Below are positions 1 through 61,843 of a stretch of 61,843 bases of DNA, one piece after another. Within the stretch, counting starts at the first letter, position 1, and each line of letters starts with the position of its first letter. A model generated the notes under the pieces. The model was given only the letters and a program-made list of their open reading frames with translations. It was not told the DNA's origin and ran no database searches. The position numbers and the translations under genes were made by a program. Source of the stretch: a virus (lineage: Duplodnaviria; Caudoviricetes); IMG/VR virus record IMGVR_UViG_3300042568_000857, positions 1 to 61,843 of that record. One strand, written 5' to 3'.

Positions 1-417
1 AAAATGCCTCTCCCCACTAGGCCAACTCCCAGGTTTTGTGTGGCTCCCATGTCGGCTTTTAACTGCCATATCACGCATATTGTCTGCGTGCGTACCTAGA
101 GCAAGATGATCAGGATTCACACACGCTGGGTTGTCGCACCTGTGGCAGACACACATCCCATGGGCGCTGCCGTCGTGGGGAATGGGGCCGTTGGCAATCA
201 TCCACGAAGCCCGATGAGGCTTAATGGTTGCGCTGTCCATGCGGATGGCCCCATACGGATTCTGTGGGCTAGTAACCATCCACACCCAACACGCGGTCTC
301 CATGTGAGGCATTGTTGGGCCGTCTTTATCGACTTTTGCCCAGAATCTCGCGAGGTCCTTCTTACTGGGGTTGATTTCTCTTTGCGTGTATGGCACGCTG
401 GCATCAGCTTCGTTCAT
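1..417 (-). CDS. HNH homing endonuclease copy 1, N-terminal part (continues at window end)
   Basis: Manual translation from ATG 417: [46 protein letters not shown]...[28 protein letters not shown]...GERHF; paralogous to the other four HNH ORFs; not in the ORF track because it runs off the edge. Confidence 0.9.
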
Positions 418-435
418 ATCTTGAGTATGTTTGAG

Positions 436-504
436 GTTAGACGCCAAAGGCTCGGCAAAGAGTCTTTGGCGTTGCCATTATTACCCATGTACGCCTTGGG
501 TCAA
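436..504 (-). promoter_or_regulatory. HNH-1 leader: sigma70-like promoter, hairpin, CTAAC
   Basis: TTGACC..TAATAATG; stem ACGCCAAAGACTC/GAGCCTTTGGCGT (441-472); then CTAAC. Confidence 0.7.
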
Positions 505-1172
505 TACTCAAATACTAGGCGATGCCGCTCTAAAAACTCCGCCTTTTGCTGCAATGGAACACCAGCAGCATGTAGAACCTTGATGCCTCCACGCCAGTCC
601 AGCCAACCTCGGTGACATGCATGTGGCCACCAATTCCAAGTATCATCCAGATAAGTCATCTCTACTCCAGCCCTGTGCCATGCGGCCACTAAAATTGATT
701 GCTCCGTCACGTCTTTCAATACCGGAAATCCCTCTACGCCAGCCCGGCTTTCTGCCATGAGCCGCCGGGCCAAGTCGAAGGCGGCCCGGACGGCAGGCTG
801 GCGGGCGTTGGCGAAGAAAAAGCCGGTGTTGCAGTAGCGGTCAGGCGGGAAGTCGAGGGCCAAGGCATCAGGCAGGCAGAACGAGTCCAAGGCTTGGCGG
901 CTGGCGTCCCGGACGGCGGCTATGCCTGCGATGTTGCGGAAGGGGGCGAGGTCTAGGGGGCGGATGAAGAGGGTGTCTGCGTCAAAGAAACAGAACACGC
1001 GATCTCCGGCGATCTCGGGCAGTGTGTATTTCCAGTCGTACCCAGCCTCATCCGTTGTCAAGACTAGGGCGGGCGCACGGGCATACTTGCGGAAGCTGGC
1101 GGCGGCAGTGTGCGCCAAGTCGAAATAGCCCGGCGTGGCGATGGTTATTCCAATGACAGGGGGAAGATTCAC
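501..1172 (-). CDS. Glycosyltransferase, GT8-like
   Basis: FFDADT (DxD), YCNTGFF, EQSIL, WNW, VLHAAG motifs; GTG start at 1172 overlaps the upstream stop. Confidence 0.75.
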   Translation of the reverse strand: MNLPPVIGITIATPGYFDLAHTAAASFRKYARAPALVLTTDEAGYDWKYTLPEIAGDRVFCFFDADTLFIRPLDLAPFRNIAGIAAVRDASRQALDSFCLPDALALDFPPDRYCNTGFFFANARQPAVRAAFDLARRLMAESRAGVEGFPVLKDVTEQSILVAAWHRAGVEMTYLDDTWNWWPHACHRGWLDWRGGIKVLHAAGVPLQQKAEFLERHRLVFEY

Positions 1173-2416
1173 CAGAGGCAACGGGGATGGCGCGCAAGTG
1201 TGAGGATGCACCCCCACCACGGCGATTTTTCTTCGGTTTTGAACAAATTCTCTGCCCACTCTGGCTTGTAGAAATACACCGAGACACGACCTATGGCGTG
1301 CATGAGGCGCATCATCAAATATAGAGGTGTCGAATCTTTGCGCATCTCGACATAGCGGTACGGGTTCTCCATGGGGTTGATTTTCGACCATGTTTCACCC
1401 CAGAGCCGATAAACCTCGGATATGGTGACTGCGCACTCTTCCTCGTCGCCGTCCAAGTACTGCTTGTAGGCTAGCAGGCTGCCGACACGCACAAGGTTGG
1501 CGCAAGCTCCGGGGTTGTCAGCCAAAACTGAAGTGGTTTGGCAAGTTGAAAGGTAGCCTTTAGCCTCCTCAACCCATGGTGCTTCATTCTTGATTTTGAG
1601 ATATACCTCTGCGGCGGATTGTGAGGTGGACCAGCGCGCATCCATTTTAGACTGGCCTGTTGGCGGCAGTTTCACCACATCAACATTTTTCAACCAGTCA
1701 TTCCATGTGACCTCGCCATCGAAAGCGCGATAAGTAAGCCAACACTTTGCGTGTGCTCGCTCGCCTGTGGAATACCGCTGAACGTCGGTGTGGAGCGCTC
1801 CCCATGCTACATCATACTGCTCTTTGCGTGGCAGCACAGAGTTTGGGAAAAGCGCCAGTAGTTCATGCTCAAACTCTGCGACATCCCAAGGCTTCGGCCT
1901 GCCGTGATACACCACCACTCCATACTCGGCCTTCTTGCCGTGCTTCTTGTAGCTCGCCACGGCGGGCGGCTGGATCAAACAAATGGCACCCCCTAACTTG
2001 CGCCATATCCATTCTTGATCTCCGCCGGGGCAACTCGCCATTCCCTCCGCCCCAAAGCCAGCCACGATGGCAGGCATGGGGCCTTGCCAGACCATGACTG
2101 AGCTATTGACCGGGCAGCCGCCCGGCTGGTAGGCGTCGGCCATGGCATAGAAGGCGGCGGAGTCGAGGCATTTGAGCCAGTCAAGGCTTTGCACTGTCAC
2201 ATCCAGGTCGAAGTAACAGACGTGCCCAAGGTCATGCTCAAAGAGTTCAAGTTTAGACCACCAACCGGGCCAGCCATGCCGGAGCGGCAAAGTGGGGCCG
2301 GGCACGTCTGGGCAATCCGTCAGGCATGTGACAGGCTGCCAGACCATTGCCCGCAGGCGCTCGACATGGGCATGGGTGTAGATGCCGCCTGATTTGAGGA
2401 CGCAAACGAAGTTCAT
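1169..2416 (-). CDS. Glycosyltransferase (N-terminal) fused to unknown C-terminal domain
   Basis: CVLKSGGIY, WWSKLELF, YFDLDV, GDQEWI, HGRPKPW motifs typical of phage GT-A enzymes. Confidence 0.75.
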   Translation of the reverse strand: MNFVCVLKSGGIYTHAHVERLRAMVWQPVTCLTDCPDVPGPTLPLRHGWPGWWSKLELFEHDLGHVCYFDLDVTVQSLDWLKCLDSAAFYAMADAYQPGGCPVNSSVMVWQGPMPAIVAGFGAEGMASCPGGDQEWIWRKLGGAICLIQPPAVASYKKHGKKAEYGVVVYHGRPKPWDVAEFEHELLALFPNSVLPRKEQYDVAWGALHTDVQRYSTGERAHAKCWLTYRAFDGEVTWNDWLKNVDVVKLPPTGQSKMDARWSTSQSAAEVYLKIKNEAPWVEEAKGYLSTCQTTSVLADNPGACANLVRVGSLLAYKQYLDGDEEECAVTISEVYRLWGETWSKINPMENPYRYVEMRKDSTPLYLMMRLMHAIGRVSVYFYKPEWAENLFKTEEKSPWWGCILTLARHPRCLW

Positions 2417-3027
2417 GGAGTGTAAATGTTGTCGCGGCCTATCGACTCGGCCAGTTTGTAGCCTCGCGCAGTTAGCCAGTCGTGGGCCATGGCGTCAGGC
2501 CAGCCGTGGGCAGAGCCTAGCCCTTTGGCCTCTATGGCAACGACAGGGCGACACCGCTCAATGGTGGTGGCGGCTCCAAGGATGGCGGGAGTCTCATAGC
2601 CTTCCACATCGAGTAGTAGGAAATCCAAACTCCCAAGCTGCATATCGTCAATAATCTTGATGGGAGCGCCAGAGTGCGCGGGCTTTACCATAGTGGCTCC
2701 ATAGTTGGACGCTTCGCTAGGCGGGCGGAAGGTTTGCACAAAGCCGGGCTGGTGCCCTAGCGCAGCGAGGTGAGCCACGACATTCGGCGCGGTGCAGTTC
2801 TTTTGAAGGCACTCCCAATTCTCGGGATCTGGCTCCACGGTGATGACCGTTTGAAAGTGGCGCGCTAGCCATTGTGCGTACACGCCCACATTGCCGCCAG
2901 CTTGAATACAGGTGCGGTAGCTTTTGACGTGTTTTAAGTAACCGGGGAGCCGCTGGACTTCGCGCAGCACCGCAACAGCAGTTCTTTCGTCGCCATCAGG
3001 CCAGTAGTAGTTTACAAAGAGTTTCAT
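2413..3027 (-). CDS. FkbM-family SAM-dependent methyltransferase
   Basis: IQAGGNVGVY, VEPDPEN, LDFLLLDVEGYE motifs. Confidence 0.85.
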   Translation of the reverse strand: MKLFVNYYWPDGDERTAVAVLREVQRLPGYLKHVKSYRTCIQAGGNVGVYAQWLARHFQTVITVEPDPENWECLQKNCTAPNVVAHLAALGHQPGFVQTFRPPSEASNYGATMVKPAHSGAPIKIIDDMQLGSLDFLLLDVEGYETPAILGAATTIERCRPVVAIEAKGLGSAHGWPDAMAHDWLTARGYKLAESIGRDNIYTP

Positions 3028-3281
3028 GGCTTTTGAGTCAAACAGGACACTGCCCACATACCCGGCACATCCAAGACAACAGTGTGAGAGCCCGCCACAC
3101 GGCGAGCCTTGGAGAAAAGCGTTTCTGCGTTTGGTTCTTCATGGTCGGGTAAGCCGATGCCGCGCAGGAAGACTTGCCACATAGCGCGGGTAAGAACGGT
3201 GGTGACAAGGTGGTGGTCTTTCCCATGGGCGGCTTTGGCGACTTGCCGGTGGAGTTCAAAAGCTACGCGCTCCTCGGTCAT
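3024..3281 (-). CDS. Hypothetical protein
   Basis: ORF coupled by 4-nt overlaps to both neighbours. Confidence 0.6.
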   Translation of the reverse strand: MTEERVAFELHRQVAKAAHGKDHHLVTTVLTRAMWQVFLRGIGLPDHEEPNAETLFSKARRVAGSHTVVLDVPGMWAVSCLTQKP

Positions 3282-4066
3282 GCGAAGTTGAAGCGAAGGA
3301 AACAGCGGGCCACTTCCTGCGGGCGATTCTTCTCCCAGCAGCCATCCCCATCACGCTCGCCAGCTGGGCCTGTGTTGGCCTCAATCGTGGCAATCCGGCC
3401 CTTGGCTGGCTGACCTGTGACTAGGCCGATGTGGCTAAAATCGAAGATACATACGTCGCCTTTCTGCGGCGTGGCGGAGTCGGGCAGGACGGTCACGCCC
3501 TTGGCCTTATGGCCCCAGCCCTGCCAAGCCCAGGCTCCGGCGGATTTACAGCGCCATTTCTCGAACTGCTCGGCGTTCATGCCGGTCAGGCTTTCCAGCA
3601 GGCCAGCCTTGGCTAGCTCGTCGCCTACTGTGTCCAGCCAAAAGGCCATGGCTGCCGCGCAGTAGGGCTCTCTGTTGCTGTAGCCGTCTGGGTAGGAGGT
3701 GGAAGGCCAGAATCGCTTGATCCATGCGCCTTGGTTGTTGCGGGGGGACTCAACTTTGCCCACGTCACGCTTGGCAATGTTCACCAGCCAGTCGGCGAAG
3801 CTAGGGCCTGTGGCAGGCTTGGCGGCAGGCGGCACAGCCTTGGCGGGCGGCTGGAGGGCGGCCCAAGTGGCTGGGCCTACTACGCCGTCTGCGGCGAGTT
3901 TGCGCGCTTCTTGGAAGTCTGTTACGGCGTCATCCGTAATGGATCCAAAAAAACCGTCTGGCTTGGACTTGAGGTAGCCGAGATCATGCAGGCGGCCTTG
4001 GAGGCGAAGAACTGCCGGACCTTTATCGCCTTCTTGCAGAATGGGTGTGTCGGGTGTCGTGCTCAT
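3278..4066 (-). CDS. Endolysin: peptidoglycan-binding domain plus CHAP-like amidase
   Basis: PG_binding_1 signature (LQGRLHDLGY..DGFFG..AVTDFQ..DGVVGPATW); catalytic PYCAA, SHIGLV, TIEAN. Confidence 0.85.
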   Translation of the reverse strand: MSTTPDTPILQEGDKGPAVLRLQGRLHDLGYLKSKPDGFFGSITDDAVTDFQEARKLAADGVVGPATWAALQPPAKAVPPAAKPATGPSFADWLVNIAKRDVGKVESPRNNQGAWIKRFWPSTSYPDGYSNREPYCAAAMAFWLDTVGDELAKAGLLESLTGMNAEQFEKWRCKSAGAWAWQGWGHKAKGVTVLPDSATPQKGDVCIFDFSHIGLVTGQPAKGRIATIEANTGPAGERDGDGCWEKNRPQEVARCFLRFNFA

Positions 4067-4076
4067 AGCGAGCCAA

Positions 4077-4105
4077 AGCCTATGGCCCGCCTTGGCCTTT
4101 GTCAA
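4077..4105 (-). promoter_or_regulatory. Sigma70-like promoter upstream of endolysin
   Basis: TTGACA-N17-TAGGCT. Confidence 0.55.
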
Positions 4106-4199
4106 TCATCAGAAAGAAGCCCACTACGGCCAGCACCAGCCCGGCCATGACGGCCAAGGCTAGACCAAGGCCGCTGAGTTCGTGGAGGAAGGCTAGCAT
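4080..4199 (-). CDS. 39-aa single-TM protein (holin/lysis accessory candidate)
   Basis: MLAFLHELSGLGLALAVMAGLVLAVVGFFLMIDKGQGGP*, directly upstream of endolysin. Confidence 0.5.
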   Translation of the reverse strand: MLAFLHELSGLGLALAVMAGLVLAVVGFFLMIDKGQGGP

Positions 4200-4351
4200 G
4201 GGAACAACTGGAGTTTCGCCATCCACAAGCAGAACACCAGCCGCTCACACATTGAGGCGTTCCGGCAGAACTGCCACGAATGCCGCATCAAAGCTGGCAG
4301 CCGGGCTAGGCGCTGGCTGAATGGGCGGCGGCGGAGAATGAATGGTTTCAT
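4193..4351 (-). CDS. Small hypothetical protein
   Basis: ATG overlaps upstream stop (MKPFILRRR...). Confidence 0.45.
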   Translation of the reverse strand: MKPFILRRRPFSQRLARLPALMRHSWQFCRNASMCERLVFCLWMAKLQLFPC

Positions 4352-4827
4352 GTTAGGCGTCTTTTGTTGAGGAATCCGGGGCGGAGCTTGCCGCCTGGGC
4401 CGAACTTGTCCACAGCCCACCACGAAATATCAGCCTTGGTCTTGCGTTGGAGGTCGGCTAATTGGATGTCACGATAAACCGCGTGAATGATGGCTGGCGG
4501 CGGGGTGGGCGGCAGGCTGGGCAGCTCTTGGCGTAGCCAGTCAGAGCCGCCTTGATACAAGTCGCAAAGAAAGTCGTGGCAGAGCCCAGCCCTCATGCCC
4601 ACGCCAGACGGGCCGTAGTTGAAAGGCGGGCCGTGGAAAATGGCTGGCACGCTTTGGCCGTCGAACTCGTAACCGTCTGGAATGACGTATTCTTGGTGAA
4701 ACCCGTCTTTACTGACAGTGAATCCATAAGCGCCATCTAGTCTCCAAAGAGGCCCCTTTGACCACGGCCAAAACGGAAAACCAAAATCGGCGTCTCGTAT
4801 CGGGATGATGTCGGGGTAATTGCTCAT
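4348..4827 (-). CDS. DUF1353-like protein
   Basis: IPDGYEFDGQSVP and AGLCHDFLC motifs. Confidence 0.7.
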   Translation of the reverse strand: MSNYPDIIPIRDADFGFPFWPWSKGPLWRLDGAYGFTVSKDGFHQEYVIPDGYEFDGQSVPAIFHGPPFNYGPSGVGMRAGLCHDFLCDLYQGGSDWLRQELPSLPPTPPPAIIHAVYRDIQLADLQRKTKADISWWAVDKFGPGGKLRPGFLNKRRLT

Positions 4828-5195
4828 CTAGGCGGGGTTGTTAATGCGTTGCGCATGGCCTGCTTGGCGATGTCGTCGAAGTATTCCACCTGCTTTTCGC
4901 TTGTTTCGTTGAGCTTGTGTAGGGCTTCTGTGAGGCTATTCAATGCGTCAAGCATCTTGGTTGCTCCCCACCAGATCACCGATGCTAGAGAGGTGAAAAG
5001 CACAATAATAGCCACGATGAGAACGCCGTAAAAGCTCCACTGCCCGGCCTGCTCAGGGCTAGGCACCTGCCCAGTAAAGGCGTGCCATGCCATTTCCGCT
5101 AAGGCCATGGCTGAGGCCAGCCCGGCTGACATGACGGCCAAGATGGGGGCCGGGATTTCAGAGAGGGCGTGTTGGACGGGCGGCGGGATGTTCAT
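4824..5195 (-). CDS. Membrane protein, holin candidate
   Basis: Two hydrophobic segments plus coiled-coil tail, in lysis region. Confidence 0.5.
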   Translation of the reverse strand: MNIPPPVQHALSEIPAPILAVMSAGLASAMALAEMAWHAFTGQVPSPEQAGQWSFYGVLIVAIIVLFTSLASVIWWGATKMLDALNSLTEALHKLNETSEKQVEYFDDIAKQAMRNALTTPPR

Positions 5196-5219
5196 TGAGT
5201 GGAGGCATTGCATGGTGCT

Positions 5220-5636
5220 TCAAGTGATGGCTCGGACGCTGGCGGCGTCGATTCTGGATGCTGTAGGCCGAGCGTGCATGATGCTTGTCGGATCGTCCGA
5301 GTGTTCGAGCCCGAGAGCGTGGCCTATTTCGTGCAAAGCCAGCCTGCGCATGTCAGGGGTGCGTCCTGTAAAGCGGTGCCACCAAGTCGTTGCCCATTTC
5401 AGGGATGGGTCGAAGGTGATGGAAAACGCACCCTTGCTGAGCGGTTGACAATAAGCCTGCGCGCCGTCTGGCGGTTTTCCCGACGAAAACATCAGCGTCG
5501 CCGTGCGCGGATGCTCGAAAAACTCAACCTGCCCATCGGTGTCAATCTCCCATTGGTTCATCGCCCACTCAATGCACGCTCGGGAACCTTTCGGCAGGTT
5601 TGTCGTGTCGATTGAGTAGATGACGGCACGCTTCAT
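5220..5636 (-). CDS. Matrixin (M10-like) zinc metalloprotease
   Basis: HEIGHALGLEH zinc motif followed by Met-turn SIMH. Confidence 0.85.
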   Translation of the reverse strand: MKRAVIYSIDTTNLPKGSRACIEWAMNQWEIDTDGQVEFFEHPRTATLMFSSGKPPDGAQAYCQPLSKGAFSITFDPSLKWATTWWHRFTGRTPDMRRLALHEIGHALGLEHSDDPTSIMHARPTASRIDAASVRAIT

Positions 5637-5776
5637 GGCTCTTGGTCAGTCTCAGGAGTCGTTTCAGGCTTTGGCATAGCTTGAGCGATCAGCATTTCGA
5701 GTTTGCCGATGGCTGCACCTGCTTTGAATTGCGCGTCAAGAGCGGCTTGGATGGCTTGGGTAATTTCGGGATTCAT
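5633..5776 (-). CDS. 47-aa hypothetical protein
   Basis: MNPEITQAIQAALDAQFKAG..., overlaps both neighbours by 4 nt. Confidence 0.5.
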   Translation of the reverse strand: MNPEITQAIQAALDAQFKAGAAIGKLEMLIAQAMPKPETTPETDQEP

Positions 5777-6072
5777 GCGTTTTTGGAGTCAAGGTAGTCT
5801 TTGATGGCAGGCAGGATGTTAAGCACGTCCTGCATGACCTGTGCGGCACCTGGGACATTCTGAACGATGTCCCAGAAATTGCCGGATGTGGTAACTCGCC
5901 CAGACCACAAGAACTCACCTGTTTCCGAGTTCTGTGGAGCCTGATCGAACGTCAACTTGGCGTTGACTGCATCGTTCAGGTTGGTGGCGGCAAAGTTTGG
6001 AAAGAACCACTGGTCAAAGGTCGTCTCTGGAACAGCGGGTTCAACGATGGGGGGAATGATTGGAATAGGCAT
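5773..6072 (-). CDS. Hypothetical protein (possible tail-fibre partner)
   Basis: ORF directly downstream of tail fibre. Confidence 0.55.
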   Translation of the reverse strand: MPIPIIPPIVEPAVPETTFDQWFFPNFAATNLNDAVNAKLTFDQAPQNSETGEFLWSGRVTTSGNFWDIVQNVPGAAQVMQDVLNILPAIKDYLDSKNA

Positions 6073-6076
6073 GGCG

Positions 6077-7066
6077 CTAGACGATGGTAAGGATTCCTAA
6101 GTTAGAGTAAATATCTCCCGTGCTCAATCCTGCCGAGGATGTGGGGATGTTGGTAATGCGGACGACGCCTGCACGAACGACTGTCAGCACGTCCACAAGT
6201 GTTTGCGCTGTGGTTCCGCTTGATCCGGCTGCGGTTCCTTGAAGGACCACGGTGGCAGGCGTGGCGTTGCCGGTGCTTTTACCGGGACCAATCGACAGTT
6301 TGCCACCAACGATGTTCGTCCCGACTCCGCTTGGTCCAGTGAATAACTGATTGATGGGAGTAGCAGAACTTAACCCCATTTGAATACTTGCCGCAGCTAA
6401 CCGAGAGAACATTGCGTCGGCGGAACCGTTGCCTCCGCCCATCACGTTCGATGTGGAATTAAATCCAATTACACCTTTATACGTCCCGCCAGCAAAGTTG
6501 TCTGCAACTGTGATGCCGAATTGGGTGGCGTGGAAACCCATCGACACCATATCAATGCCGTCTGAAAGACGGGTGATTAGTGCGGAGGTTCCCGCTTTTA
6601 AAAGAGCGTGCGACCCATCAGTTCCAGACCCCAATCGAAGCATTGGAAGATTTTCTGATCCTACGGGAATAAATGCCAGTTTTGCCGTGCCTCCGATCTG
6701 GTATTCAAACGCGGTCGAAACATCTGCCCATGTCGCGGAATATGCTTTGCTCGCCGTATTCGTGATGTTCAGGGTGTTCGCTTTGAATGCCTGTGTGCCT
6801 CCGTTCCACGTCTGCGTCTGAATAAGCAGCGGTGTGGAGGTCGTAACTGTGCCGCCCGTAATGGTGAGTGGGCCGGTCAAAGTTCCGCCTGTAAGGGCCA
6901 ACACGCCTAAAGCCGTTCTCTGAGCCGCCGCATCCGCCGCCTCGGCCAATGTCGCCCCGGCTGCCGTGACGGTAAACTTCCGGTCGGCCCCTGACTGAGT
7001 GCCATAGTAAAGGCCCCCGGTACCTGCCGTAGCGGCGGTGAGTGCTGCGAGTGTTGAGTCTGCCAT
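6077..7066 (-). CDS. Tail fibre/spike-like structural protein
   Basis: G/T/A/S-rich; AADAAAQRTALG and LTGGTLTGPLT fibre motifs; C-terminal PTSSAGLSTGDIY. Confidence 0.65.
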   Translation of the reverse strand: MADSTLAALTAATAGTGGLYYGTQSGADRKFTVTAAGATLAEAADAAAQRTALGVLALTGGTLTGPLTITGGTVTTSTPLLIQTQTWNGGTQAFKANTLNITNTASKAYSATWADVSTAFEYQIGGTAKLAFIPVGSENLPMLRLGSGTDGSHALLKAGTSALITRLSDGIDMVSMGFHATQFGITVADNFAGGTYKGVIGFNSTSNVMGGGNGSADAMFSRLAAASIQMGLSSATPINQLFTGPSGVGTNIVGGKLSIGPGKSTGNATPATVVLQGTAAGSSGTTAQTLVDVLTVVRAGVVRITNIPTSSAGLSTGDIYSNLGILTIV

Positions 7067-7078
7067 TAGAGTGAGATG

Positions 7079-7228
7079 TTAGGAGCCGGAAAGAAGAAGA
7101 AAGCTAGAGCCGTCGGCCAAAAGCAAAGACGAGCCGCCGCCAGAGGCCAAAAGCAGCGTATCACCTGGATCTGGCGGGCCGCCTGCCCCGCCGCTGCCGC
7201 AGCCTAGAAGATTGAGGGCATTAGCCAT
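7079..7228 (-). CDS. 49-aa hypothetical structural peptide
   Basis: MANALNLLGCGSGG...LLLADGSSFLLLSGS*; fills the gap between genes. Confidence 0.45.
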   Translation of the reverse strand: MANALNLLGCGSGGAGGPPDPGDTLLLASGGGSSLLLADGSSFLLLSGS

Positions 7229-7234
7229 TGTGGG

Positions 7235-7600
7235 TTAGCCAGGGATGGGTGCCCAGATGACACGGACAGAGACGCTGGCCGTGCCGGTGGATGTGACGGT
7301 GAGCGCCTCGCCCACTTCGGTGACAAACAAAGGCGTCTGATTGTCTGGGTTACCACGGTTGCTGCCACCGTTGGCTGCCGCATACTCGGGCGCGTCAATA
7401 GCGGTGGAGGCAGAGTTGAAAGTCACCACGGCGTCTGCGGAAGCCCTGATCTCGACGTAGAACACCGCGATTCGTTTGCTTGCCACGGCGGACACAAGTT
7501 CCTCGGCTGTATCAGGTGAGGTGATTGTCTCAAAAGCGCGCTGCTTTTGGATGATGAGCCCACCCATGTAGTGGTAGTAGTTTTGGGGGTAGCGTTCCAT
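7235..7600 (-). CDS. Hypothetical virion protein
   Basis: Beta-rich ORF preceded by the CATAACTACACACAAT motif. Confidence 0.6.
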   Translation of the reverse strand: MERYPQNYYHYMGGLIIQKQRAFETITSPDTAEELVSAVASKRIAVFYVEIRASADAVVTFNSASTAIDAPEYAAANGGSNRGNPDNQTPLFVTEVGEALTVTSTGTASVSVRVIWAPIPG

Positions 7601-7609
7601 TGTGTGTAG

Positions 7610-7966
7610 TTATGCGGATTCTTCGCCCGGCTGCAAGTCTTTTTGCCCGCCCTGCCCGGCCTTTTCCTTGGCGGCCCGGCCCTGGCGGACGGCGGCGAGT
7701 TGGCCGGTGACGAGCGTGGCGACTTCGTTGTAAATCGTGTATTCGCGCAGGCAGTCGGAGATGATCTGGAGATTGCGCACCTTCGTGGGGTTGTCGGCGT
7801 CCTCGGCCTTGACCGGCCCGGCGGGCTTGGCGGCCTCGGCAATGGCCCGGCGAAGCGCGCCTTGGGCGTAGGCCGTGTAGGGCTTGACGATGATCTTGTC
7901 GAATGCCTCGTTGTTCTCCAACTGGATGAGGAACTCTTCGGCTAGGGCTTCGATGGGCTTGGACAT
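7610..7966 (-). CDS. Hypothetical protein downstream of portal
   Basis: Co-oriented ORF in operon. Confidence 0.65.
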   Translation of the reverse strand: MSKPIEALAEEFLIQLENNEAFDKIIVKPYTAYAQGALRRAIAEAAKPAGPVKAEDADNPTKVRNLQIISDCLREYTIYNEVATLVTGQLAAVRQGRAAKEKAGQGGQKDLQPGEESA

Positions 7967-7972
7967 GGGCGG

Positions 7973-10042
7973 CTATCGGGTGGGCGGTTCTTGCGGAGGC
8001 TGGCCCGCCTCGGCCTCGGCTGCCATGGCTTCGGCCTGGGCCTGGGCCATGACGGCGGTGGCCTGCTGGATGGCGGCCAGGGTAGTTTCTGGGTTTGGCT
8101 CGCCAATGCCTTTAAGGATGTCGGTGTACTGGCGCATCATAGCTTGCTGCATGGGCGGGGCCATGGCGGCGAACTGGTTCAGGACGTTGATGATGGCTTG
8201 GCCGACTTCGACCATTTGCGAGCTGTGGGACTTGGTGAGGCTGATTTCAAAGACGTTCCGCACGTCCTCGGGGAAGCCCTTTACCCATTCAATCAAGATC
8301 ATGGCCTTGTCTTGGCCCACCTGTTTGATGAGGGCCGCCAGCCCGGCCTCGGTGTTCGTCATCGTGTAAAGCTCGATGTCGATAAAGTCGTTGAGCATGG
8401 CTGTCAGGCCTTCCACGACTTCGTTTTCTCGGGCGCGCAGGCTTTGGTTGCTGGTGTTTTCGAGGATCTTGGCAACGCCTAGCGTGTCCTGGCCCGGCAC
8501 ATCGGCCACGGTGGAGTCGGCGGGGCTGGTCAGCCCGGCGTTGATTTCGGCCCGGCCTATGAAGCGGTCCATGAGTTCGGAGAAAATGCCCACATTGGCG
8601 GGTTCCACGGTCTTGACGGCCATGGCGTCGTCGGCGGTGAAGCCTGCGCGGAGTTGGTAGCCTTCGGAGTTGCGGAACTGGATGCCGCCGCCGTCGATGC
8701 CCTGCTGTGTGGCTAGGGGGTTCTCAAAAAGCACGTTGCCGGAGGTATTGGCATCAAACTCGATGCGGTTGAGCATCTTGTCTGAGACTTCGTGCCAAGT
8801 GTCGAGGAGTTCGTAGTAGCCTCGGCCTGTCCAGCGGTGCAGTTTCGGCCAGATGCGGTGATCAGTGTAGGGGTGTGGGGCTTCCTTGTCGGACCATGGC
8901 AAGATGATCGTGGCGTATTCGTAGTGAATCGGGATTTTAGCATCCCAGTCAATGAGGACGTAAATAGGTTCTGCATAGCCGTCGCCGTCGGCATCGTAGC
9001 GAATCCATGTTTCCACATAAACACGGGTGCGGAAGCGTTTTGGATCTTCCGTGGCAGGGCGCATGGAGGCTTCATTCTCGCCATCGCGGACACGGTTTAG
9101 ATTGGCGCGGACGGTGTAGGTGTTGTTATCGGCCCCGCCGGTCAGGTTGCCGGTCTTAGCCTTGGTGTTGTAGTCGTCGAACGCCTTTGTTTCGCGTGTC
9201 TCGGGGGCGTAGCCAATGAGTAGGTCGCCGGGGTTGGCGGCGAAGACGTGGCCTTTCAGTGGCGAAACGTCGAGGTTTTCGGCGTTGATGTGACAGAAGA
9301 AGTCCCCGTAGTGGATGACTTTAGTTTCTGCACCGGGCTCCTTGCTGGTGCGCTGCATCACAACCTTGGGTTTGGAGATTTGCAGGGCCGCCCCTACAGG
9401 CACAAAAATAGCCGGGTCACGCTCCAATACTTGACGGTCTGGATAAGCCGGGTCGGCAATCCATTTGTCAGTTGATAGAACTGGCTGGCCTTGGCTGTCT
9501 TTGATCACTTTGCCGTCAAGCGTCACAGTTTGGGTAACAACGGGCTTCATGTAATATGCCTCGCTGAGCCCGGCCCGCGTAATCTCTTGGCCTCGGATGA
9601 GGCTGCCTTGCTTGGCCTTCTTGCCTACCTCGTTTAGCTTCGTGAGCTTGGCGCGGTGCTTGAGGCGCTGCATCAGGATCTCAATCGCCGGGTTTTCGTC
9701 CTCGGCACCCTCGGCATTCGGGCCAAAAAAGGCAGGCGTAGAGAGTAAGTCGTTGTCCATCTTGTCGCCGTGCTGGTTCACGGGCGTCATGGGCAGATTC
9801 AGCGAAAGATTTGTCTCGCGGAAAAGCAGGCAGTTGGCCTTACGGTGCTCGAAGTCCTGCTCATAGGCTAGCTGGTAGTTGTCCCAGCGCCAAAGGAGAG
9901 AGCCAACGGTGTAGTCTCGGCTGGTGGTCTGGACGCCCATAAGTTGGCGGCAGTTCTCCACTTCGGCGATGACGTACTGAACGAATGCGTTCTCGGCGGC
10001 GTCATTGTCGAAAGTGAGGTGGGAGTTGATGAGGCGCTGCAT
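7973..10042 (-). CDS. Portal protein (putative)
   Basis: 689 aa from MQRLINSH; VYVETWIRYDADGDG..E, WTGRGYYELL..HE, T.GVAKILE..NQ features resemble P22-like podovirus portals. Confidence 0.7.
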   Translation of the reverse strand: MQRLINSHLTFDNDAAENAFVQYVIAEVENCRQLMGVQTTSRDYTVGSLLWRWDNYQLAYEQDFEHRKANCLLFRETNLSLNLPMTPVNQHGDKMDNDLLSTPAFFGPNAEGAEDENPAIEILMQRLKHRAKLTKLNEVGKKAKQGSLIRGQEITRAGLSEAYYMKPVVTQTVTLDGKVIKDSQGQPVLSTDKWIADPAYPDRQVLERDPAIFVPVGAALQISKPKVVMQRTSKEPGAETKVIHYGDFFCHINAENLDVSPLKGHVFAANPGDLLIGYAPETRETKAFDDYNTKAKTGNLTGGADNNTYTVRANLNRVRDGENEASMRPATEDPKRFRTRVYVETWIRYDADGDGYAEPIYVLIDWDAKIPIHYEYATIILPWSDKEAPHPYTDHRIWPKLHRWTGRGYYELLDTWHEVSDKMLNRIEFDANTSGNVLFENPLATQQGIDGGGIQFRNSEGYQLRAGFTADDAMAVKTVEPANVGIFSELMDRFIGRAEINAGLTSPADSTVADVPGQDTLGVAKILENTSNQSLRARENEVVEGLTAMLNDFIDIELYTMTNTEAGLAALIKQVGQDKAMILIEWVKGFPEDVRNVFEISLTKSHSSQMVEVGQAIINVLNQFAAMAPPMQQAMMRQYTDILKGIGEPNPETTLAAIQQATAVMAQAQAEAMAAEAEAGQPPQEPPTR

Positions 10043-10058
10043 TCGATATTGTGTGTAG

Positions 10059-13000
10059 TTATGGCGTGGCTGTGGCTTTGTGCAAGCCCATTGCGTGGGC
10101 CTGTGCCCTGGCGGCGGCCATGGCATCCTCACGGGCCTTTTTGAAGGCCTTGATTAAGCTCTCGCCCGGCGTGGCCTTCTCGCTTGGCATGGCCTTGGCT
10201 GTCACCTTGGCGGCATTGGCGGCGTAAAGGCGGCCTGCCAGCTCGGCAAACTGCCGTTTCTTGGCTGGGTCTGTGATGGGCACAGGCTTGGCTTTGCCGG
10301 GAGGATCGGCGGTGTAATCGTCGCGTTGGAGCGGTTGCGGGCTCCAGCGTTTGGTTGGGTGCAGGCGGTTGGCGCGGTAGAGGAGGGCATCTGGCTGGGG
10401 CGTAACTTTGGTGTTGGCCTGGAATAGCAGGCGGGCTGGCGGCGTGAAGGCCTTGGGCAGGCGCTCGCCAGTCGTGCTGATTTTGGGCTGGGCGGCGAAG
10501 ACTGGCAACTTGGGGGCAATCGTGGGGTTTGGCAGGGCGGCGTAGCCTGGGCCTGCCGTCGTGCGCTCGCGTAGCACATCGTCCATGTTGCGGAGTGGCT
10601 GTTTGATGAGGTTTGGGATGACGTTGTTCATCAGCATCTTTACCCCGGCGCTTTGGTCGGGATTCTCGCGCTTCTCTTCCACGTCGCGGACAAACTGCAT
10701 GGCGTTGGCGAAGCCTTGCAGGAATGATTTATCCTCCATGGATGAGACGAGGCTCGATAGCATGTAGGTGGAGTAACTGGCGTTTTCGCCCTGCGATTTG
10801 AGGCGTTTGACCTCCTGATAGTTTCGGTAGGCGTCGATCCACGTTGTCAGTGTGGTGGCGGCTGGCTCGTAGCGGCCAAAGGGCAGGCTGCCAAGCACCT
10901 TGCCTTTGCCATCCTGCCAGACAATGGAGTTTTCCCCGCCGTATTTGCGGAGGAACTGATCGGTTGCCGCCCGTTCTTTGAGTGAGTGCGAGCGCGTGCC
11001 GACGAGTAGTACAGGCTTTTCGTCGTCGTTGTCGTCGCCCTCAAGCATCGAAGCCAAGGCCAGCCAGCCAAGGCCAGCCAACAGCGTCTCCGAGGCGTCT
11101 TTGATTTGCATGGCCTTCGGGTAGGATTTGATCATGGGCACGCCATCCTTGCCCATTGCCAGCCAGCCTGCCCGTGTCAGGCCGTATAACAGGCTGATTG
11201 CCGAGCCGCCAGCCTTCTTGATGCCGGTGCGGACGATGTTGGTCGGGGTGCGCTGGAAGGGGAAGATCCAGCGCATGAGGCTGCCAATGAACTTGCGGGC
11301 ACGAATACGTTTGTTCAGTTCGGCCACGGCATCAGAGTCGCCTTTGGCCTCAGCTTCGGCTAGTAGCTTTTCCAGGTCTTTAATGCCCTTGTAGCCTCCA
11401 AGGACAGTGTCCACGAACTCGGTCGCGGAGTTGTTGCCTTGGAAAAGCAAATCTTCGGCGGTCTTCATCACATCCCCCCACACGGCGCTGGAGGTGTCGT
11501 TCAACGTGTTGGCAATCTCGGTGTCGATGAAGGCGGCCCGTGCCTGCCCTTTCAGGCCCTGGCGCTTGGCCTCCACATGCGCCCGGCGGTAGGCCACGGC
11601 GGAGGCCTCGGCGTACATGATGGCGGTCTTGAAAAAGGCGTCTGTGAAGCGGAGCACACGGCCCGGCAGGCGGCTGATTCGGCCTGCCTGCCCGCCTACG
11701 CTGGCGCGGATGTTGCCCACTTTGTCAAGGTCGCCATCCACAACGTCGATTTCGAGCGGTTGGCCGAGGTACTTGTGGCGGATGGTGTCGCCTTCGGTGA
11801 GGAAGGTTTGGCGGGCCATCTCGAAGGCTGGGCCGATGCCCAGCCAGAATCCTTTTAAGATGTGCTTGAACTCGCGGAACTGGGGCGCGTTCGGGTCTTG
11901 GTAGGCAAGGTTCAGCGTGGCCTCGGCTAGGCGCTGGCCGGTGTAGTGCCAGGCGACTTGTGCGGCGTTACCAGTGATGTTCGCCACCTGGGTCTGGGGG
12001 CCAGATAGGAGGGGCCAGTTAATCCAGTATTCATAAACCTTGTCGAAGGCGCTGGCCTTGGCGGCGGTGTATTCGCGGGCGAAGGCGTAGTAGTTCGCCA
12101 TATCGTCGGGGTCGAAAGGCACGAACACGCGCACGCGCTGGCCGCTGGGCGTCATAACCACCTTGGACATGAGCTTGCCGGAGTTGCGGGCCTTGGCCGA
12201 TTGCAGGGCGTAGGCCATGACGCGGTTTACCTCGGAGGTCACGTCTGCCACGGTCTGGCGCTTGCCGCCTAGTAGGGCGGGCTGGGCTTCGATGGGCTTG
12301 GGCGGCAGGCGTAGAATGGAGTCGCTGGCGGGGTTGAAGCGTTCCGAAAGCGGGATGACTTGACCGGACTCGTCGCGGGTTACGGGGTCGGCGGATTTGA
12401 TCTGGGATGGGTTAATCGGGACGAAAGAAGGCGGGTAGTCTCCAAAACGCTCGTCTACAAGGTAGCTGTCGAATCGTGTATCTCCGCTTCTTTGGAGGTG
12501 CTTGAGGAATGGAAATAGAAGATCCGCCTTAGTGAAATCGACAAGCTCGTTTTCCGGTAGTTCGGCACCTTCTCCGAAACGATCTTTTTGCCAGCCTTTT
12601 GCGCGCACCCATGGCAAAAACTCCTCATTGAAGACCTTCCTGCCTGACGGCGTGCGTGTATCAAGAGGCTTGCTTGATTTAAAAAACAATTTCAAAACTC
12701 TACCTTTTCCTCCGCCCTTTCCGGTATATCCAGTTGCGTACTCTTCGCTAGTTGTGAAGAAGTTAGGTAAATAGTCCTTAAACACCGTAAAGGCTTCTTT
12801 GGCTGCCGTCCCGTGGAATACAGTTTCTCCGTATGCCGCTCTGCTAGCCGCCTCGTCCACCATGCGCTGGGCTTTCTCCATATCCCCAGCCTCCACGGCG
12901 TCCATGTATTCCTTATCCAAGGCCGCCTGCCCTGCCTGCCTTGGCGGCAGCCCCAGCCCCACAGCCTTCTTGAGCCGGGCAAAGCCAGCCTTGATGAGGC

Positions 13001-16000
13001 CGCCAAAGCCGGTGCCTGCCTTGACCTGGGCGGCCACGGCGGGGCGGATGATGGCGGCGGTGGCGTCGTGGATGAACTTGCCTACGTCGTCTTGGTTGAG
13101 GTTGAGGGCGTTGGCAATGTGCTCGTCGGAGAAGCCTCGGAAGGCTAGGCGCATGATGTTGTAGCCGTCGTTGTCTTTGCCTTTGTAGGCGTCGAGGCCT
13201 TCTTTGACGGCGGGGAGGTCCAGGATGGCGGATTGGAGGGCCACGCGGTCGGTGCCTGAGAGCATGAGGTCGTCTTCGGTGACTCCCATGTTTTTGAGCA
13301 CGGCCTTTTTGATCTTCTCGCTTTCGGCGTCATCTTTCGCTAGCAGTTCCTCTTGTGTCTCTTGGGCGCGGGCGGTCTTCAAGGCTGCCTCTATGTCGGC
13401 GCGGCGGCTACCTTGGACTTCGGCGAGTTGGGCCTCTAGGCTGGCGATGCGGCGGGCCTTGCCTGCCTGGGTGGGCAGGATGCGGAGCTTGCGGCGGACG
13501 GCCTCGCTTGGGCCAAACACGATGTCGAGCGCCTTGGTCCAGCGTTCCTGTGGGCTTTCCAGCGGATCTCGGCGGGCGCTCATAGCCTGGGCTAGGCGGG
13601 TGCCGGTGTCGAGGTAGTAGTTGCCTACCTTGTTGAGGAGGGCGCGGATGTTCTTATCGCCGGTAAGGCGGGCTTCGCGAGTGAGGAATTGGAACGTCTG
13701 CCCGAGAACGGCCTGCTCGTCCACGTCGAGGAGCTTGCTTTCTTCGGCCATGTCGGCGGCCCACTGTACGTACTTCTCGGGGTCGCTCTCGAAGGTTTCC
13801 TTTGCCCACTTGCGGAGCTTGTCGAGTTGCACGGTTTCCGGGCCGCCTAGCTCGTCACGGGCGGCGGTCAAAGCCTGATACACGGCGCGGGCTTCGGGAT
13901 ACTCAAACTGTTTGGACAGGTTGCGGCCCGACATCTTGCCACTTGCCTGCATGGCGTCGATGGCGTCGGGATCGTTGCGTAGCGCCTCCCTGGCGGCTGC
14001 CTCTTCCTCGGCTAGGCGTTGCTGCTCGGCCATGAAGGCAGCCAAGTCTGGGTCGGCCTCTTCGTCGGCCTCGGGCTGGCTGGCCTCTTGGCTGGCTGCC
14101 GGGCCGCCTTCTGGGGCGGGCGGGTTGCGGAGGATGCTGTTGCTCTGCTGGTTAAAGCGTTCGGAGAGCGGGATTACTTCGCCGGACTCGTCGCGGGTTA
14201 CGGGGTCGGCGGATTTGATCTGGGATGGAGTGAACACCCCGACAAGAGTTCCCTTCAACTCGTTTCCAGTGTTTCCCTTGTCCCAAGGCAAGCGCAGCGG
14301 GTCAATGACGTTACGAATGACGATTGCATCGTTCCCGTCTTCTTGCGCCCAACCGACCCACTTACTGAAGGATCTATCTTTCACAGATCCGCCAGCGTCA
14401 AAAACCATCGGGTCATTATATTTTAGGTAGGCTGATACTTTCCGCTTTGCGTCCTGCATGTAGGAGTCAGCGACAAGTTCATTGGTAGTCCAAAAAATCA
14501 CTCCTTCCTCGCTTTGTCCGCGCTTTTTGATCGTCATGTCGTAGCGATCAAAATCATCCGTTTCGGCTCGGAAGACTTTGGGGTTGTCATACCCAGCCTT
14601 CCGCGCCGCCTCATCCACCATGGCCTGAGCCTTCGCCAAGTCCCCGGCGGCCACGGCGGCCAAGTACTCGGCGTCCTGGGCGGGCGTGACGGCCTGCCCG
14701 GCTGGCGGCAGGCCAAGCCCGGCTGGCTGGCCTTCGTCGGCTGGCTTGGTGATTGTCACCATCTCGGTACGCACGCCTGTCTGGCGGAAGGCGTCGGAGC
14801 CTGCGAAGCTGCCCTCGGGCATGGCCTCATGGCTGCCGCCTACGCTGTCCAGCCACTCGCGGAAGGCAGTGGCCTGCTTGTCTTGGCGGTAGAATGGCCC
14901 GGCGGACATGATGGCGACTAGCTTGCCGCCCGGCTTGAGGAACTTGTAGGCGTGCTCAACGTGCTCGATGTCTTGGCCGTTTTCAAAGGGTGGGTTCATC
15001 ACCACGGCGTCATATTTCGGCTCTGGCTCTACGCCGGTAAAGTCGTTGTCGATGACGTTCACGCCTTTAGCGGTGAGGATGTCGCGGAGGCGGCTGGAAA
15101 GCTCGATAGCGTCCACCTCCGCTCCAGCCTCCTGCATTGCCTCGGCAATGTCGCCCTTGCCTGCGCTTGGCTCCAGTACCTTCATGCCGGGCTCAATGCC
15201 TGCTATGCCCACCATCTCGTCAATGACGGCGCGGGGGGTGGGGAAGAAGCCGGGTAGCTTCATGCCAACTAGCTCGCGCTCCATCTTTTTGATGGGGTCT
15301 TCTTTGGCGGCTTGGCCTCGGTATTGCAGGAACTCGCGCAGGGCTGCCCGCAGGCTGGGCAGGTTGGTCAGGCCCATGGCCTTGAGGCGGTCGTATGTCT
15401 CGTACTTCCACTTGATCGTGTCCCAGACGGGCTTGCCGCGCTCGGTGACTTTTTGGGCGAGTTCCTTCACGTCGTCCAGTTCGGAGTCTGTGCGCAGGGT
15501 TACGGCCTGCCCTTCGTTCTCGTTCATGCGGATCTTCGCCACGCGCTCGGCTAGTAGTTTAGCGCCCGGCGTCTCGCGGCCTTTCGCCACTAGGTCCATG
15601 AGCGTGCTCTTGTCGAGGTAGGGGTAAGGGATGCGGGTGGCGTCCATCATTTCCGCCGTCGGCCCGCCTGCCTCGGTTTTCTCGCGCTCCATCATGCCCA
15701 TCTTGCGGTCGCGAATCCAATAAGACATGGCACCACGCGCCATGCCGTCCAGTGTCTCCACATGCGTTCCCATCCGCACGCCGTCTAGGTGCGTAGCCTC
15801 GCCTGATTCCATGGCGGCGGCAAGGTTGCGCATTGTAGCCGCCATTGCCTTCATGCCTCTAGCCGTAGCCTCCTGCCCGGCGGCCTCGCGGGCACGCTTG
15901 GCGGTGTTGGTCTTGCGGTCGGCGTTCAAGATGCCGTCGGCTTTGGCGTCTAGGGCATCAGCCACGGCTGTAAGGCGGCTGGCGGTGGCGGACTTCTTGG

Positions 16001-19000
16001 CCTCTTGGCGCTCCTGAATCTGCTCTTTTTGGTCCACTGTCTCGCCTTTGGAGACGGCAATGAAGTTTTCGGCGGCGGCTCGGCTGGTGAACTGGAAGCC
16101 GGGCACGGCTCCGCCCTTGGAATAGGACGAGTAGTAGCCGCCGAGTTTCTTGGAGGCGGCGTTGAGGTTGTCGTAAACGGGGCGCTCCACGCGCTCGGAG
16201 AGCTTCACCACAAAGAGGTCGTGGCCTTTCTGCGTGTGCTTTGTTTCGATGATGTCGGCCTCTACGCCTGTGTTCACGCCATACACGCGGCTCTTGGCCT
16301 CTGTGCGGGCCTGCTCCTGTGCCTTGCGGTCAATGCCGCGCACGGCGTCGTAGGCGGCTAGCTGCTCGGGGGTGAGGATGGACTCGCCCTTTTTGCGGAC
16401 GGCCTCGTTTCTCGCCTGTGAGCTTTTTAGCTTCAAAACTTCCTTCACCTCTTCCGCGCTCATGGCTTTGCGTCCTGTGCTCCACACAAAGCGGTCCCAT
16501 TCATCGGCTGTTTCGGGGTTGGTGAGTGCCTTCTCTTTGGCTGCCTTGCTGGCCTCGGCGGCCTCACGGCGGGCCTTGGCTTGCTCCACAATCATTTCGT
16601 CAGTCCACTTGGCTACCTTCTCATCCATCGCGTTGTCCTTGTTTGTCTGGAAGTCGCCACCGTAGGAGTAGGAAATGGAATCGTCGGGGTTAAAGTAGAG
16701 GTCCAGTGTGCTCAGCACGCTGTCTGCAATGGATGCCTTGCCGTCTGACTTGCGGGCGCTCATGCCAGCCATGGGCAAAAGCTCGTCCACCTTCATCTTG
16801 TTGAGGTCGGCCAAGATGGCGGGGCGCTGGGCCTTGAGCTGTGCCCATGCCGTGCGGACCTGCTCGGCGGTCACTTCGCCCTTGCGGAGCTGGGCAATGA
16901 AGGCGCGGGCGCTGTCAAAGCCGGTGATGGGCTGCACCTGCCCGCCCTGCCCTTCGGGGGCTGGCGCTTGGGCAGGCTGGCTGGGCTTGGCAAAGCCATT
17001 GGCGGCGAGGGCTTCGGAGACGGTGGCAGCGTCTTTGAACTCTGGATAGCCGTAGCCTCGATCACGCTCTAGGAATGGCATGTCGCGCTCAATAACAGCG
17101 AAGTTGATGGCTTTCTTCATCAATTCATCCAAAGATGGCGCGAAGAATTGCACATCTGCCTTGCCGTCTTCTTTGAGGTAAGTCAGCCTCCATTCCAAAG
17201 GCTTTTGGTCTGGTTCACGAATGCGAACCCATTTAAACAGCACGTCATTCCTGATCTTGGTAGAAAGGGCAACAGGCGAATTAAGAGTCGATTCCGGCAA
17301 TGTTTGTAGCCACTCCACAAATCGGGCGGAGTATTGCGCTAACCGAGTGGTCATATTCGACTCACTACCTCCACGCCCTTCTGGCACATCCTCGGGGCGT
17401 TTCATCGTGCTATCTGTCAAAGCAGCGGCTCCGGCATTGGTAAGCACCATGTCGCCTTTGCGGAACACATAGACCGTGCCGTAGCTGCCTGCTTTGACGT
17501 TAGTATAGCTCCACCCATCTTTGACTGCGGCGGAGTACTCTTTGAGAGTTTGAGCGCCTTCTGGGGTGGCTGCGGACTGCCCGCCAACAATGGCCTTTTG
17601 TTCAAACGCAAGTTGGCGAATATCGCCTTGGTAATACCACGGGGCGCTAGGCGTCTTGGACTTGATGGCGGCGGCTCGCAGAGTGCCACGCGGGTTACTC
17701 ATCGTGCCCTCTGTGCTGACTTCGGACCACTCGCGGGAGTGTTTGGCGTTGACGTTCTCCTGGCCGATACTGGCAGGCTCGGCAGGCGGGGCCGCCTCTT
17801 GGCCCGGCTGGGCGGCAGCCTGTTTGGCGGCGTTGATGGCCTCCCATGATGTAGGGTCGTTCTCGCGGTCCCATTTGGAAACGGCCTCATCCACCAACTT
17901 ATCAGACAAGGCTCCTAAAGCGCCGTCATGGGCGCTTTGTTGCTGTTGCCATTCAGATAGCTGGGAGCTTCCTTTTTCTGTGAGTTTGGCCTCTTTGGTT
18001 TTTGTCACCCATCCTGCACGGATGCCCACGGCTAAGCGGGCGGGCGTTAGCTTGTCTGGTTTGTAGGGCTTGTGGTTTGCACGATCACGCAAGGCTTGCA
18101 GGGTTTCCAGGTCGTCTGGGGCTGGCGGCGGAATGGACGGATCTTGGGCGGCAAAGGCGCGGGCGGCCTCGGCTACCTCTTCTCTGGTCTGGCCCGGCTG
18201 GGCGGGCGGCTCGGCTGCCGGGCTGGCCTCTGCCGTGACGGGCGGGGCCTGGCGGGCGGCCCAATCGCCTTGAGCTGATTCGATGGCATCCACGATGGCG
18301 CTAGACGCATTATTCCTCTGCGCATAGATGCGGGCTGCCGCCAACTGCGCTGGGGTGAACTTGCTGCCGCTGATAGCTTCGGTGTAAACTGAACCGCCCC
18401 GGATGGGAAAGCCCGCCTTGTCCAGTCGCGTGATGTCTGTTGCCAGTGCTTTTAGGGCGTCCACCACGGGGGCGGCGGCGGTATCAATCTCGGTGTCCGT
18501 GAGTTTGTACGCATCACTGACATCATTCATGGTGATGGCGTGAGGGCCGACTATCCGGGGGCGTGGCGTTTCAGGCTCGGCTTGCGTTGGTGGCGGTGGA
18601 GTTGCTGGCTTGGTAGCCTTCGGGGCGGTGTCCGCATTCAGCCGCATAGGCATGAGCACAAACAGGGCGTTGCCTGCTCGGAGGGTGGCGGGCGAGATGT
18701 CGTCCTGAATGCGTAGCTCGATCTGCTCGTTGCCAAGGTTGCGGGCTACGCGCAGGATGGTTTGGAAGTAGTCAGGGTTGTAGGCGGCAAGGATTTGGGC
18801 CTCGGGCTGGATGTTGTGTGCGTAGTCGCCTCGGTTGACATCGCTGGCGAATGAGCCAAGGCTGCCGTCGGGGTTGCGGTAGAGGGAGACGGCTTTGGAG
18901 GCTGTTCCTGTTTCGCCGGGCAAGTCTTTGATGACGGCGCGGGCTTGGCTCATCAGGCTGAACCAGCGGGCGGTGTCGAGGGTATAGGGCGTGAAGGCTT

Positions 19001-22000
19001 TGTCATCGGGGATGATTGCCTCCATCGTTGGATTTTGCTCACCTTCGGGCCATGGCTGCGCATTACCCTTTTCGTCATAGACGATAGCTTCTTGGCCTTT
19101 ACCTCCGCCATTCTCATGCTCTACACGCACGGCAAAGCGGCCATTGGTTGCCCAAAGGTAAGCGCCTTCACCTTTTACTTTTTGCAAACCTTCGCCGCGT
19201 GTCGTGTCTGTGGACACCATCGGGAACATCGCCGCCACCACGTCCGCCGTGGTCTTGGCCTTCTTGAGGGCTGGCACCGCCGTAGGGGCCTGGGCCGTGG
19301 GCTTGGCGGGCAGGTCGTCGCGGGCTTGGGTCGTGGGGAACTTGTCGGCCTTCTTTTGGAAGCGGTAGAGGGCTTCTTTCTCGTTGAGGATGGTAAACGT
19401 GCCATCTCCTGGAACTTCAATAGTGACGTAGCCAATCAGGCGCTCGGCATCAGCCTTGGTGGCTGCGTGCTCGCCCGCGTAGGCTTCGCGCTGCTCTTTG
19501 CTGAGGCTGTCCCAGTTACGGGCGGCCTGCGCTTCCAAGTCGTTGATGGTGTCCTTCTGCTCCTTGGTCATGTCTGCCCTCTTCGGCGCGGCCTTTACGG
19601 CGGCGGCCACCTCGGCTAGCAGGAACTTCTTTTGCCCCTTGGCGGCGGCGGCATCGAACGGTGCGGCCTGCTTGGCTGGCTCTGGCATGGCTACTTCTTT
19701 GGCAACGGCAGCCGTTTGGGGTGGCGTGAGGTCTGGCAGGGCGGCTAGTTGCGTAGATACCTTGTCTTTCTCTGTGCCCATGCCTTTACGGAGTGTGTAG
19801 CGAAGGGCTTCGCGTAACTCGTTGTAAATCTTCTGGTGTGGAGTGTTGAAGAGTAATTGCCCGTCTGCGGCCTTGGTTCCGACATCCTGCACCAACTGCA
19901 TCACGGCCTCAGTATCGGCCTGATTGACGGCTAAGCGGATCACACGTTGCGGCATGTCCACACGGCTCTGCTGGCTGGCGTTCATGCCTAGCCATTCGCC
20001 CACAAACTGCGCCAGCGGCGAGGCGTAAGGCATGGCGACTTCTTCGGCGACTGCCTCGGCCTGGGCTGGCGTTACGGAGGCTGGGAGGGCGGGGGCAGCC
20101 TCGGCTAGGGTGGCTTCTGCGGCTTCTCTTTTGGCGGTGGCGTCATCCGCTTTGATGCGGGCGGCTTCAACTCGTTGGCGAGCAACAATTTCGTCGGCTG
20201 CTGTAGGCACGGCAGGCGGCGGCGTGGCTGTCGTGCCCTCCATGGCGGCTTTCTCGCCGCGCAGTTCTTCCAGTTTCTTTTCTAGGCTGGCAAGCTCCCA
20301 CTCTGGCTTGTTTTTGAGCTTGAGCGTGGTTTCAATCTCCTTGATGCGGCGGGCGCGCCATTCAATCTGGCGTTTCTTAGTCTCTGGGCGGGCCATCAGT
20401 TCGGCGTAGCGGGCCAGCCACTCGCGGGCGGCTTCTAGCTTGGTGTTCAGCCAGCGGCTATGTGCTGCTGCTCCGCTTTCGATGGTGATCTTGCCGAGAA
20501 TGTCGGGGGCCTCATCGGTGAGTGTCCTTGCTGGCGGGCTTCTCCATACGCGCTCGGTGCGACCGTAACCAGCTGGCTGAATCTCGCTGAATTCTTTAGA
20601 GAGTGTCTTGCGGGCCTCTGTGATGCCTTGGATGGTGGCGAGGGCAAGGCTCTGGCGGGCTTCTCCGGCCATCTCGTCGCCGCTCTTGTCGGCAAAGTGT
20701 GTGATGCACTCACTCCCAACGGCCAGCGTCCACTTTTTCCCATCGTCTTTGATGAAATAGAAGTTCTTCACTGGTTGCTTGCCGCACCACTCACAATTCC
20801 CGTGCTCTTGAGCGTTGCTGTTTGGAAATAGTGTGGGGGCTTTCTGCATCTCGGATGCACCCGCCAGATTTTGCGTTGGCCTGCCGTCCTGCGCCTCCCC
20901 GGTGAATGGGAATGCGGACCAGTCGGAAATCTTGGTGCCCATGTGGACCTGATTAGCGGCCACGGCCATCTCATAGGTCTTGATGGGCCTATCTTTGAGC
21001 GTGCTGTCTTTCAAAACTTCCTCGGCTTGCCCTTTTGTGATCGTGGCAGCGGCGGCAGCCTGCCCCATAGGCCCGCCAGCCACGGGGGCTTGGCTGGCCT
21101 GATACACGGCCTGCCAGTCGGGCTTTTCTTCCAGTGTGGAGTCAAAGCCGGTCATCAGCCGCCAAAAGGCCCGGCTGTATTGGCGAAGCTGGCCGCCTGG
21201 GGCTAGCTTGTCGAGGCGGGCGGCTAGCTCGGCTGGCGTCTTCACGCCTGCGTCAACCAGCACAGAGGCCGCCTTCATCATGGCGTCTCGGCGGTCGCGT
21301 GGTAGGTCGGTTTGCTCTAGGCTGCCCTGCGGGGGAAGTCGGAGGCTTGATTGATTGCTAGGCGGCAGAAACAGGCCGGTGAAGGCCTCGGCAAGTGCCT
21401 TGTCGGCCTCATCGGTCTGGCGGGCCTGGGCTGGCTCTGCCTGCGGGGCGGGCTGGGAGGCGGCAGGCTTGGCGCTTTTGGCATTGGCTGCCGTCATGGT
21501 CAGGATTGAATCTGCCGTGCCTTCCCATCGCTGCCAGTTGATGTCTTTGGGGCGCTTCCGGTTGTGGTTGCGCACCATTTCGTGAGCGTCTGCAATGGCG
21601 ATCTTCAATGCCTCGTCAATGTCTTTGCCATCGCGAACTGCTCGCTTCATGGACATCAGAGCGTCGGCGGCAATTCGGTCGTTGGCGTTTTCCGCACCAA
21701 CGGCAATACCCTGCCCACCTTCATAGGGGCGTGAACGCTCGTCATATCGGCGAATGGCGGCGTCGATGACTTTCAACGCTTCATCTGGACTGGCAGGCTT
21801 AGCGGCAGCCTGCGGGGCAGCCTCCGGCCCGGCCTGTATCTCCAGCCCGGCCTTGGCCTGGGCGGCGTTTGCCATGAGGGCGTCAATCACCTGGGGCTTG
21901 GTGGCTTTTTTATCCAACTCAATACCAGCCTTCTTGGCCTCGGCTTTGAGTGTGAAGATGTCGGAGGCCTCTAATTCCACGCGCATCTCTGCAACCTCGT

Positions 22001-25000
22001 CGGCGGGGAGTGCCGCTATTTGGTCGGCGTAGGCATCGCTCCCTTCAAAGATGTGTGTGTCGAGATACCCGCGAACGTCGCGCAGGGTTTGAAATTTGCG
22101 CGTGTGGGCACCGTCAATGACTTCGTACGCCCCCGGCTTACCTTGGACTGTAATGTTTGCGTCACCTTTTCTTGTGACGTGAGTGTTGCCAATAAGCGCC
22201 CATGGCTTTGGTGTTGCGTTGCGGATGCCATGGGACTCTCCATAAGCCATGGCTTCGTCTAGCGTTCTGAAACTGCGCCTAAGCTCGCGCTCTGATCGGC
22301 CATCGCCGTCTTTATCCACTCCCACCTCAAAGATAGATTGCCCTCTGTTTGTTGGGCGGATCTCCGAGATATAGAAAGCGGCTTTATCATCCTTCGTTTG
22401 GATTTCCAGCCCGGCTTTGGTGGCCATGTCGGCCACGATGGCCTGCACGGCGTCGGCCTCGGCCTCGATGCGGGCGGCCTCGGCTTTGTCGGTGACGAGC
22501 TTGGCGATGTCGCGGAGCTGGGCCACGAAGTCGCGGAGCAGGGCCATGAGGCGGTCGCGGAAGGCCGGGTCTTGGCTGGCCTCGATCTCGGCTTGGTTGC
22601 TGATCTTGCCGCGTAGGCGGGCTTCGACTAGCTGGGCGAACCATTCGTGGGCGGCGGCGAACTCTTTGCCTGCTGTGCCCTCCTGCTGGAAGTCGGTTAG
22701 CCCGCTGTCGGCGAGGTAAAGGGCCTTGCTGGCGGCTTTAGCCTCGGGGGTGAGGAGATTGTAAAGGCCGATGATCTTGGCTCCGTCCATGTTGCCGATG
22801 GCGGCCTTGTGGATGAACTCATGGAGAATGAACACGTCCATAGCCTCGCGGCCTGCCTCGGTGGTGGCGTGCTTGGCGGTGAGGCGGTTGATGAGCTTTT
22901 CTGGGTTGATGAAGAGGATACTCCCCTTTCTGCCCACTGGCTTTACCTCAAGCTCGCCGCTCTTTGCGCGCAGATCCTTGGCGTAAACGTCAAAGTCCAC
23001 GGCCCCCGCCATGGCCTTGAGCCGTGCCCGCAGGCGCTTGGCGAGGTCGAGCTTGCGGGCGGCGAGGTCTTTGGCGGCCTTGCTGGGCTTGCCCACCAGA
23101 GCCTTGCGCACCTCGGCCTCATACTCGGCTAGGGCGGCCTCTGCCCGGCCCTCTGGCGTGGCTGGGCGGGGCGGCTGGGCGGGCTGGGCCTGTCTTTTCG
23201 TGCGGATGGCCTGCCAGTATGTAGGCTGCACCATTTTGTTGGCTTCCACATTTGCAGCGGCGGCTTCAAATGTCTCATCGCTAGCGATACGTCTATTAGC
23301 TACCTCATTGGCAATACGGCCCTCAGAAGGCAAGCCTGCCGATTGTTTCAGTATCTCGGCTAACCTTTCGGGCGAGTCCGTGCGGCGGGCCTCACGCTCA
23401 AGAAGCTCGCTCTTTTGGTAATCTGATTCGGTCCAGTCTGCCGCCTCCGCCTCCGCCTGCCCGGCTGGCTGGCTGGCTGGGGCCGGGCTGGGGGCGGGGC
23501 GGTAAACGTAGAGGTCGCCTTCGCGGGTGTAGCCCTCGGGCAGTTTGATGCCGTAGGCGTCCACGGCGGAGGCGGAGACTGGTTTTTGAGCTTCCGTGGC
23601 GTCACCGATAAATCGCCGGTGCTTTCGGTCCCACATACCTTTGTCTTCTTTCCACCGCTGCTCCTTGGCTTTGTTGTCCTCGCGTGCGCTACGGATAGCT
23701 CTTTCAGCGCGTGGTCGGCGATTGCTGTCCTTTGGTAAGTCGTTGAACTCACGTTCAAGGACAGCTACATCTTCAAGCTCAGGTTTTTTAGCTTCGACAT
23801 ACTCCTCCGGCGTCATCTGCTCTGGCGGCTTGGCGGCAGGCACAAGCTGGCTGGCCTCTTTTTGGCTTGCCTGGGCTGGCTCTTGTGGCAAACTGGTTGC
23901 AGTAGCCGGAGAGATCGACCCCTCACCCGGTGCAACGTTGCTCACTCCCGCCTCCTCGGTCTGGCCGCCTTGGGGGCGGGATTGTGTCTGGGCTTTCTCT
24001 TGCACGGTCATGTCAGCGAGTCCGGCCTTAAACTCGTCTAGGCTCATTTGCTGAATGCCTCCAAAGCCTTTCCAATCGGGAGTGTAGTTGGAGCGATAAG
24101 CGGCCTCTGCTTCGGCTGGTGTGGCGTAGCCGATGATGGACTTGAACTCGTCAAACTTGCCCGTTTTGGGGTCGTTTTGAGTCACCACAAACACAGGTCC
24201 AGCGTAGTCTTTAGGTGTGCCGGGCTTAATGAACACGTCGGCTTGCTCTCCCGTGTTGTCGATGGAGCCTTTTATGTAGCCGTAATGGTCGGCTAGATTA
24301 CCCCATTCTGGGCGGCGTTTGGTGCCAGCGGCGTTCTCAATGGAAATGTTGAGGCCTGCAATCGTGGTGTGGCCTTTCTGGTAGTTGCCAGCATCCTTCT
24401 GGGCCTCAGTAGGCTCTGGCAGGGTATTATTTGAGCTGGTGGCGGCTTGCCCGGCGGCCTGATCCACGGGGGCTGCTGGAGGCTTGGCCTTGCCTGCCTT
24501 CTTGGCGGCCCTGGCCTTTTGCTCGGGCGTGGCGCGGGCCTCTTGGGCGGGGCTTAGGCCGGTTGGCGCTGGCTCAGGAGGCGCTTCTTGTGGCGGGGCG
24601 GTTTCAAGGCTTGAAATTCCTCCCTGAGATTGTCGGCCATCTTCTGTAGGCCCGGCTTCGCCCACTTGGGTATCTGCGTTTGGTGTGATGTCTTGCTCAT
24701 TGGCTGGGGCTGGCTCGGGTGTCTGGATGGTTGCAGGAACAGGATTTGCACCTGTGTTTGAAGGCAATGAACCTCCCGTGATGACTACTTCACTATCCTG
24801 CGGCGTGGATTCTGCCTTGGCAGGCTTGGCCTGTCCAGCCTTTTTCTTGGCTGGCTTGGCTTCCTCGGCGTCAATCTGGGCCTTTCGCTCGGCCTCGGTG
24901 AGGTTGACCATGGCGGCCAAGCCTTCCTGGGCCTCGTCTGTCAGCCACTCGGCGGCGGCGTTGCGGAGCACGGGCTTGTCTTTGTAGAGGTAAACGAGGG

Positions 25001-28000
25001 GTGTTACTTTGGTGTCTGGCGTGATCTTTCCGCCCTTGTTGACGAACCCAAGCGCCTCCTGCTCCTCGATGTCGAGGCTTTCGAGGCTCTGGCCCTGGGC
25101 GATCTTGACCACGCCTGCGGCGGCATGCCTAGCCACGGCGGCGGGCGGCCTGCCTGTGCGCTTGGCGGTGGCGGCGACGGATTGCGGGAGGGGAGTAGCG
25201 CCTGTGGGGTTGAACTTGGCGATTTGATTGGCAATCGCTTTAGATATTGCAGTTGGCGCAGTCAGCCCAGCCTCGGCGGCGGCGGCGACATCTTGCGGTC
25301 TAGGCCGAATAGGGGCAACTAATCCTGCTTGTGCGGCAGCTTCTATTGGATTGGGTCGTTTAGGAGCGACCAAACCAGCTACAGCAGCGGCTTCTATCGG
25401 ATCTTGTTCTGTAGGCGTCTCGGGCGCTGGCGTCGGAGCCGGGCCAGCCGGGCGGGGCTGCACGGGCATGGCTGGGGCCTCGCCTTCTGGGGGCGGGGCC
25501 ATGCCGGGGCCTTCGGTGCCTGCTTGGCGGCGGGCCTGCATGAGAGCGCCTGCACCGCCCATGAGGGCCGTGACGCCTGCCAGCTCGGGCAGGGTGTTGG
25601 CGAAGTTCTTGAATGTGGCGACGGGATCGGCGGAGGCTGCGGACTCTTGCAGGATGGTGGTAAAGTATTCGTCGGCGATCTCTTCGGGCAATTCCTCGGC
25701 GGCTCCTTTGACAAACTGTCCCAACAAACCCTTGAAGGTGTTGCGGGCCGTTTCCTGCATGGCCTTGTCACTAAAGATGCGCTCCAAACCTGTTGGTCCC
25801 ATGCCTTTAGTAATCAGCCCTGAAATCACCCCAGCCAGTGCGGCAGGCAAGGCGGCCTTGCGCCAAGCCTCGCCATGGCTTAGCCCGGCGTCTTCTTTGG
25901 CGGTGCGATAGAGGTCAGCGAACATGCTTCCCGCTGTCTGCCCGCCTGCCAGAACGGCGGCAGTGCCAAGGCCACCGCCCACGGCTCCTGCCCCGGCGAT
26001 CATGGCGGCCACGGCGGGCGTCATGCGTGCGCCCATGCCCATCACACGGAGAGCGTAATCGGTGTCGGAGCCTTCGAGGTTCTGCGCGCCTACGACTGAC
26101 TGGGTGTTCTCAGTGTTGGCGGCGGCGAGGTCGGCTAGCGTTTCGGAGCCTGTCACCATTGCGCCTACGCCTAGCGCCTGCGTGGCGATGTCTTGGAAGC
26201 CTGCCAGTAGGCCAAGGCCCACCTGCTCGCCTGCTTTGCGGAACCATGAGCGATTCTTCATTTCCTCCATGTAGGCGATGGCCTGCTTGGCGGGGGACTG
26301 GCGGGCGAAGCCTAGCTTGCCCTGTGTGGCTTGGTCTTCTTCAATCTTGCGCTCGCGCCATGCCATGAAATTATCGGCACCGGGAATGTTGGCGGACTGG
26401 CTCAGGATCTCCACGGCCTTCTCGGCGTGAATTTCTTGGAGTTTGGGGAAGGCTTTGAGTGCCTTGGCCTTGCCCTCTGGCGTGCCCTGGCTGGCTTCCA
26501 CGGCCTTCTTGTAGGCCTCGGCATCGCCCCACATAGTCGGGTTGACGGTCACGTTGCCGTCTGGAAGCGTGCGGACTTCTTCGGCGATGGGCTGGCCGGT
26601 CTTGGCGTCTCGGCGCGGGTTGCTCCAGTCGAGCTGGCGGTAAGTCTGCAAGGCCTCCTTGGCGCTCGCCACGTCCAGGCCAGCCTTGGCGGCCTCCTGG
26701 GCTAGGCGTGGCGTTTCCTCTTCTGTGCGCCAGTCATCGGAGTACAAGCCTTTGGCCCAGCCTTCATAAAGCGGCTTGGCCTTTGCCAGCGTCTCAGCCT
26801 TGGCCTTGGCCTGCCCGGCGGCCTCTGCCTGCTTGGCGGCCCGGCCTTCAAGCTCGGTGCCTGCCACGGCCAGCACGTCTCGGCGGTCTGCGGCGGCCTT
26901 CAAGGCGGCGTCTGACTCGGCCTTGGCTTCGCCGTTGTGCTCGTCGTAGTCGGCAAGGGATTGCTCTAGGCGGGCCTTCTGGATGTCAAGGGCGGCCATT
27001 TCTTCGGCTGTCAAACCTTGCTCGGCTTGGCTCTGAAACTCTTCGTTGAAGGAATTAAGTTCTGCGACAATGGCGTTTCGGCCCTTGGTGATGGTGTCGA
27101 GGGTGCCAACGGCTTGTTCCTCCTGCTCGTTGATGATGTCGGCCTGTGCCTTGACTTCGGCCACTAGGTCGTCGTCGGGCAGGGCGGCTAGGCTGGCGGT
27201 CTTGCCCGCCTTCCACTTCTGCGGGTTAATAATCTGCTCTTTAATGTCGAGGGCGCGGAGTTTGAGTTCCTGCACCTTCTTTTCGGCCTCCTTGGCGGGC
27301 TTCACCTTGTCTTTGTAGGCAAGGTAGTTCTCAGCGGCGGCCTTGGCCTGCTGGCCTGCCTCATCGGTGGCGGGTGCGGCGGCATACTTGGCGGCGGTCT
27401 CCTCCATGTCCTGCCCGGCGGCGAACTGACTCAGGGCGGACTCGGCGGCGTTGAATGCCTCCTCGTCTTCTTTGGCGGGTTTGGGGGCGGTGAGGCTGAT
27501 ACGGTCGGCTTCGAGGTCGATCACGTCGGCCTGATCCTTCAACCGCTTCACTCGGGCGGACTCGTCCAGCTTGGCGGCCTTGGCCTGCTTGGCGGCGGCC
27601 CATTCCTCATCTGTCTGGAGGGGCACGGGCTCGCCTGTCACGCGGTCAATGTTGTACGGGCGTTTCTCGCGGGCCATGGCAAGGCGGCGGTTCTCGGCCT
27701 CGCGCTTGGCGGCTGCCTTGGTGGCGTCTTCGGCTACCTTGGGGTCCACTCCAATCTCACGTTCGCCCACGCCAGAGATGGTTTTAAACACCTTGCCGTC
27801 TTTAGTGACCTGCCGGGCATTGTTCCACGCGGAACGTAGCCCGGTTGGCTGGCTGGGGTCTGCGTTGTAGGGCTCGCCCGTGGTCGGGTCGAGATAAAGG
27901 TTTGACTTGCCGGGGGCCTTCACAAGGCGGCCAGAGGGCGTGGCTGGCTTGACCAACTTTCCACTTGGAAGCTCGATTTGCTCAATATACTCGCCTGTTT

Positions 28001-28175
28001 CTAATGTGCCTGGCTCTTTCTTGGCCGAACTGGCGCGGCTAGTGGTCCTGTACCCCATTCGGCTTTGGGGCTGGCCTTGGCGGGCGTAGTCGAGTGCCGC
28101 TGGGTAGTTCCCAGGGGTTTCGCTCCATTGTTGTAGGCGACGGGGGTTGCGTAAAAGATCGGAGAGGCCGGGCAT
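10059..28175 (-). CDS. Giant polyvalent virion/ejection protein (6038 aa)
   Basis: InPase-like GNYQKGH..IEN..HYGYI (~24030-24420); HEFIH metallopeptidase (~22810); CEWC..ECITH Zn ribbon (~20700-20800); beta-clamp-like (~18640-19240); adenine MTase FFPTP/LEPSAG/NPPF (~14760-15250); two ART-like modules; C-terminal FPFQRTPTN..RYEP..DKSFLQG internal-virion-type domain. Confidence 0.85.
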   Translation of the reverse strand: MPGLSDLLRNPRRLQQWSETPGNYPAALDYARQGQPQSRMGYRTTSRASSAKKEPGTLETGEYIEQIELPSGKLVKPATPSGRLVKAPGKSNLYLDPTTGEPYNADPSQPTGLRSAWNNARQVTKDGKVFKTISGVGEREIGVDPKVAEDATKAAAKREAENRRLAMAREKRPYNIDRVTGEPVPLQTDEEWAAAKQAKAAKLDESARVKRLKDQADVIDLEADRISLTAPKPAKEDEEAFNAAESALSQFAAGQDMEETAAKYAAAPATDEAGQQAKAAAENYLAYKDKVKPAKEAEKKVQELKLRALDIKEQIINPQKWKAGKTASLAALPDDDLVAEVKAQADIINEQEEQAVGTLDTITKGRNAIVAELNSFNEEFQSQAEQGLTAEEMAALDIQKARLEQSLADYDEHNGEAKAESDAALKAAADRRDVLAVAGTELEGRAAKQAEAAGQAKAKAETLAKAKPLYEGWAKGLYSDDWRTEEETPRLAQEAAKAGLDVASAKEALQTYRQLDWSNPRRDAKTGQPIAEEVRTLPDGNVTVNPTMWGDAEAYKKAVEASQGTPEGKAKALKAFPKLQEIHAEKAVEILSQSANIPGADNFMAWRERKIEEDQATQGKLGFARQSPAKQAIAYMEEMKNRSWFRKAGEQVGLGLLAGFQDIATQALGVGAMVTGSETLADLAAANTENTQSVVGAQNLEGSDTDYALRVMGMGARMTPAVAAMIAGAGAVGGGLGTAAVLAGGQTAGSMFADLYRTAKEDAGLSHGEAWRKAALPAALAGVISGLITKGMGPTGLERIFSDKAMQETARNTFKGLLGQFVKGAAEELPEEIADEYFTTILQESAASADPVATFKNFANTLPELAGVTALMGGAGALMQARRQAGTEGPGMAPPPEGEAPAMPVQPRPAGPAPTPAPETPTEQDPIEAAAVAGLVAPKRPNPIEAAAQAGLVAPIRPRPQDVAAAAEAGLTAPTAISKAIANQIAKFNPTGATPLPQSVAATAKRTGRPPAAVARHAAAGVVKIAQGQSLESLDIEEQEALGFVNKGGKITPDTKVTPLVYLYKDKPVLRNAAAEWLTDEAQEGLAAMVNLTEAERKAQIDAEEAKPAKKKAGQAKPAKAESTPQDSEVVITGGSLPSNTGANPVPATIQTPEPAPANEQDITPNADTQVGEAGPTEDGRQSQGGISSLETAPPQEAPPEPAPTGLSPAQEARATPEQKARAAKKAGKAKPPAAPVDQAAGQAATSSNNTLPEPTEAQKDAGNYQKGHTTIAGLNISIENAAGTKRRPEWGNLADHYGYIKGSIDNTGEQADVFIKPGTPKDYAGPVFVVTQNDPKTGKFDEFKSIIGYATPAEAEAAYRSNYTPDWKGFGGIQQMSLDEFKAGLADMTVQEKAQTQSRPQGGQTEEAGVSNVAPGEGSISPATATSLPQEPAQASQKEASQLVPAAKPPEQMTPEEYVEAKKPELEDVAVLEREFNDLPKDSNRRPRAERAIRSAREDNKAKEQRWKEDKGMWDRKHRRFIGDATEAQKPVSASAVDAYGIKLPEGYTREGDLYVYRPAPSPAPASQPAGQAEAEAADWTESDYQKSELLEREARRTDSPERLAEILKQSAGLPSEGRIANEVANRRIASDETFEAAAANVEANKMVQPTYWQAIRTKRQAQPAQPPRPATPEGRAEAALAEYEAEVRKALVGKPSKAAKDLAARKLDLAKRLRARLKAMAGAVDFDVYAKDLRAKSGELEVKPVGRKGSILFINPEKLINRLTAKHATTEAGREAMDVFILHEFIHKAAIGNMDGAKIIGLYNLLTPEAKAASKALYLADSGLTDFQQEGTAGKEFAAAHEWFAQLVEARLRGKISNQAEIEASQDPAFRDRLMALLRDFVAQLRDIAKLVTDKAEAARIEAEADAVQAIVADMATKAGLEIQTKDDKAAFYISEIRPTNRGQSIFEVGVDKDGDGRSERELRRSFRTLDEAMAYGESHGIRNATPKPWALIGNTHVTRKGDANITVQGKPGAYEVIDGAHTRKFQTLRDVRGYLDTHIFEGSDAYADQIAALPADEVAEMRVELEASDIFTLKAEAKKAGIELDKKATKPQVIDALMANAAQAKAGLEIQAGPEAAPQAAAKPASPDEALKVIDAAIRRYDERSRPYEGGQGIAVGAENANDRIAADALMSMKRAVRDGKDIDEALKIAIADAHEMVRNHNRKRPKDINWQRWEGTADSILTMTAANAKSAKPAASQPAPQAEPAQARQTDEADKALAEAFTGLFLPPSNQSSLRLPPQGSLEQTDLPRDRRDAMMKAASVLVDAGVKTPAELAARLDKLAPGGQLRQYSRAFWRLMTGFDSTLEEKPDWQAVYQASQAPVAGGPMGQAAAAATITKGQAEEVLKDSTLKDRPIKTYEMAVAANQVHMGTKISDWSAFPFTGEAQDGRPTQNLAGASEMQKAPTLFPNSNAQEHGNCEWCGKQPVKNFYFIKDDGKKWTLAVGSECITHFADKSGDEMAGEARQSLALATIQGITEARKTLSKEFSEIQPAGYGRTERVWRSPPARTLTDEAPDILGKITIESGAAAHSRWLNTKLEAAREWLARYAELMARPETKKRQIEWRARRIKEIETTLKLKNKPEWELASLEKKLEELRGEKAAMEGTTATPPPAVPTAADEIVARQRVEAARIKADDATAKREAAEATLAEAAPALPASVTPAQAEAVAEEVAMPYASPLAQFVGEWLGMNASQQSRVDMPQRVIRLAVNQADTEAVMQLVQDVGTKAADGQLLFNTPHQKIYNELREALRYTLRKGMGTEKDKVSTQLAALPDLTPPQTAAVAKEVAMPEPAKQAAPFDAAAAKGQKKFLLAEVAAAVKAAPKRADMTKEQKDTINDLEAQAARNWDSLSKEQREAYAGEHAATKADAERLIGYVTIEVPGDGTFTILNEKEALYRFQKKADKFPTTQARDDLPAKPTAQAPTAVPALKKAKTTADVVAAMFPMVSTDTTRGEGLQKVKGEGAYLWATNGRFAVRVEHENGGGKGQEAIVYDEKGNAQPWPEGEQNPTMEAIIPDDKAFTPYTLDTARWFSLMSQARAVIKDLPGETGTASKAVSLYRNPDGSLGSFASDVNRGDYAHNIQPEAQILAAYNPDYFQTILRVARNLGNEQIELRIQDDISPATLRAGNALFVLMPMRLNADTAPKATKPATPPPPTQAEPETPRPRIVGPHAITMNDVSDAYKLTDTEIDTAAAPVVDALKALATDITRLDKAGFPIRGGSVYTEAISGSKFTPAQLAAARIYAQRNNASSAIVDAIESAQGDWAARQAPPVTAEASPAAEPPAQPGQTREEVAEAARAFAAQDPSIPPPAPDDLETLQALRDRANHKPYKPDKLTPARLAVGIRAGWVTKTKEAKLTEKGSSQLSEWQQQQSAHDGALGALSDKLVDEAVSKWDRENDPTSWEAINAAKQAAAQPGQEAAPPAEPASIGQENVNAKHSREWSEVSTEGTMSNPRGTLRAAAIKSKTPSAPWYYQGDIRQLAFEQKAIVGGQSAATPEGAQTLKEYSAAVKDGWSYTNVKAGSYGTVYVFRKGDMVLTNAGAAALTDSTMKRPEDVPEGRGGSESNMTTRLAQYSARFVEWLQTLPESTLNSPVALSTKIRNDVLFKWVRIREPDQKPLEWRLTYLKEDGKADVQFFAPSLDELMKKAINFAVIERDMPFLERDRGYGYPEFKDAATVSEALAANGFAKPSQPAQAPAPEGQGGQVQPITGFDSARAFIAQLRKGEVTAEQVRTAWAQLKAQRPAILADLNKMKVDELLPMAGMSARKSDGKASIADSVLSTLDLYFNPDDSISYSYGGDFQTNKDNAMDEKVAKWTDEMIVEQAKARREAAEASKAAKEKALTNPETADEWDRFVWSTGRKAMSAEEVKEVLKLKSSQARNEAVRKKGESILTPEQLAAYDAVRGIDRKAQEQARTEAKSRVYGVNTGVEADIIETKHTQKGHDLFVVKLSERVERPVYDNLNAASKKLGGYYSSYSKGGAVPGFQFTSRAAAENFIAVSKGETVDQKEQIQERQEAKKSATASRLTAVADALDAKADGILNADRKTNTAKRAREAAGQEATARGMKAMAATMRNLAAAMESGEATHLDGVRMGTHVETLDGMARGAMSYWIRDRKMGMMEREKTEAGGPTAEMMDATRIPYPYLDKSTLMDLVAKGRETPGAKLLAERVAKIRMNENEGQAVTLRTDSELDDVKELAQKVTERGKPVWDTIKWKYETYDRLKAMGLTNLPSLRAALREFLQYRGQAAKEDPIKKMERELVGMKLPGFFPTPRAVIDEMVGIAGIEPGMKVLEPSAGKGDIAEAMQEAGAEVDAIELSSRLRDILTAKGVNVIDNDFTGVEPEPKYDAVVMNPPFENGQDIEHVEHAYKFLKPGGKLVAIMSAGPFYRQDKQATAFREWLDSVGGSHEAMPEGSFAGSDAFRQTGVRTEMVTITKPADEGQPAGLGLPPAGQAVTPAQDAEYLAAVAAGDLAKAQAMVDEAARKAGYDNPKVFRAETDDFDRYDMTIKKRGQSEEGVIFWTTNELVADSYMQDAKRKVSAYLKYNDPMVFDAGGSVKDRSFSKWVGWAQEDGNDAIVIRNVIDPLRLPWDKGNTGNELKGTLVGVFTPSQIKSADPVTRDESGEVIPLSERFNQQSNSILRNPPAPEGGPAASQEASQPEADEEADPDLAAFMAEQQRLAEEEAAAREALRNDPDAIDAMQASGKMSGRNLSKQFEYPEARAVYQALTAARDELGGPETVQLDKLRKWAKETFESDPEKYVQWAADMAEESKLLDVDEQAVLGQTFQFLTREARLTGDKNIRALLNKVGNYYLDTGTRLAQAMSARRDPLESPQERWTKALDIVFGPSEAVRRKLRILPTQAGKARRIASLEAQLAEVQGSRRADIEAALKTARAQETQEELLAKDDAESEKIKKAVLKNMGVTEDDLMLSGTDRVALQSAILDLPAVKEGLDAYKGKDNDGYNIMRLAFRGFSDEHIANALNLNQDDVGKFIHDATAAIIRPAVAAQVKAGTGFGGLIKAGFARLKKAVGLGLPPRQAGQAALDKEYMDAVEAGDMEKAQRMVDEAASRAAYGETVFHGTAAKEAFTVFKDYLPNFFTTSEEYATGYTGKGGGKGRVLKLFFKSSKPLDTRTPSGRKVFNEEFLPWVRAKGWQKDRFGEGAELPENELVDFTKADLLFPFLKHLQRSGDTRFDSYLVDERFGDYPPSFVPINPSQIKSADPVTRDESGQVIPLSERFNPASDSILRLPPKPIEAQPALLGGKRQTVADVTSEVNRVMAYALQSAKARNSGKLMSKVVMTPSGQRVRVFVPFDPDDMANYYAFAREYTAAKASAFDKVYEYWINWPLLSGPQTQVANITGNAAQVAWHYTGQRLAEATLNLAYQDPNAPQFREFKHILKGFWLGIGPAFEMARQTFLTEGDTIRHKYLGQPLEIDVVDGDLDKVGNIRASVGGQAGRISRLPGRVLRFTDAFFKTAIMYAEASAVAYRRAHVEAKRQGLKGQARAAFIDTEIANTLNDTSSAVWGDVMKTAEDLLFQGNNSATEFVDTVLGGYKGIKDLEKLLAEAEAKGDSDAVAELNKRIRARKFIGSLMRWIFPFQRTPTNIVRTGIKKAGGSAISLLYGLTRAGWLAMGKDGVPMIKSYPKAMQIKDASETLLAGLGWLALASMLEGDDNDDEKPVLLVGTRSHSLKERAATDQFLRKYGGENSIVWQDGKGKVLGSLPFGRYEPAATTLTTWIDAYRNYQEVKRLKSQGENASYSTYMLSSLVSSMEDKSFLQGFANAMQFVRDVEEKRENPDQSAGVKMLMNNVIPNLIKQPLRNMDDVLRERTTAGPGYAALPNPTIAPKLPVFAAQPKISTTGERLPKAFTPPARLLFQANTKVTPQPDALLYRANRLHPTKRWSPQPLQRDDYTADPPGKAKPVPITDPAKKRQFAELAGRLYAANAAKVTAKAMPSEKATPGESLIKAFKKAREDAMAAARAQAHAMGLHKATATP
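12364..12410. repeat. 47-bp direct repeat, copy 1 (end of ART-like module)
   Basis: CCGGACTCGTCGCGGGTTACGGGGTCGGCGGATTTGATCTGGGATGG, identical to 14182-14228. Confidence 0.9.
14182..14228. repeat. 47-bp direct repeat, copy 2
   Basis: Identical to 12364-12410; encodes PSQIKSADPVTRDESG. Confidence 0.9.
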
Positions 28176-28181
28176 TCCAGA

Positions 28182-28210
28182 GGATTACCTGATAACGGCG
28201 CGGGTGTCAA
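28182..28210 (-). promoter_or_regulatory. Sigma70-like promoter of the giant gene (near-leaderless)
   Basis: TTGACA-N17-TAATCC ending 6 nt before the ATG. Confidence 0.55.
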
Positions 28211-28287
28211 TTGTACATCACCTGTGCAGATACACGAGCCTTGCCAAAGGCTTCGGCCAGCGGACCAGCATTTTGGGCAAAGTGGTT

Positions 28288-28833
28288 TCATAGATGCCGC
28301 CAAACATATCTGCGCAAGATGTTTCCAATCGTGGACTGTGATACATTAAACTGCTTAGCAAGCTGACGTTGCGAAAACCTCTCACTGGAAGGTGAACGTA
28401 TTGCTATAACTTGATCGGAAGTGAGTGTAGTACAACCATGATCCTCGCCACGGCATAGTTTTTCTGGCTTTGTATGGCTTCCATCACGCTTTTTTGCGGC
28501 CATATCACGCATATTTTCCTTGTGGCTACCCAAGAAAAGGTGAGATGGGTTTACACAGGCCGGATTATCGCAGCGATGGCAGACGCAAAGGTTAGTATTT
28601 TCTCCATTCTTAATAACCCACGCAATACGGTGCGCTTGGAGTAATTTAATCCCAACTCTCATTTGCCCATACCCTTTTCGATCTCCACTCGCCATCCATA
28701 TCCAGCACGGGCTTTCCATGTGTGGCTGAGTTGGTCCGTCTTTGTTGATCTTAGCCCAAAAATTCGCCTCTTGGGCGGGCGTGAGCTTGATTTCGTTGCG
28801 TGCCAATGGCACGGTAGCAGTAGCTTCGTTCAT
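28288..28833 (-). CDS. HNH homing endonuclease copy 2
   Basis: [53 protein letters not shown]; C-terminal HTH. Confidence 0.92.
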   Translation of the reverse strand: MNEATATVPLARNEIKLTPAQEANFWAKINKDGPTQPHMESPCWIWMASGDRKGYGQMRVGIKLLQAHRIAWVIKNGENTNLCVCHRCDNPACVNPSHLFLGSHKENMRDMAAKKRDGSHTKPEKLCRGEDHGCTTLTSDQVIAIRSPSSERFSQRQLAKQFNVSQSTIGNILRRYVWRHL

Positions 28834-28851
28834 AGTCGTATATGGATTGAG

Positions 28852-28922
28852 GTTAGCGCCACCGTCCTGCTGAATACAGGCGGTGGCGTGTTCATGCATA
28901 CACCAATGCGCGGCTTAATCAA
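28852..28922 (-). promoter_or_regulatory. HNH-2 leader: promoter, hairpin, CTAAC
   Basis: TTGATT-N16-TATGCATG; stem CGCCACCG-CCTG/CAGG-A-CGGTGGCG (28857-28888); CTAAC. Confidence 0.7.
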
Positions 28923-28944
28923 GCCCAAACAGCCGGGCCATGTC

Positions 28945-29427
28945 CTACTTCACAACCAGCGTCCCACGACGCCTTGCCTTGCGGGCCATGTCCATCAGCC
29001 CGGCGGGCTCGGTCATGGCGACCGTCTCGGCCACCTTCTGGCCTGCCGGGCGGGCCATGCTCATGGGTGTAGAGCGGGCGGGCTTCTTGGGGGTGTAGGC
29101 GGTGGGGGCGGTGTAATCGGCGCGCTTTTTCCGAGTGATTGTTCCGGCATTATCCATTGCAACATCGGAGCCCATGTCTGCGGCCTCTTCGTTGTAGGTG
29201 TCCTTGGTTTCCTCAAAGGTGCCCTCATGCTTGGCTTTAGCAACACGCTGGGCGCGCTGCCGGGCAGCTTGGATGCTGCGGCCATCTTCGTAAAGATGGT
29301 CTTGAGATTCGTAAAGGCGTTGGTTTGCCCTGGCCCTAGCCTGATCTGCCCCGCCTTGGGCTAGGCGGGAGTAGCCAAGGATCTGGCGGCGGCCTTTGCT
29401 ATTGTAGCCTTCGGCGTCGTATTTCAT
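28945..29427 (-). CDS. Hypothetical, possible internal virion protein
   Basis: Helical, charged ORF between terminase and giant protein. Confidence 0.6.
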   Translation of the reverse strand: MKYDAEGYNSKGRRQILGYSRLAQGGADQARARANQRLYESQDHLYEDGRSIQAARQRAQRVAKAKHEGTFEETKDTYNEEAADMGSDVAMDNAGTITRKKRADYTAPTAYTPKKPARSTPMSMARPAGQKVAETVAMTEPAGLMDMARKARRRGTLVVK

Positions 29428-29984
29428 TAGCGTCCGATCTTGGGGGCTGAGATTGGTTTGCGGGCTGATCCTGCCGCCGGGTTGCGAGCAAGGCTGGCTT
29501 GGTTAGCGGCAATCTGCTGCTGTAGGCGGAGATTTTCTGGATCGGCGGCAACGCGGGCCTGCGCCAAGCCCATCTGGGCCTTTTTGCGGGCGGCTGCATT
29601 GGCGGCGGCAAGGCCTCCTGTAGCCTGATTTAGCGTCATACCACGACGGCCAGAGCCTCCTCGGGCGATACCTCCGCCGGGCTGGCGCTTGCTTCCGGCT
29701 TGGCTGAGGGCGTACTGGAAGGCAGTTTGCCCGGCTGCCCGGTTCTGTTCGGCTTCGTAGTCCTGGGCGTCGGCCTCGACCTCGGCGGTAGCAAGGTTGG
29801 TCTGGGCGGTGAGTTGGCCTTTGAGTTGGGCGAGCCCCTGTTGCTGCAACTGTGCCCAGAACCGCTTCCCCTCGGGGCTGGCTGAGTCCACCCACCTGCC
29901 TGAAACAGGGTTAAAAACCTTCGATCCGCTGCCGGACGATTGATTGACGTTTGCTTGGTATCCGGTGCTGGTATAATCGGCCAT
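29427..29984 (-). CDS. Hypothetical, possible ejection protein
   Basis: Q/A/G-rich helical ORF coupled to the next gene. Confidence 0.6.
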   Translation of the reverse strand: MADYTSTGYQANVNQSSGSGSKVFNPVSGRWVDSASPEGKRFWAQLQQQGLAQLKGQLTAQTNLATAEVEADAQDYEAEQNRAAGQTAFQYALSQAGSKRQPGGGIARGGSGRRGMTLNQATGGLAAANAAARKKAQMGLAQARVAADPENLRLQQQIAANQASLARNPAAGSARKPISAPKIGR

Positions 29985-30001
29985 TGTGGTGAGAGTGAGA
30001 G

Positions 30002-32434
30002 TTAAAAGAGTTTTCGCCTCTGCCTCTCAAAAAGCAAGCCCGTATTTTCGTCCCCTCGATACCCTCCACCGCTGTGCTCCGGGGCCAGCCTGCCCGCCTG
30101 CATGGCTGTGGCAGCTAGGCCAAGCGTCCAGACACCAAGGGCCGCCACGTCTAGCCAGTGCTGGGCATAGCCTGACAGCACCTCAAACCCGCCTTGCTCG
30201 GTGGCGGTGATGCCGCCCATCTGCCGGAGCACGGTCGGGCACCACATCTCAACGGCCCCATCGCGCCAAAGCTCCTGCAACACTGCGTAGGCCTGTGCCC
30301 GTTCCTCGGCCCCGAACTCATGGCCGGGCTTTCTGATGGCCGTGGCCTGCCCCACCCGGCGCTCAGCTAGGCTCTGCTGCCGGGCTGCCACGCCCACGCC
30401 CTGCTCGCGTAGCTTCTCTACCGCGCCGGGGATGCTGACGACATCGGCCACCACGGGCACCATGCCGTAGTAGGTTGAGGCCATGCTTGCCCACGAAAGT
30501 AGCTTGTCCTGATTGATACCGCCCTCGTCCACACAGGCCGCCACCATCTTGGCTGGCCTTTCGGCGCTGGCGTTCCTGTCCCAGCCTGCCGCCCGCCACA
30601 CGGCCAAGGCTCCGTTGATGACGGCGACGATGTAGCGCGGGCCTTGCAATGGCGTCTCCCACACTCTTAGCCAGCCGCCTGCATCGTGCCGGGCTGCCAC
30701 ATGCGCCCAAGTCGTGCCTGCCCGGTCCAAGGCCATGAGGGTGGGCAAGTGCTCGGGTAGGCTGGCCGTGGCGGCCTGGAGGCGAGTTGGGTCGAAGTAA
30801 AGGTTAGCCATGATGCCGTTGCTTGTGTGTGGTAGATGTCCTTCCATAAACGCCTCCGAAACATACCTAGCACAATCTGAGCAATGTGAACTCCAATCGG
30901 CTACGATGTCATCCATGAACTTGTTTTCCTTCGTCGGGTCCGGCTTGCGGCGGTAGGCGGCTATGGATTCAAGTAGAAAAGCGCATTTCTTGTCGTCAAT
31001 CCAGACGGATTTCTTGAGCAGGCCGGTGAAATGGTTGATGCCCAGCCACTTGTTGCCCGTCTGCTTGAGCTGCACCACACGGCCTGACACGCCTTGAGCT
31101 TTTAGCTCAGCCTCAAACTCGGCAAAGTAGGTCTTGCCGTTCTTCTGTCTCTGCCCGGCGTCGTGTGGCAGGTAGTGAGTGCCGTAGCGGTAGCCCTTTT
31201 CTTTGAGCAGGCGCACGCGGTCGGCCACCTCGCCGCCTTCAATCTCGGCGTCTAGGTCGATGAACCGGCGTTGTTCGTGGTCGTGCTGAACGTAGAGGCA
31301 AGGCGAGTTTTCCGGCGCTCCCAAATCCCAGAAAGTATCCACCTCCAAGTCCGGCCTGTAGGCCACCTCTCCCACGCGCCCGGCGGCCTTAGCCATGCCA
31401 AGGGCGGCCCCCCAGATTGAGCCCTCAATGTTGGCGTTCCAACACTCATGTATGTTTGTCGGGTAAATAAACTGTGCCTCATGGTGGTAGATGTCCAAGG
31501 CCTCCTCCTGATACCAGTACATCTGGTCGTCATCCAGTGTGTCCTCTGTGCCTTCCAGAGCCTTGGCAAAGTAAGCCCGCACCTCTGGCCGGATCAGGCT
31601 AGGCTCGGCGCATGGCAGGCGGCGGGCGGCGATGACGTACCATGGGAAGAATAGAACGCGGGGAGTGCGGGGAGTGCATTTGTCGCGGGCAAGCGGTAGG
31701 CCGGTGTGCGGGTCGAGGCCCTTCTTAGCGATGCCCCACACGTCGCCGCTCTTGCCGCCATACCATGTACTCTCGATGATGCGGATGCCCTCGGCGGCGG
31801 CTGGCCATGCTCCGCGCAGATACTCGGCAGACATGGCCGGGTGCTTGGCGGCCAGCTCGGCCCATTCTGACATCCAGAGGATCTGGTTTGTGCCGCCTCG
31901 GGCCTTTTGACCTGCGTAGAAGGTGCTCTTGCTGGTGGCGTCGTCGCCGTGCTGGATGGTGAAGATGCCGGGCGAAAGGCTTTTTTTAATGGTCGTCCAG
32001 GCTCCTTTCAGGGCTTCGGGCAGACGCTCGAAGGCAAAGAACACTTTTTCATCTAGTTTGCGGTCAGCGTTTGGGATGTCGATGTCACAAAGCGAACACT
32101 GCACCGACGAGCCAAAAAGGATGGTGTCGAGCACGATCAAAGCAATAACCGTGCTCATGCGGACTTGGCGGGCCTTGGGCACCACTAGCGTTCGGCTGCC
32201 GTGAATGTAGATTTCCTCCAACACCACCAACTGCTGCGGCGTCGGGTGGAACTCGATAGGCTCGCCATCCTCCGAACGGATCTTGTAAATGCCGCCACAA
32301 GTCAGCCGCCAAAACGGATCACCAAAGTTAGCGAACACCTCCGCCTCATCCAGCCCTAGGCCAGCCGCCAGCCCGGCAAGGTCTGGCCCGGCTGGGCAGG
32401 CAGGCTCAGGGCTTGGCGGGCGGGCGGCTGGCAT
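30002..32434 (-). CDS. terL: Terminase large subunit with extra C-terminal domain
   Basis: KARQVRMST (Walker A-like), LWMSEWA, IIEST, FFPW, DTFWDLG, HYLPHDA, SSHCSDCARY. Confidence 0.88.
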   Translation of the reverse strand: MPAARPPSPEPACPAGPDLAGLAAGLGLDEAEVFANFGDPFWRLTCGGIYKIRSEDGEPIEFHPTPQQLVVLEEIYIHGSRTLVVPKARQVRMSTVIALIVLDTILFGSSVQCSLCDIDIPNADRKLDEKVFFAFERLPEALKGAWTTIKKSLSPGIFTIQHGDDATSKSTFYAGQKARGGTNQILWMSEWAELAAKHPAMSAEYLRGAWPAAAEGIRIIESTWYGGKSGDVWGIAKKGLDPHTGLPLARDKCTPRTPRVLFFPWYVIAARRLPCAEPSLIRPEVRAYFAKALEGTEDTLDDDQMYWYQEEALDIYHHEAQFIYPTNIHECWNANIEGSIWGAALGMAKAAGRVGEVAYRPDLEVDTFWDLGAPENSPCLYVQHDHEQRRFIDLDAEIEGGEVADRVRLLKEKGYRYGTHYLPHDAGQRQKNGKTYFAEFEAELKAQGVSGRVVQLKQTGNKWLGINHFTGLLKKSVWIDDKKCAFLLESIAAYRRKPDPTKENKFMDDIVADWSSHCSDCARYVSEAFMEGHLPHTSNGIMANLYFDPTRLQAATASLPEHLPTLMALDRAGTTWAHVAARHDAGGWLRVWETPLQGPRYIVAVINGALAVWRAAGWDRNASAERPAKMVAACVDEGGINQDKLLSWASMASTYYGMVPVVADVVSIPGAVEKLREQGVGVAARQQSLAERRVGQATAIRKPGHEFGAEERAQAYAVLQELWRDGAVEMWCPTVLRQMGGITATEQGGFEVLSGYAQHWLDVAALGVWTLGLAATAMQAGRLAPEHSGGGYRGDENTGLLFERQRRKLF

Positions 32435-32682
32435 TAGGCGTATTCGAGAGCAAGAATCAATTCAAGCTCATGGATGGCTTTACGGATGTCCTCGGCCTTG
32501 CCTTTGGCTCTGTGGCGGCATAGGCGCTTGATGACGCAGCCCTCTAGGAAAGTGAGCTTGTTGGCGGTGATGAACTCAACTGGCTGAATTGCCAGCGTGG
32601 CGTAGTGGCTGCCGCCCTCTTGCCTGCCTAGCGGCGGCTTGGCGGCCCCGGCTTGGCCTTTGGGGTCGGTGCCCGTAATCAT
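32434..32682 (-). CDS. DUF3310 (SaV-like) protein
   Basis: QEGGSHY..IQPVEFI..FLEGCVIK..R...K...EDIRKA.H. Confidence 0.85.
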   Translation of the reverse strand: MITGTDPKGQAGAAKPPLGRQEGGSHYATLAIQPVEFITANKLTFLEGCVIKRLCRHRAKGKAEDIRKAIHELELILALEYA

Positions 32683-33512
32683 GCCTGCACCTCCATTGGC
32701 GTGGCGGCCAAGACAAAGAAGCCCGGCTTGTATGGGTGTGGCCCATACTCGGCTAGGGACTTGAACCTCTCGGCAAAGGCGGTCTGGAACTTGGCGATGA
32801 TTTCGGGTGAAAGCTCGCCATCGAACTCCATGCCGAACACGCCACGCTTGACCAGCGAGGCCTTGATCATGTCGGCGTGCTCCTCCAGCCCGGCCTCGAT
32901 GGTGGCCCAGGCCAAGGCCGGGTCGTCCGGCAGGGCCTCAGGCTCTGACTGGGCGGCCATGACCAGCGGGCGGGCACGTCCATGCTGGCCCATGACGGCT
33001 TGGAAGACGGGGGCGGGGTGGCGCGTAGCGTGGTCGTGGCAGAAGGCCAGGATGCGGCGGGTGAGCTGGGGGATGCGAGCGCCCTCGCCTTTGTCCCAAA
33101 GTAGGCGGGAAAATGGGCAGGCGGCATAGACGGGGTGCTCCTCAAAGCCTTCATTGGCGGCGTAGCGGGGCAAGGGCCGAGTCCAGGCGGCGGCTAGGGG
33201 GCTTGGCATGTCGATAGCGATCACAGGGATGGCTGGTCCGTCGGGCTCCACGGGCACGGCCATGAGCAGGGCCGAAATGCGGCCATCTAGGCAGGCACGG
33301 GCGAAGTCATCCTCTACAATGGTCTGCTTGGCCTCGGCCCTCTCGCCTGCCAAGGGCAGCGCCAACTTTCGGGGAATCGCCATGAAGGCGGCAGGCTTGC
33401 CTGTCTTGGCCCGGCACTGGCGGGCCATGTAGGCCAGAACTTCGAGCAGGCTGGTGTCGGGTGGCAAAGGGTGGAACTCTTCGGCGGGCTGGGTGTCTGG
33501 TGTGTCGGGCAT
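32679..33512 (-). CDS. Hypothetical protein
   Basis: 277-aa ORF with upstream TTGCCA-N17-TAGGCT. Confidence 0.65.
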   Translation of the reverse strand: MPDTPDTQPAEEFHPLPPDTSLLEVLAYMARQCRAKTGKPAAFMAIPRKLALPLAGERAEAKQTIVEDDFARACLDGRISALLMAVPVEPDGPAIPVIAIDMPSPLAAAWTRPLPRYAANEGFEEHPVYAACPFSRLLWDKGEGARIPQLTRRILAFCHDHATRHPAPVFQAVMGQHGRARPLVMAAQSEPEALPDDPALAWATIEAGLEEHADMIKASLVKRGVFGMEFDGELSPEIIAKFQTAFAERFKSLAEYGPHPYKPGFFVLAATPMEVQA

Positions 33513-33552
33513 AGTGGCTCATAGCCTAGCCTCGGCTAGCCAGTTTGGCAAC

Positions 33553-33587
33553 AAAAAGCCCGCCAGTCCGGGAGGAACTGACGGGCT
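33553..33587 (-). terminator. Intrinsic terminator
   Basis: AGCCCGTCAG/CTGGCGGGCT stem followed by T5. Confidence 0.7.
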
Positions 33588-33757
33588 AGGCGATCCAAGG
33601 CCAGCTTTGGCAGGGCACCGCCGTGGATCTCGGTCGGCGAGTAGGGCACATGCGAGGCCCGGCCCCTGGGCTCACAAGGCTGGCTGGTGAGGGCCGCCGT
33701 CTTGGCTGGCCTGCACGCTCAGAAACACAAAAAGAGCGGGCACCGTGGAGAGTGTCG

Positions 33758-34006
33758 TTACTTCGTAGCCGTCTCAGCCACCGGGACCGGGGCTGGTGTC
33801 AGGACGAGCTTGCCAGCCTCCCTTGCCAAGGCGGCGTCCTCCGGGCTGATCTTGCCGGTGCGCTCGGCGTAGGCCAAGGCCACGTCGCCGATGCGGGCAA
33901 GGCGGGCCTCGTCAATCTGGCCGCCTGACTGGCAGGAGGGCAGGCAGAGGGCGACGGCAAAGAATGGCAGGTGAAGGCCGAGGGTGATGAGGAAGGGAGT
34001 TTTCAT
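33758..34006 (-). CDS. Lipoprotein
   Basis: MKTPFLITLGLHLPFFAVALCLPSC signal peptide with lipobox-like Cys. Confidence 0.6.
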   Translation of the reverse strand: MKTPFLITLGLHLPFFAVALCLPSCQSGGQIDEARLARIGDVALAYAERTGKISPEDAALAREAGKLVLTPAPVPVAETATK

Positions 34007-34436
34007 AGTGGTGGATCGGTTGAGTGGTATCTTGCAGAGGCCCAAGCCTAGCCCAACTTTGCCCGGCTGGCAAGGCCGGGCTGGCCTTTCTTGGGCGGGC
34101 AGCCAAGGCAGGCAGGCGCGAGGGCTCTCTCTGCCAATGCTCCCCCTCCCCTCATGGACATGAGAGAAAGAAAGGAGTGCTTGCCGGATTTGTTTCACAT
34201 CGCCCCGGCATATAAGCCCCCAGCGAAGTCCCCCGTGTTTGCCGCTACGGGGAGCACTGGCTTCTCAGGGCCTGCATGTCCAGCGGTGCCCGGCCTCACG
34301 GCTAGGGCTGCCCGGCTTGGCTGGCTTTGGGCAAGGAACAGACACAAACAAGCCGACCTCTAGCGGAAGGTCGGCTTGCTGTGGTGATCCTTGGAAGGAG
34401 TCGCTTTAGAAGGGCGATACTCCCGCTAGAAAGCAC

Positions 34437-34856
34437 CTATTTGGTAATGCCAAGATTCTCCAAGACCGGCGGGCGGTCAAGGACCAGTCTGTACTTTTTT
34501 GAAGGGTTCGTCACCACGCCCCCATCCGCCAGCCACTCAGCCGAGCCACTGGCAGGCAGCCCGGCGGCCTTGCGGAGCTGGCGGATGCGCTCACGGCAGA
34601 CGCTGTGCTTGGTGGCAAGGTAGGTGTCTTGCAATCGCCAGTCCAAGGTTGATGCGTCGAGCTTATTTTTCCACTCCCAACGAGTGCCCGGCGGCGTGCC
34701 CCGAGGCCTGACTGGCAGACCTTTGCCGCGCATCCATTTTAGCACAGTCGTTACCGCTACCCCGCACTCTTTCGCGATGTGCAGGGCGGGCCTAGCCGTA
34801 TCAATGCCCGCCGGAGCCTGCCAAAGCCTGCCTTTCTTGCCTCCGAAGTGGCTCAT
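34437..34856 (-). CDS. HTH DNA-binding protein
   Basis: IAKECGVAVTTVLKWMR and LATKHSVCRERIRQLR HTH-like motifs. Confidence 0.6.
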   Translation of the reverse strand: MSHFGGKKGRLWQAPAGIDTARPALHIAKECGVAVTTVLKWMRGKGLPVRPRGTPPGTRWEWKNKLDASTLDWRLQDTYLATKHSVCRERIRQLRKAAGLPASGSAEWLADGGVVTNPSKKYRLVLDRPPVLENLGITK

Positions 34857-34948
34857 AGCTGGGCATCCTTGGCTGGGGTGAGGCAGGCGGCTTGGAGGAT
34901 GGCGTCGGGGATCTGTCGGGTGTCGGGTGTATTGCTCATGGCGGGCCA

Positions 34949-34977
34949 AGTATAGGCCGGGCTGGGCCGAAAGGCAA
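34949..34977 (-). promoter_or_regulatory. Sigma70-like promoter
   Basis: TTGCCT-N17-TATACT. Confidence 0.65.
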
Positions 34978-35060
34978 GCTGAACAGCGCCAACTGATACT
35001 TTCGTTTTATATCAGCCCGTGTTTTCTGGCACTAAGCCTCTAAAATGCGCTCTTTTAGTA

Positions 35061-35702
35061 TCAGCCAGTCAGCCTGCCAGCCTCCAAACGCCGGGCAATG
35101 GGCGAGCCGGGTTTTATGAGAGCTTGCATCAAGTCCCTCACCGTTGGCGTTCCCGTGCCTGCCTCCTGCCCTGGCAAGGCAGGCTTGGCCTCTAGGCCGG
35201 TCTGCTTGGCGATGGCCTGGAGGGTGGCTAGGGGGCAGGGCTTCTCGACTTCGATGGTCGTTTTAGGCCCGGCGTCGGTCATGGTTTCGGTGACTTTATA
35301 CTTCTTACAAAACCTTGATTCTGCGCTGATTGCGGCCAGCGGCGTCTCAAACATATCCTTCATATTGCCCACCAGCCAAGCCGCGGTCACGCCATGGGCC
35401 TGCCCAGCGGCCTGGGCAGCGGCTTCTTTGAGGGCGGCGATCTCGGCGGCCATGTCGGCATCCCAGCGGGTGCCTTGGCTCGCGCAGCCGTCGCGGGTCG
35501 TCTCTGGCCTGACCATGCGGTAGGCCTCGGCGGCGGGCGTGCCGGTGGCTCTGAGGGCGCAGTACTGGGCCTTCTCGCCGGGCGTGGCCCATGCCTGCCT
35601 GCGTGGTATGACCTCGGCCTGGGCTGGCCTGCTAGGCGAGGCTGGGCGGCGTTTGGCCTTGGCTTTCTTGGCTGCGGGCTTGGGCTTTGTGTCGGATTTC
35701 AT
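35061..35702 (-). CDS. terS: Terminase small subunit (putative)
   Basis: YCALRATG..AAEAYR HTH, EIAALK coil, IEVEK..LATLQAIAKQTG; lies upstream of terL. Confidence 0.65.
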   Translation of the reverse strand: MKSDTKPKPAAKKAKAKRRPASPSRPAQAEVIPRRQAWATPGEKAQYCALRATGTPAAEAYRMVRPETTRDGCASQGTRWDADMAAEIAALKEAAAQAAGQAHGVTAAWLVGNMKDMFETPLAAISAESRFCKKYKVTETMTDAGPKTTIEVEKPCPLATLQAIAKQTGLEAKPALPGQEAGTGTPTVRDLMQALIKPGSPIARRLEAGRLTG

Positions 35703-35851
35703 GTATTGTTTGTAGTTAATGCCCATTTACGCAGAGGAAAAGTGATCTTTGCGCAAAAAGTCGTTGATATATTTTAATTCGTGTGCGTTTATACTGGTGT
35801 CAGTGGGCGCGTTTGCCTGCTACAAAACTAAAGACATCCGACAAAAACACT

Positions 35852-36193
35852 ATGACAGCAATCTTTGACATGATCTCCCCAGCCCGCGTGGCTGGCTTTG
35901 TGCGGGCCAATGGTCTGCTTGGCTTCGAGGCCCGGCAGTTTGGGCCGCGTGACTTCCGCGTCGTGGAGCACCGCTTGGACTCCATGGGGCGCACTGAAAC
36001 GCCCTATCAGGCAGGCGGCCAAGCCGAGGCCTGCCAAGCTGCCCGGCGGTGGGCGCAGATTACGGACACGGAGGTCTTGGCTATCGGGGCGGCCCGGTGC
36101 CGTATGGCGGAGCTGGCCGAGGCAATCCGGGCCATGCGGCCTGCCAAGCCTGTGGTGCAGGCGGAACTTTGCTTTGGGGAGGTGGTGGCGTGA
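35852..36193 (+). CDS. Hypothetical early protein
   Basis: First ORF after AT-rich divergent region (TATACT ~35790) and GACATCC motif. Confidence 0.6.
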   Translation: MTAIFDMISPARVAGFVRANGLLGFEARQFGPRDFRVVEHRLDSMGRTETPYQAGGQAEACQAARRWAQITDTEVLAIGAARCRMAELAEAIRAMRPAKPVVQAELCFGEVVA

Positions 36194-36480
36194 AATATCC
36201 TCGCACACATGCGGCTTTGGTGCCTGTCTCCAGCCTCAACGCTTTTTCCGAGGTCGTCCCGGCGGCCTTTGCCCAAGGCCTTGAGGGCGCGCTTGCCAAG
36301 CTTGCCCGCCTGGACTGGCGGCCTGTGGCGGCTGGGCTGCCCACGGAGGAGGATGCGGACGAGTTTGGTGATGTTGAGTGGTCGGATGGCCACGACATCT
36401 GGCAGGCTGGCTGGGCGCGCTCACCTCACCAGCCTACCCACTGGCGGCCTATCAGTCTTCCTCCCCTTATCAAGCCATGA
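36190..36480 (+). CDS. Hypothetical protein (DUF551-like)
   Basis: WRPVAAGLP...PTHWRPI motifs; GTG start overlaps upstream stop. Confidence 0.6.
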   Translation: MKYPRTHAALVPVSSLNAFSEVVPAAFAQGLEGALAKLARLDWRPVAAGLPTEEDADEFGDVEWSDGHDIWQAGWARSPHQPTHWRPISLPPLIKP

Positions 36481-36641
36481 ACCGCCCTCTGTCCTCCATC
36501 ACCCCTCCCCCCACATGGCCCGCCCGCCTAGCTGAGCCTGCCCGGCCTAGCTTGGCGGCCTTGTGCCTTGACGTGGCCTGCCTGCTGGTGGGGCTGGCCC
36601 TATTCCTGTTCGTCGTTTACAATCTCAAAATGCACTTATGA
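36477..36641 (+). CDS. Small membrane protein
   Basis: Single hydrophobic segment; coupled overlaps. Confidence 0.5.
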   Translation: MNRPLSSITPPPTWPARLAEPARPSLAALCLDVACLLVGLALFLFVVYNLKMHL

Positions 36642-36817
36642 AAAATCCCCTCCTCCCCGACCCCGACACCCATCCCATGCTCTACGCCCGTGAATACCTC
36701 CGCCAGCGCCCTCTCTACGACGGCCTAGCCTTCCTGGCCTGCCTGTTCGTGGGCGTGCCGGTGACCGGGCTGGCGTTGCTCTGGATCTGCCGTTTTGTCT
36801 TTGCCTTCACGCCATGA
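36638..36817 (+). CDS. Small membrane protein (59 aa)
   Basis: MKNPLLPDP...GLAFLACLFVGVPVTGLALLWICRFVFAFTP*; coupled overlaps. Confidence 0.5.
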   Translation: MKNPLLPDPDTHPMLYAREYLRQRPLYDGLAFLACLFVGVPVTGLALLWICRFVFAFTP

Positions 36818-37389
36818 GCCTTCCCCCCGAAGTCATCGACCAAATGGCCGACGATCCCTCCTACCCCCGCCCCCACAAGCCCAAGCCGGGCCGCCCCCGT
36901 GGCAGGCCTCCGGGCTCTAGGCCGAAGAAGGGCGGAGGCTCGAAGAGGGCTTTTCTCAACTCGGCGCTTTACGTCACGCAGTCAGGGGAGCGTGTGGCGG
37001 TGCTCCGCCTGCTCATCACTTTGCCTGACACCACGGCAGCCAAGGCGGACGGGCTGGCCGCCCAGCTTGGCACGTCCGTTAGTGGGCTGATTTGCGCGCT
37101 GATTGATGAATTGCCCGAACCCAAGAGTGTGCCGCCTGCGCCTAGCCTTGTTCCGCCTGAACCGGCTGGCGGGGCGGGCCAGTGGCGGCCTCTTTGGCTG
37201 CCTAGCGCCCTGGCTGGCAAGTTGGCCCGGCACTTGGCGCGGGTGGGGTGGGATTTGCACACTTTTGTCGGGCACATGGTCGCCGCCATGCCTGATCCAG
37301 ATCTGATGGCGAAGGCCAAGCCGCTGTTTGCGGGGTGGGAGGATGAAAAGCCTAGCCCTGCACCGCCTGCACCAGCATCCGGGCAATAA
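36814..37389 (+). CDS. AT-hook plus ribbon-helix-helix-like DNA-binding protein
   Basis: KPGRPRGRPPGSRPK AT-hook; LLITLPDTTAAKADGLAAQLGTSVSGLI RHH-like. Confidence 0.6.
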   Translation: MSLPPEVIDQMADDPSYPRPHKPKPGRPRGRPPGSRPKKGGGSKRAFLNSALYVTQSGERVAVLRLLITLPDTTAAKADGLAAQLGTSVSGLICALIDELPEPKSVPPAPSLVPPEPAGGAGQWRPLWLPSALAGKLARHLARVGWDLHTFVGHMVAAMPDPDLMAKAKPLFAGWEDEKPSPAPPAPASGQ

Positions 37390-37640
37390 CGTCGTCCAGC
37401 ATCACCTCACGGGCAGCCGCTATGTGTTTGCACCAGCGAACCGGCGGCTGCTCGCCTTTTTCGCGGGCCGGGCCGATGCGGTAGCTCCACTGAGGGCAGG
37501 CGCATTGGCCGTGGCCGTTGTAGGCGAGCAGGTCCACCATGTACTTGCCTGCTTGGCTCTGGCTGGCGACGAGATAGCGGCCCACGGCGTCGGCGGGCTC
37601 TATTAGCCAAGTGTCCGGCTCAGGCGTGGACAATGCCGCC
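37352..37640 (-). CDS. SWIM zinc-finger protein (start uncertain)
   Basis: YMVDL..GQCACPQW..WCKHI. Confidence 0.65.
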
Positions 37641-38123
37641 GGGCTTGAGTCGGATCTTGAAGATGGAGCCTTGGGCGCGGGCGGCGTTGTAGGCCCATGT
37701 TTCGAGGGCTGAGTGGTCTGCATGGTCGTAGTGGTCGGGGTGAACGTAGATCTCCCAATGGCTGCCTTCAGCCTCGCCTGCCAGTCTGTAGGCCTCTGGG
37801 CCGTAGCGGCTGTCAAGCCAGCCCACGGCTAGCTCGCGCACCTCGGGCATGGGGGAGATTGGCGGCGTGTTGAGGTCGTGGCGGGCTGTGCTTGGGACCT
37901 GCAAGCCCCAGCCGAACGGGCGGAGGAGCTGGCGTAAGGCTGCCACCATGGCACCGCCTTTGCCGATGATTGAGCCCATGTTTCGGGCGGAGGCTAGCAG
38001 GATAATTTCGCGGTCGTTAACCTTGATCGCTATGCCCGTGGGGTCGTGGGGGATGAGGGGCAGAACCAGCGCATGTATGAAGTCGTGGGCTGTGCTGGCG
38101 TCTCTGTCGTTGTCTGGTGTCAT
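37620..38123 (-). CDS. KH-domain RNA-binding protein (KhpA-like)
   Basis: NMGSIIGKGGAMVAALRQLL GxxG loop. Confidence 0.75.
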   Translation of the reverse strand: MTPDNDRDASTAHDFIHALVLPLIPHDPTGIAIKVNDREIILLASARNMGSIIGKGGAMVAALRQLLRPFGWGLQVPSTARHDLNTPPISPMPEVRELAVGWLDSRYGPEAYRLAGEAEGSHWEIYVHPDHYDHADHSALETWAYNAARAQGSIFKIRLKPGGIVHA

Positions 38124-38193
38124 TTACTCCACTTACGCGACAAGGCCGAGCCCGTCAAGGCCCGGCCTGTGCTTGGCGGCTGGCAGGCGGCGA

Positions 38194-38574
38194 TCAGAAC
38201 GGAATTTCTGAATCGTCGCCATCATCCGGCGGCGGTGGCGCATACTGCACCGCCCGACTAGGCTTGGCAGCCTGGGCTGGCCTTCCGTAGCCTGCCTGCT
38301 GGGCTTGGGCTGGCCTTTGGGCGGGAGCTTGGCGGGCGGCTGGGGCTTGTTGGCCTGTGGAGTGCATCCACTTGCCGTTGCCGATGATGACAGGCTTGGT
38401 GCCTTGGTCGCGTAGTTCCTTGGAGGGCGACTGCTTGACGACGTGACTGTTGCCGTATGGGTCTTCGGCGTCGTTCTCGTAGATTACCAAGTCGAGGTAG
38501 GTGCCCTTTTGGCCTTTAAAGAGCCAGTCTTTGACAATTTTCTGAACGTCGAGTTTAAGTATGATGTGTGACAT
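38194..38574 (-). CDS. SSB-like protein
   Basis: Compact N-domain, Q/A/P linker, acidic DDGDDSEIPF tail. Confidence 0.65.
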   Translation of the reverse strand: MSHIILKLDVQKIVKDWLFKGQKGTYLDLVIYENDAEDPYGNSHVVKQSPSKELRDQGTKPVIIGNGKWMHSTGQQAPAARQAPAQRPAQAQQAGYGRPAQAAKPSRAVQYAPPPPDDGDDSEIPF

Positions 38575-38638
38575 AGAAGCGTAAAAGCTGGATTAGTTGA
38601 GGCGGTAACTATACCTTGGATAAACTGCTGTAAAGCCA

Positions 38639-39184
38639 TTAGATGTGACTCCACGCTTTACGGTTGATGATTTTGCCAATGATCGGAAAATCAACACCAA
38701 ACTGCGCAGCTAGCCTTTTTAGGGTGGTTCCACCAGCGGCATAAAGCGCCCGAATCTCAATGACTTTGGTGGCGGTGAGTTTGGCGTTACCGTTGACTTC
38801 GCCAGCGGCGGGTTTATTTCGGCCCTTGCTAGCTCTGTCGCTAACATTGTCCGCATGAGCGCCTAGAAAATAATGATCAGGGCGGCAGCATGTTGGAACG
38901 TCGCAACGATGGCAGACACATGTACCGTGATACCCCTCCCCTCGTGGGATTGGGCCGTTAGTTATTGTCCAAGCTACCCGATGAGTTGTTAGCATCTTGC
39001 CGCCAACACTTATCTGACCGTAGCCTCTACTGTTTTTGCCAGCTTTCCAAATCCAGCACGGCGTTTCCATGTGGGGCATCGTGGGACCGTTTTTATCAAT
39101 CTTGGACCAGAATCTCGCGATGTCTTTTGCGCTGAGGTTGACGGGCGGCGGGGGCGCGGTGAGAGTAGAATCAGAGCTTTGCAT
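38639..39184 (-). CDS. HNH homing endonuclease copy 3
   Basis: [44 protein letters not shown]; C-terminal HTH. Confidence 0.92.
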   Translation of the reverse strand: MQSSDSTLTAPPPPVNLSAKDIARFWSKIDKNGPTMPHMETPCWIWKAGKNSRGYGQISVGGKMLTTHRVAWTITNGPIPRGEGYHGTCVCHRCDVPTCCRPDHYFLGAHADNVSDRASKGRNKPAAGEVNGNAKLTATKVIEIRALYAAGGTTLKRLAAQFGVDFPIIGKIINRKAWSHI

Positions 39185-39200
39185 GGTAAGGTCATGTGGA

Positions 39201-39273
39201 GTTTAGCGCCGCTGCGGAGTTACTAGCTCCAAGGCGGCGCGCTCATTATTACTCAACGCCGAAGGTTTTGCAA
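39201..39273 (-). promoter_or_regulatory. HNH-3 leader: promoter, hairpin, CTAAAC
   Basis: TTGCAA-N16-TAATAATG; stem GCGCCGC..GGAG/CTCC..GCGGCGC (39206-39240). Confidence 0.7.
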
Positions 39274-39636
39274 AGCATTCAGCAATTCTTCGTGCTTCCT
39301 GTCAGAATCCCACCGCCGATGCAGCGCCTCATCCTCCCGCCTCGTAGCCTCCACGGCGGCCAGCCCTGCCTGCCTGCCCTGGCTGGCGGCGGCCTCAATA
39401 ACGAGGTAGAGCGCGGATGAGATGGCTTTTTTCTCTGCGTCGGTGGCGGCCTTGGCTAGGGCGAAGCGCAAACGGATAACGTCGGGGCGCTGCCGGGCCT
39501 TGGCGATGGCCTCGGCCTCGTAGGCGGCTACGGTCATGCCCTCGGTGGGGCGGCGGGTGTCTTGGGCATGGGCGGGCAGGGCGGCGAAGAGGCGGAGCAG
39601 GGCGAAGGTCAGGAAAGCGTAGGCGAGCGTTTTCAT
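39253..39636 (-). CDS. Secreted/membrane hypothetical protein
   Basis: Signal peptide ending AHA; own promoter TTGCCA-N17-TAAAAT (39646-39674). Confidence 0.65.
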   Translation of the reverse strand: MKTLAYAFLTFALLRLFAALPAHAQDTRRPTEGMTVAAYEAEAIAKARQRPDVIRLRFALAKAATDAEKKAISSALYLVIEAAASQGRQAGLAAVEATRREDEALHRRWDSDRKHEELLNALQNLRR

Positions 39637-39676
39637 TGTGGGGGCATTTTATCAGGATGGCGGGCAGATGGCAAGC

Positions 39677-39733
39677 ACCGAACTGCCGCTGAACCGAACC
39701 GGCTATGGCCGGTCGGTTAGCTTTTTGTTCGGC
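39677..39733 (+). other. Integron attC-like site
   Basis: ACCGAAC-tgcc-GCTGAACC-GAACCGGCTATGGCCGGTC-GGTTAGC-ttttt-GTTCGGC: R''/L''/L'/R' layout with two extrahelical bases. Confidence 0.55.
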
Positions 39734-41224
39734 TTAAAGTTTCCCCACAATACCCGCCATTTCAGATTCCGTCCAGCCCCGGCCATGCAGGCTTGGCCGC
39801 CGCCGGGCGCAAGTGATGGTGAGACTGTCCCGGCTTCTCGTCACGGCCACATAGAACAGGCGCAGCATCTCTGCCGTGTCAGGCCAGCTAGCCTGCTCGG
39901 CTCCGGCAATCAAAACGTGGTCCCATTCGAGGCCCTTGGCACCGTGAACCGTGCCGATGTAGAGGCCATTGAAGTCGTAGCTAGCCTGTGCCTCCGCCTG
40001 GGCCAGGGCCTCGGCCATGGCTGGCAGCAGGGCCTCGGGCTGGCTAGAGCCGCAAGCCTCGGTGAAGTGGCGGACGTAGGGCAGGGCGTTGTGGTGGTTG
40101 TGCCATGTCTCACCGGGATTCTGGATGGCTGCCATAGCCTGCCGGATCATGGCTGGGTCCAGGGCCAGGGCCGGGCAGGGCGGCAAAGCGTCGGCCAGGG
40201 CCAGCCGCAAACGCTCGGCTAGGGCGTTGTGGCGGCAGAGGATGGCGCGGGAGCCTGTTGGGTGGGAGGCTAGCCATTCGCGGATGTGGGCAAACTCGGC
40301 GGCCTCGGTGCCGAAGTTACACACACCAACTGGCGTGTGGGCTATCTCGGGGGAGACAAACATTGTGGAGACGTTGCGAGGGTCGCGGACGTATTTCATG
40401 GCAATGGCTCCGGTTTGGCCTGCCGTGAGCCTGTTGGCGGCGGCAATGATGGGCGGCAGGCTCCGGTAGTTGTCGACAAGTATCAATTGGCACCATTCAG
40501 GCGAGGCGGCTAAGTGTCTAAAATAATCCGAACTAGCACCACGGAAGCTGAAAATCGACTGCATTTCATCGCCTACTACGGTCTTGGACTTGGCCTCAAT
40601 CTGCTCAAGCAAAGCAAAGTCTCCGGCCGCCGTGTCCTGGAACTCGTCCCAAAACAGCGCATCCAGATCCCCAAGGCTACCCGGCAAATGGTGGACGGCC
40701 TCGCCAAGCAAAAGATCCATCGAAGCCTGCCCGGCTGCTACCATGGCCCGGCGGACGGCTCTGGCGGGGGCGTAGGCACGGTTGGAGATGCAAGGCACGC
40801 CTGTATCCGTAGCCTGCCCGGCGGCCAGGGTGGCGGCCACGTCGCGGATGGAGACGGATTTATCTAGGCGGAGGCGGGTAAGCTCGGCCTTGATCATAGC
40901 GGCCTGGGTGTCCTCGTCTATAATGACGGGGCGGCGGCCCTGCCATGTCGGCCACTTGTGGGCCTCAGCCAGTGCTAAGGCGTGCAGCGTGCCAACATGC
41001 CGGAGGCCAGTAATGCCAAGGGCTGCCAGCCTGTCGGCTAAGATGCGGCCAGCTTGAACCGTGAAGCTGATGGCGACGACTTTGGATGGGTCGGCCCCGT
41101 TGGCGATGGCGGCGGCGATACGGCGGACGAGGACGAAACTCTTGCCGCTGCCTGCCCCGGCGCGAAGCAGGAGGCGGGGGGCTTGGCTGGCGATGGCGGC
41201 GGCCTGTTCTGGGGATGGTTGCAT
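39734..41224 (-). CDS. UvrD/Rep-family SF1 helicase
   Basis: AGAGSGKS, WDEFQD, VGDEMQSIFSFRGA, NYRS, TVHGAKGLEW, RLFYVAVTR. Confidence 0.92.
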   Translation of the reverse strand: MQPSPEQAAAIASQAPRLLLRAGAGSGKSFVLVRRIAAAIANGADPSKVVAISFTVQAGRILADRLAALGITGLRHVGTLHALALAEAHKWPTWQGRRPVIIDEDTQAAMIKAELTRLRLDKSVSIRDVAATLAAGQATDTGVPCISNRAYAPARAVRRAMVAAGQASMDLLLGEAVHHLPGSLGDLDALFWDEFQDTAAGDFALLEQIEAKSKTVVGDEMQSIFSFRGASSDYFRHLAASPEWCQLILVDNYRSLPPIIAAANRLTAGQTGAIAMKYVRDPRNVSTMFVSPEIAHTPVGVCNFGTEAAEFAHIREWLASHPTGSRAILCRHNALAERLRLALADALPPCPALALDPAMIRQAMAAIQNPGETWHNHHNALPYVRHFTEACGSSQPEALLPAMAEALAQAEAQASYDFNGLYIGTVHGAKGLEWDHVLIAGAEQASWPDTAEMLRLFYVAVTRSRDSLTITCARRRPSLHGRGWTESEMAGIVGKL

Positions 41225-41290
41225 AAGCGTGGTGTCGGATGTCTTGCGCGTTGAAGTATGCGCGCCCCACTATTAACACTATTTCGACTG

Positions 41291-43309
41291 CTAGACAAGA
41301 TGAATTGCGTTTACGCCTTTCGGCACGCCGTCGATGTCGCGGTTGTCCATGACAATCACCTGATCCACCAGCCCAGCCTCCACGGCGGCGGCCAGATTCG
41401 CCAAGACGGCAGGCTTGCGGCCTGGATCAATAACGCCAAATTCGTCCACAATGACGAGCTTAAAGCCTTGATGATTGGCAGCCAAGGCGGCCTGAATGGC
41501 GGCGGTGGCAATGCGCTTGTCCGAGCCGCTGAAGGCATCGAAAGTCACCCATGACTGATCCTCGTATCGGCCAAGGCAAAGGTCGTGGACAGTCAACGGG
41601 GCGGCGAACAAGCCAGCCGTGAAGGTCTGGCACACATCCAGCACGCCGCGCAAGGCATGGTCCATGATGCCCTTCACCCCAGCATCCCAAGCCGTCCTAG
41701 CCGTTTTAAAGGCGGTTTCATCTGTTTCGAGCTGGGCCAGCCGTTCCTCAGCCTGCCTGCGGGTGGCCTGCCGGGCCTCGGCTTGGGCCTGGGCGGCTTG
41801 GCTGGCGGCGGCGGTGGCGAGGGCACCACGGGCGGCGTCAAGTTGCTCGGAGAGTTCGGTGATGAGTTCAGCGATGCGGTCAGCGCGTAGGCTTGCCACA
41901 AGGCGGCCTTCGTCGGCCTTGGCGTAGGCGTCCCAAGCCCTAGCTCGGCGGGCCTCGGCGGTGAGGGCGTCGGCGGACTCGGTGAGGTCGGCGAGGGCGT
42001 CTTGCAGGCCTTGGATGTCGGCCTCGGTGATGCCTGCGCCTTGGACGGTTTCGTGAAGCCAGTGATTATCCACGGCCTGTTCGGCGCGGAGCACGGCTTC
42101 GTAGGCGCGGGTGACGGCGGCGGCTTGGCGAATAAGGCTGTGAAGAGTTTGGAGGCGGTCGGCATTTTGCTTCATCGCTTCCTCCCATCCTGCAACGTCT
42201 GACTCTTCGGCTGCTTCGCGGTTCCAATGCACTGCCAAAGCTCCGCAACAAGGGCAAGTGCCTTTGCCGGTAAGCTCGTCGTTGTTGGCGGCGTTGAGCT
42301 TGGTTTGCAGGCGGTCAGACTGAATCAGTAACTCGTTAATGTCAGCCTTGAACTTTGCTTCGTCCACTGGCTCCCACCCGTCCGCCACGATCTGATAGGC
42401 GGCCTGGGCCTCTGCCAGCTTGGCCTCAAGCCTGCCGTGTTCGGCCTGCCAGCGGTCCCATACCTGCCGGTCCACCTGGGCCTGGGCAAGGTCGGCCTGG
42501 GCGGCGCGCAGGCGGGTTTGCACGTCGGCGAGCTGGGCCTCAAATGCCTCTGCCGTGCCGTTGGGGCGCTCGCTTGGGGGCTGCACTGGGGCCGGGCGGC
42601 TGGCGATGGCGTTGGCCTCGCCGGTCAGGGTGGCGATCTCGCGCTCTAGGCGGGAGACGTTGGCGCGGAGTTCGGAGATGGGCGGGCCGCTGGGGGCGGG
42701 TGCGGAGGTGTCGAGGATCTCCATGCCTGCCAGGGTGCCGCGCATATCCTTCATGCTGGCGGTGTAGCCGGTGGCGGTGACCTTGGCGATGTCTTCGACA
42801 CTGGCTAGCCACTCCTGCACATCGTCAAAGGCTTTGAGTGTGCCTGTGAGCTTTTCCAACCCTGACTCGGCCAGGAGGGCGCGGAGCTTGGCTGGCACGT
42901 CGTCGCCGCAGGCTCCCAAGATCATGCCTGCCCTGACTTTGGGCGAGGCTGCCAAGAACGGCTCAAGGTCGAGCATGACGGGTGGCAGGAGGTCGGCGGG
43001 GGCCGGGCTTTTGGACTCGCCCTTTACGGACTTGCCGGAGCGGGTGAGGCTGCGGTCGTAAATGGTGCCGCCAATGTCGAGGCTGGCCCCCATACGCAGG
43101 CTAGAGCCGAGGGCGTCCATGACGCCGCCGTTGGTCTTGGGCAGGCCGGGCACCTTGCCGGAGAGGACAAAGGACAAGGCGTTGGCGATTGTTGTCTTCC
43201 CGGCACCGTTGGCACCGATAACTAGGTTGACGCCGGAGGCGAAGTTGTGGGCGCGGGAGCGGCCAGCAAAAGAGTCGAGGGAGATGGAGGAGATGTATGT
43301 ATTTTTCAT
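41291..43309 (-). CDS. Rad50/SbcC-like SMC ATPase
   Basis: GANGAGKT, coiled coils with CPCC zinc hook, FSGSD signature, IVDEFG. Confidence 0.88.
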   Translation of the reverse strand: MKNTYISSISLDSFAGRSRAHNFASGVNLVIGANGAGKTTIANALSFVLSGKVPGLPKTNGGVMDALGSSLRMGASLDIGGTIYDRSLTRSGKSVKGESKSPAPADLLPPVMLDLEPFLAASPKVRAGMILGACGDDVPAKLRALLAESGLEKLTGTLKAFDDVQEWLASVEDIAKVTATGYTASMKDMRGTLAGMEILDTSAPAPSGPPISELRANVSRLEREIATLTGEANAIASRPAPVQPPSERPNGTAEAFEAQLADVQTRLRAAQADLAQAQVDRQVWDRWQAEHGRLEAKLAEAQAAYQIVADGWEPVDEAKFKADINELLIQSDRLQTKLNAANNDELTGKGTCPCCGALAVHWNREAAEESDVAGWEEAMKQNADRLQTLHSLIRQAAAVTRAYEAVLRAEQAVDNHWLHETVQGAGITEADIQGLQDALADLTESADALTAEARRARAWDAYAKADEGRLVASLRADRIAELITELSEQLDAARGALATAAASQAAQAQAEARQATRRQAEERLAQLETDETAFKTARTAWDAGVKGIMDHALRGVLDVCQTFTAGLFAAPLTVHDLCLGRYEDQSWVTFDAFSGSDKRIATAAIQAALAANHQGFKLVIVDEFGVIDPGRKPAVLANLAAAVEAGLVDQVIVMDNRDIDGVPKGVNAIHLV

Positions 43310-43321
43310 GGTGGTGTGGTG

Positions 43322-43564
43322 TTAGAAGTCAATATCAGCATATAGATGCTCGTCGGTAGCCGCTGGAAGTAGAATGCGGTGAACTCGGGAACAGTTGCCC
43401 CTGCGTTCGGTTACTTGTTTGGCGAAAGTCGCGGCGTCCTTTCGGTTCATTGAAATGAACACGGTGCTAGGACGACGATAGGCCAACGTCCAGATTTGGC
43501 TTCCTGGGGGGCGCTCAAAACAGACGTAGTATGCTTTGAATGCGGACTCATCTTTGAGGATCAT
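43322..43564 (-). CDS. Hypothetical protein
   Basis: ORF coupled to the XRE gene. Confidence 0.55.
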   Translation of the reverse strand: MILKDESAFKAYYVCFERPPGSQIWTLAYRRPSTVFISMNRKDAATFAKQVTERRGNCSRVHRILLPAATDEHLYADIDF

Positions 43565-43773
43565 AGGCGTGGCAGTTTGGTGCGTTTCTGGTGGAGTTTG
43601 CGAAGCAGTTGTTGCAAGCCGTAGCCTTGAATCATTGCGCGCTCTTGTTCCCAATTCTCCAACGTGCGTTTGTTAATGCCCAGGACTTGAGCTGCATCTC
43701 GCTGGCTAAACTCGTTATCGGAGCGCCAAGCGCGCAACAAATCGGCAAATTCTTTACTGGTGGGTGGAGTCAT
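43561..43773 (-). CDS. XRE-family HTH regulator
   Basis: FSQRDAAQVLGINKRTLENWEQ. Confidence 0.85.
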   Translation of the reverse strand: MTPPTSKEFADLLRAWRSDNEFSQRDAAQVLGINKRTLENWEQERAMIQGYGLQQLLRKLHQKRTKLPRL

Positions 43774-44183
43774 GGCTTGATGAAGGTTAGAACGGCTGGT
43801 CCTGAATAAGCCGGGCAGCCCTCGGCCTTGGCCGTGAACTTGGCCTTGCCACGCCTGACGACGGCATGGCCCTGCAAGACGTGCCTTTTGCCCCGCTTGC
43901 CGGGCTTGTGGCCAGGCAGGCTAAGCCAAGTGGCCGAGTCTTGGCGCTTGGCCTCGATCTGCCCGGCGGCCACAAGGGCGCGGAGGCGGGCGTAGATGTT
44001 CGGCGAGTGGGCGGGCCTGCCTGCTTCCTTGCGGCGGGCTACCATGGCGGCCACCAACTCGGCCTTGGTCATCTGCCCGCACACGGCCAGCACGGCCAAG
44101 GCTAACTGGCTGAGGCTGGACTGGCGGCGGGCAGGCTTGGCCGGGCGTGGGCTGGCGGTGGGGATGAGGTGGAAGTCATTCAT
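43770..44183 (-). CDS. Winged-helix DNA-binding protein
   Basis: GQMTKAELV..NIYARLRALVAAGQI. Confidence 0.55.
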   Translation of the reverse strand: MNDFHLIPTASPRPAKPARRQSSLSQLALAVLAVCGQMTKAELVAAMVARRKEAGRPAHSPNIYARLRALVAAGQIEAKRQDSATWLSLPGHKPGKRGKRHVLQGHAVVRRGKAKFTAKAEGCPAYSGPAVLTFIKP

Positions 44184-44185
44184 GG

Positions 44186-45010
44186 CTAGTCTTGGGGCCA
44201 AGGTTCCTCAGCGGCGGCGGCTTCCTCGGCTGGATAGTCGGGCAGGGCGGCGGTGACGACGCTAGGGGCGATGTCGCCAGATTCGAGCGCCTTGCAGACA
44301 TGCAGGATTTCGGAGGCGCACTGGTGGACATCCTGCCAGAACGTCCGGTTGCGCACCTCGTCGGGAATCGTGGAGGCTGCCACGCCTTTGATGAGCGCCG
44401 TGAACGCCTCCTTGACCGCCATGCCTACCGTAGCGCCATGCGGCCCGGCGGGCACAGGCGGCCTGCTAGGCTGGGCAGGCGGCTGCTGCGGAGGGCGGGC
44501 GGCTTGGGGTGGCGGGCCTGACTGGCGGGGAGGTGGGTTCAGTAGGCGTTGCTGGGCCTGCTGCGGGTTGTTGTCGTACACGATGTCCGTCCTGTGGGCT
44601 GGCGGGCCTTGGCGGGCTGGCTGGGCTGGCTGGGCTGGCTGGGCTGGGGCGGCGGGGACGCCTTCGAGCCATTCAATCACGGTGCGGGAGCGGCCATGCT
44701 GGTCGGTTCCTTTTGCATCAAGCCTTTTTTTTCCATTGTAGGAAGAAACGCTGAGACCTGTCAGGTCGCCGCGCCCATTTTTGGTTGCAGAGATGCGGAA
44801 CCATGGGCCTACCCAATCGGCTGTAAGGGGCGGATCAAAATCCACGAAACGAATACCCACCTTGGTACCGGCAGCGTCCTCGGCATAGGCGGATTGTATG
44901 GTGCCTTGCCCAAAAGGCTTTGGTGGGTCAATCTTCAAGAGACGGGCCTCGACCATCTCCAAATCTGTAGAATCTGGAATGTGCTCCAGTGTTGCGAAGG
45001 GTGTAATCAT
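44186..45010 (-). CDS. Hypothetical, possible OB-fold ssDNA-binding protein
   Basis: Beta-rich N-domain, P/Q linker with PAQ repeats, acidic C-terminus. Confidence 0.55.
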   Translation of the reverse strand: MITPFATLEHIPDSTDLEMVEARLLKIDPPKPFGQGTIQSAYAEDAAGTKVGIRFVDFDPPLTADWVGPWFRISATKNGRGDLTGLSVSSYNGKKRLDAKGTDQHGRSRTVIEWLEGVPAAPAQPAQPAQPARQGPPAHRTDIVYDNNPQQAQQRLLNPPPRQSGPPPQAARPPQQPPAQPSRPPVPAGPHGATVGMAVKEAFTALIKGVAASTIPDEVRNRTFWQDVHQCASEILHVCKALESGDIAPSVVTAALPDYPAEEAAAAEEPWPQD

Positions 45011-45097
45011 AGGATGTCTGGCCGATGTTTTGCGGCTGACACCAACTCTAACGCATACCGTTTAGTTTGCAAATGGTATCATCGAGCTAATTCGTAT

Positions 45098-45167
45098 TTG
45101 AGGATTTGTGATGACGTGTTATTATGAACACGCCGCCGGAAGCTAGACACTTCACGACGGCGCTAAC
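45098..45167 (+). promoter_or_regulatory. HNH-4 leader: promoter, hairpin, CTAAC
   Basis: TTGAGG-N16-TATTATG; stem CGCCG..GAAG/CTTC..CGGCG (45131-45162); CTAAC. Confidence 0.7.
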
Positions 45168-45185
45168 TAAGCCCATAAAAACACT

Positions 45186-45761
45186 ATGAACGAAGCTACA
45201 CCAACCGTGCCACTGGCGCGCACACAAATCAACTTTACTCCCGCACAAGAGGCGAGATTTTGGGCTAAAATCAATAAAGATGGCCCGACAATGCCGCACA
45301 TGGAAAGCCCTTGCTGGGTATGGACGGCGTGCAAAAATAAAGCAGGATATGGCAGCGTAAAAGTGGTGGATAAAACACAACTAGCCCACCGCGTCGCATG
45401 GATGCTTAATCATGCTGAAATTACCAATATTTTAGTCTGCCACCGCTGCGACAATCCGGCTTGTTGTCGCATTGATCACCTTTTTCTCGGTACGGCTGCT
45501 GATAATGCTCGCGATAGGGCCGCCAAGGGTCGTAACAACTCGGCTAGCGGCGACAAGCACGGTTCGCGGACAAAACGCGAGAGCAGACCAAGAGGAGAGG
45601 CTAACCATTTTGCAAAATTAACCGCTACTACAGTCATTGAAATTCGCTCGCTGTATGCCGCTGGAGGCATTACTTTAACGGCGCTTGCCGTGCGGTTTGG
45701 TGTTGGTGTATCCACAATTCACGCCATCGTTCGCCGCAAAATCTGGCAGCACATCCCATGA
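45186..45761 (+). CDS. HNH homing endonuclease copy 4
   Basis: Same family signature; [22 protein letters not shown]. Confidence 0.92.
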   Translation: MNEATPTVPLARTQINFTPAQEARFWAKINKDGPTMPHMESPCWVWTACKNKAGYGSVKVVDKTQLAHRVAWMLNHAEITNILVCHRCDNPACCRIDHLFLGTAADNARDRAAKGRNNSASGDKHGSRTKRESRPRGEANHFAKLTATTVIEIRSLYAAGGITLTALAVRFGVGVSTIHAIVRRKIWQHIP

Positions 45762-46123
45762 CCAGCCTGACCATCACCGTCCCCATTCCCTCCCCAAAGC
45801 TCGCCCACAACGGGCGCGTCCACTTCCGGCAGCGGGCCGCCCTCGTCAAAGCCTGCCGGGCCTCGTCCTGCCTCCTGGCAAAAGCGGCCTTGGCTGGCAA
45901 GCCTGCGCCGGGCTGGGGGAAAGCGGCGGTGAAGGTGGTGGCGTATTTTCCGACACTGAGCTTCCCAGATCCGATGAACTTGCTCGATAGGTGTAAGGCC
46001 GTGCTGGATGGCTTCGAGGATGCCAGAATCATCCTGGATGACAAAGACCTTTGGCCGGAAAGGCCGGAGATGCACAAAGACAAGGACCGCCCGCGACTGG
46101 AAGTTACAATCACGCCGGAGTAA
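45758..46123 (+). CDS. rusA: RusA-like Holliday junction resolvase
   Basis: DPMNLLDRCKAVLDGFEDARIILDDK..PRLEVTI. Confidence 0.75.
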   Translation: MTSLTITVPIPSPKLAHNGRVHFRQRAALVKACRASSCLLAKAALAGKPAPGWGKAAVKVVAYFPTLSFPDPMNLLDRCKAVLDGFEDARIILDDKDLWPERPEMHKDKDRPRLEVTITPE

Positions 46124-46132
46124 TCATACCAT

Positions 46133-46161
46133 TTGCGAGCCTTGAGGTTTGCCGCTATAAT
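46133..46161 (+). promoter_or_regulatory. Sigma70-like promoter
   Basis: TTGCGA-N17-TATAAT. Confidence 0.7.
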
Positions 46162-46184
46162 TGCATTCCAGACATCCCGACACC

Positions 46185-46433
46185 ATGACAATACCCCACC
46201 CATACCGGCTACGCGCCTATCACAACCCAAGAAACGCGGATGAGTCGCTTGTCCCGGCAGGCTGGCGGATGCTTTATGCTGACGAGTTTCCTTTACCAGA
46301 CGGCCACCGCATTCCTTGCCGTTTGTTTGTTAAAGGCATCTACGACAACGCTCCAGATCCTCACTTTGGAGCCAATAAGGGGCGCACTGGTTCCCTTTGG
46401 TGCATAACCTACATTATCCCCGTCACGCCATGA
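46185..46433 (+). CDS. Hypothetical protein
   Basis: ATG follows promoter and GACATCC motif. Confidence 0.55.
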   Translation: MTIPHPYRLRAYHNPRNADESLVPAGWRMLYADEFPLPDGHRIPCRLFVKGIYDNAPDPHFGANKGRTGSLWCITYIIPVTP

Positions 46434-46594
46434 CCGCACTCCCCCTGAAAACCTGCCCGGCCTGCCTTGGCCGAGGTCAGCGGCTCGCCAACTCAGGCAC
46501 AGGCCTTTTGAAGCCGTGCCCAGCTAAGGGCTGTACGGCCAAGGCTAAAGCGGCGGAGATCAAACACAACGGCCATGAAACGAAGCTACCTTAA
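46430..46594 (+). CDS. Small Zn-finger protein
   Basis: CPACLGRG..CPAKGC. Confidence 0.5.
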   Translation: MTALPLKTCPACLGRGQRLANSGTGLLKPCPAKGCTAKAKAAEIKHNGHETKLP

Positions 46595-46922
46595 ACGCAA
46601 AGCCCGGCTGGCCCCGGCAAGCGCCAAGCAGGCCGATAGGCTGGCGCGTTATCACGCCATGGTGGACGGCTGGCAGGGCAGGCGGGTTTGTGCCAAGTGC
46701 GGTGCCAAGGCTGGCCTAGAGCCTCACCATCCATGGGGCAGGGGGCGGGAGAACCTGTTTCGAGTGATCTTGCTTTGCCACACCTGCCATGAAGGATGCC
46801 ACGCCTCGCCGGATGTGGCCTATAGGCTTGGCTGGCTCCAGCCTGAGTACCGGGGCGTCATCCGCCCACCAAACTTTCCCGTCCCGTGGAAACTAGAACA
46901 ACTGATAACCGACATCCCATGA
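46575..46922 (+). CDS. Zn-binding HNH-like nuclease, distinct from the five-member family
   Basis: CAKC..HH..GRG..LCHTCH..CH. Confidence 0.7.
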   Translation: MKRSYLKRKARLAPASAKQADRLARYHAMVDGWQGRRVCAKCGAKAGLEPHHPWGRGRENLFRVILLCHTCHEGCHASPDVAYRLGWLQPEYRGVIRPPNFPVPWKLEQLITDIP

Positions 46923-47287
46923 AAAAGACACCCCACAAGAAGCCTTACCTTCACGCCCCAGCCTTTGCCCGCAAGGAGATCGCCCGCCTCAAAGCCTTGG
47001 GGATGCGATTTGCCTACAATCCTTGGGATGATGTGAAGTCGGTGAGCCACATCACGCCCCGCGCCTACTGCATCGCCAAGCCTGCTAGCCAGTTTGCGGT
47101 TTTTGCGGTGCCGTCATGTGACCGTGAGCCGCAGTTAGTTGGCCTTTCAAACGCCGACAGGACTACAGTTCAACATGAGTCATGCCAAAGGGTGAAAGAG
47201 GGCGACTGGTGTTCTCTTGCCTACGTCTCCACCGACTCCAGCGGCCAGCCCGTCGTCCTTGAAATCCTCCAGCCCACCAAGCCATGA
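46919..47287 (+). CDS. Hypothetical protein
   Basis: Coupled ORF, GACATCCC-ATG start. Confidence 0.55.
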   Translation: MKKTPHKKPYLHAPAFARKEIARLKALGMRFAYNPWDDVKSVSHITPRAYCIAKPASQFAVFAVPSCDREPQLVGLSNADRTTVQHESCQRVKEGDWCSLAYVSTDSSGQPVVLEILQPTKP

Positions 47288-47601
47288 CTGCCACCCTACT
47301 CATCGAGGCCATCACCGCCGCCAAACAGGCCGAGGCCTCCGCCCGCCAGAACCGCCTAGCCGCCGTCCGGGCTTTTGCCGGGCACATCAAGGGCAAGATG
47401 GCCCGCCTCAAACTGGACCGGGGCACGCTTCGCCGCCGCCTTGGCTGGCCTGATAGCCGAATCGGCAATTTTTTACACTTGGATTACTGCCTCACGCCCG
47501 AATGGATGGCCCAGCTTGCCGAGGCCGTGGGGCCAATGACCGCAGCCGAGCGCCGGGCGGCCAAGCGCCAGCCTAAACGCACCAAAGCACTCAACTCCTA
47601 A
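47284..47601 (+). CDS. Hypothetical HTH-like protein
   Basis: LDRGTLRRRLGWPDSRIGNFL. Confidence 0.55.
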   Translation: MTATLLIEAITAAKQAEASARQNRLAAVRAFAGHIKGKMARLKLDRGTLRRRLGWPDSRIGNFLHLDYCLTPEWMAQLAEAVGPMTAAERRAAKRQPKRTKALNS

Positions 47602-47607
47602 ACACCC

Positions 47608-48039
47608 ATGAGCGATACACCGCGCACAAACGAATTTAAACGCACTGTCGGAGTCCCTTGGTGGGAGTTTGCGGGCCAACTCGAACGCGAGCTAGCCGCC
47701 AGCCAAGCCGGGCAGGCCGAGCTACTGGCCCGGCTGGAAGAACGCACGCAGTCACATCTCCACGCTTCGGCCAGAGATGTGCAAACGATCCAACGGCAGG
47801 CGGTGGAGCTTGCCCATTGGCGGGCCGAGTTTGTGCGAATGGCAGCCATGCGCGAGCATAATGGCAATATGGCTGGTATGTGGCAGGCATTGGCAGAGGG
47901 GCTGGCTAAGGCGGCAACCGAATATATGGATAAATGCCCTGCGGACGCTGACGAAACGCCTTCATTCTACGCGGCTGGCCTCGGCTTGAGCCAAGCCCTC
48001 GCCGCCCAAGAGGCCGCCAAATCCGCAAACCATGACTAA
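47608..48039 (+). CDS. Hypothetical coiled-coil protein
   Basis: MSDTPRT..FAGQLEREL N-terminus common in phage accessory proteins. Confidence 0.6.
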   Translation: MSDTPRTNEFKRTVGVPWWEFAGQLERELAASQAGQAELLARLEERTQSHLHASARDVQTIQRQAVELAHWRAEFVRMAAMREHNGNMAGMWQALAEGLAKAATEYMDKCPADADETPSFYAAGLGLSQALAAQEAAKSANHD

Positions 48040-48053
48040 CGAAGCTCAACGCT

Positions 48054-48674
48054 ATGCCTTTCATTCTCTCCGACACTCCACAAGTCATCCGGTGCCTTGT
48101 CCGCGCCGAGTTTACTCAGAACCACCAACGCCACCAAGGACAATACCTCCGCGCCCACATTCTCGGGGTCCGTTGCCAGGAAGCGGCAAGCCTTCAATTT
48201 CAGGTAAGGTTTGATGAGCCCAAGATGGCAGGGGCCATGTTTTGCCTGCCGATCCAGGCTTTGTGCTGGAAGCCTTGCCAGGTGCCAGACTCCGAGCTTG
48301 TCCAGCCGTGGGACACGTTTTCGGCCACGTTTGCCGTGCATGAGTTTACCTTGTGGCGGCGGGGCAATGCCCAGCTTCTTAACGTGCGAGGGATTGATGG
48401 CCACCCCGAACGCCTGCCCGCCCGCTACCTGTTCACCCTCGACTTCGCCGGTAACGCCTTGGCAGATGACTTTGAGCAGCATAAACAGCTTCACGTTTTG
48501 CAGATTGAAGCGGGCTGGTTTGCCGCCGTGCCCAACAACCGCGTTTTGAGCGTGGATACCGCTTTTTCCAAGCCCTGCGAAGCTCTGCCGCGTTTTCAAT
48601 CGCTGGATTACCTCTATACCGCAGAATGCAGAATAGGCGAGCCCAGCCTTGACGCCGGGCCGGGCTTGGCGTAG
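48054..48674 (+). CDS. Conserved phage hypothetical protein
   Basis: CLVRAEF, LPIQAL, QPWDTFS, YLFTLD, EQHK, PNNRV motifs. Confidence 0.7.
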   Translation: MPFILSDTPQVIRCLVRAEFTQNHQRHQGQYLRAHILGVRCQEAASLQFQVRFDEPKMAGAMFCLPIQALCWKPCQVPDSELVQPWDTFSATFAVHEFTLWRRGNAQLLNVRGIDGHPERLPARYLFTLDFAGNALADDFEQHKQLHVLQIEAGWFAAVPNNRVLSVDTAFSKPCEALPRFQSLDYLYTAECRIGEPSLDAGPGLA

Positions 48675-48830
48675 GCTTGGCCTGCCGCTGGCCTTGTCGG
48701 GCTGGTGGTCCCGTGTGGAACCGGTGTGCATACAGTACATGACCCAATCGTTAAATCGCCCCCATCTAAGCGGGATTTGCCAGTATGCAGGCATTTCCAC
48801 TCCCGCGAGGCTCTGGGGGCGGCCCTTTTG
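48649..48830 (+). ncRNA. Promoter plus structured leader RNA ahead of replication operon
   Basis: TTGACG-N17-TAGGCT; nested stem CGCCCCCA/TGGGGGCG, GCGGGA/TCCCGC, TGCC/GGCA (48757-48821). Confidence 0.45.
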
Positions 48831-48834
48831 TGTT

Positions 48835-49248
48835 ATGGACTCCGACTTACTCCACATTCTCCAGCATTCCCTTGGGCTGGATCTGTACGGCCAACCACCC
48901 GAGAATTATCAGGGGTGTCACGATGACGAGTTTCCAGGCTGTTACCGCAATCGCTTTGTCACAAGCCCGACCTCGCCCGATGGAGTGAAGTGCGAACAGT
49001 TGGTGGCCGGTGGCCTGATGGCTAGGCCGACGCGGCAGCCCGGCTTTATTGGAGACATGGTGAACTACTTTGTGACACAGGCAGGCTATGAGGCCGTGCG
49101 CAGGGATTCGCCAAGGCCGCCCAAGGTATCGAAGGCCAAGCGGCGGTGGCAGGCTTTCCGCGAGTTTCGCGAGGCTTATCAATGCACGTTCAAGGAGTAT
49201 TTGAAATGGCCGGGCCGGGCTGAATACGAGCAGAGGGAGGGCGTGTAA
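48835..49248 (+). CDS. Hypothetical protein
   Basis: HILQHSLGLD..YRNRFV ORF following the leader. Confidence 0.65.
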   Translation: MDSDLLHILQHSLGLDLYGQPPENYQGCHDDEFPGCYRNRFVTSPTSPDGVKCEQLVAGGLMARPTRQPGFIGDMVNYFVTQAGYEAVRRDSPRPPKVSKAKRRWQAFREFREAYQCTFKEYLKWPGRAEYEQREGV

Positions 49249-49934
49249 TGGATACTGGGGCTTTGATTGGTGACATGATTCGCGCTGGCGTCGATCCGGC
49301 GTTGATTGAGCGCACGGTGGACGCTTTGATTGAAATGGCGCGAGTGAGTGCCGCTGCTGTTGACTCGCGGAGTTCGGGTGCTCGCAGACAAGCCGCCTAT
49401 CGTGAACGAATAGCGTCACAAACCGTAACAAACCGTAACGAAACGTCACTTGTTACGGATGATGAATCCCCCTCTCTCCCCCTCTCTCCCCCCTCTCAGA
49501 CTCTCCCCCCTACGCTCCCCCACACACCCGTACGTGAGGCCAAACCCGGCCCGCCATCGGTTCCGGCTACGCCTCCACCGGAGGGCACTGTTTCAGCCTA
49601 CTCCAAACCCAGGCCCCCAAGACCGCCCTCGACCGCCGACCCACGTCACGCCGAGTTTGTCGCCATATTCGCCGACGAATACGCCGAGGCCACCGGCCAG
49701 CCCTACGCCATGGCAGGCGGCAAAGACGGCCAGCAGCTCCAGACCTTGCTCAAGACGCTCAAAGACCTCACCGCCGACGAGTGGCGGACGGGTATCCGTT
49801 GGTCCTGGCAGATTGCCAGCCAAGACGCCTTCGCCAACGCCTGCGTCCGCCAGACCGGCAGCCTAGCCGCCTTCTGCTCGGCCTGGAGCCGCCTTGTGGC
49901 CTACCACTCAACCTACCAACAGCCACGCCGATGA
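49248..49934 (+). CDS. Replication initiator-like protein
   Basis: ARRQAAYRER followed by VT-repeat linker; directly upstream of DnaB (lambda O-like layout). Confidence 0.6.
   Translation: MDTGALIGDMIRAGVDPALIERTVDALIEMARVSAAAVDSRSSGARRQAAYRERIASQTVTNRNETSLVTDDESPSLPLSPPSQTLPPTLPHTPVREAKPGPPSVPATPPPEGTVSAYSKPRPPRPPSTADPRHAEFVAIFADEYAEATGQPYAMAGGKDGQQLQTLLKTLKDLTADEWRTGIRWSWQIASQDAFANACVRQTGSLAAFCSAWSRLVAYHSTYQQPRR
49414..49457 (+). repeat. Iteron-like repeats (candidate origin)
   Basis: CGT(A/C)AC at 49414, 49424, 49434, 49444 (10-bp period) and inverted at 49452. Confidence 0.6.
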
Positions 49935-51418
49935 CTCCCCAAACAACCGCCGCCCAAGAGTCACCCACGCCCTTTGGCAAAGGCAGCCGCCGTGGCGAAC
50001 TTTCGCCCGAAGAACTGCTTGCCAACCTGAACCACGCCTTGCCATGGAGTGACGATAGCGAGAAAGGCGTGCTCTCGTCCCTCCTGCAAGATCCCCGCCG
50101 ACTCCGCCATGCCCGCCAGAAGATGCGGCCAGATGCGTTCTACCATGAAAGAAACCGCACAACGTATGTGGAACTACTCACCATGGAAGAGGCAGGCCTG
50201 CCCATTGACCCCGTTCTACTCACCAACCGGCTACGGGACCAAAAGAAGTTGGACATGGTAGGCGGCCCGGCGGCGATGATGGAGCTTTTCACCTTTGTTC
50301 CTAGCCCTGCCCACTTTGAGCACTACATGACCGACCTCGTAGGCCGCTGGAAGCTCCGCCAAGCCATCCACGGCTACGCCAAGGCCCTCCACGGCATCCA
50401 AGCAGCCTTTGCCGAGGGCCGGGCTGACACCACGGCAGACGGCGTGCGGGGCAGCCTGAACTTGGCCGGGCAGACGGTGCAGGCGTTCTTGGGCGATTAC
50501 GCGGACTCAGGAGACACCACGGCCAGCCTGAAAGAATGCTTGATGGAGCACATGGACTACATGGGCAAGCTCACCGAGCGGTTGCAGTCGGGGGAGAATC
50601 CGTTGATACCGACCGGCATCCCGACACTGGACAAGGTTTGTGGGGGTATTGGCGCAGATGAATACTGGCTTGTCACCGGCCCCACAAAGTCGGGTAAATC
50701 GGTGCTCACGGGCAATATAGCCGTTCACGCCGCCCGCCGGGGAGTCCGCACCAAAGTTTACACCAACGAAGTCGGCAGGAGGTCCTATGCTGGACGCATC
50801 CTCTCATCATGTTGCAAACATCTGACCGGAGCTATGGACCGGCACGGCCTCAAAGAGCGGTGGCAACAAGAGGAATATGCGCAGGCTCAAAAGCAGCTTG
50901 TGGCCGACATCGGCAAGGTACTTCTGATCGACAACGCCGCTGGGAAGTATGTCGAGGATATTGTTGCAGACATCCGCATGGAGGTAGAGCGCGGGGCCGG
51001 GCTGTTTGTGGTGGACCTTATCGGCAAGATCCGCAGTCGGGAGCGATTCGGCAGCCGTGAGCAGGAGCTAGCCCACATTTCCGGCAGCCTGTGCAACGCC
51101 ACCAAGACCTATTCCGTGCCCATCATCGTAGTAAGCCAAGAGAACGACGAGGGGCAAGTTCGGGAAAGCCGCAGCCTAGCTTTTGACTGCGAGTGCTGGC
51201 TACGCCTCCAGCACTTCACGCCGCCAGCCGAGAAAGGCCGGGGAGGCTTTGGCAAGTCGGCCACGCCGCCTGAGATCGTGCAGGACCGGCGCATTTTGCG
51301 GGTGGAGCTGGCCCGAGGCTTTGCGGCAGGCGAAAAAATCCCGTGCATATTTGATGGCCCGAGGTACACTATTAGGGAGTTGAGCCCAGACGAATCCCAT
51401 TGGACTGACAGCATGTAA
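49931..51418 (+). CDS. dnaB: DnaB-like replicative helicase
   Basis: LPWSDDSEKGVLSSLL..FYHERN N-domain; IPTGIPTLD, GPTKSGKS, VVDLI, VSQEN, RESRSL. Confidence 0.88.
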   Translation: MTPQTTAAQESPTPFGKGSRRGELSPEELLANLNHALPWSDDSEKGVLSSLLQDPRRLRHARQKMRPDAFYHERNRTTYVELLTMEEAGLPIDPVLLTNRLRDQKKLDMVGGPAAMMELFTFVPSPAHFEHYMTDLVGRWKLRQAIHGYAKALHGIQAAFAEGRADTTADGVRGSLNLAGQTVQAFLGDYADSGDTTASLKECLMEHMDYMGKLTERLQSGENPLIPTGIPTLDKVCGGIGADEYWLVTGPTKSGKSVLTGNIAVHAARRGVRTKVYTNEVGRRSYAGRILSSCCKHLTGAMDRHGLKERWQQEEYAQAQKQLVADIGKVLLIDNAAGKYVEDIVADIRMEVERGAGLFVVDLIGKIRSRERFGSREQELAHISGSLCNATKTYSVPIIVVSQENDEGQVRESRSLAFDCECWLRLQHFTPPAEKGRGGFGKSATPPEIVQDRRILRVELARGFAAGEKIPCIFDGPRYTIRELSPDESHWTDSM

Positions 51419-51436
51419 CACCAGACATCCGACACC

Positions 51437-51715
51437 ATGACCGCCGAAGACGCCCTCTTTACCCTTCCCGCCAGCCCGCCGCCAGCCCTGGCCCGCCTCC
51501 GGGCAGAATACGCCGAGGCCGTGGCGGCATGGCACGCCGCAGACGAGCACGAAGACGAGAGCGGGGAGGCTGTGCCCCGTGAGGTCACTCGCCGAATGCA
51601 CCGCGCCGAATGCTGCCTCCGCGCCGAAGAGGCCCGTCTGGCCGCCTTGGCCGACACTAGCCACTGCGACGAGCTTGGCGTGGCCTTTGCTGAACTTCCA
51701 CACGCGCTCCCATGA
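51437..51715 (+). CDS. Hypothetical protein
   Basis: ATG after CCAGACATCCGACACC. Confidence 0.6.
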   Translation: MTAEDALFTLPASPPPALARLRAEYAEAVAAWHAADEHEDESGEAVPREVTRRMHRAECCLRAEEARLAALADTSHCDELGVAFAELPHALP

Positions 51716-51894
51716 CCGCCACCCAGCCCTGCCCCATCGCCCGAGCCGAGGCTGGCCTAGCCGCCATCTTCGCCGCCTGCCAAGCCAACAAGGCCCGCGC
51801 TGCCCAGGCACGGCAGGCCAAGGCCGACGCCCGGCTTGCCCAGGGCGGGCTCTGGTGGCGGAAAGACAATTCACCCACACAACACAATGACTGA
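51712..51894 (+). CDS. Hypothetical protein
   Basis: Coupled small ORF. Confidence 0.45.
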   Translation: MTATQPCPIARAEAGLAAIFAACQANKARAAQARQAKADARLAQGGLWWRKDNSPTQHND

Positions 51895-52177
51895 AATCAC
51901 CTCATCCGAACAAACCTTTGATGCCATCGCTTCTGCACTCATGCCTTTAGAGCCGGGCGAGTCAGTAGCCATTTTGGTTTATATGACCGCTCTCGTCACC
52001 ACTAAATACAATCCTGGCGTTCCTGCCGCCGGGCTCAAGGCCAAGTTATCTGACATGATTGGCGTGGCTATAGATGCCCAGGCCGAGCTGGCCGCCAAGG
52101 TCGCCGTGGCCGTGGACGGGCAGATTGGCGACGGCACCGGCTGGGCTGGCTTTGCCGATTCGCAGGTGGCGGGCTAG
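51887..52177 (+). CDS. Hypothetical protein
   Basis: ORF from MTEITSSEQ. Confidence 0.55.
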   Translation: MTEITSSEQTFDAIASALMPLEPGESVAILVYMTALVTTKYNPGVPAAGLKAKLSDMIGVAIDAQAELAAKVAVAVDGQIGDGTGWAGFADSQVAG

Positions 52178-52180
52178 GCT

Positions 52181-52411
52181 ATGAATGCGCTCGTCCATCA
52201 CTGCACGCCAGTAAATCGGGATGCGGCGTTCATCCTGCGCCCATCTACTCTGCAAGGCCAGCCAAGCGTGCCGATTGAACAGCAGGGCACTATCAGCAAA
52301 TGCCCGTACTGCGGCGGGCGGGCCTACCGGGGTGGCTGGTGCTTTGGCTGTGGGGCCTCGCTGCCTAGAGTTGCCCTGCGCTGCGGTAAAGCAGGGACAG
52401 ATTGCGAATAA
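52181..52411 (+). CDS. Small Zn-ribbon protein
   Basis: CPYCGG..CFGCGA. Confidence 0.5.
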   Translation: MNALVHHCTPVNRDAAFILRPSTLQGQPSVPIEQQGTISKCPYCGGRAYRGGWCFGCGASLPRVALRCGKAGTDCE

Positions 52412-55355
52412 CCCACGGGCTTTGTTCTGCGGAGGTGATGGTAAAGCGGATCTTGACTGCTTCTCCGCCAAGTTGGCACATTATTTTTCTAAGTTGCTGT
52501 GTCCCTGTGCTGTAAAGGTCATCTATAGTGCGCGTGACGCTAAAACCGGATTTGTTGATTAGCTCAATATCCACCCAGGCTCTGCTGTTTTTGATCGTGG
52601 AAAACAGCAGGCCGGTAAATTGTTTGAAACTCGAAAGCCTACCCAGGTCAATAAAGCCCGTTTCGATTACTGCCTGATAGGCTTGATAATATCTAAAACC
52701 TCCTCGGTCAACGTAGCCATATCCGGCATATTGAACCGGAATTGGGTCAATGATGGCGTGCGGAGTGTAAGCAGAGCTAGAGCTAAGCTCATCTCCGCTG
52801 TCATTTTGTTGGCGCGAGTCCATGAAAAACAAGTTTCCGTCCTCATCGCAAAAAACAGTTTCAGGGCGCTCCGCCTCCATCTTTGCCACGCAAAAGACTT
52901 TAGGGTATGTGAACTCACCAACGACTCCGTTGTTTTGGAAATCAAACGCAAAGCTAGTCAACGTGTTGTCTTGTCCAGGGAACGAATACCAGTAGATCTC
53001 CGAGCGGAGGTCAATATATGTATTCACACGGTCGGGTTGTTGGCCAATTCTATCAATATTCGCGATGTCGAGGATGTACTCAATGGCATCTTTGGTGCTA
53101 GCGGCAATGTTTCGGCGTCCGTAGCGGGCACCGCTAAACTCATAGATTTGCAGGTCAGATCCCAAGAAGAAGATTTTGGAGTTCTCATAATCTGTGATGC
53201 ACGCCGGATTGAGCGCCCCCACCGTAACCTGCGGGATATGCTTGTCGGCTGTCGGATCGGACGGGTTCAGTAGAATCACGCCGTTGTTGGTGTGGACGTG
53301 GAGCCGGTAATCATCCGTATAAAGCGCCGTCACTCGTAGGCGGCTGGTCTGGCGGGCTAAACTGACAAGCTCTGGTTCCTGCGAATATGCGCCTTCTGGG
53401 CAAATCTCGTCGTCGGTCGCGTTCTTGGAGACATAAAGCAGGTCGGGATTATCAAGACCGCCACCGAACCAAGTCTGGCCACCCACCATCACAACATCCT
53501 TGTACGGCAAAGGCCGGTTTTGGTCCACTGACATCGCGGAACCGATTTCTGTATTCGTGCCGACCTGCAATGTCTTTGTGCCAGACGTATTCGCCACCTC
53601 GCCCACAAAGGACCACACGGCAGCCGTGCCCTCGCCGAACTGAAAATACACCCGGATCAAATCAAACCGCCCGCCCTCTGCCGCCGGGTCCGGCGTGATG
53701 GTCACTAGGATGTCAGAGCGGGTGGACTCGTCCAAGATGATCGTGTTGGAGATGTCGGAGGAAATGCCCTCATAGCCCAGCCGCTCCGTGCCTGAGTCGA
53801 AATAGCGCAAATACACGGTGCAGGTCTGCGAGGTCAGGCCCTCCGACGTGCCCGCCCCCAGGCCGCCCGACAAGAAGGCTGGGCCGTAACTGCCTGCGTC
53901 GCTTGTGGCATCGGCGGCGGACTTGGCGGCCTCCAGAATGCCCACAACGCGGGTATCGGCGTTGACGTAGGCAACCACGGCGTCGGTGGAGTTGATGGGC
54001 GCGGTGCTGCCCGTGATGATGGTGTAGAGGTACGGGTTGCTTGTCGTACCTGTGCCGGAGAGCGTGGAACTAATCGAGGTCGCGTAGGCCGACTGCTGGA
54101 TGGCGACTTGGATACGGTTGTTGCCGCCGGAGCCGGGGAAGTTTGTGGCGTCCGCCGTGAACGTGAGCGTGGCCGTGCCAGCCCTGACCGCCGTTCCTGT
54201 GGGAACAATGTTTTGCGTGCCACTGCCAGCCGTTGTGAGATTGATCGCCGCACCGCCAGCCGTGGCCGCCAGTTTGAAGAAGAACACATTAGTGCCCACG
54301 TCACGCATGTAGTATGTTGTGGCGACGAGAAGCGGGCTTGGCAGCGTGCCCGAAGTTGTGAGCGTGACGGCCTGGGCGTCGCTGTAGCCGTGGCCGAAAA
54401 GTTGGTAAAGCACCACGCCAGAGCCCGCCGTGGTGATGTCGATGGCAGCCCCGCCCGCCGTAGCGGCTAGGCTTGTCGTCGTGCCGGAAACAGATTTGCA
54501 GTAGTACAGCGTGTTGTTGGTAAGGCCAGCCGGGGCCGAGGTCGCCACCAGCAAGACAGCCATGCCCTCGGTAGGCAGGAAGCCCGACACGGCCAGCGTA
54601 TTAGCCGAGGCCGAGACAACGCACGTTGCTGACGCTGAGTAACTGTAAACGTAATCCGTCGCCACCACGGGCAGGAACATGAAGGCCGCCGAGCCCGCCG
54701 AGCCCGGCAAGGCCCATCTGGCCTGCACGTTGCTAGTGCCCGCAGGCGTGGCCCGGCTGATGACCGGCGTGGCGGGCTGGGCGTTGCTGCCTGCCGAGCG
54801 CCACTTGCCCGGCGTGGCCGTGCGGCCTAGCTGGAAGATGCCGGGTGTGTCTGTGCTGGCGTTGTTGCTCAGCATGAGCTGGGTGGCCGTGCGCTTGCCA
54901 TACCAGCGGGCGTTGGCGTCGAAGCCTACGGCCAATACTTCCCAGGTGGGCGTGCCTGCGGAGAAATCGTAGTCGCCGGAGGTGAAACTGCCGTCATCGC
55001 CGCCATAAAAGAGGCCGCGTGCCTTGCTCTGGGTGAGGTCGTAGAAGAGGATGAAGTTCTTGCCCTGGCGATAGACGCGCACCAGCACTGTCTTATTGGC
55101 CGTCCTTGCCGCCCCGTCCACGCCCACGCCGGACGGGTAGCCGGTGAAGGGCAGGCTGCGGATCTTGGTGGCGGCGGTTTCTGATTCAAAGGTCGCCCAT
55201 AATCTTACATACTTAGGAATACCTTTTATTGCGCCAGTCGGTCTAAGTAGGGTGTTGATGGCGCGCTGTAGCCGCCCTCCCATGTCGGTTGACTCGATTG
55301 AACTCGCCAGAGTACCAAACTCGCGGACATCGTGTGTGTAAAGTTGCGCTCCCAT
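52365..55355 (-). CDS. Tail nozzle/stabilisation-type structural protein
   Basis: 996 aa, beta-propeller-like C-half; two internal repeats (YY..V....LAATAGGAAI..TTAGSG); follows adaptor gene. Confidence 0.6.
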   Translation of the reverse strand: MGAQLYTHDVREFGTLASSIESTDMGGRLQRAINTLLRPTGAIKGIPKYVRLWATFESETAATKIRSLPFTGYPSGVGVDGAARTANKTVLVRVYRQGKNFILFYDLTQSKARGLFYGGDDGSFTSGDYDFSAGTPTWEVLAVGFDANARWYGKRTATQLMLSNNASTDTPGIFQLGRTATPGKWRSAGSNAQPATPVISRATPAGTSNVQARWALPGSAGSAAFMFLPVVATDYVYSYSASATCVVSASANTLAVSGFLPTEGMAVLLVATSAPAGLTNNTLYYCKSVSGTTTSLAATAGGAAIDITTAGSGVVLYQLFGHGYSDAQAVTLTTSGTLPSPLLVATTYYMRDVGTNVFFFKLAATAGGAAINLTTAGSGTQNIVPTGTAVRAGTATLTFTADATNFPGSGGNNRIQVAIQQSAYATSISSTLSGTGTTSNPYLYTIITGSTAPINSTDAVVAYVNADTRVVGILEAAKSAADATSDAGSYGPAFLSGGLGAGTSEGLTSQTCTVYLRYFDSGTERLGYEGISSDISNTIILDESTRSDILVTITPDPAAEGGRFDLIRVYFQFGEGTAAVWSFVGEVANTSGTKTLQVGTNTEIGSAMSVDQNRPLPYKDVVMVGGQTWFGGGLDNPDLLYVSKNATDDEICPEGAYSQEPELVSLARQTSRLRVTALYTDDYRLHVHTNNGVILLNPSDPTADKHIPQVTVGALNPACITDYENSKIFFLGSDLQIYEFSGARYGRRNIAASTKDAIEYILDIANIDRIGQQPDRVNTYIDLRSEIYWYSFPGQDNTLTSFAFDFQNNGVVGEFTYPKVFCVAKMEAERPETVFCDEDGNLFFMDSRQQNDSGDELSSSSAYTPHAIIDPIPVQYAGYGYVDRGGFRYYQAYQAVIETGFIDLGRLSSFKQFTGLLFSTIKNSRAWVDIELINKSGFSVTRTIDDLYSTGTQQLRKIMCQLGGEAVKIRFTITSAEQSPWVIRNLSLLYRSAGQL

Positions 55356-56281
55356 TATCTCTGTTGGCTGTAGCGGTAGCGTTTCTGGATGTTCCCGGCA
55401 ATCGTGAGCTGGGCGGCCTTGGTCATGGCTAAGGAGTAATCGTCTTGAAGCTCAGACTTTGGAATACTGCAAAATTGGTACGAAGCAAAAAACCAGCGCA
55501 CCACTGGCAAAAGTATCTCAACGTCTTTTCCTTGTGGCATCAAGGTCGTGCGGGTGTCCGCCAGCGTCGTCACGGGAGCGAACACAAGTTTCTTAGCGTC
55601 ATAGACGAGCTTGTGAGCCTCGCCCGGCAGTGTGTCGAGCATCAGGCCTCCGCGAAGCGTGCCAAGCACCATCTGGGCGTAGGGCCAGTAGCGGGAGGCT
55701 AGCTGCACTTGCTTTTGCAAGGCCAGCACTAGCCCGGCGTAGCGGCGGTCAAAGTCCATGCTGTAGTTCATCCAACCCATATTTAGGTCGGAGGCTCCTT
55801 GGGCGGGTAGCAAAATGGTTTGCTTGTCGAGGCTCACGGGGTCCATGACCGTTCGCACGTTTGTAGGCATCATAATCCAATCATTATACACCGTCGCCGA
55901 ATAGGTTCCGCTTGCTCCCATGAATGGCTCGGAAAGTAAGGGCGCGGATGGCGTGGACTCGTCCTCAATACGGTTAAGCGTGCTGTCGCCAGTGATGAGG
56001 ATTGAGTTTCCCGGCATCCAGGTGGAAACGTAGCCAGAGTTGAATGTGATGGCCTTAGAGTATTGGGTAACGGTGACGCTTACCGTGACGGGCGGTCTGA
56101 CGACCTCTGCCTGATCTGGCCGTACCTGATAGTAAACAGCGGGGTTTGACTCCCCTACTGCTTCGAGACCTCTGTTGATGTCGCCGATGATGCGCGCCTC
56201 CAAGTTTGGAGGTCCATGCGAGGTCTCTTCGAGACCACACATCCCTAAAAGCTCGTCCCTGATGGTTTGTACAATCGCCAT
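55355..56281 (-). CDS. Head-tail adaptor-like protein
   Basis: Helical N-terminus (IIGDINRGL); position between capsid and nozzle genes. Confidence 0.55.
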   Translation of the reverse strand: MAIVQTIRDELLGMCGLEETSHGPPNLEARIIGDINRGLEAVGESNPAVYYQVRPDQAEVVRPPVTVSVTVTQYSKAITFNSGYVSTWMPGNSILITGDSTLNRIEDESTPSAPLLSEPFMGASGTYSATVYNDWIMMPTNVRTVMDPVSLDKQTILLPAQGASDLNMGWMNYSMDFDRRYAGLVLALQKQVQLASRYWPYAQMVLGTLRGGLMLDTLPGEAHKLVYDAKKLVFAPVTTLADTRTTLMPQGKDVEILLPVVRWFFASYQFCSIPKSELQDDYSLAMTKAAQLTIAGNIQKRYRYSQQR

Positions 56282-56326
56282 TGTCCCATGTTACTCGCTC
56301 GCCCCTGTACGGCAAGAGCAATTCGC

Positions 56327-56394
56327 TTGCACAGATTGTAGCGTTGGATAGAATGTCGCGCCGATTAGAGGTCGAAACTCCGCACGGCGCTAAC
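56327..56394 (+). promoter_or_regulatory. HNH-5 leader: promoter, hairpin, CTAAC
   Basis: TTGCAC-N16-TAGAATG; stem GCGCCG..GAG/CTC..CGGCGC (56358-56390); TAAC. Confidence 0.7.
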
Positions 56395-56410
56395 TCCAAT
56401 TCATCATACC

Positions 56411-57022
56411 ATGAACGAAGCTACGACCACCGTGCTACCAGCACGCAGCGAAATCAAGCTCACTCCATCTCAAGAGGCGAGTTTTTGGGCGAAAGTGAAC
56501 AAAGACGGCCCAACGATGCCGCACATGGAAAGCCCGTGCTGGGTCTGGACATCCGACACAATAAAAAACGGTTATGGCCGTATGCGTGTAGGTCGCAAGA
56601 ATTTTCTTGCCCACCGTATCGCATGGACGCTGGCTAATGGCCCTATACCGCATGATGGCAGCCACCACGGGATTTGTGTATGCCATAGATGTGATCGTCG
56701 TAATTGCACAAATCCTGCGCATTTCTTCCTTGGCACTAACGCTGACAACATACGCGATATGTTCGCTAAAAAGCGCAATGGTAGCAGCATAAAGCCAGAA
56801 AGCAGGCCACGCGGAGACAACCATCATTTTCGGACAAAACCTGAATGCGTTCGACGTGGTGAGTTACATGGTCGCGCTAAATTTAGTGCTAACCTAGTAT
56901 TGGATATACGAGGTGCATACTCGGCGGGCAACATTTCGCAAAAGCAACTGGCCGCACAATTTGGAATGTCACGCTCTTTGATTAGTCTTATAGTCCACCG
57001 CAAAATCTGGCGGCACATCTGA
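56411..57022 (+). CDS. HNH homing endonuclease copy 5 (antisense within structural operon)
   Basis: Same family signature; VCHRCDRRNCTNPAH..N. Confidence 0.92.
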   Translation: MNEATTTVLPARSEIKLTPSQEASFWAKVNKDGPTMPHMESPCWVWTSDTIKNGYGRMRVGRKNFLAHRIAWTLANGPIPHDGSHHGICVCHRCDRRNCTNPAHFFLGTNADNIRDMFAKKRNGSSIKPESRPRGDNHHFRTKPECVRRGELHGRAKFSANLVLDIRGAYSAGNISQKQLAAQFGMSRSLISLIVHRKIWRHI

Positions 57023-57052
57023 CCCTGCCCGCCAGCCGTGGGCAAGCCCTTT

Positions 57053-57253
57053 TCAGCCGTCTGCCGTGGCCTGGGCGGCGGCCTGCCTGCCCTCGTCATA
57101 AACTGCCTTCATGTGGGCGGCAATAAGTAGCATTTCAATCCACTCGCGTGAGCCTTTTTGTAATTGCTCTGGCATCCTATTGAGGTCGTAGAGCAGGCTA
57201 AGTGTGGCGGGATTACTGTTAATCCAGGCTAGTGCTTCTTGTTCGTTTTTCAT
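57053..57253 (-). CDS. Hypothetical protein
   Basis: ORF from MKNEQEAL. Confidence 0.55.
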   Translation of the reverse strand: MKNEQEALAWINSNPATLSLLYDLNRMPEQLQKGSREWIEMLLIAAHMKAVYDEGRQAAAQATADG

Positions 57254-57257
57254 GGTG

Positions 57258-57482
57258 TTAGAGCGCGTAAACCAGCCCGCCAGCCTCCCTGAACTGCTTT
57301 GGCTGGCTCCTGACCGCCGAGGCCGTGACGGGGAAGCTGTGCCCGGCCTTGGCGGCGAGGGCGGCAAGGCTGAGGGGGCCGGAGGCTAGGGCGGCCTTGA
57401 GGGCGGGCGTGATGCTGGGGGCGATGTCGCGGAGGCTGGCGGCATAGGCTCCGGCGGTGAGGCGTGGGCGGTGGGTGGACAT
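57258..57482 (-). CDS. Small winged-HTH-like protein
   Basis: GPLSLAALAAKAG..FREAGGLVY, similar to the C-terminus of the upstream gene. Confidence 0.55.
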   Translation of the reverse strand: MSTHRPRLTAGAYAASLRDIAPSITPALKAALASGPLSLAALAAKAGHSFPVTASAVRSQPKQFREAGGLVYAL

Positions 57483-57494
57483 GGTTAATGGCAG

Positions 57495-58154
57495 TTAGCT
57501 GACAAGGAACACTCTGCCGTTTTTCTCCACAAACTGGCCCGGCAGGCTCTTGGCCGTGGCGCGCACCTGGGCGGGTGTCAGGCCGGTGGCCTTGGCTGCC
57601 TCGGCGATTTTGAGGCCGCGCTGGCTAACGGCAGAGGCTAGGAGGAGGGCGCAGTCTTCTTGGGGAACGCCGTCGTTGTAGCGTGGATCACACACGGCCC
57701 CGCCTGGGCGCTTGGCTGGCTGGCTTTCAGGCACGCCGGAGAATGGCGGGTTGCCATTTTTATCGTAGAGCGCGGCTTCGACATCGCCCACCGTGAGCTT
57801 GGCGGCCTCGGCTATGGCCTTCATCTGGGCCTCTACCTCCGCCAGTGTGCCCACTCCAAATCGTGCCTGTAGCTCATGGGCTAGGCAGGCTTCTGCTGTG
57901 GCGTGTAGGCTGCCGTCCTCGGCCTCGAAGTCCACGTCTGGCACTGGGCGCATGGGCTGGTAAGCGGCCAAGTATGGCCCGGCCACCTTGTTCTGGTCGT
58001 CCCACTCGGCGCGGGTTAAGATGCGAACTGGGTAGCCTTTCTTGGGCCTCACGTCTGAGCGGGCTCGGGTGGGCAAGGTCTGGCCGTTGCTGGCGGCGAT
58101 GGGGAAGGCTTGGCCGGGGTGTTGCGGATAGCAAATTTGGAGATGAGTAATCAT
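57495..58154 (-). CDS. Hypothetical protein with C-terminal wHTH-like domain
   Basis: GLKIAEAAKATGLTPAQVR..FVEKNGRVF. Confidence 0.6.
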   Translation of the reverse strand: MITHLQICYPQHPGQAFPIAASNGQTLPTRARSDVRPKKGYPVRILTRAEWDDQNKVAGPYLAAYQPMRPVPDVDFEAEDGSLHATAEACLAHELQARFGVGTLAEVEAQMKAIAEAAKLTVGDVEAALYDKNGNPPFSGVPESQPAKRPGGAVCDPRYNDGVPQEDCALLLASAVSQRGLKIAEAAKATGLTPAQVRATAKSLPGQFVEKNGRVFLVS

Positions 58155-58390
58155 GGTTTGAGAGTGAATCGGTTTTTAAGAAGTGCATTGCCATCATACC
58201 CAAGCAGCCCCCGGCGAACGAGCGCCCAGAGGTGCATCATAGCCGCCGTCTGGCTGGCATGGCCGAACTTGGCCTGGATGGCCCGGCTGCTTGGCAGGCG
58301 GCCTGTCTCGGCGTGGCTGGCCCGGCAGAAGGCCAGGATGGCGGCTTGCTTGGCCGTGGCTGGGCGGGTGATGGGGGCTAGGATTGGCAT
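58151..58390 (-). CDS. LexA-type DNA-binding domain protein (no peptidase domain)
   Basis: TAKQAAILAF..ETGRLPSSRAIQAKFG..S..AAMMHLWALVRRGLL. Confidence 0.75.
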   Translation of the reverse strand: MPILAPITRPATAKQAAILAFCRASHAETGRLPSSRAIQAKFGHASQTAAMMHLWALVRRGLLGYDGNALLKNRFTLKP

Positions 58391-58467
58391 CGGATGTCGT
58401 AGGCCAACAATAAGCCCGGCCCGCCGAAAAGGCAAGGCCGGGCTGGCTGATTGTTTGGCCGGGCGGC

Positions 58468-59010
58468 TTAGGCGGCGGCTTCGATCTTGGCAAGGTCGCC
58501 GTCGGCGTCCATGAACCAGCCTTTCCATGCAGTCGCGGAGACGCATGTGAGGTAGCATGTGGAGTTGGCGGCAATGGCGGACTCCGCGCTAGCGCCTGTG
58601 CCGCCGTTGATGGCGATGGTAGCCGGGTCTGAGCTGCGAAGCTCAAAGCCGGTTGCAGCGACGTTGATTACAAGTTGCTTGCCTACCACGGGGGCTGGCA
58701 AGATAACAATGTCGTTGGCACCTGCGCTGGTGACAGTGACGTGGCTGGAGGCTGCCGCAATGGCGACACCGCCTGCGGTTGCCGTGACGGCTTCCACCAC
58801 ATCGGAACGCGGGCCGCTGATCGTGCCTGCGTTGACGAGGGCATTCACGCCACTAAAAAACTGGGCCAGGGTCATGTCGGCGCAGATCCGAGGATCGCCG
58901 GATGGCTTGGACGAGTCGTAAACAAAGACGCGGTGATTGGTGGACAGGCTGGCCCCAAGAAGGGCTGGCAGGTCCGCCGGATTCGTTGGAATAGGGGTAA
59001 TCTGGAGCAT
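58468..59010 (-). CDS. Capsid decoration/minor structural protein
   Basis: A/T/G-rich beta protein directly after the capsid terminator. Confidence 0.55.
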   Translation of the reverse strand: MLQITPIPTNPADLPALLGASLSTNHRVFVYDSSKPSGDPRICADMTLAQFFSGVNALVNAGTISGPRSDVVEAVTATAGGVAIAAASSHVTVTSAGANDIVILPAPVVGKQLVINVAATGFELRSSDPATIAINGGTGASAESAIAANSTCYLTCVSATAWKGWFMDADGDLAKIEAAA

Positions 59011-59046
59011 TGAAGTAGGTAGCTAGAGGGTTGCGTTGAGTTTGCC

Positions 59047-59080
59047 AAAAAGGCCGCCCGGCGAGTGGGCTAGGCGGCCC
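59047..59080 (-). terminator. Intrinsic terminator after capsid gene
   Basis: GGCCGCCTAG/CCGGGCGGCC stem followed by T5. Confidence 0.75.
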
Positions 59081-59093
59081 CAAGGCGTGACCG

Positions 59094-60629
59094 TTAGCTC
59101 ACCTCCGGCATACCGGGGGCGTTCCAAGCACCGTAAACGACGATGTAGCCGTTTTTGATGAGCGCGGCGTTCTTGTAGGCGGTGGCACCCCAGACCATCT
59201 GGACACCGATACCGAAGCGGTTGGTGTAGTCGTTCTCCTGGGTGACACGCTGGCCCATGGCCGTGCTGGCCTTGCCGTTGACGGTGCCGTAGCCGCAGTA
59301 CACGGCGTTGTTGCCGAGGAAGTAGCCGCAGACGTATGGCTGGCCCTTGCTATTGCAAGGAATCATCAGAGAGCCGATTGGAATGATGCCTTCTGTGAGG
59401 TAGGCAGAGGTCCAAGGAGCGGTGCCCCAAGTGATGGTGGAGCCGGTGAGGGTGGTTTCGTAGTCTCCCGAGGCCGTGGAGCCAAGGCGGGTAAGGCCAG
59501 TGTCGGAGATGGTCAAACCGTCGGTGGTCGTGTACTTGAAGAAGCTGAACTTGCCAGCGTCTGCACCCGAACCGTTGATGACCATTAGGTATTTATTGTC
59601 AGTGTTGGAGGCGATGAACGTCTGCTCAAACGCGGTGAACGGAGCACCGGGGAAGTAGCGGAAGTAGTCGTTTGCAGTCTTGGCGACGGCGTTGGTGGTG
59701 AGCACCGAGCTACCATTGAAACCGCCGCCGCTGAGGGCCGTGAGAGTAGTAGTAGTGCCTTTGGCGACAATCGCCACGCCGAGGTAAGCGCGGGGAGCAC
59801 AGAACGCACCCTGGGCGGCATCAGCGGCGGTGTTGGAAACTGCCCAGTTGTTGAGCATGACGCCATCATATTCCGGCAGGCTGCCTGCGAACAGGTAGTT
59901 GGTAGGGCCGCGTGTGCCAGCGGTGGCAAGCAGGCTTTCCCAAGTCGAGTTTTCGCGGAGGCCCTGAAACAGGTAGTCGTTGCCTTGGAAGAAGTACTTG
60001 AGGATGCGCTGGCCGTTAGGGCCACGGGCAATCTCGATTTCCTGCATTTTGATGCCGTTCGCCATGATCTTCGCTTGGGAGATCGTGGACTTAGTGACAA
60101 CATCAGTCGAGGTGAGGGCGTTGACACTGGATTTGTTGCCAGCGTAGAGAGTGTTGTAGCTCTCCAAGCTGCCGATCATCACGGCTTCGATACAGTCGCA
60201 CTTGAGGCGCTGCACCCATTCGTTGAGGCCACGGCGGGCCGATTGGTCGAACGTGGTGCCAATGAACGTCAGATCCTTGGTGGTGACGGTTTCGGCGACG
60301 GCGTGACGGTGAAGGCCGATAGTCAGCGTGAACTGGCTGTACTTGCGGACTTCTTCAGCGCCGACGAGGTTGGTGTTACCCTGGACGCCCTTGCCGCCGA
60401 GGCCAGCTTCGGAGCTGAACACGATGGTGTTGCCTCGCACTTTAGAGGTGTCGAGCACTTCCTTGACGGGCTTGACAGAGCCAAGGCCGCCCATGAGTTC
60501 AGAGAACGGGTTGTAGCGTTCGTTGTCAAAGGCGATAGATGACACCCAGAGGATCTGGCGTGCGTAGGTGGGGGACTGATCAACAAGCTGTTGAACGGTC
60601 TGAGCGTTAATTTCGGTATATGAGGCCAT
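59094..60629 (-). CDS. Major capsid protein (N4-gp56/DUF4043-like)
   Basis: DTSKVRGNTIVF..LGGKGVQGNTNLVGAEE..LTIGLHRHAV, LFAGSLPEYDGVML, QENDY. Confidence 0.8.
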   Translation of the reverse strand: MASYTEINAQTVQQLVDQSPTYARQILWVSSIAFDNERYNPFSELMGGLGSVKPVKEVLDTSKVRGNTIVFSSEAGLGGKGVQGNTNLVGAEEVRKYSQFTLTIGLHRHAVAETVTTKDLTFIGTTFDQSARRGLNEWVQRLKCDCIEAVMIGSLESYNTLYAGNKSSVNALTSTDVVTKSTISQAKIMANGIKMQEIEIARGPNGQRILKYFFQGNDYLFQGLRENSTWESLLATAGTRGPTNYLFAGSLPEYDGVMLNNWAVSNTAADAAQGAFCAPRAYLGVAIVAKGTTTTLTALSGGGFNGSSVLTTNAVAKTANDYFRYFPGAPFTAFEQTFIASNTDNKYLMVINGSGADAGKFSFFKYTTTDGLTISDTGLTRLGSTASGDYETTLTGSTITWGTAPWTSAYLTEGIIPIGSLMIPCNSKGQPYVCGYFLGNNAVYCGYGTVNGKASTAMGQRVTQENDYTNRFGIGVQMVWGATAYKNAALIKNGYIVVYGAWNAPGMPEVS

Positions 60630-60740
60630 TACGGTAGTGTGGTGGTGATTTGCGAGCAGATTGTTCCTCAAGGCTTCTTGGGCCTTGTTAATCTGTCGTC
60701 ACGCCACACAGGCGTCGGCTGCCTTTCGGCTACCGCTATC

Positions 60741-61634
60741 TCAAGACATTCTTACGCTGCCCAGCGAAGGCGAATTGCCAAGCACTGAGTCAAACAGCCC
60801 GGCAAGGCCTGCGCCACCCGTGACTGCCGCCCGGACCTGAGCCACGATGTCAGGCGCAGTTGGCTGGCCGGGCGCGGGGCGCTGGGCCATAGCTACGCTG
60901 GTCGAGGCCGGGGCAGCCGGGGCCTTGGCTGGCACGGGGCCAGGGGCGGGCTGAGGCTGGCTGACTGGCACGGCGGGAGATTTTGAGGCGCGCATCTGGG
61001 CGGCCAGATTGGCGGCATACTCGGCCACGGCGGTAGGGCTGCTGCTGGCGAACTCGGGGTTGACGGCGAGCAGGCTCTTAACAGCGAGGGTGGCGGGGTG
61101 GTTGTCGTCGCGCAACTCGGGGTACTGGCTCATTGCCAGTTCAAGGGAGTCGTCGCCGATTTCTTCAAACGCTTTTTCGGCGGCGGCGGCGGTCTTCATC
61201 TTGGCCTCCATGGCGTCGGCCATCTCGGGCGTAAACTCGGCAATACCCTCGGCGTTGTTCTGGAGATCGGCTAACGTCTGCGCGGCATCTTGGGCGGCTT
61301 GGGCGGCGGAGTTGTAATCTTCGAGGGCCTGCGTGAAGACAGGTGCCAAGTCAACCGGCTCGGCGGCTGGGGCAGGCTGGCCGGGCACAGCCTCGGCTGG
61401 GGCGGTGACTTCGCTATCTGGCTTGAGTTCGTAGGTGCCGGGATCTGTGGCGGGCACTGGATTGGCGGGATCGTGGCCGGTGGCGTCGTCGGGGTCGGGC
61501 AAAAGGGCCGCATTCACGGGCGCTGGCTTGGCTGCCCCAGCAGTGAAGTCGGCAGCGAAAGCCTCTGGAGACTTATCTAGGCTGCCATACAAAAGTGAGG
61601 CAGGATCAAAAGGCGCTGTCGTAGTGTCGGACAT
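60741..61634 (-). CDS. Scaffold protein (putative)
   Basis: Acidic, A/P-rich, helical core, immediately upstream of capsid gene. Confidence 0.6.
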   Translation of the reverse strand: MSDTTTAPFDPASLLYGSLDKSPEAFAADFTAGAAKPAPVNAALLPDPDDATGHDPANPVPATDPGTYELKPDSEVTAPAEAVPGQPAPAAEPVDLAPVFTQALEDYNSAAQAAQDAAQTLADLQNNAEGIAEFTPEMADAMEAKMKTAAAAEKAFEEIGDDSLELAMSQYPELRDDNHPATLAVKSLLAVNPEFASSSPTAVAEYAANLAAQMRASKSPAVPVSQPQPAPGPVPAKAPAAPASTSVAMAQRPAPGQPTAPDIVAQVRAAVTGGAGLAGLFDSVLGNSPSLGSVRMS

Positions 61635-61689
61635 ATTGGCTATATTGTGTGTAGTTATGGATTTGTTGCAAGAGGAAGTTTTGGCTAGC

Positions 61690-61843
61690 TCATGGGATGT
61701 GTTGCCAGATGTCTCGATTGACAATCATGCACACTAAAGATGCAGACACTCCAAACTGCGCGCCTAGCGCCTTCATGGAAATGCCACCAGCCGCATAAAT
61801 GGCGCGGATTTTGATAACTTGGTCGTTAGTAAGTTTTGAGTGA
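61690..61843 (-). CDS. HNH homing endonuclease copy 1, C-terminal HTH part
   Basis: Translates HSKLTNDQVIKIRAIYAAGGISMKALGAQFGVSASLVCMIVNRDIWQHIP*, matching paralog C-termini; joins 1..417 in frame if base 61843 duplicates base 1. Confidence 0.88.
   Translation of the reverse strand, partial: HSKLTNDQVIKIRAIYAAGGISMKALGAQFGVSASLVCMIVNRDIWQHIP

Follow-up and report, generated by a model that had tools for sequence, protein, structure and literature searches.

Five dispersed HNH endonuclease cassettes of one phage genome carry a common promoter-hairpin-CTAAC leader, a candidate portable expression module

Introduction

A free-standing homing endonuclease gene needs to be expressed at any place where it lands, and this without wrecking its neighbours. 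How such genes secure their expression is, to our knowledge, known in detail only for phage T4. The question is raised here by a phage genome (the window, by which we mean the whole stretch of DNA that was analysed, 61,843 bp in length) in which five HNH genes, H1 to H5, stand apart from one another, each behind a leader of the same design. An earlier note on this DNA proposed that promoter, hairpin, CTAAC box and nuclease gene form a self-contained mobile unit, and that the hairpin could be an operator, a translational control element or an end signal for mobilisation. We ask what the leader consists of, which genes it accompanies, whether it travels with them, and what it might do.

Results

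The phage and its five HNH genes

The window is the whole assembly of the phage, a single contig of 61,843 bp and 60.1% GC with few PHROG matches, among them endolysin, major head protein, tail chaperone, helicases and RusA. A DNA search of a phage record collection found no record near-identical to it. The phage is contained in 24 lake-water metagenome runs, the number of RNA runs on record among them being zero.

All five HNH genes match HNH_3 (PF13392) above the Pfam cut-off (E 1.7e-10 to 8.6e-8), and the N-terminal signature pointed out in the earlier note is common to all five proteins. In the HNH protein alignment the H, N, C and D columns are invariant. H2 (28288..28833, minus strand) and H3 (38639..39184, minus strand) each encode 181 aa. 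H4 (45186..45761, plus strand) encodes 191 aa, and its stop overlaps the ATG of a RusA-like gene at 45758 (ATGA). H5 (56411..57022, plus strand) encodes 203 aa and is antisense to the structural genes around it. With H1, three cassettes lie on the minus strand and two on the plus strand. The description of the copies as intergenic, low in GC and present in both orientations holds throughout: their GC is 0.49-0.53 against 0.58-0.63 in the flanks (GC3 0.45-0.58), and ORF maps and insert edges place them between genes, with neither intron nor intein.

Both contig ends fall within H1, which had been read as crossing the junction. The 5' part of this HNH_3 gene lies at 1..417 (minus strand), and its 3' part, with the putative helix-turn-helix region and the stop, at 61690..61843 (minus strand). 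The gene does continue from start to end, but the two contig ends are not contiguous, and the frame as written in the window is broken at the end-to-start junction. A viral contig that is 99-100% identical (L008) has 44 nt between the two ends and an intact H1 of 203 aa. Because it retains both the missing 44 nt and the intact gene, we take H1 to be a real gene across the junction and the frame break to be an assembly gap. A one-base circularisation error had been considered as the cause of the break and was dropped, since this contig shows 44 nt to be absent instead. Contigs of four DNA runs, compared with positions 28000-47900 of the window, gave no joint across any cassette; they break around the HNH paralogs, and the only joint in this comparison, 43296 to 43800, lies outside the HNH cassettes.

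An AF2 model of the HNH protein (pLDDT 78.5) has I-PpoI and I-HmuI as its best Foldseek matches, both weak (E 0.016-0.11), and a sequence search with the protein found no solved structure. The C-terminal helix-turn-helix is putative: all matches to such domains fall under the Pfam cut-offs, while the model places three helices at residues 147-182, the region to which Foldseek aligns helix-turn-helix proteins. A variable RGDxH..PE repeat forms the linker between the nuclease and this region. Relatives in cultured phages (1,309 records) all have less than 60% identity and are mostly annotated as HNH endonuclease, the highest identity among the 25 cultured-phage matches listed being 41%. Bacterial genomes yielded 17 distant HNH relatives, none of them with the leader, and no clue to the host.

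Anatomy of the leader

The five leaders of the window follow one layout, as the earlier note had described: a -35 box of the form TTGnnn, a spacer of 16-17 nt, an AT-rich -10 box ending in ATG, 4-6 nt, the hairpin, the box (C)TAA(A)C, and the start ATG after a further 20-24 nt. The hairpins are closed by a CGCC/GGCG clamp, and the inner stems do differ from copy to copy and nevertheless pair (GAAG/CTTC, CCTG/CAGG, GGAG/CTCC, GAG/CTC and CTC/GAG). Every copy, relatives included, has the hairpin as its minimum-energy fold, with energies of -14.5 to -24.6 kcal/mol in the window (z -2.0 to -5.7 against shuffles).

At H4, the promoter scan places the promoter at 45098..45125 (plus strand), with -35 TTGAGG, a 16-nt spacer and a TG-extended -10 box TATTAT. 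The hairpin follows at 45131..45162 (plus strand; outer stem CGCCG..CGGCG, inner stem GAAG/CTTC, 7-nt loop, -14.5 kcal/mol; covariance model 69.1 bits), and then, at 45163..45185 (plus strand), the CTAAC box with a 23-nt G-poor leader without Shine-Dalgarno (SD) sequence. H5 has the promoter TTGCAC-16-TAGAAT, a hairpin at 56358-56390 and a TAAC box (whole leader 56327..56410, plus strand; 55.9 bits). On the minus strand, H2 has TTGATT-16-TATGCA, a hairpin at 28857-28888 and a CTAAC box (28834..28922; 69.9 bits), H3 has TTGCAA-17-AATAAT, a hairpin at 39206-39240 and a TAAAC box (39185..39273; 61.4 bits), and H1 has TTGACC-16-AATAAT, a hairpin at 441-472 and a CTAAC box (418..504; 53.9 bits).

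The same geometry recurs when relatives are included. The -35 box is TTGnnn in 24 of 25 distinct leaders (TTTACT in the remaining one), again with a spacer of 16-17 nt, and the distance from the end of the -10 box to the first paired column is 4-7 nt, with a mode of 5. Scored against a sigma-70-type consensus, the promoters of the 25 leaders match at a mean of 8.4 of 12 positions versus 5.3 at random positions, and 84% of them score at least 8 versus 2.75% of random positions. The second stem base, which lies at the usual distance for +1, is G in 23 of 25. From the end of the stem to the ATG there are mostly 20-25 nt, and this stretch is only 5% G. No U-tract follows the hairpin, unlike at the terminator-like sites of the phage. 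Loop sequences are not conserved among leaders, and arm spacing and bulges vary; conservation is stronger in the CTAAC box than in the stems. No hairpin of this kind accompanies the other good sigma-70-like promoters of the window.

Three other readings of the leader were set aside. Lack of an SD sequence is not special to the HNH cassettes: since, of the 44 other ORF starts considered, no more than 10 have even a weak SD-like word, the SD-less leader reflects the host and not the cassette. An N-terminal extension of the protein from the ATG in the -10 box was rejected, as the frame differs between copies (62 vs 63 nt) and the stems covary. A boxA-like reading of GCTCTAAC was dropped, the motif lying half inside the stem and a 190-aa gene having no evident need of antitermination.

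Covariation of the stems

For pair counts, 25 distinct leaders were aligned to the covariance model. Standard pairs occupy 82.5% of stem cells, versus 27-50% when the partners are slid by 1-3 columns. Compensatory changes on both sides are found in 11 of the 12 stem pairs, which bears out the covariation suspected from the five copies, and the covariation score is 0.438 versus at most 0.125 in the controls. For four of five measures, none of 500 shuffles reached the observed value, although this control is generous, the sequences being related and their alignment having been made to fit the model; the sample is also small, with only about 25 distinct leaders known. In some members the outer stem is wholly rewritten (GAGCC/GGCTC, GCATCGCC/GGCGATGC, GCGTCC/GGACGC, GCGACC/GGTCGC and GCCGT/ACGGC).

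Our reading of the folds shows U-G pairs in stems of the GGAG type and C-A mismatches in those of the H4 and L012 types. Since both occur, RNA and DNA cannot be told apart by the asymmetry between G-U and A-C. With its position at about -1, the outermost covarying pair would stand outside the RNA if transcription started exactly 7 nt past the -10 box.

Restriction of the leader to one HNH clade

A covariance model trained on 15 leaders and run on the window without filters finds the five leaders at 53.9-69.9 bits and nothing comparable, the next-best match being the H3 hairpin on the opposite strand at 12.4 bits. A regular expression for the hairpin followed by TAA[AC] likewise returned the five sites, together with one weak match in a coding region at 22955 (shuffle mean 2.1). 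Among 80 viral loci, which had been retrieved by HNH protein search, the model gave 27 matches; all 23 that are full-length stand at HNH genes, and the other 4 are partial and on the opposite strand. One full-length match (L004, 4642-4707) is outside the training set and lies upstream of a second HNH paralog. In 80 metagenome loci, none of which was used in training, all 10 plus-strand matches end at an HNH ATG (9 are full-length and 1 is truncated where the locus ends; 3 are weak, with E 0.15-0.5), and 2 partial matches fall on the opposite strand. In a search of five related viral records over their whole length (234.7 kb), 8 of 8 matches are HNH leaders. Full-length matches across the window, the 160 loci and the five records are thus found only at HNH genes, each of them ending at the start codon, and equal occurrence before unrelated genes, which the note had named as a refutation, was not observed there. 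A scan of IMG/VR with a pattern of sequence alone gave 12 matches, 4 with both hairpin and HNH gene and 8 with neither.

The leader was also not matched to a described RNA family. Rfam found only tRNA in the whole window, with no match of the leader to a family at gathering score, and the H4 and H2 leaders searched at E up to 10 gave matches at chance level only (at most 17 bits). A literature search of article texts found no description of a hairpin-CTAAC leader. Since it has a covariance model of its own, is clearly specific and has no counterpart in Rfam, the leader is a clean candidate to found a new family of RNA motifs.

More distant relatives were searched with a refined model, R2, which found no further full leaders in 99 loci and gave partial opposite-strand hairpin matches upstream of HNH genes in three of them (L050, L076 and L080). 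Upstream regions of 97 distinct HNH relatives have a mean fold z of -1.14 versus -0.17 in 996 upstream regions taken as controls from the same loci, and 31% versus 7% lie below -2; with the leader clade excluded, 78 HNH upstream regions give a z of -0.69, with 17% below -2. Some of the structured regions outside the clade are probably terminators of upstream genes. Because R2 adds no full leaders and the signal outside the clade is weaker, we consider the defined motif to belong to one clade and an upstream hairpin to be a looser tendency of the family.

Mobility and mosaicism of the cassettes

The check for empty sites that the earlier note had suggested shows the cassettes to be present or absent as blocks among related phages, in keeping with a self-contained mobile unit. 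At the H5 site, where 8 of 11 neighbouring-gene loci were examined (L181-L183 were left out as duplicates of L180), the cassette is present in one of the 8 related contigs and absent from 7. The block missing from relatives covers about 56285-57022, and alleles without H5 have 43-122 nt in place of window 56283-57259. The insert begins about 45 nt ahead of the -35 box and ends with the stop codon, immediately next to a hairpin that is also present at the empty site. H3 is absent from L013, where a BLAST gap at window 38596-39249 is filled by 15 nt; by eye, the inserted block is about 38608-39245. The contig bearing L013 has an additional HNH cassette at window 37347-37483, where the window has none, and L004 has one in place of window 58128-58411. 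A more distant phage (L020) is without H4, and its RusA gene directly follows a plain promoter, TTGACG-17-TAGAGT. The 5' edge was readable for three insertions, and for two of these it is placed 25-45 nt ahead of the -35 box. Comparison of the 3' ends found no conserved element after the cassette stop codons, and no common pattern of target duplication was found among the insertion sites examined.

Where a site is occupied in both of two phages, the gene behind the leader can differ. Against a baseline of about 55-65% for unrelated sequence at the same settings, H2 and its counterpart in L012 are 95% identical upstream, 67% over the first 150 nt of the gene (codons 1-50) and near baseline beyond. 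For H4 and L002 the identity falls from 91% upstream to 81% and then to 60% further into the gene, and for H5 and L004 from 82% to 73% and then to 59%. By these alignments, promoter and hairpin are better kept than the gene at orthologous sites. The middle part of the L012 gene is nearest to that of L016 (76%). Identical or 95%-identical hairpins are paired with different putative C-terminal helix-turn-helix sequences (H4 versus L002, H2 versus L012). The five leaders of the window, in turn, are 63-74% alike mutually, with the baseline near 60%.

Discussion

A portable expression module as the favoured explanation

On balance we favour the explanation that these are five free-standing homing-endonuclease cassettes of the HNH (His-Me finger) type, each with a portable 5' expression module that acts in the mRNA, where a 5' stem-loop shields and insulates the message. 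Each cassette would be a portable unit of a host-type, sigma-70-like promoter, leader and nuclease gene, able to sit between phage genes in either orientation. Promoter geometry predicts a transcription start within about 2 nt of the hairpin base, and because this predicted start adjoins the base, the transcript would open with a blunt, 5'-terminal stem-loop. Next would come the conserved single-stranded CUAAC box and, between it and the AUG, a stretch that is depleted in G, unstructured and about as long as one ribosome footprint. The stem-loop would most likely shield the 5' end of the mRNA from decay that depends on that end, and it would insulate the ribosome landing pad as well, against any sequence that happens to lie beside the insertion site. 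A landing pad insulated in this way would, we propose, make nuclease expression alike at any insertion site. A role tied to the mRNA 5' end is suggested by the tight coupling of the stem both to the -10 box and to the ribosome footprint before the AUG, and by the conservation of pairing and not of sequence. Stabiliser or insulator is accordingly the most likely function we infer for the stem-loop. One observation is not explained by a role in stability pure and simple, namely that the conservation of the CTAAC box exceeds that of the stems.

Conservation of the module extends to at least 25 distinct cassettes from uncultivated viral and metagenomic contigs. Insofar as it insulates, it may also be of use as a compact natural promoter-plus-insulator part, and the replacement of ORFs behind a retained leader offers a testable way into the question of how targeting domains are exchanged between endonuclease genes.

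Alternative explanations

The main rival to an expression module, though a clearly less probable one, is a cassette that resembles the promoter-early stem-loops (PeSLs) of T4-type phages. Here the stem-loop would attenuate transcription coming in from upstream, the promoter would restart it, and the module would be a homologous landing pad for the exchange of nuclease ORFs. PeSLs are described (PMC2839356) as sigma-70-like promoters with a stem-loop that sometimes lies just downstream of the -10 box, and as terminators and sites of modular shuffling. The retention of promoter and hairpin where the ORF is not retained (H2 versus L012) fits this picture, as do the upstream genes, which run in the same direction as three of the five cassettes. 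A hairpin without U-tract, however, is unlike the terminator-like sites of this very phage, and a hairpin downstream of the cassette's own -10 box would affect the cassette's own transcript too. Moreover, the module stands before HNH genes only and not before diverse ORFans, and leaders that are alike so little above the baseline would be a poor substrate for homologous exchange.

Somewhat less probable again, it is conceivable that the hairpin-CUAAC leader is an undescribed cis-regulatory RNA class of one homing-endonuclease lineage, an "expression plug" that is read by the nuclease, through its conserved N-terminal region, or by a host factor, and that is also a docking sequence for ORF replacement at one locus. 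Were this so, the leader would be part of the mobility mechanism and not of expression alone.

A protein-binding operator, which was one of the functions first suggested, is doubtful. In such a scheme the nuclease or another phage factor would repress the gene by binding either an inverted repeat that spans +1 in the DNA or the hairpin and CUAAC tail of the RNA. Autorepression has precedents, in that I-TevI represses its own promoter, and gp43 and gp32 of T4 repress their own mRNAs. The T4 intron endonucleases are among the documented cases (PMC2988022). Both the CGCC/GGCG clamp and the CTAAC box are conserved beyond bare structural need, and the element overlaps the predicted start site. Against a bound protein stand the variable arm spacing, bulges and loop sequences and the complete replacement of the outer stem in some members (GAGCC/GGCTC, GCGTCC/GGACGC, GCCGT/ACGGC). 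An operator specific to each paralog is unlikely in particular, because identical or near-identical hairpins go with different putative helix-turn-helix domains.

It is very improbable that the similarity of the leaders reflects the ancestry of the paralogs alone and that the hairpin has no function. The sequences are indeed related, and the known distinct leaders are few, but both sides of the stems have changed with no loss of pairing or of the positions relative to the -10 box and the ATG, and neutral drift would destroy pairing.

HNH enzymes can nick DNA, and HUH transposases use subterminal hairpins. A DNA hairpin that, with CTAAC, is extruded and recognised by the nuclease as an end or nick signal for mobilisation, much as in the HUH transposases, can nevertheless be given hardly any credence, since, for all that the hairpin stands close to the 5' side of the present-or-absent block and that I-HmuI is among the (weak) fold matches, the 5' edges of two of the three readable inserts lie 25-45 nt upstream of the -35 box, the 3' end has no matching element, the examined sites have no common target duplication pattern, and the fixed spacing to promoter and ATG points to expression and not to transposition.

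Comparison with known systems

The expression module favoured here may be set beside several known arrangements. HEARO, the omega RNA of IscB, is a guide RNA of about 300 nt that serves a RuvC-HNH protein and is in Rfam. It shares with the present leader a structured RNA located 5' of an HNH nuclease gene, but the leader is a single hairpin of about 32 nt, and the Rfam searches gave no match to HEARO.

Closer in form is the phi10 leader of phage T7, in which a 5' stem-loop is followed by an unstructured translational enhancer. In both cases the promoter is directly followed by a 5' stem-loop and then by a single-stranded, enhancer-like stretch before the start codon; T7 differs in using its own RNA polymerase and a strong Shine-Dalgarno sequence, and its sequence is unrelated to that of the HNH leader. 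The 5'-terminal stem-loops of ompA and papA reportedly stabilise their mRNAs (Emory, Bouvet and Belasco, 1992). The HNH leaders resemble them in having a stable hairpin that promoter geometry predicts to be at or next to the first transcribed nucleotide.

Among phage homing endonucleases, upstream regulatory hairpins are described for the T-even genes I-TevI, I-TevII, I-TevIII and segB and for Aeh1 mobE, where the hairpin sequesters the ribosome-binding site and a late promoter starts inside the hairpin (PMC2988022). A parallel with I-TevI had been drawn for the present cassettes, and it stands to the extent that both have a leader RNA hairpin of a phage homing-endonuclease gene, upstream of the nuclease and placed relative to a dedicated promoter. 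The parallel is otherwise loose: the stem of the HNH leaders ends mostly 20-25 nt before the AUG and sequesters neither ribosome-binding site nor start codon, the -10 box precedes the first paired base by 4-7 nt and is not inside the hairpin, and the T-even genes are mostly GIY-YIG or of other HNH lineages. More similar is seg43(25) of Aeromonas phage 25, for which that source describes a non-sequestering hairpin of unknown function (PMC2988022), which is upstream of the ribosome site without covering it, as in the HNH leaders.

The PeSLs of the T4-type phages RB49 and phi1 are mobile regulatory cassettes (Arbiol et al. 2010, PMC2839356) and, together with the T-even hairpins, the nearest known analogues of the HNH leader. 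In both systems a sigma-70-like promoter and a stable stem-loop stand just upstream of a small accessory gene, both are associated with insertions, deletions and replacements between close relatives, and one PeSL subclass has its stem-loop downstream of the -10 box, as have the HNH leaders. A genome has about 50 PeSLs, which stand before many ORFans unrelated to one another, have a Shine-Dalgarno sequence and act as terminators (same source), whereas the HNH leader is limited to one HNH clade, has neither U-tract nor SD sequence, and combines a conserved CTAAC box with fixed spacing. As a portable expression module it is therefore new in detail and of a kind that is known in general, and it may represent a solution different from that of T4, in which the endonuclease gene brings its own promoter, a covarying stem-loop at the predicted 5' end of the transcript and an SD-less landing pad for the ribosome.

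Hairpin-free promoters and a motif near start codons

Sigma-70-like promoters other than those of the HNH_3 nuclease cassettes are found in the window at 33551, 34977, 39674, and 61671 on the minus strand and at 46133 on the plus strand, all of them without a hairpin. Because an ATG lies approximately 10 nt past the -10 box at each of the four minus-strand sites, their arrangement suggests that they give rise to leaderless mRNAs; at 46133, the -10 box and the ATG are approximately 24 nt apart. The motif CCGACACC occurs seven times in the window, against 2.2 copies expected and with none of 100 shuffles reaching seven, on the minus strand at 26061, 33453, 34919, and 41231 and on the plus strand at 36663, 46177, and 51429. 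Start codons follow directly or within a few nucleotides in three of the seven copies, two copies fall within the opening codons of the genes at 33551 and 34977, both candidates for leaderless expression, and related variants are present at 4105 and 61671. CCGACACC may be an initiation-linked motif or an N-terminal motif of the TPDT type.

Variable sites and contig ends

Relatives of this phage also differ at other sites. A further variable slot may lie at 43296-43800, a segment that carries a 110-amino-acid ORF with low GC3 (0.49) and no family match. Positions 43297-43799 are skipped by one metagenome contig, and the equivalent region of the distant relative L020 contains an HNH cassette. 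Adjoining H5, the cassette with its gene at 56411-57022, a segment of approximately 205 nt with a small minus-strand ORF (about 57057-57259) is likewise missing from the related contigs that lack H5, and L186, a related contig, has a different short insert in its place. On the related contig L012, approximately 719 nt (2165-2883) lie 5' of the H2-site leader and are absent from the window, where they would fall between 28976 and 28950.

The ends of the contig (1 and 61843) are not a true circular junction, as comparison with the near-identical contig L008 reveals 44 nt that are retained there and missing between the ends; these fall within the repeat linker of H1, the cassette split over both ends.

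A sixth small HNH-like ORF, unrelated to H1-H5, is encoded at 46575-46922 on the plus strand (phrog_740, E = 3.9e-7), and the covariance-model search of the window found no HNH_3-type hairpin leader there.

A giant reading frame with a tRNA call inside it

A single minus-strand ORF of 6,038 amino acids (10059-28175) takes up 29% of the genome. Within it, on the same strand, both Rfam (48.1 bits) and ARAGORN call a tRNA-Met (CAT) at 24728-24802, which could be a genuine tRNA embedded in the ORF or else coding sequence that resembles a tRNA. As Pfam identifies InPase, ART-PolyVal, and methyltransferase domains in this ORF, its product looks like a phage "polyvalent protein."
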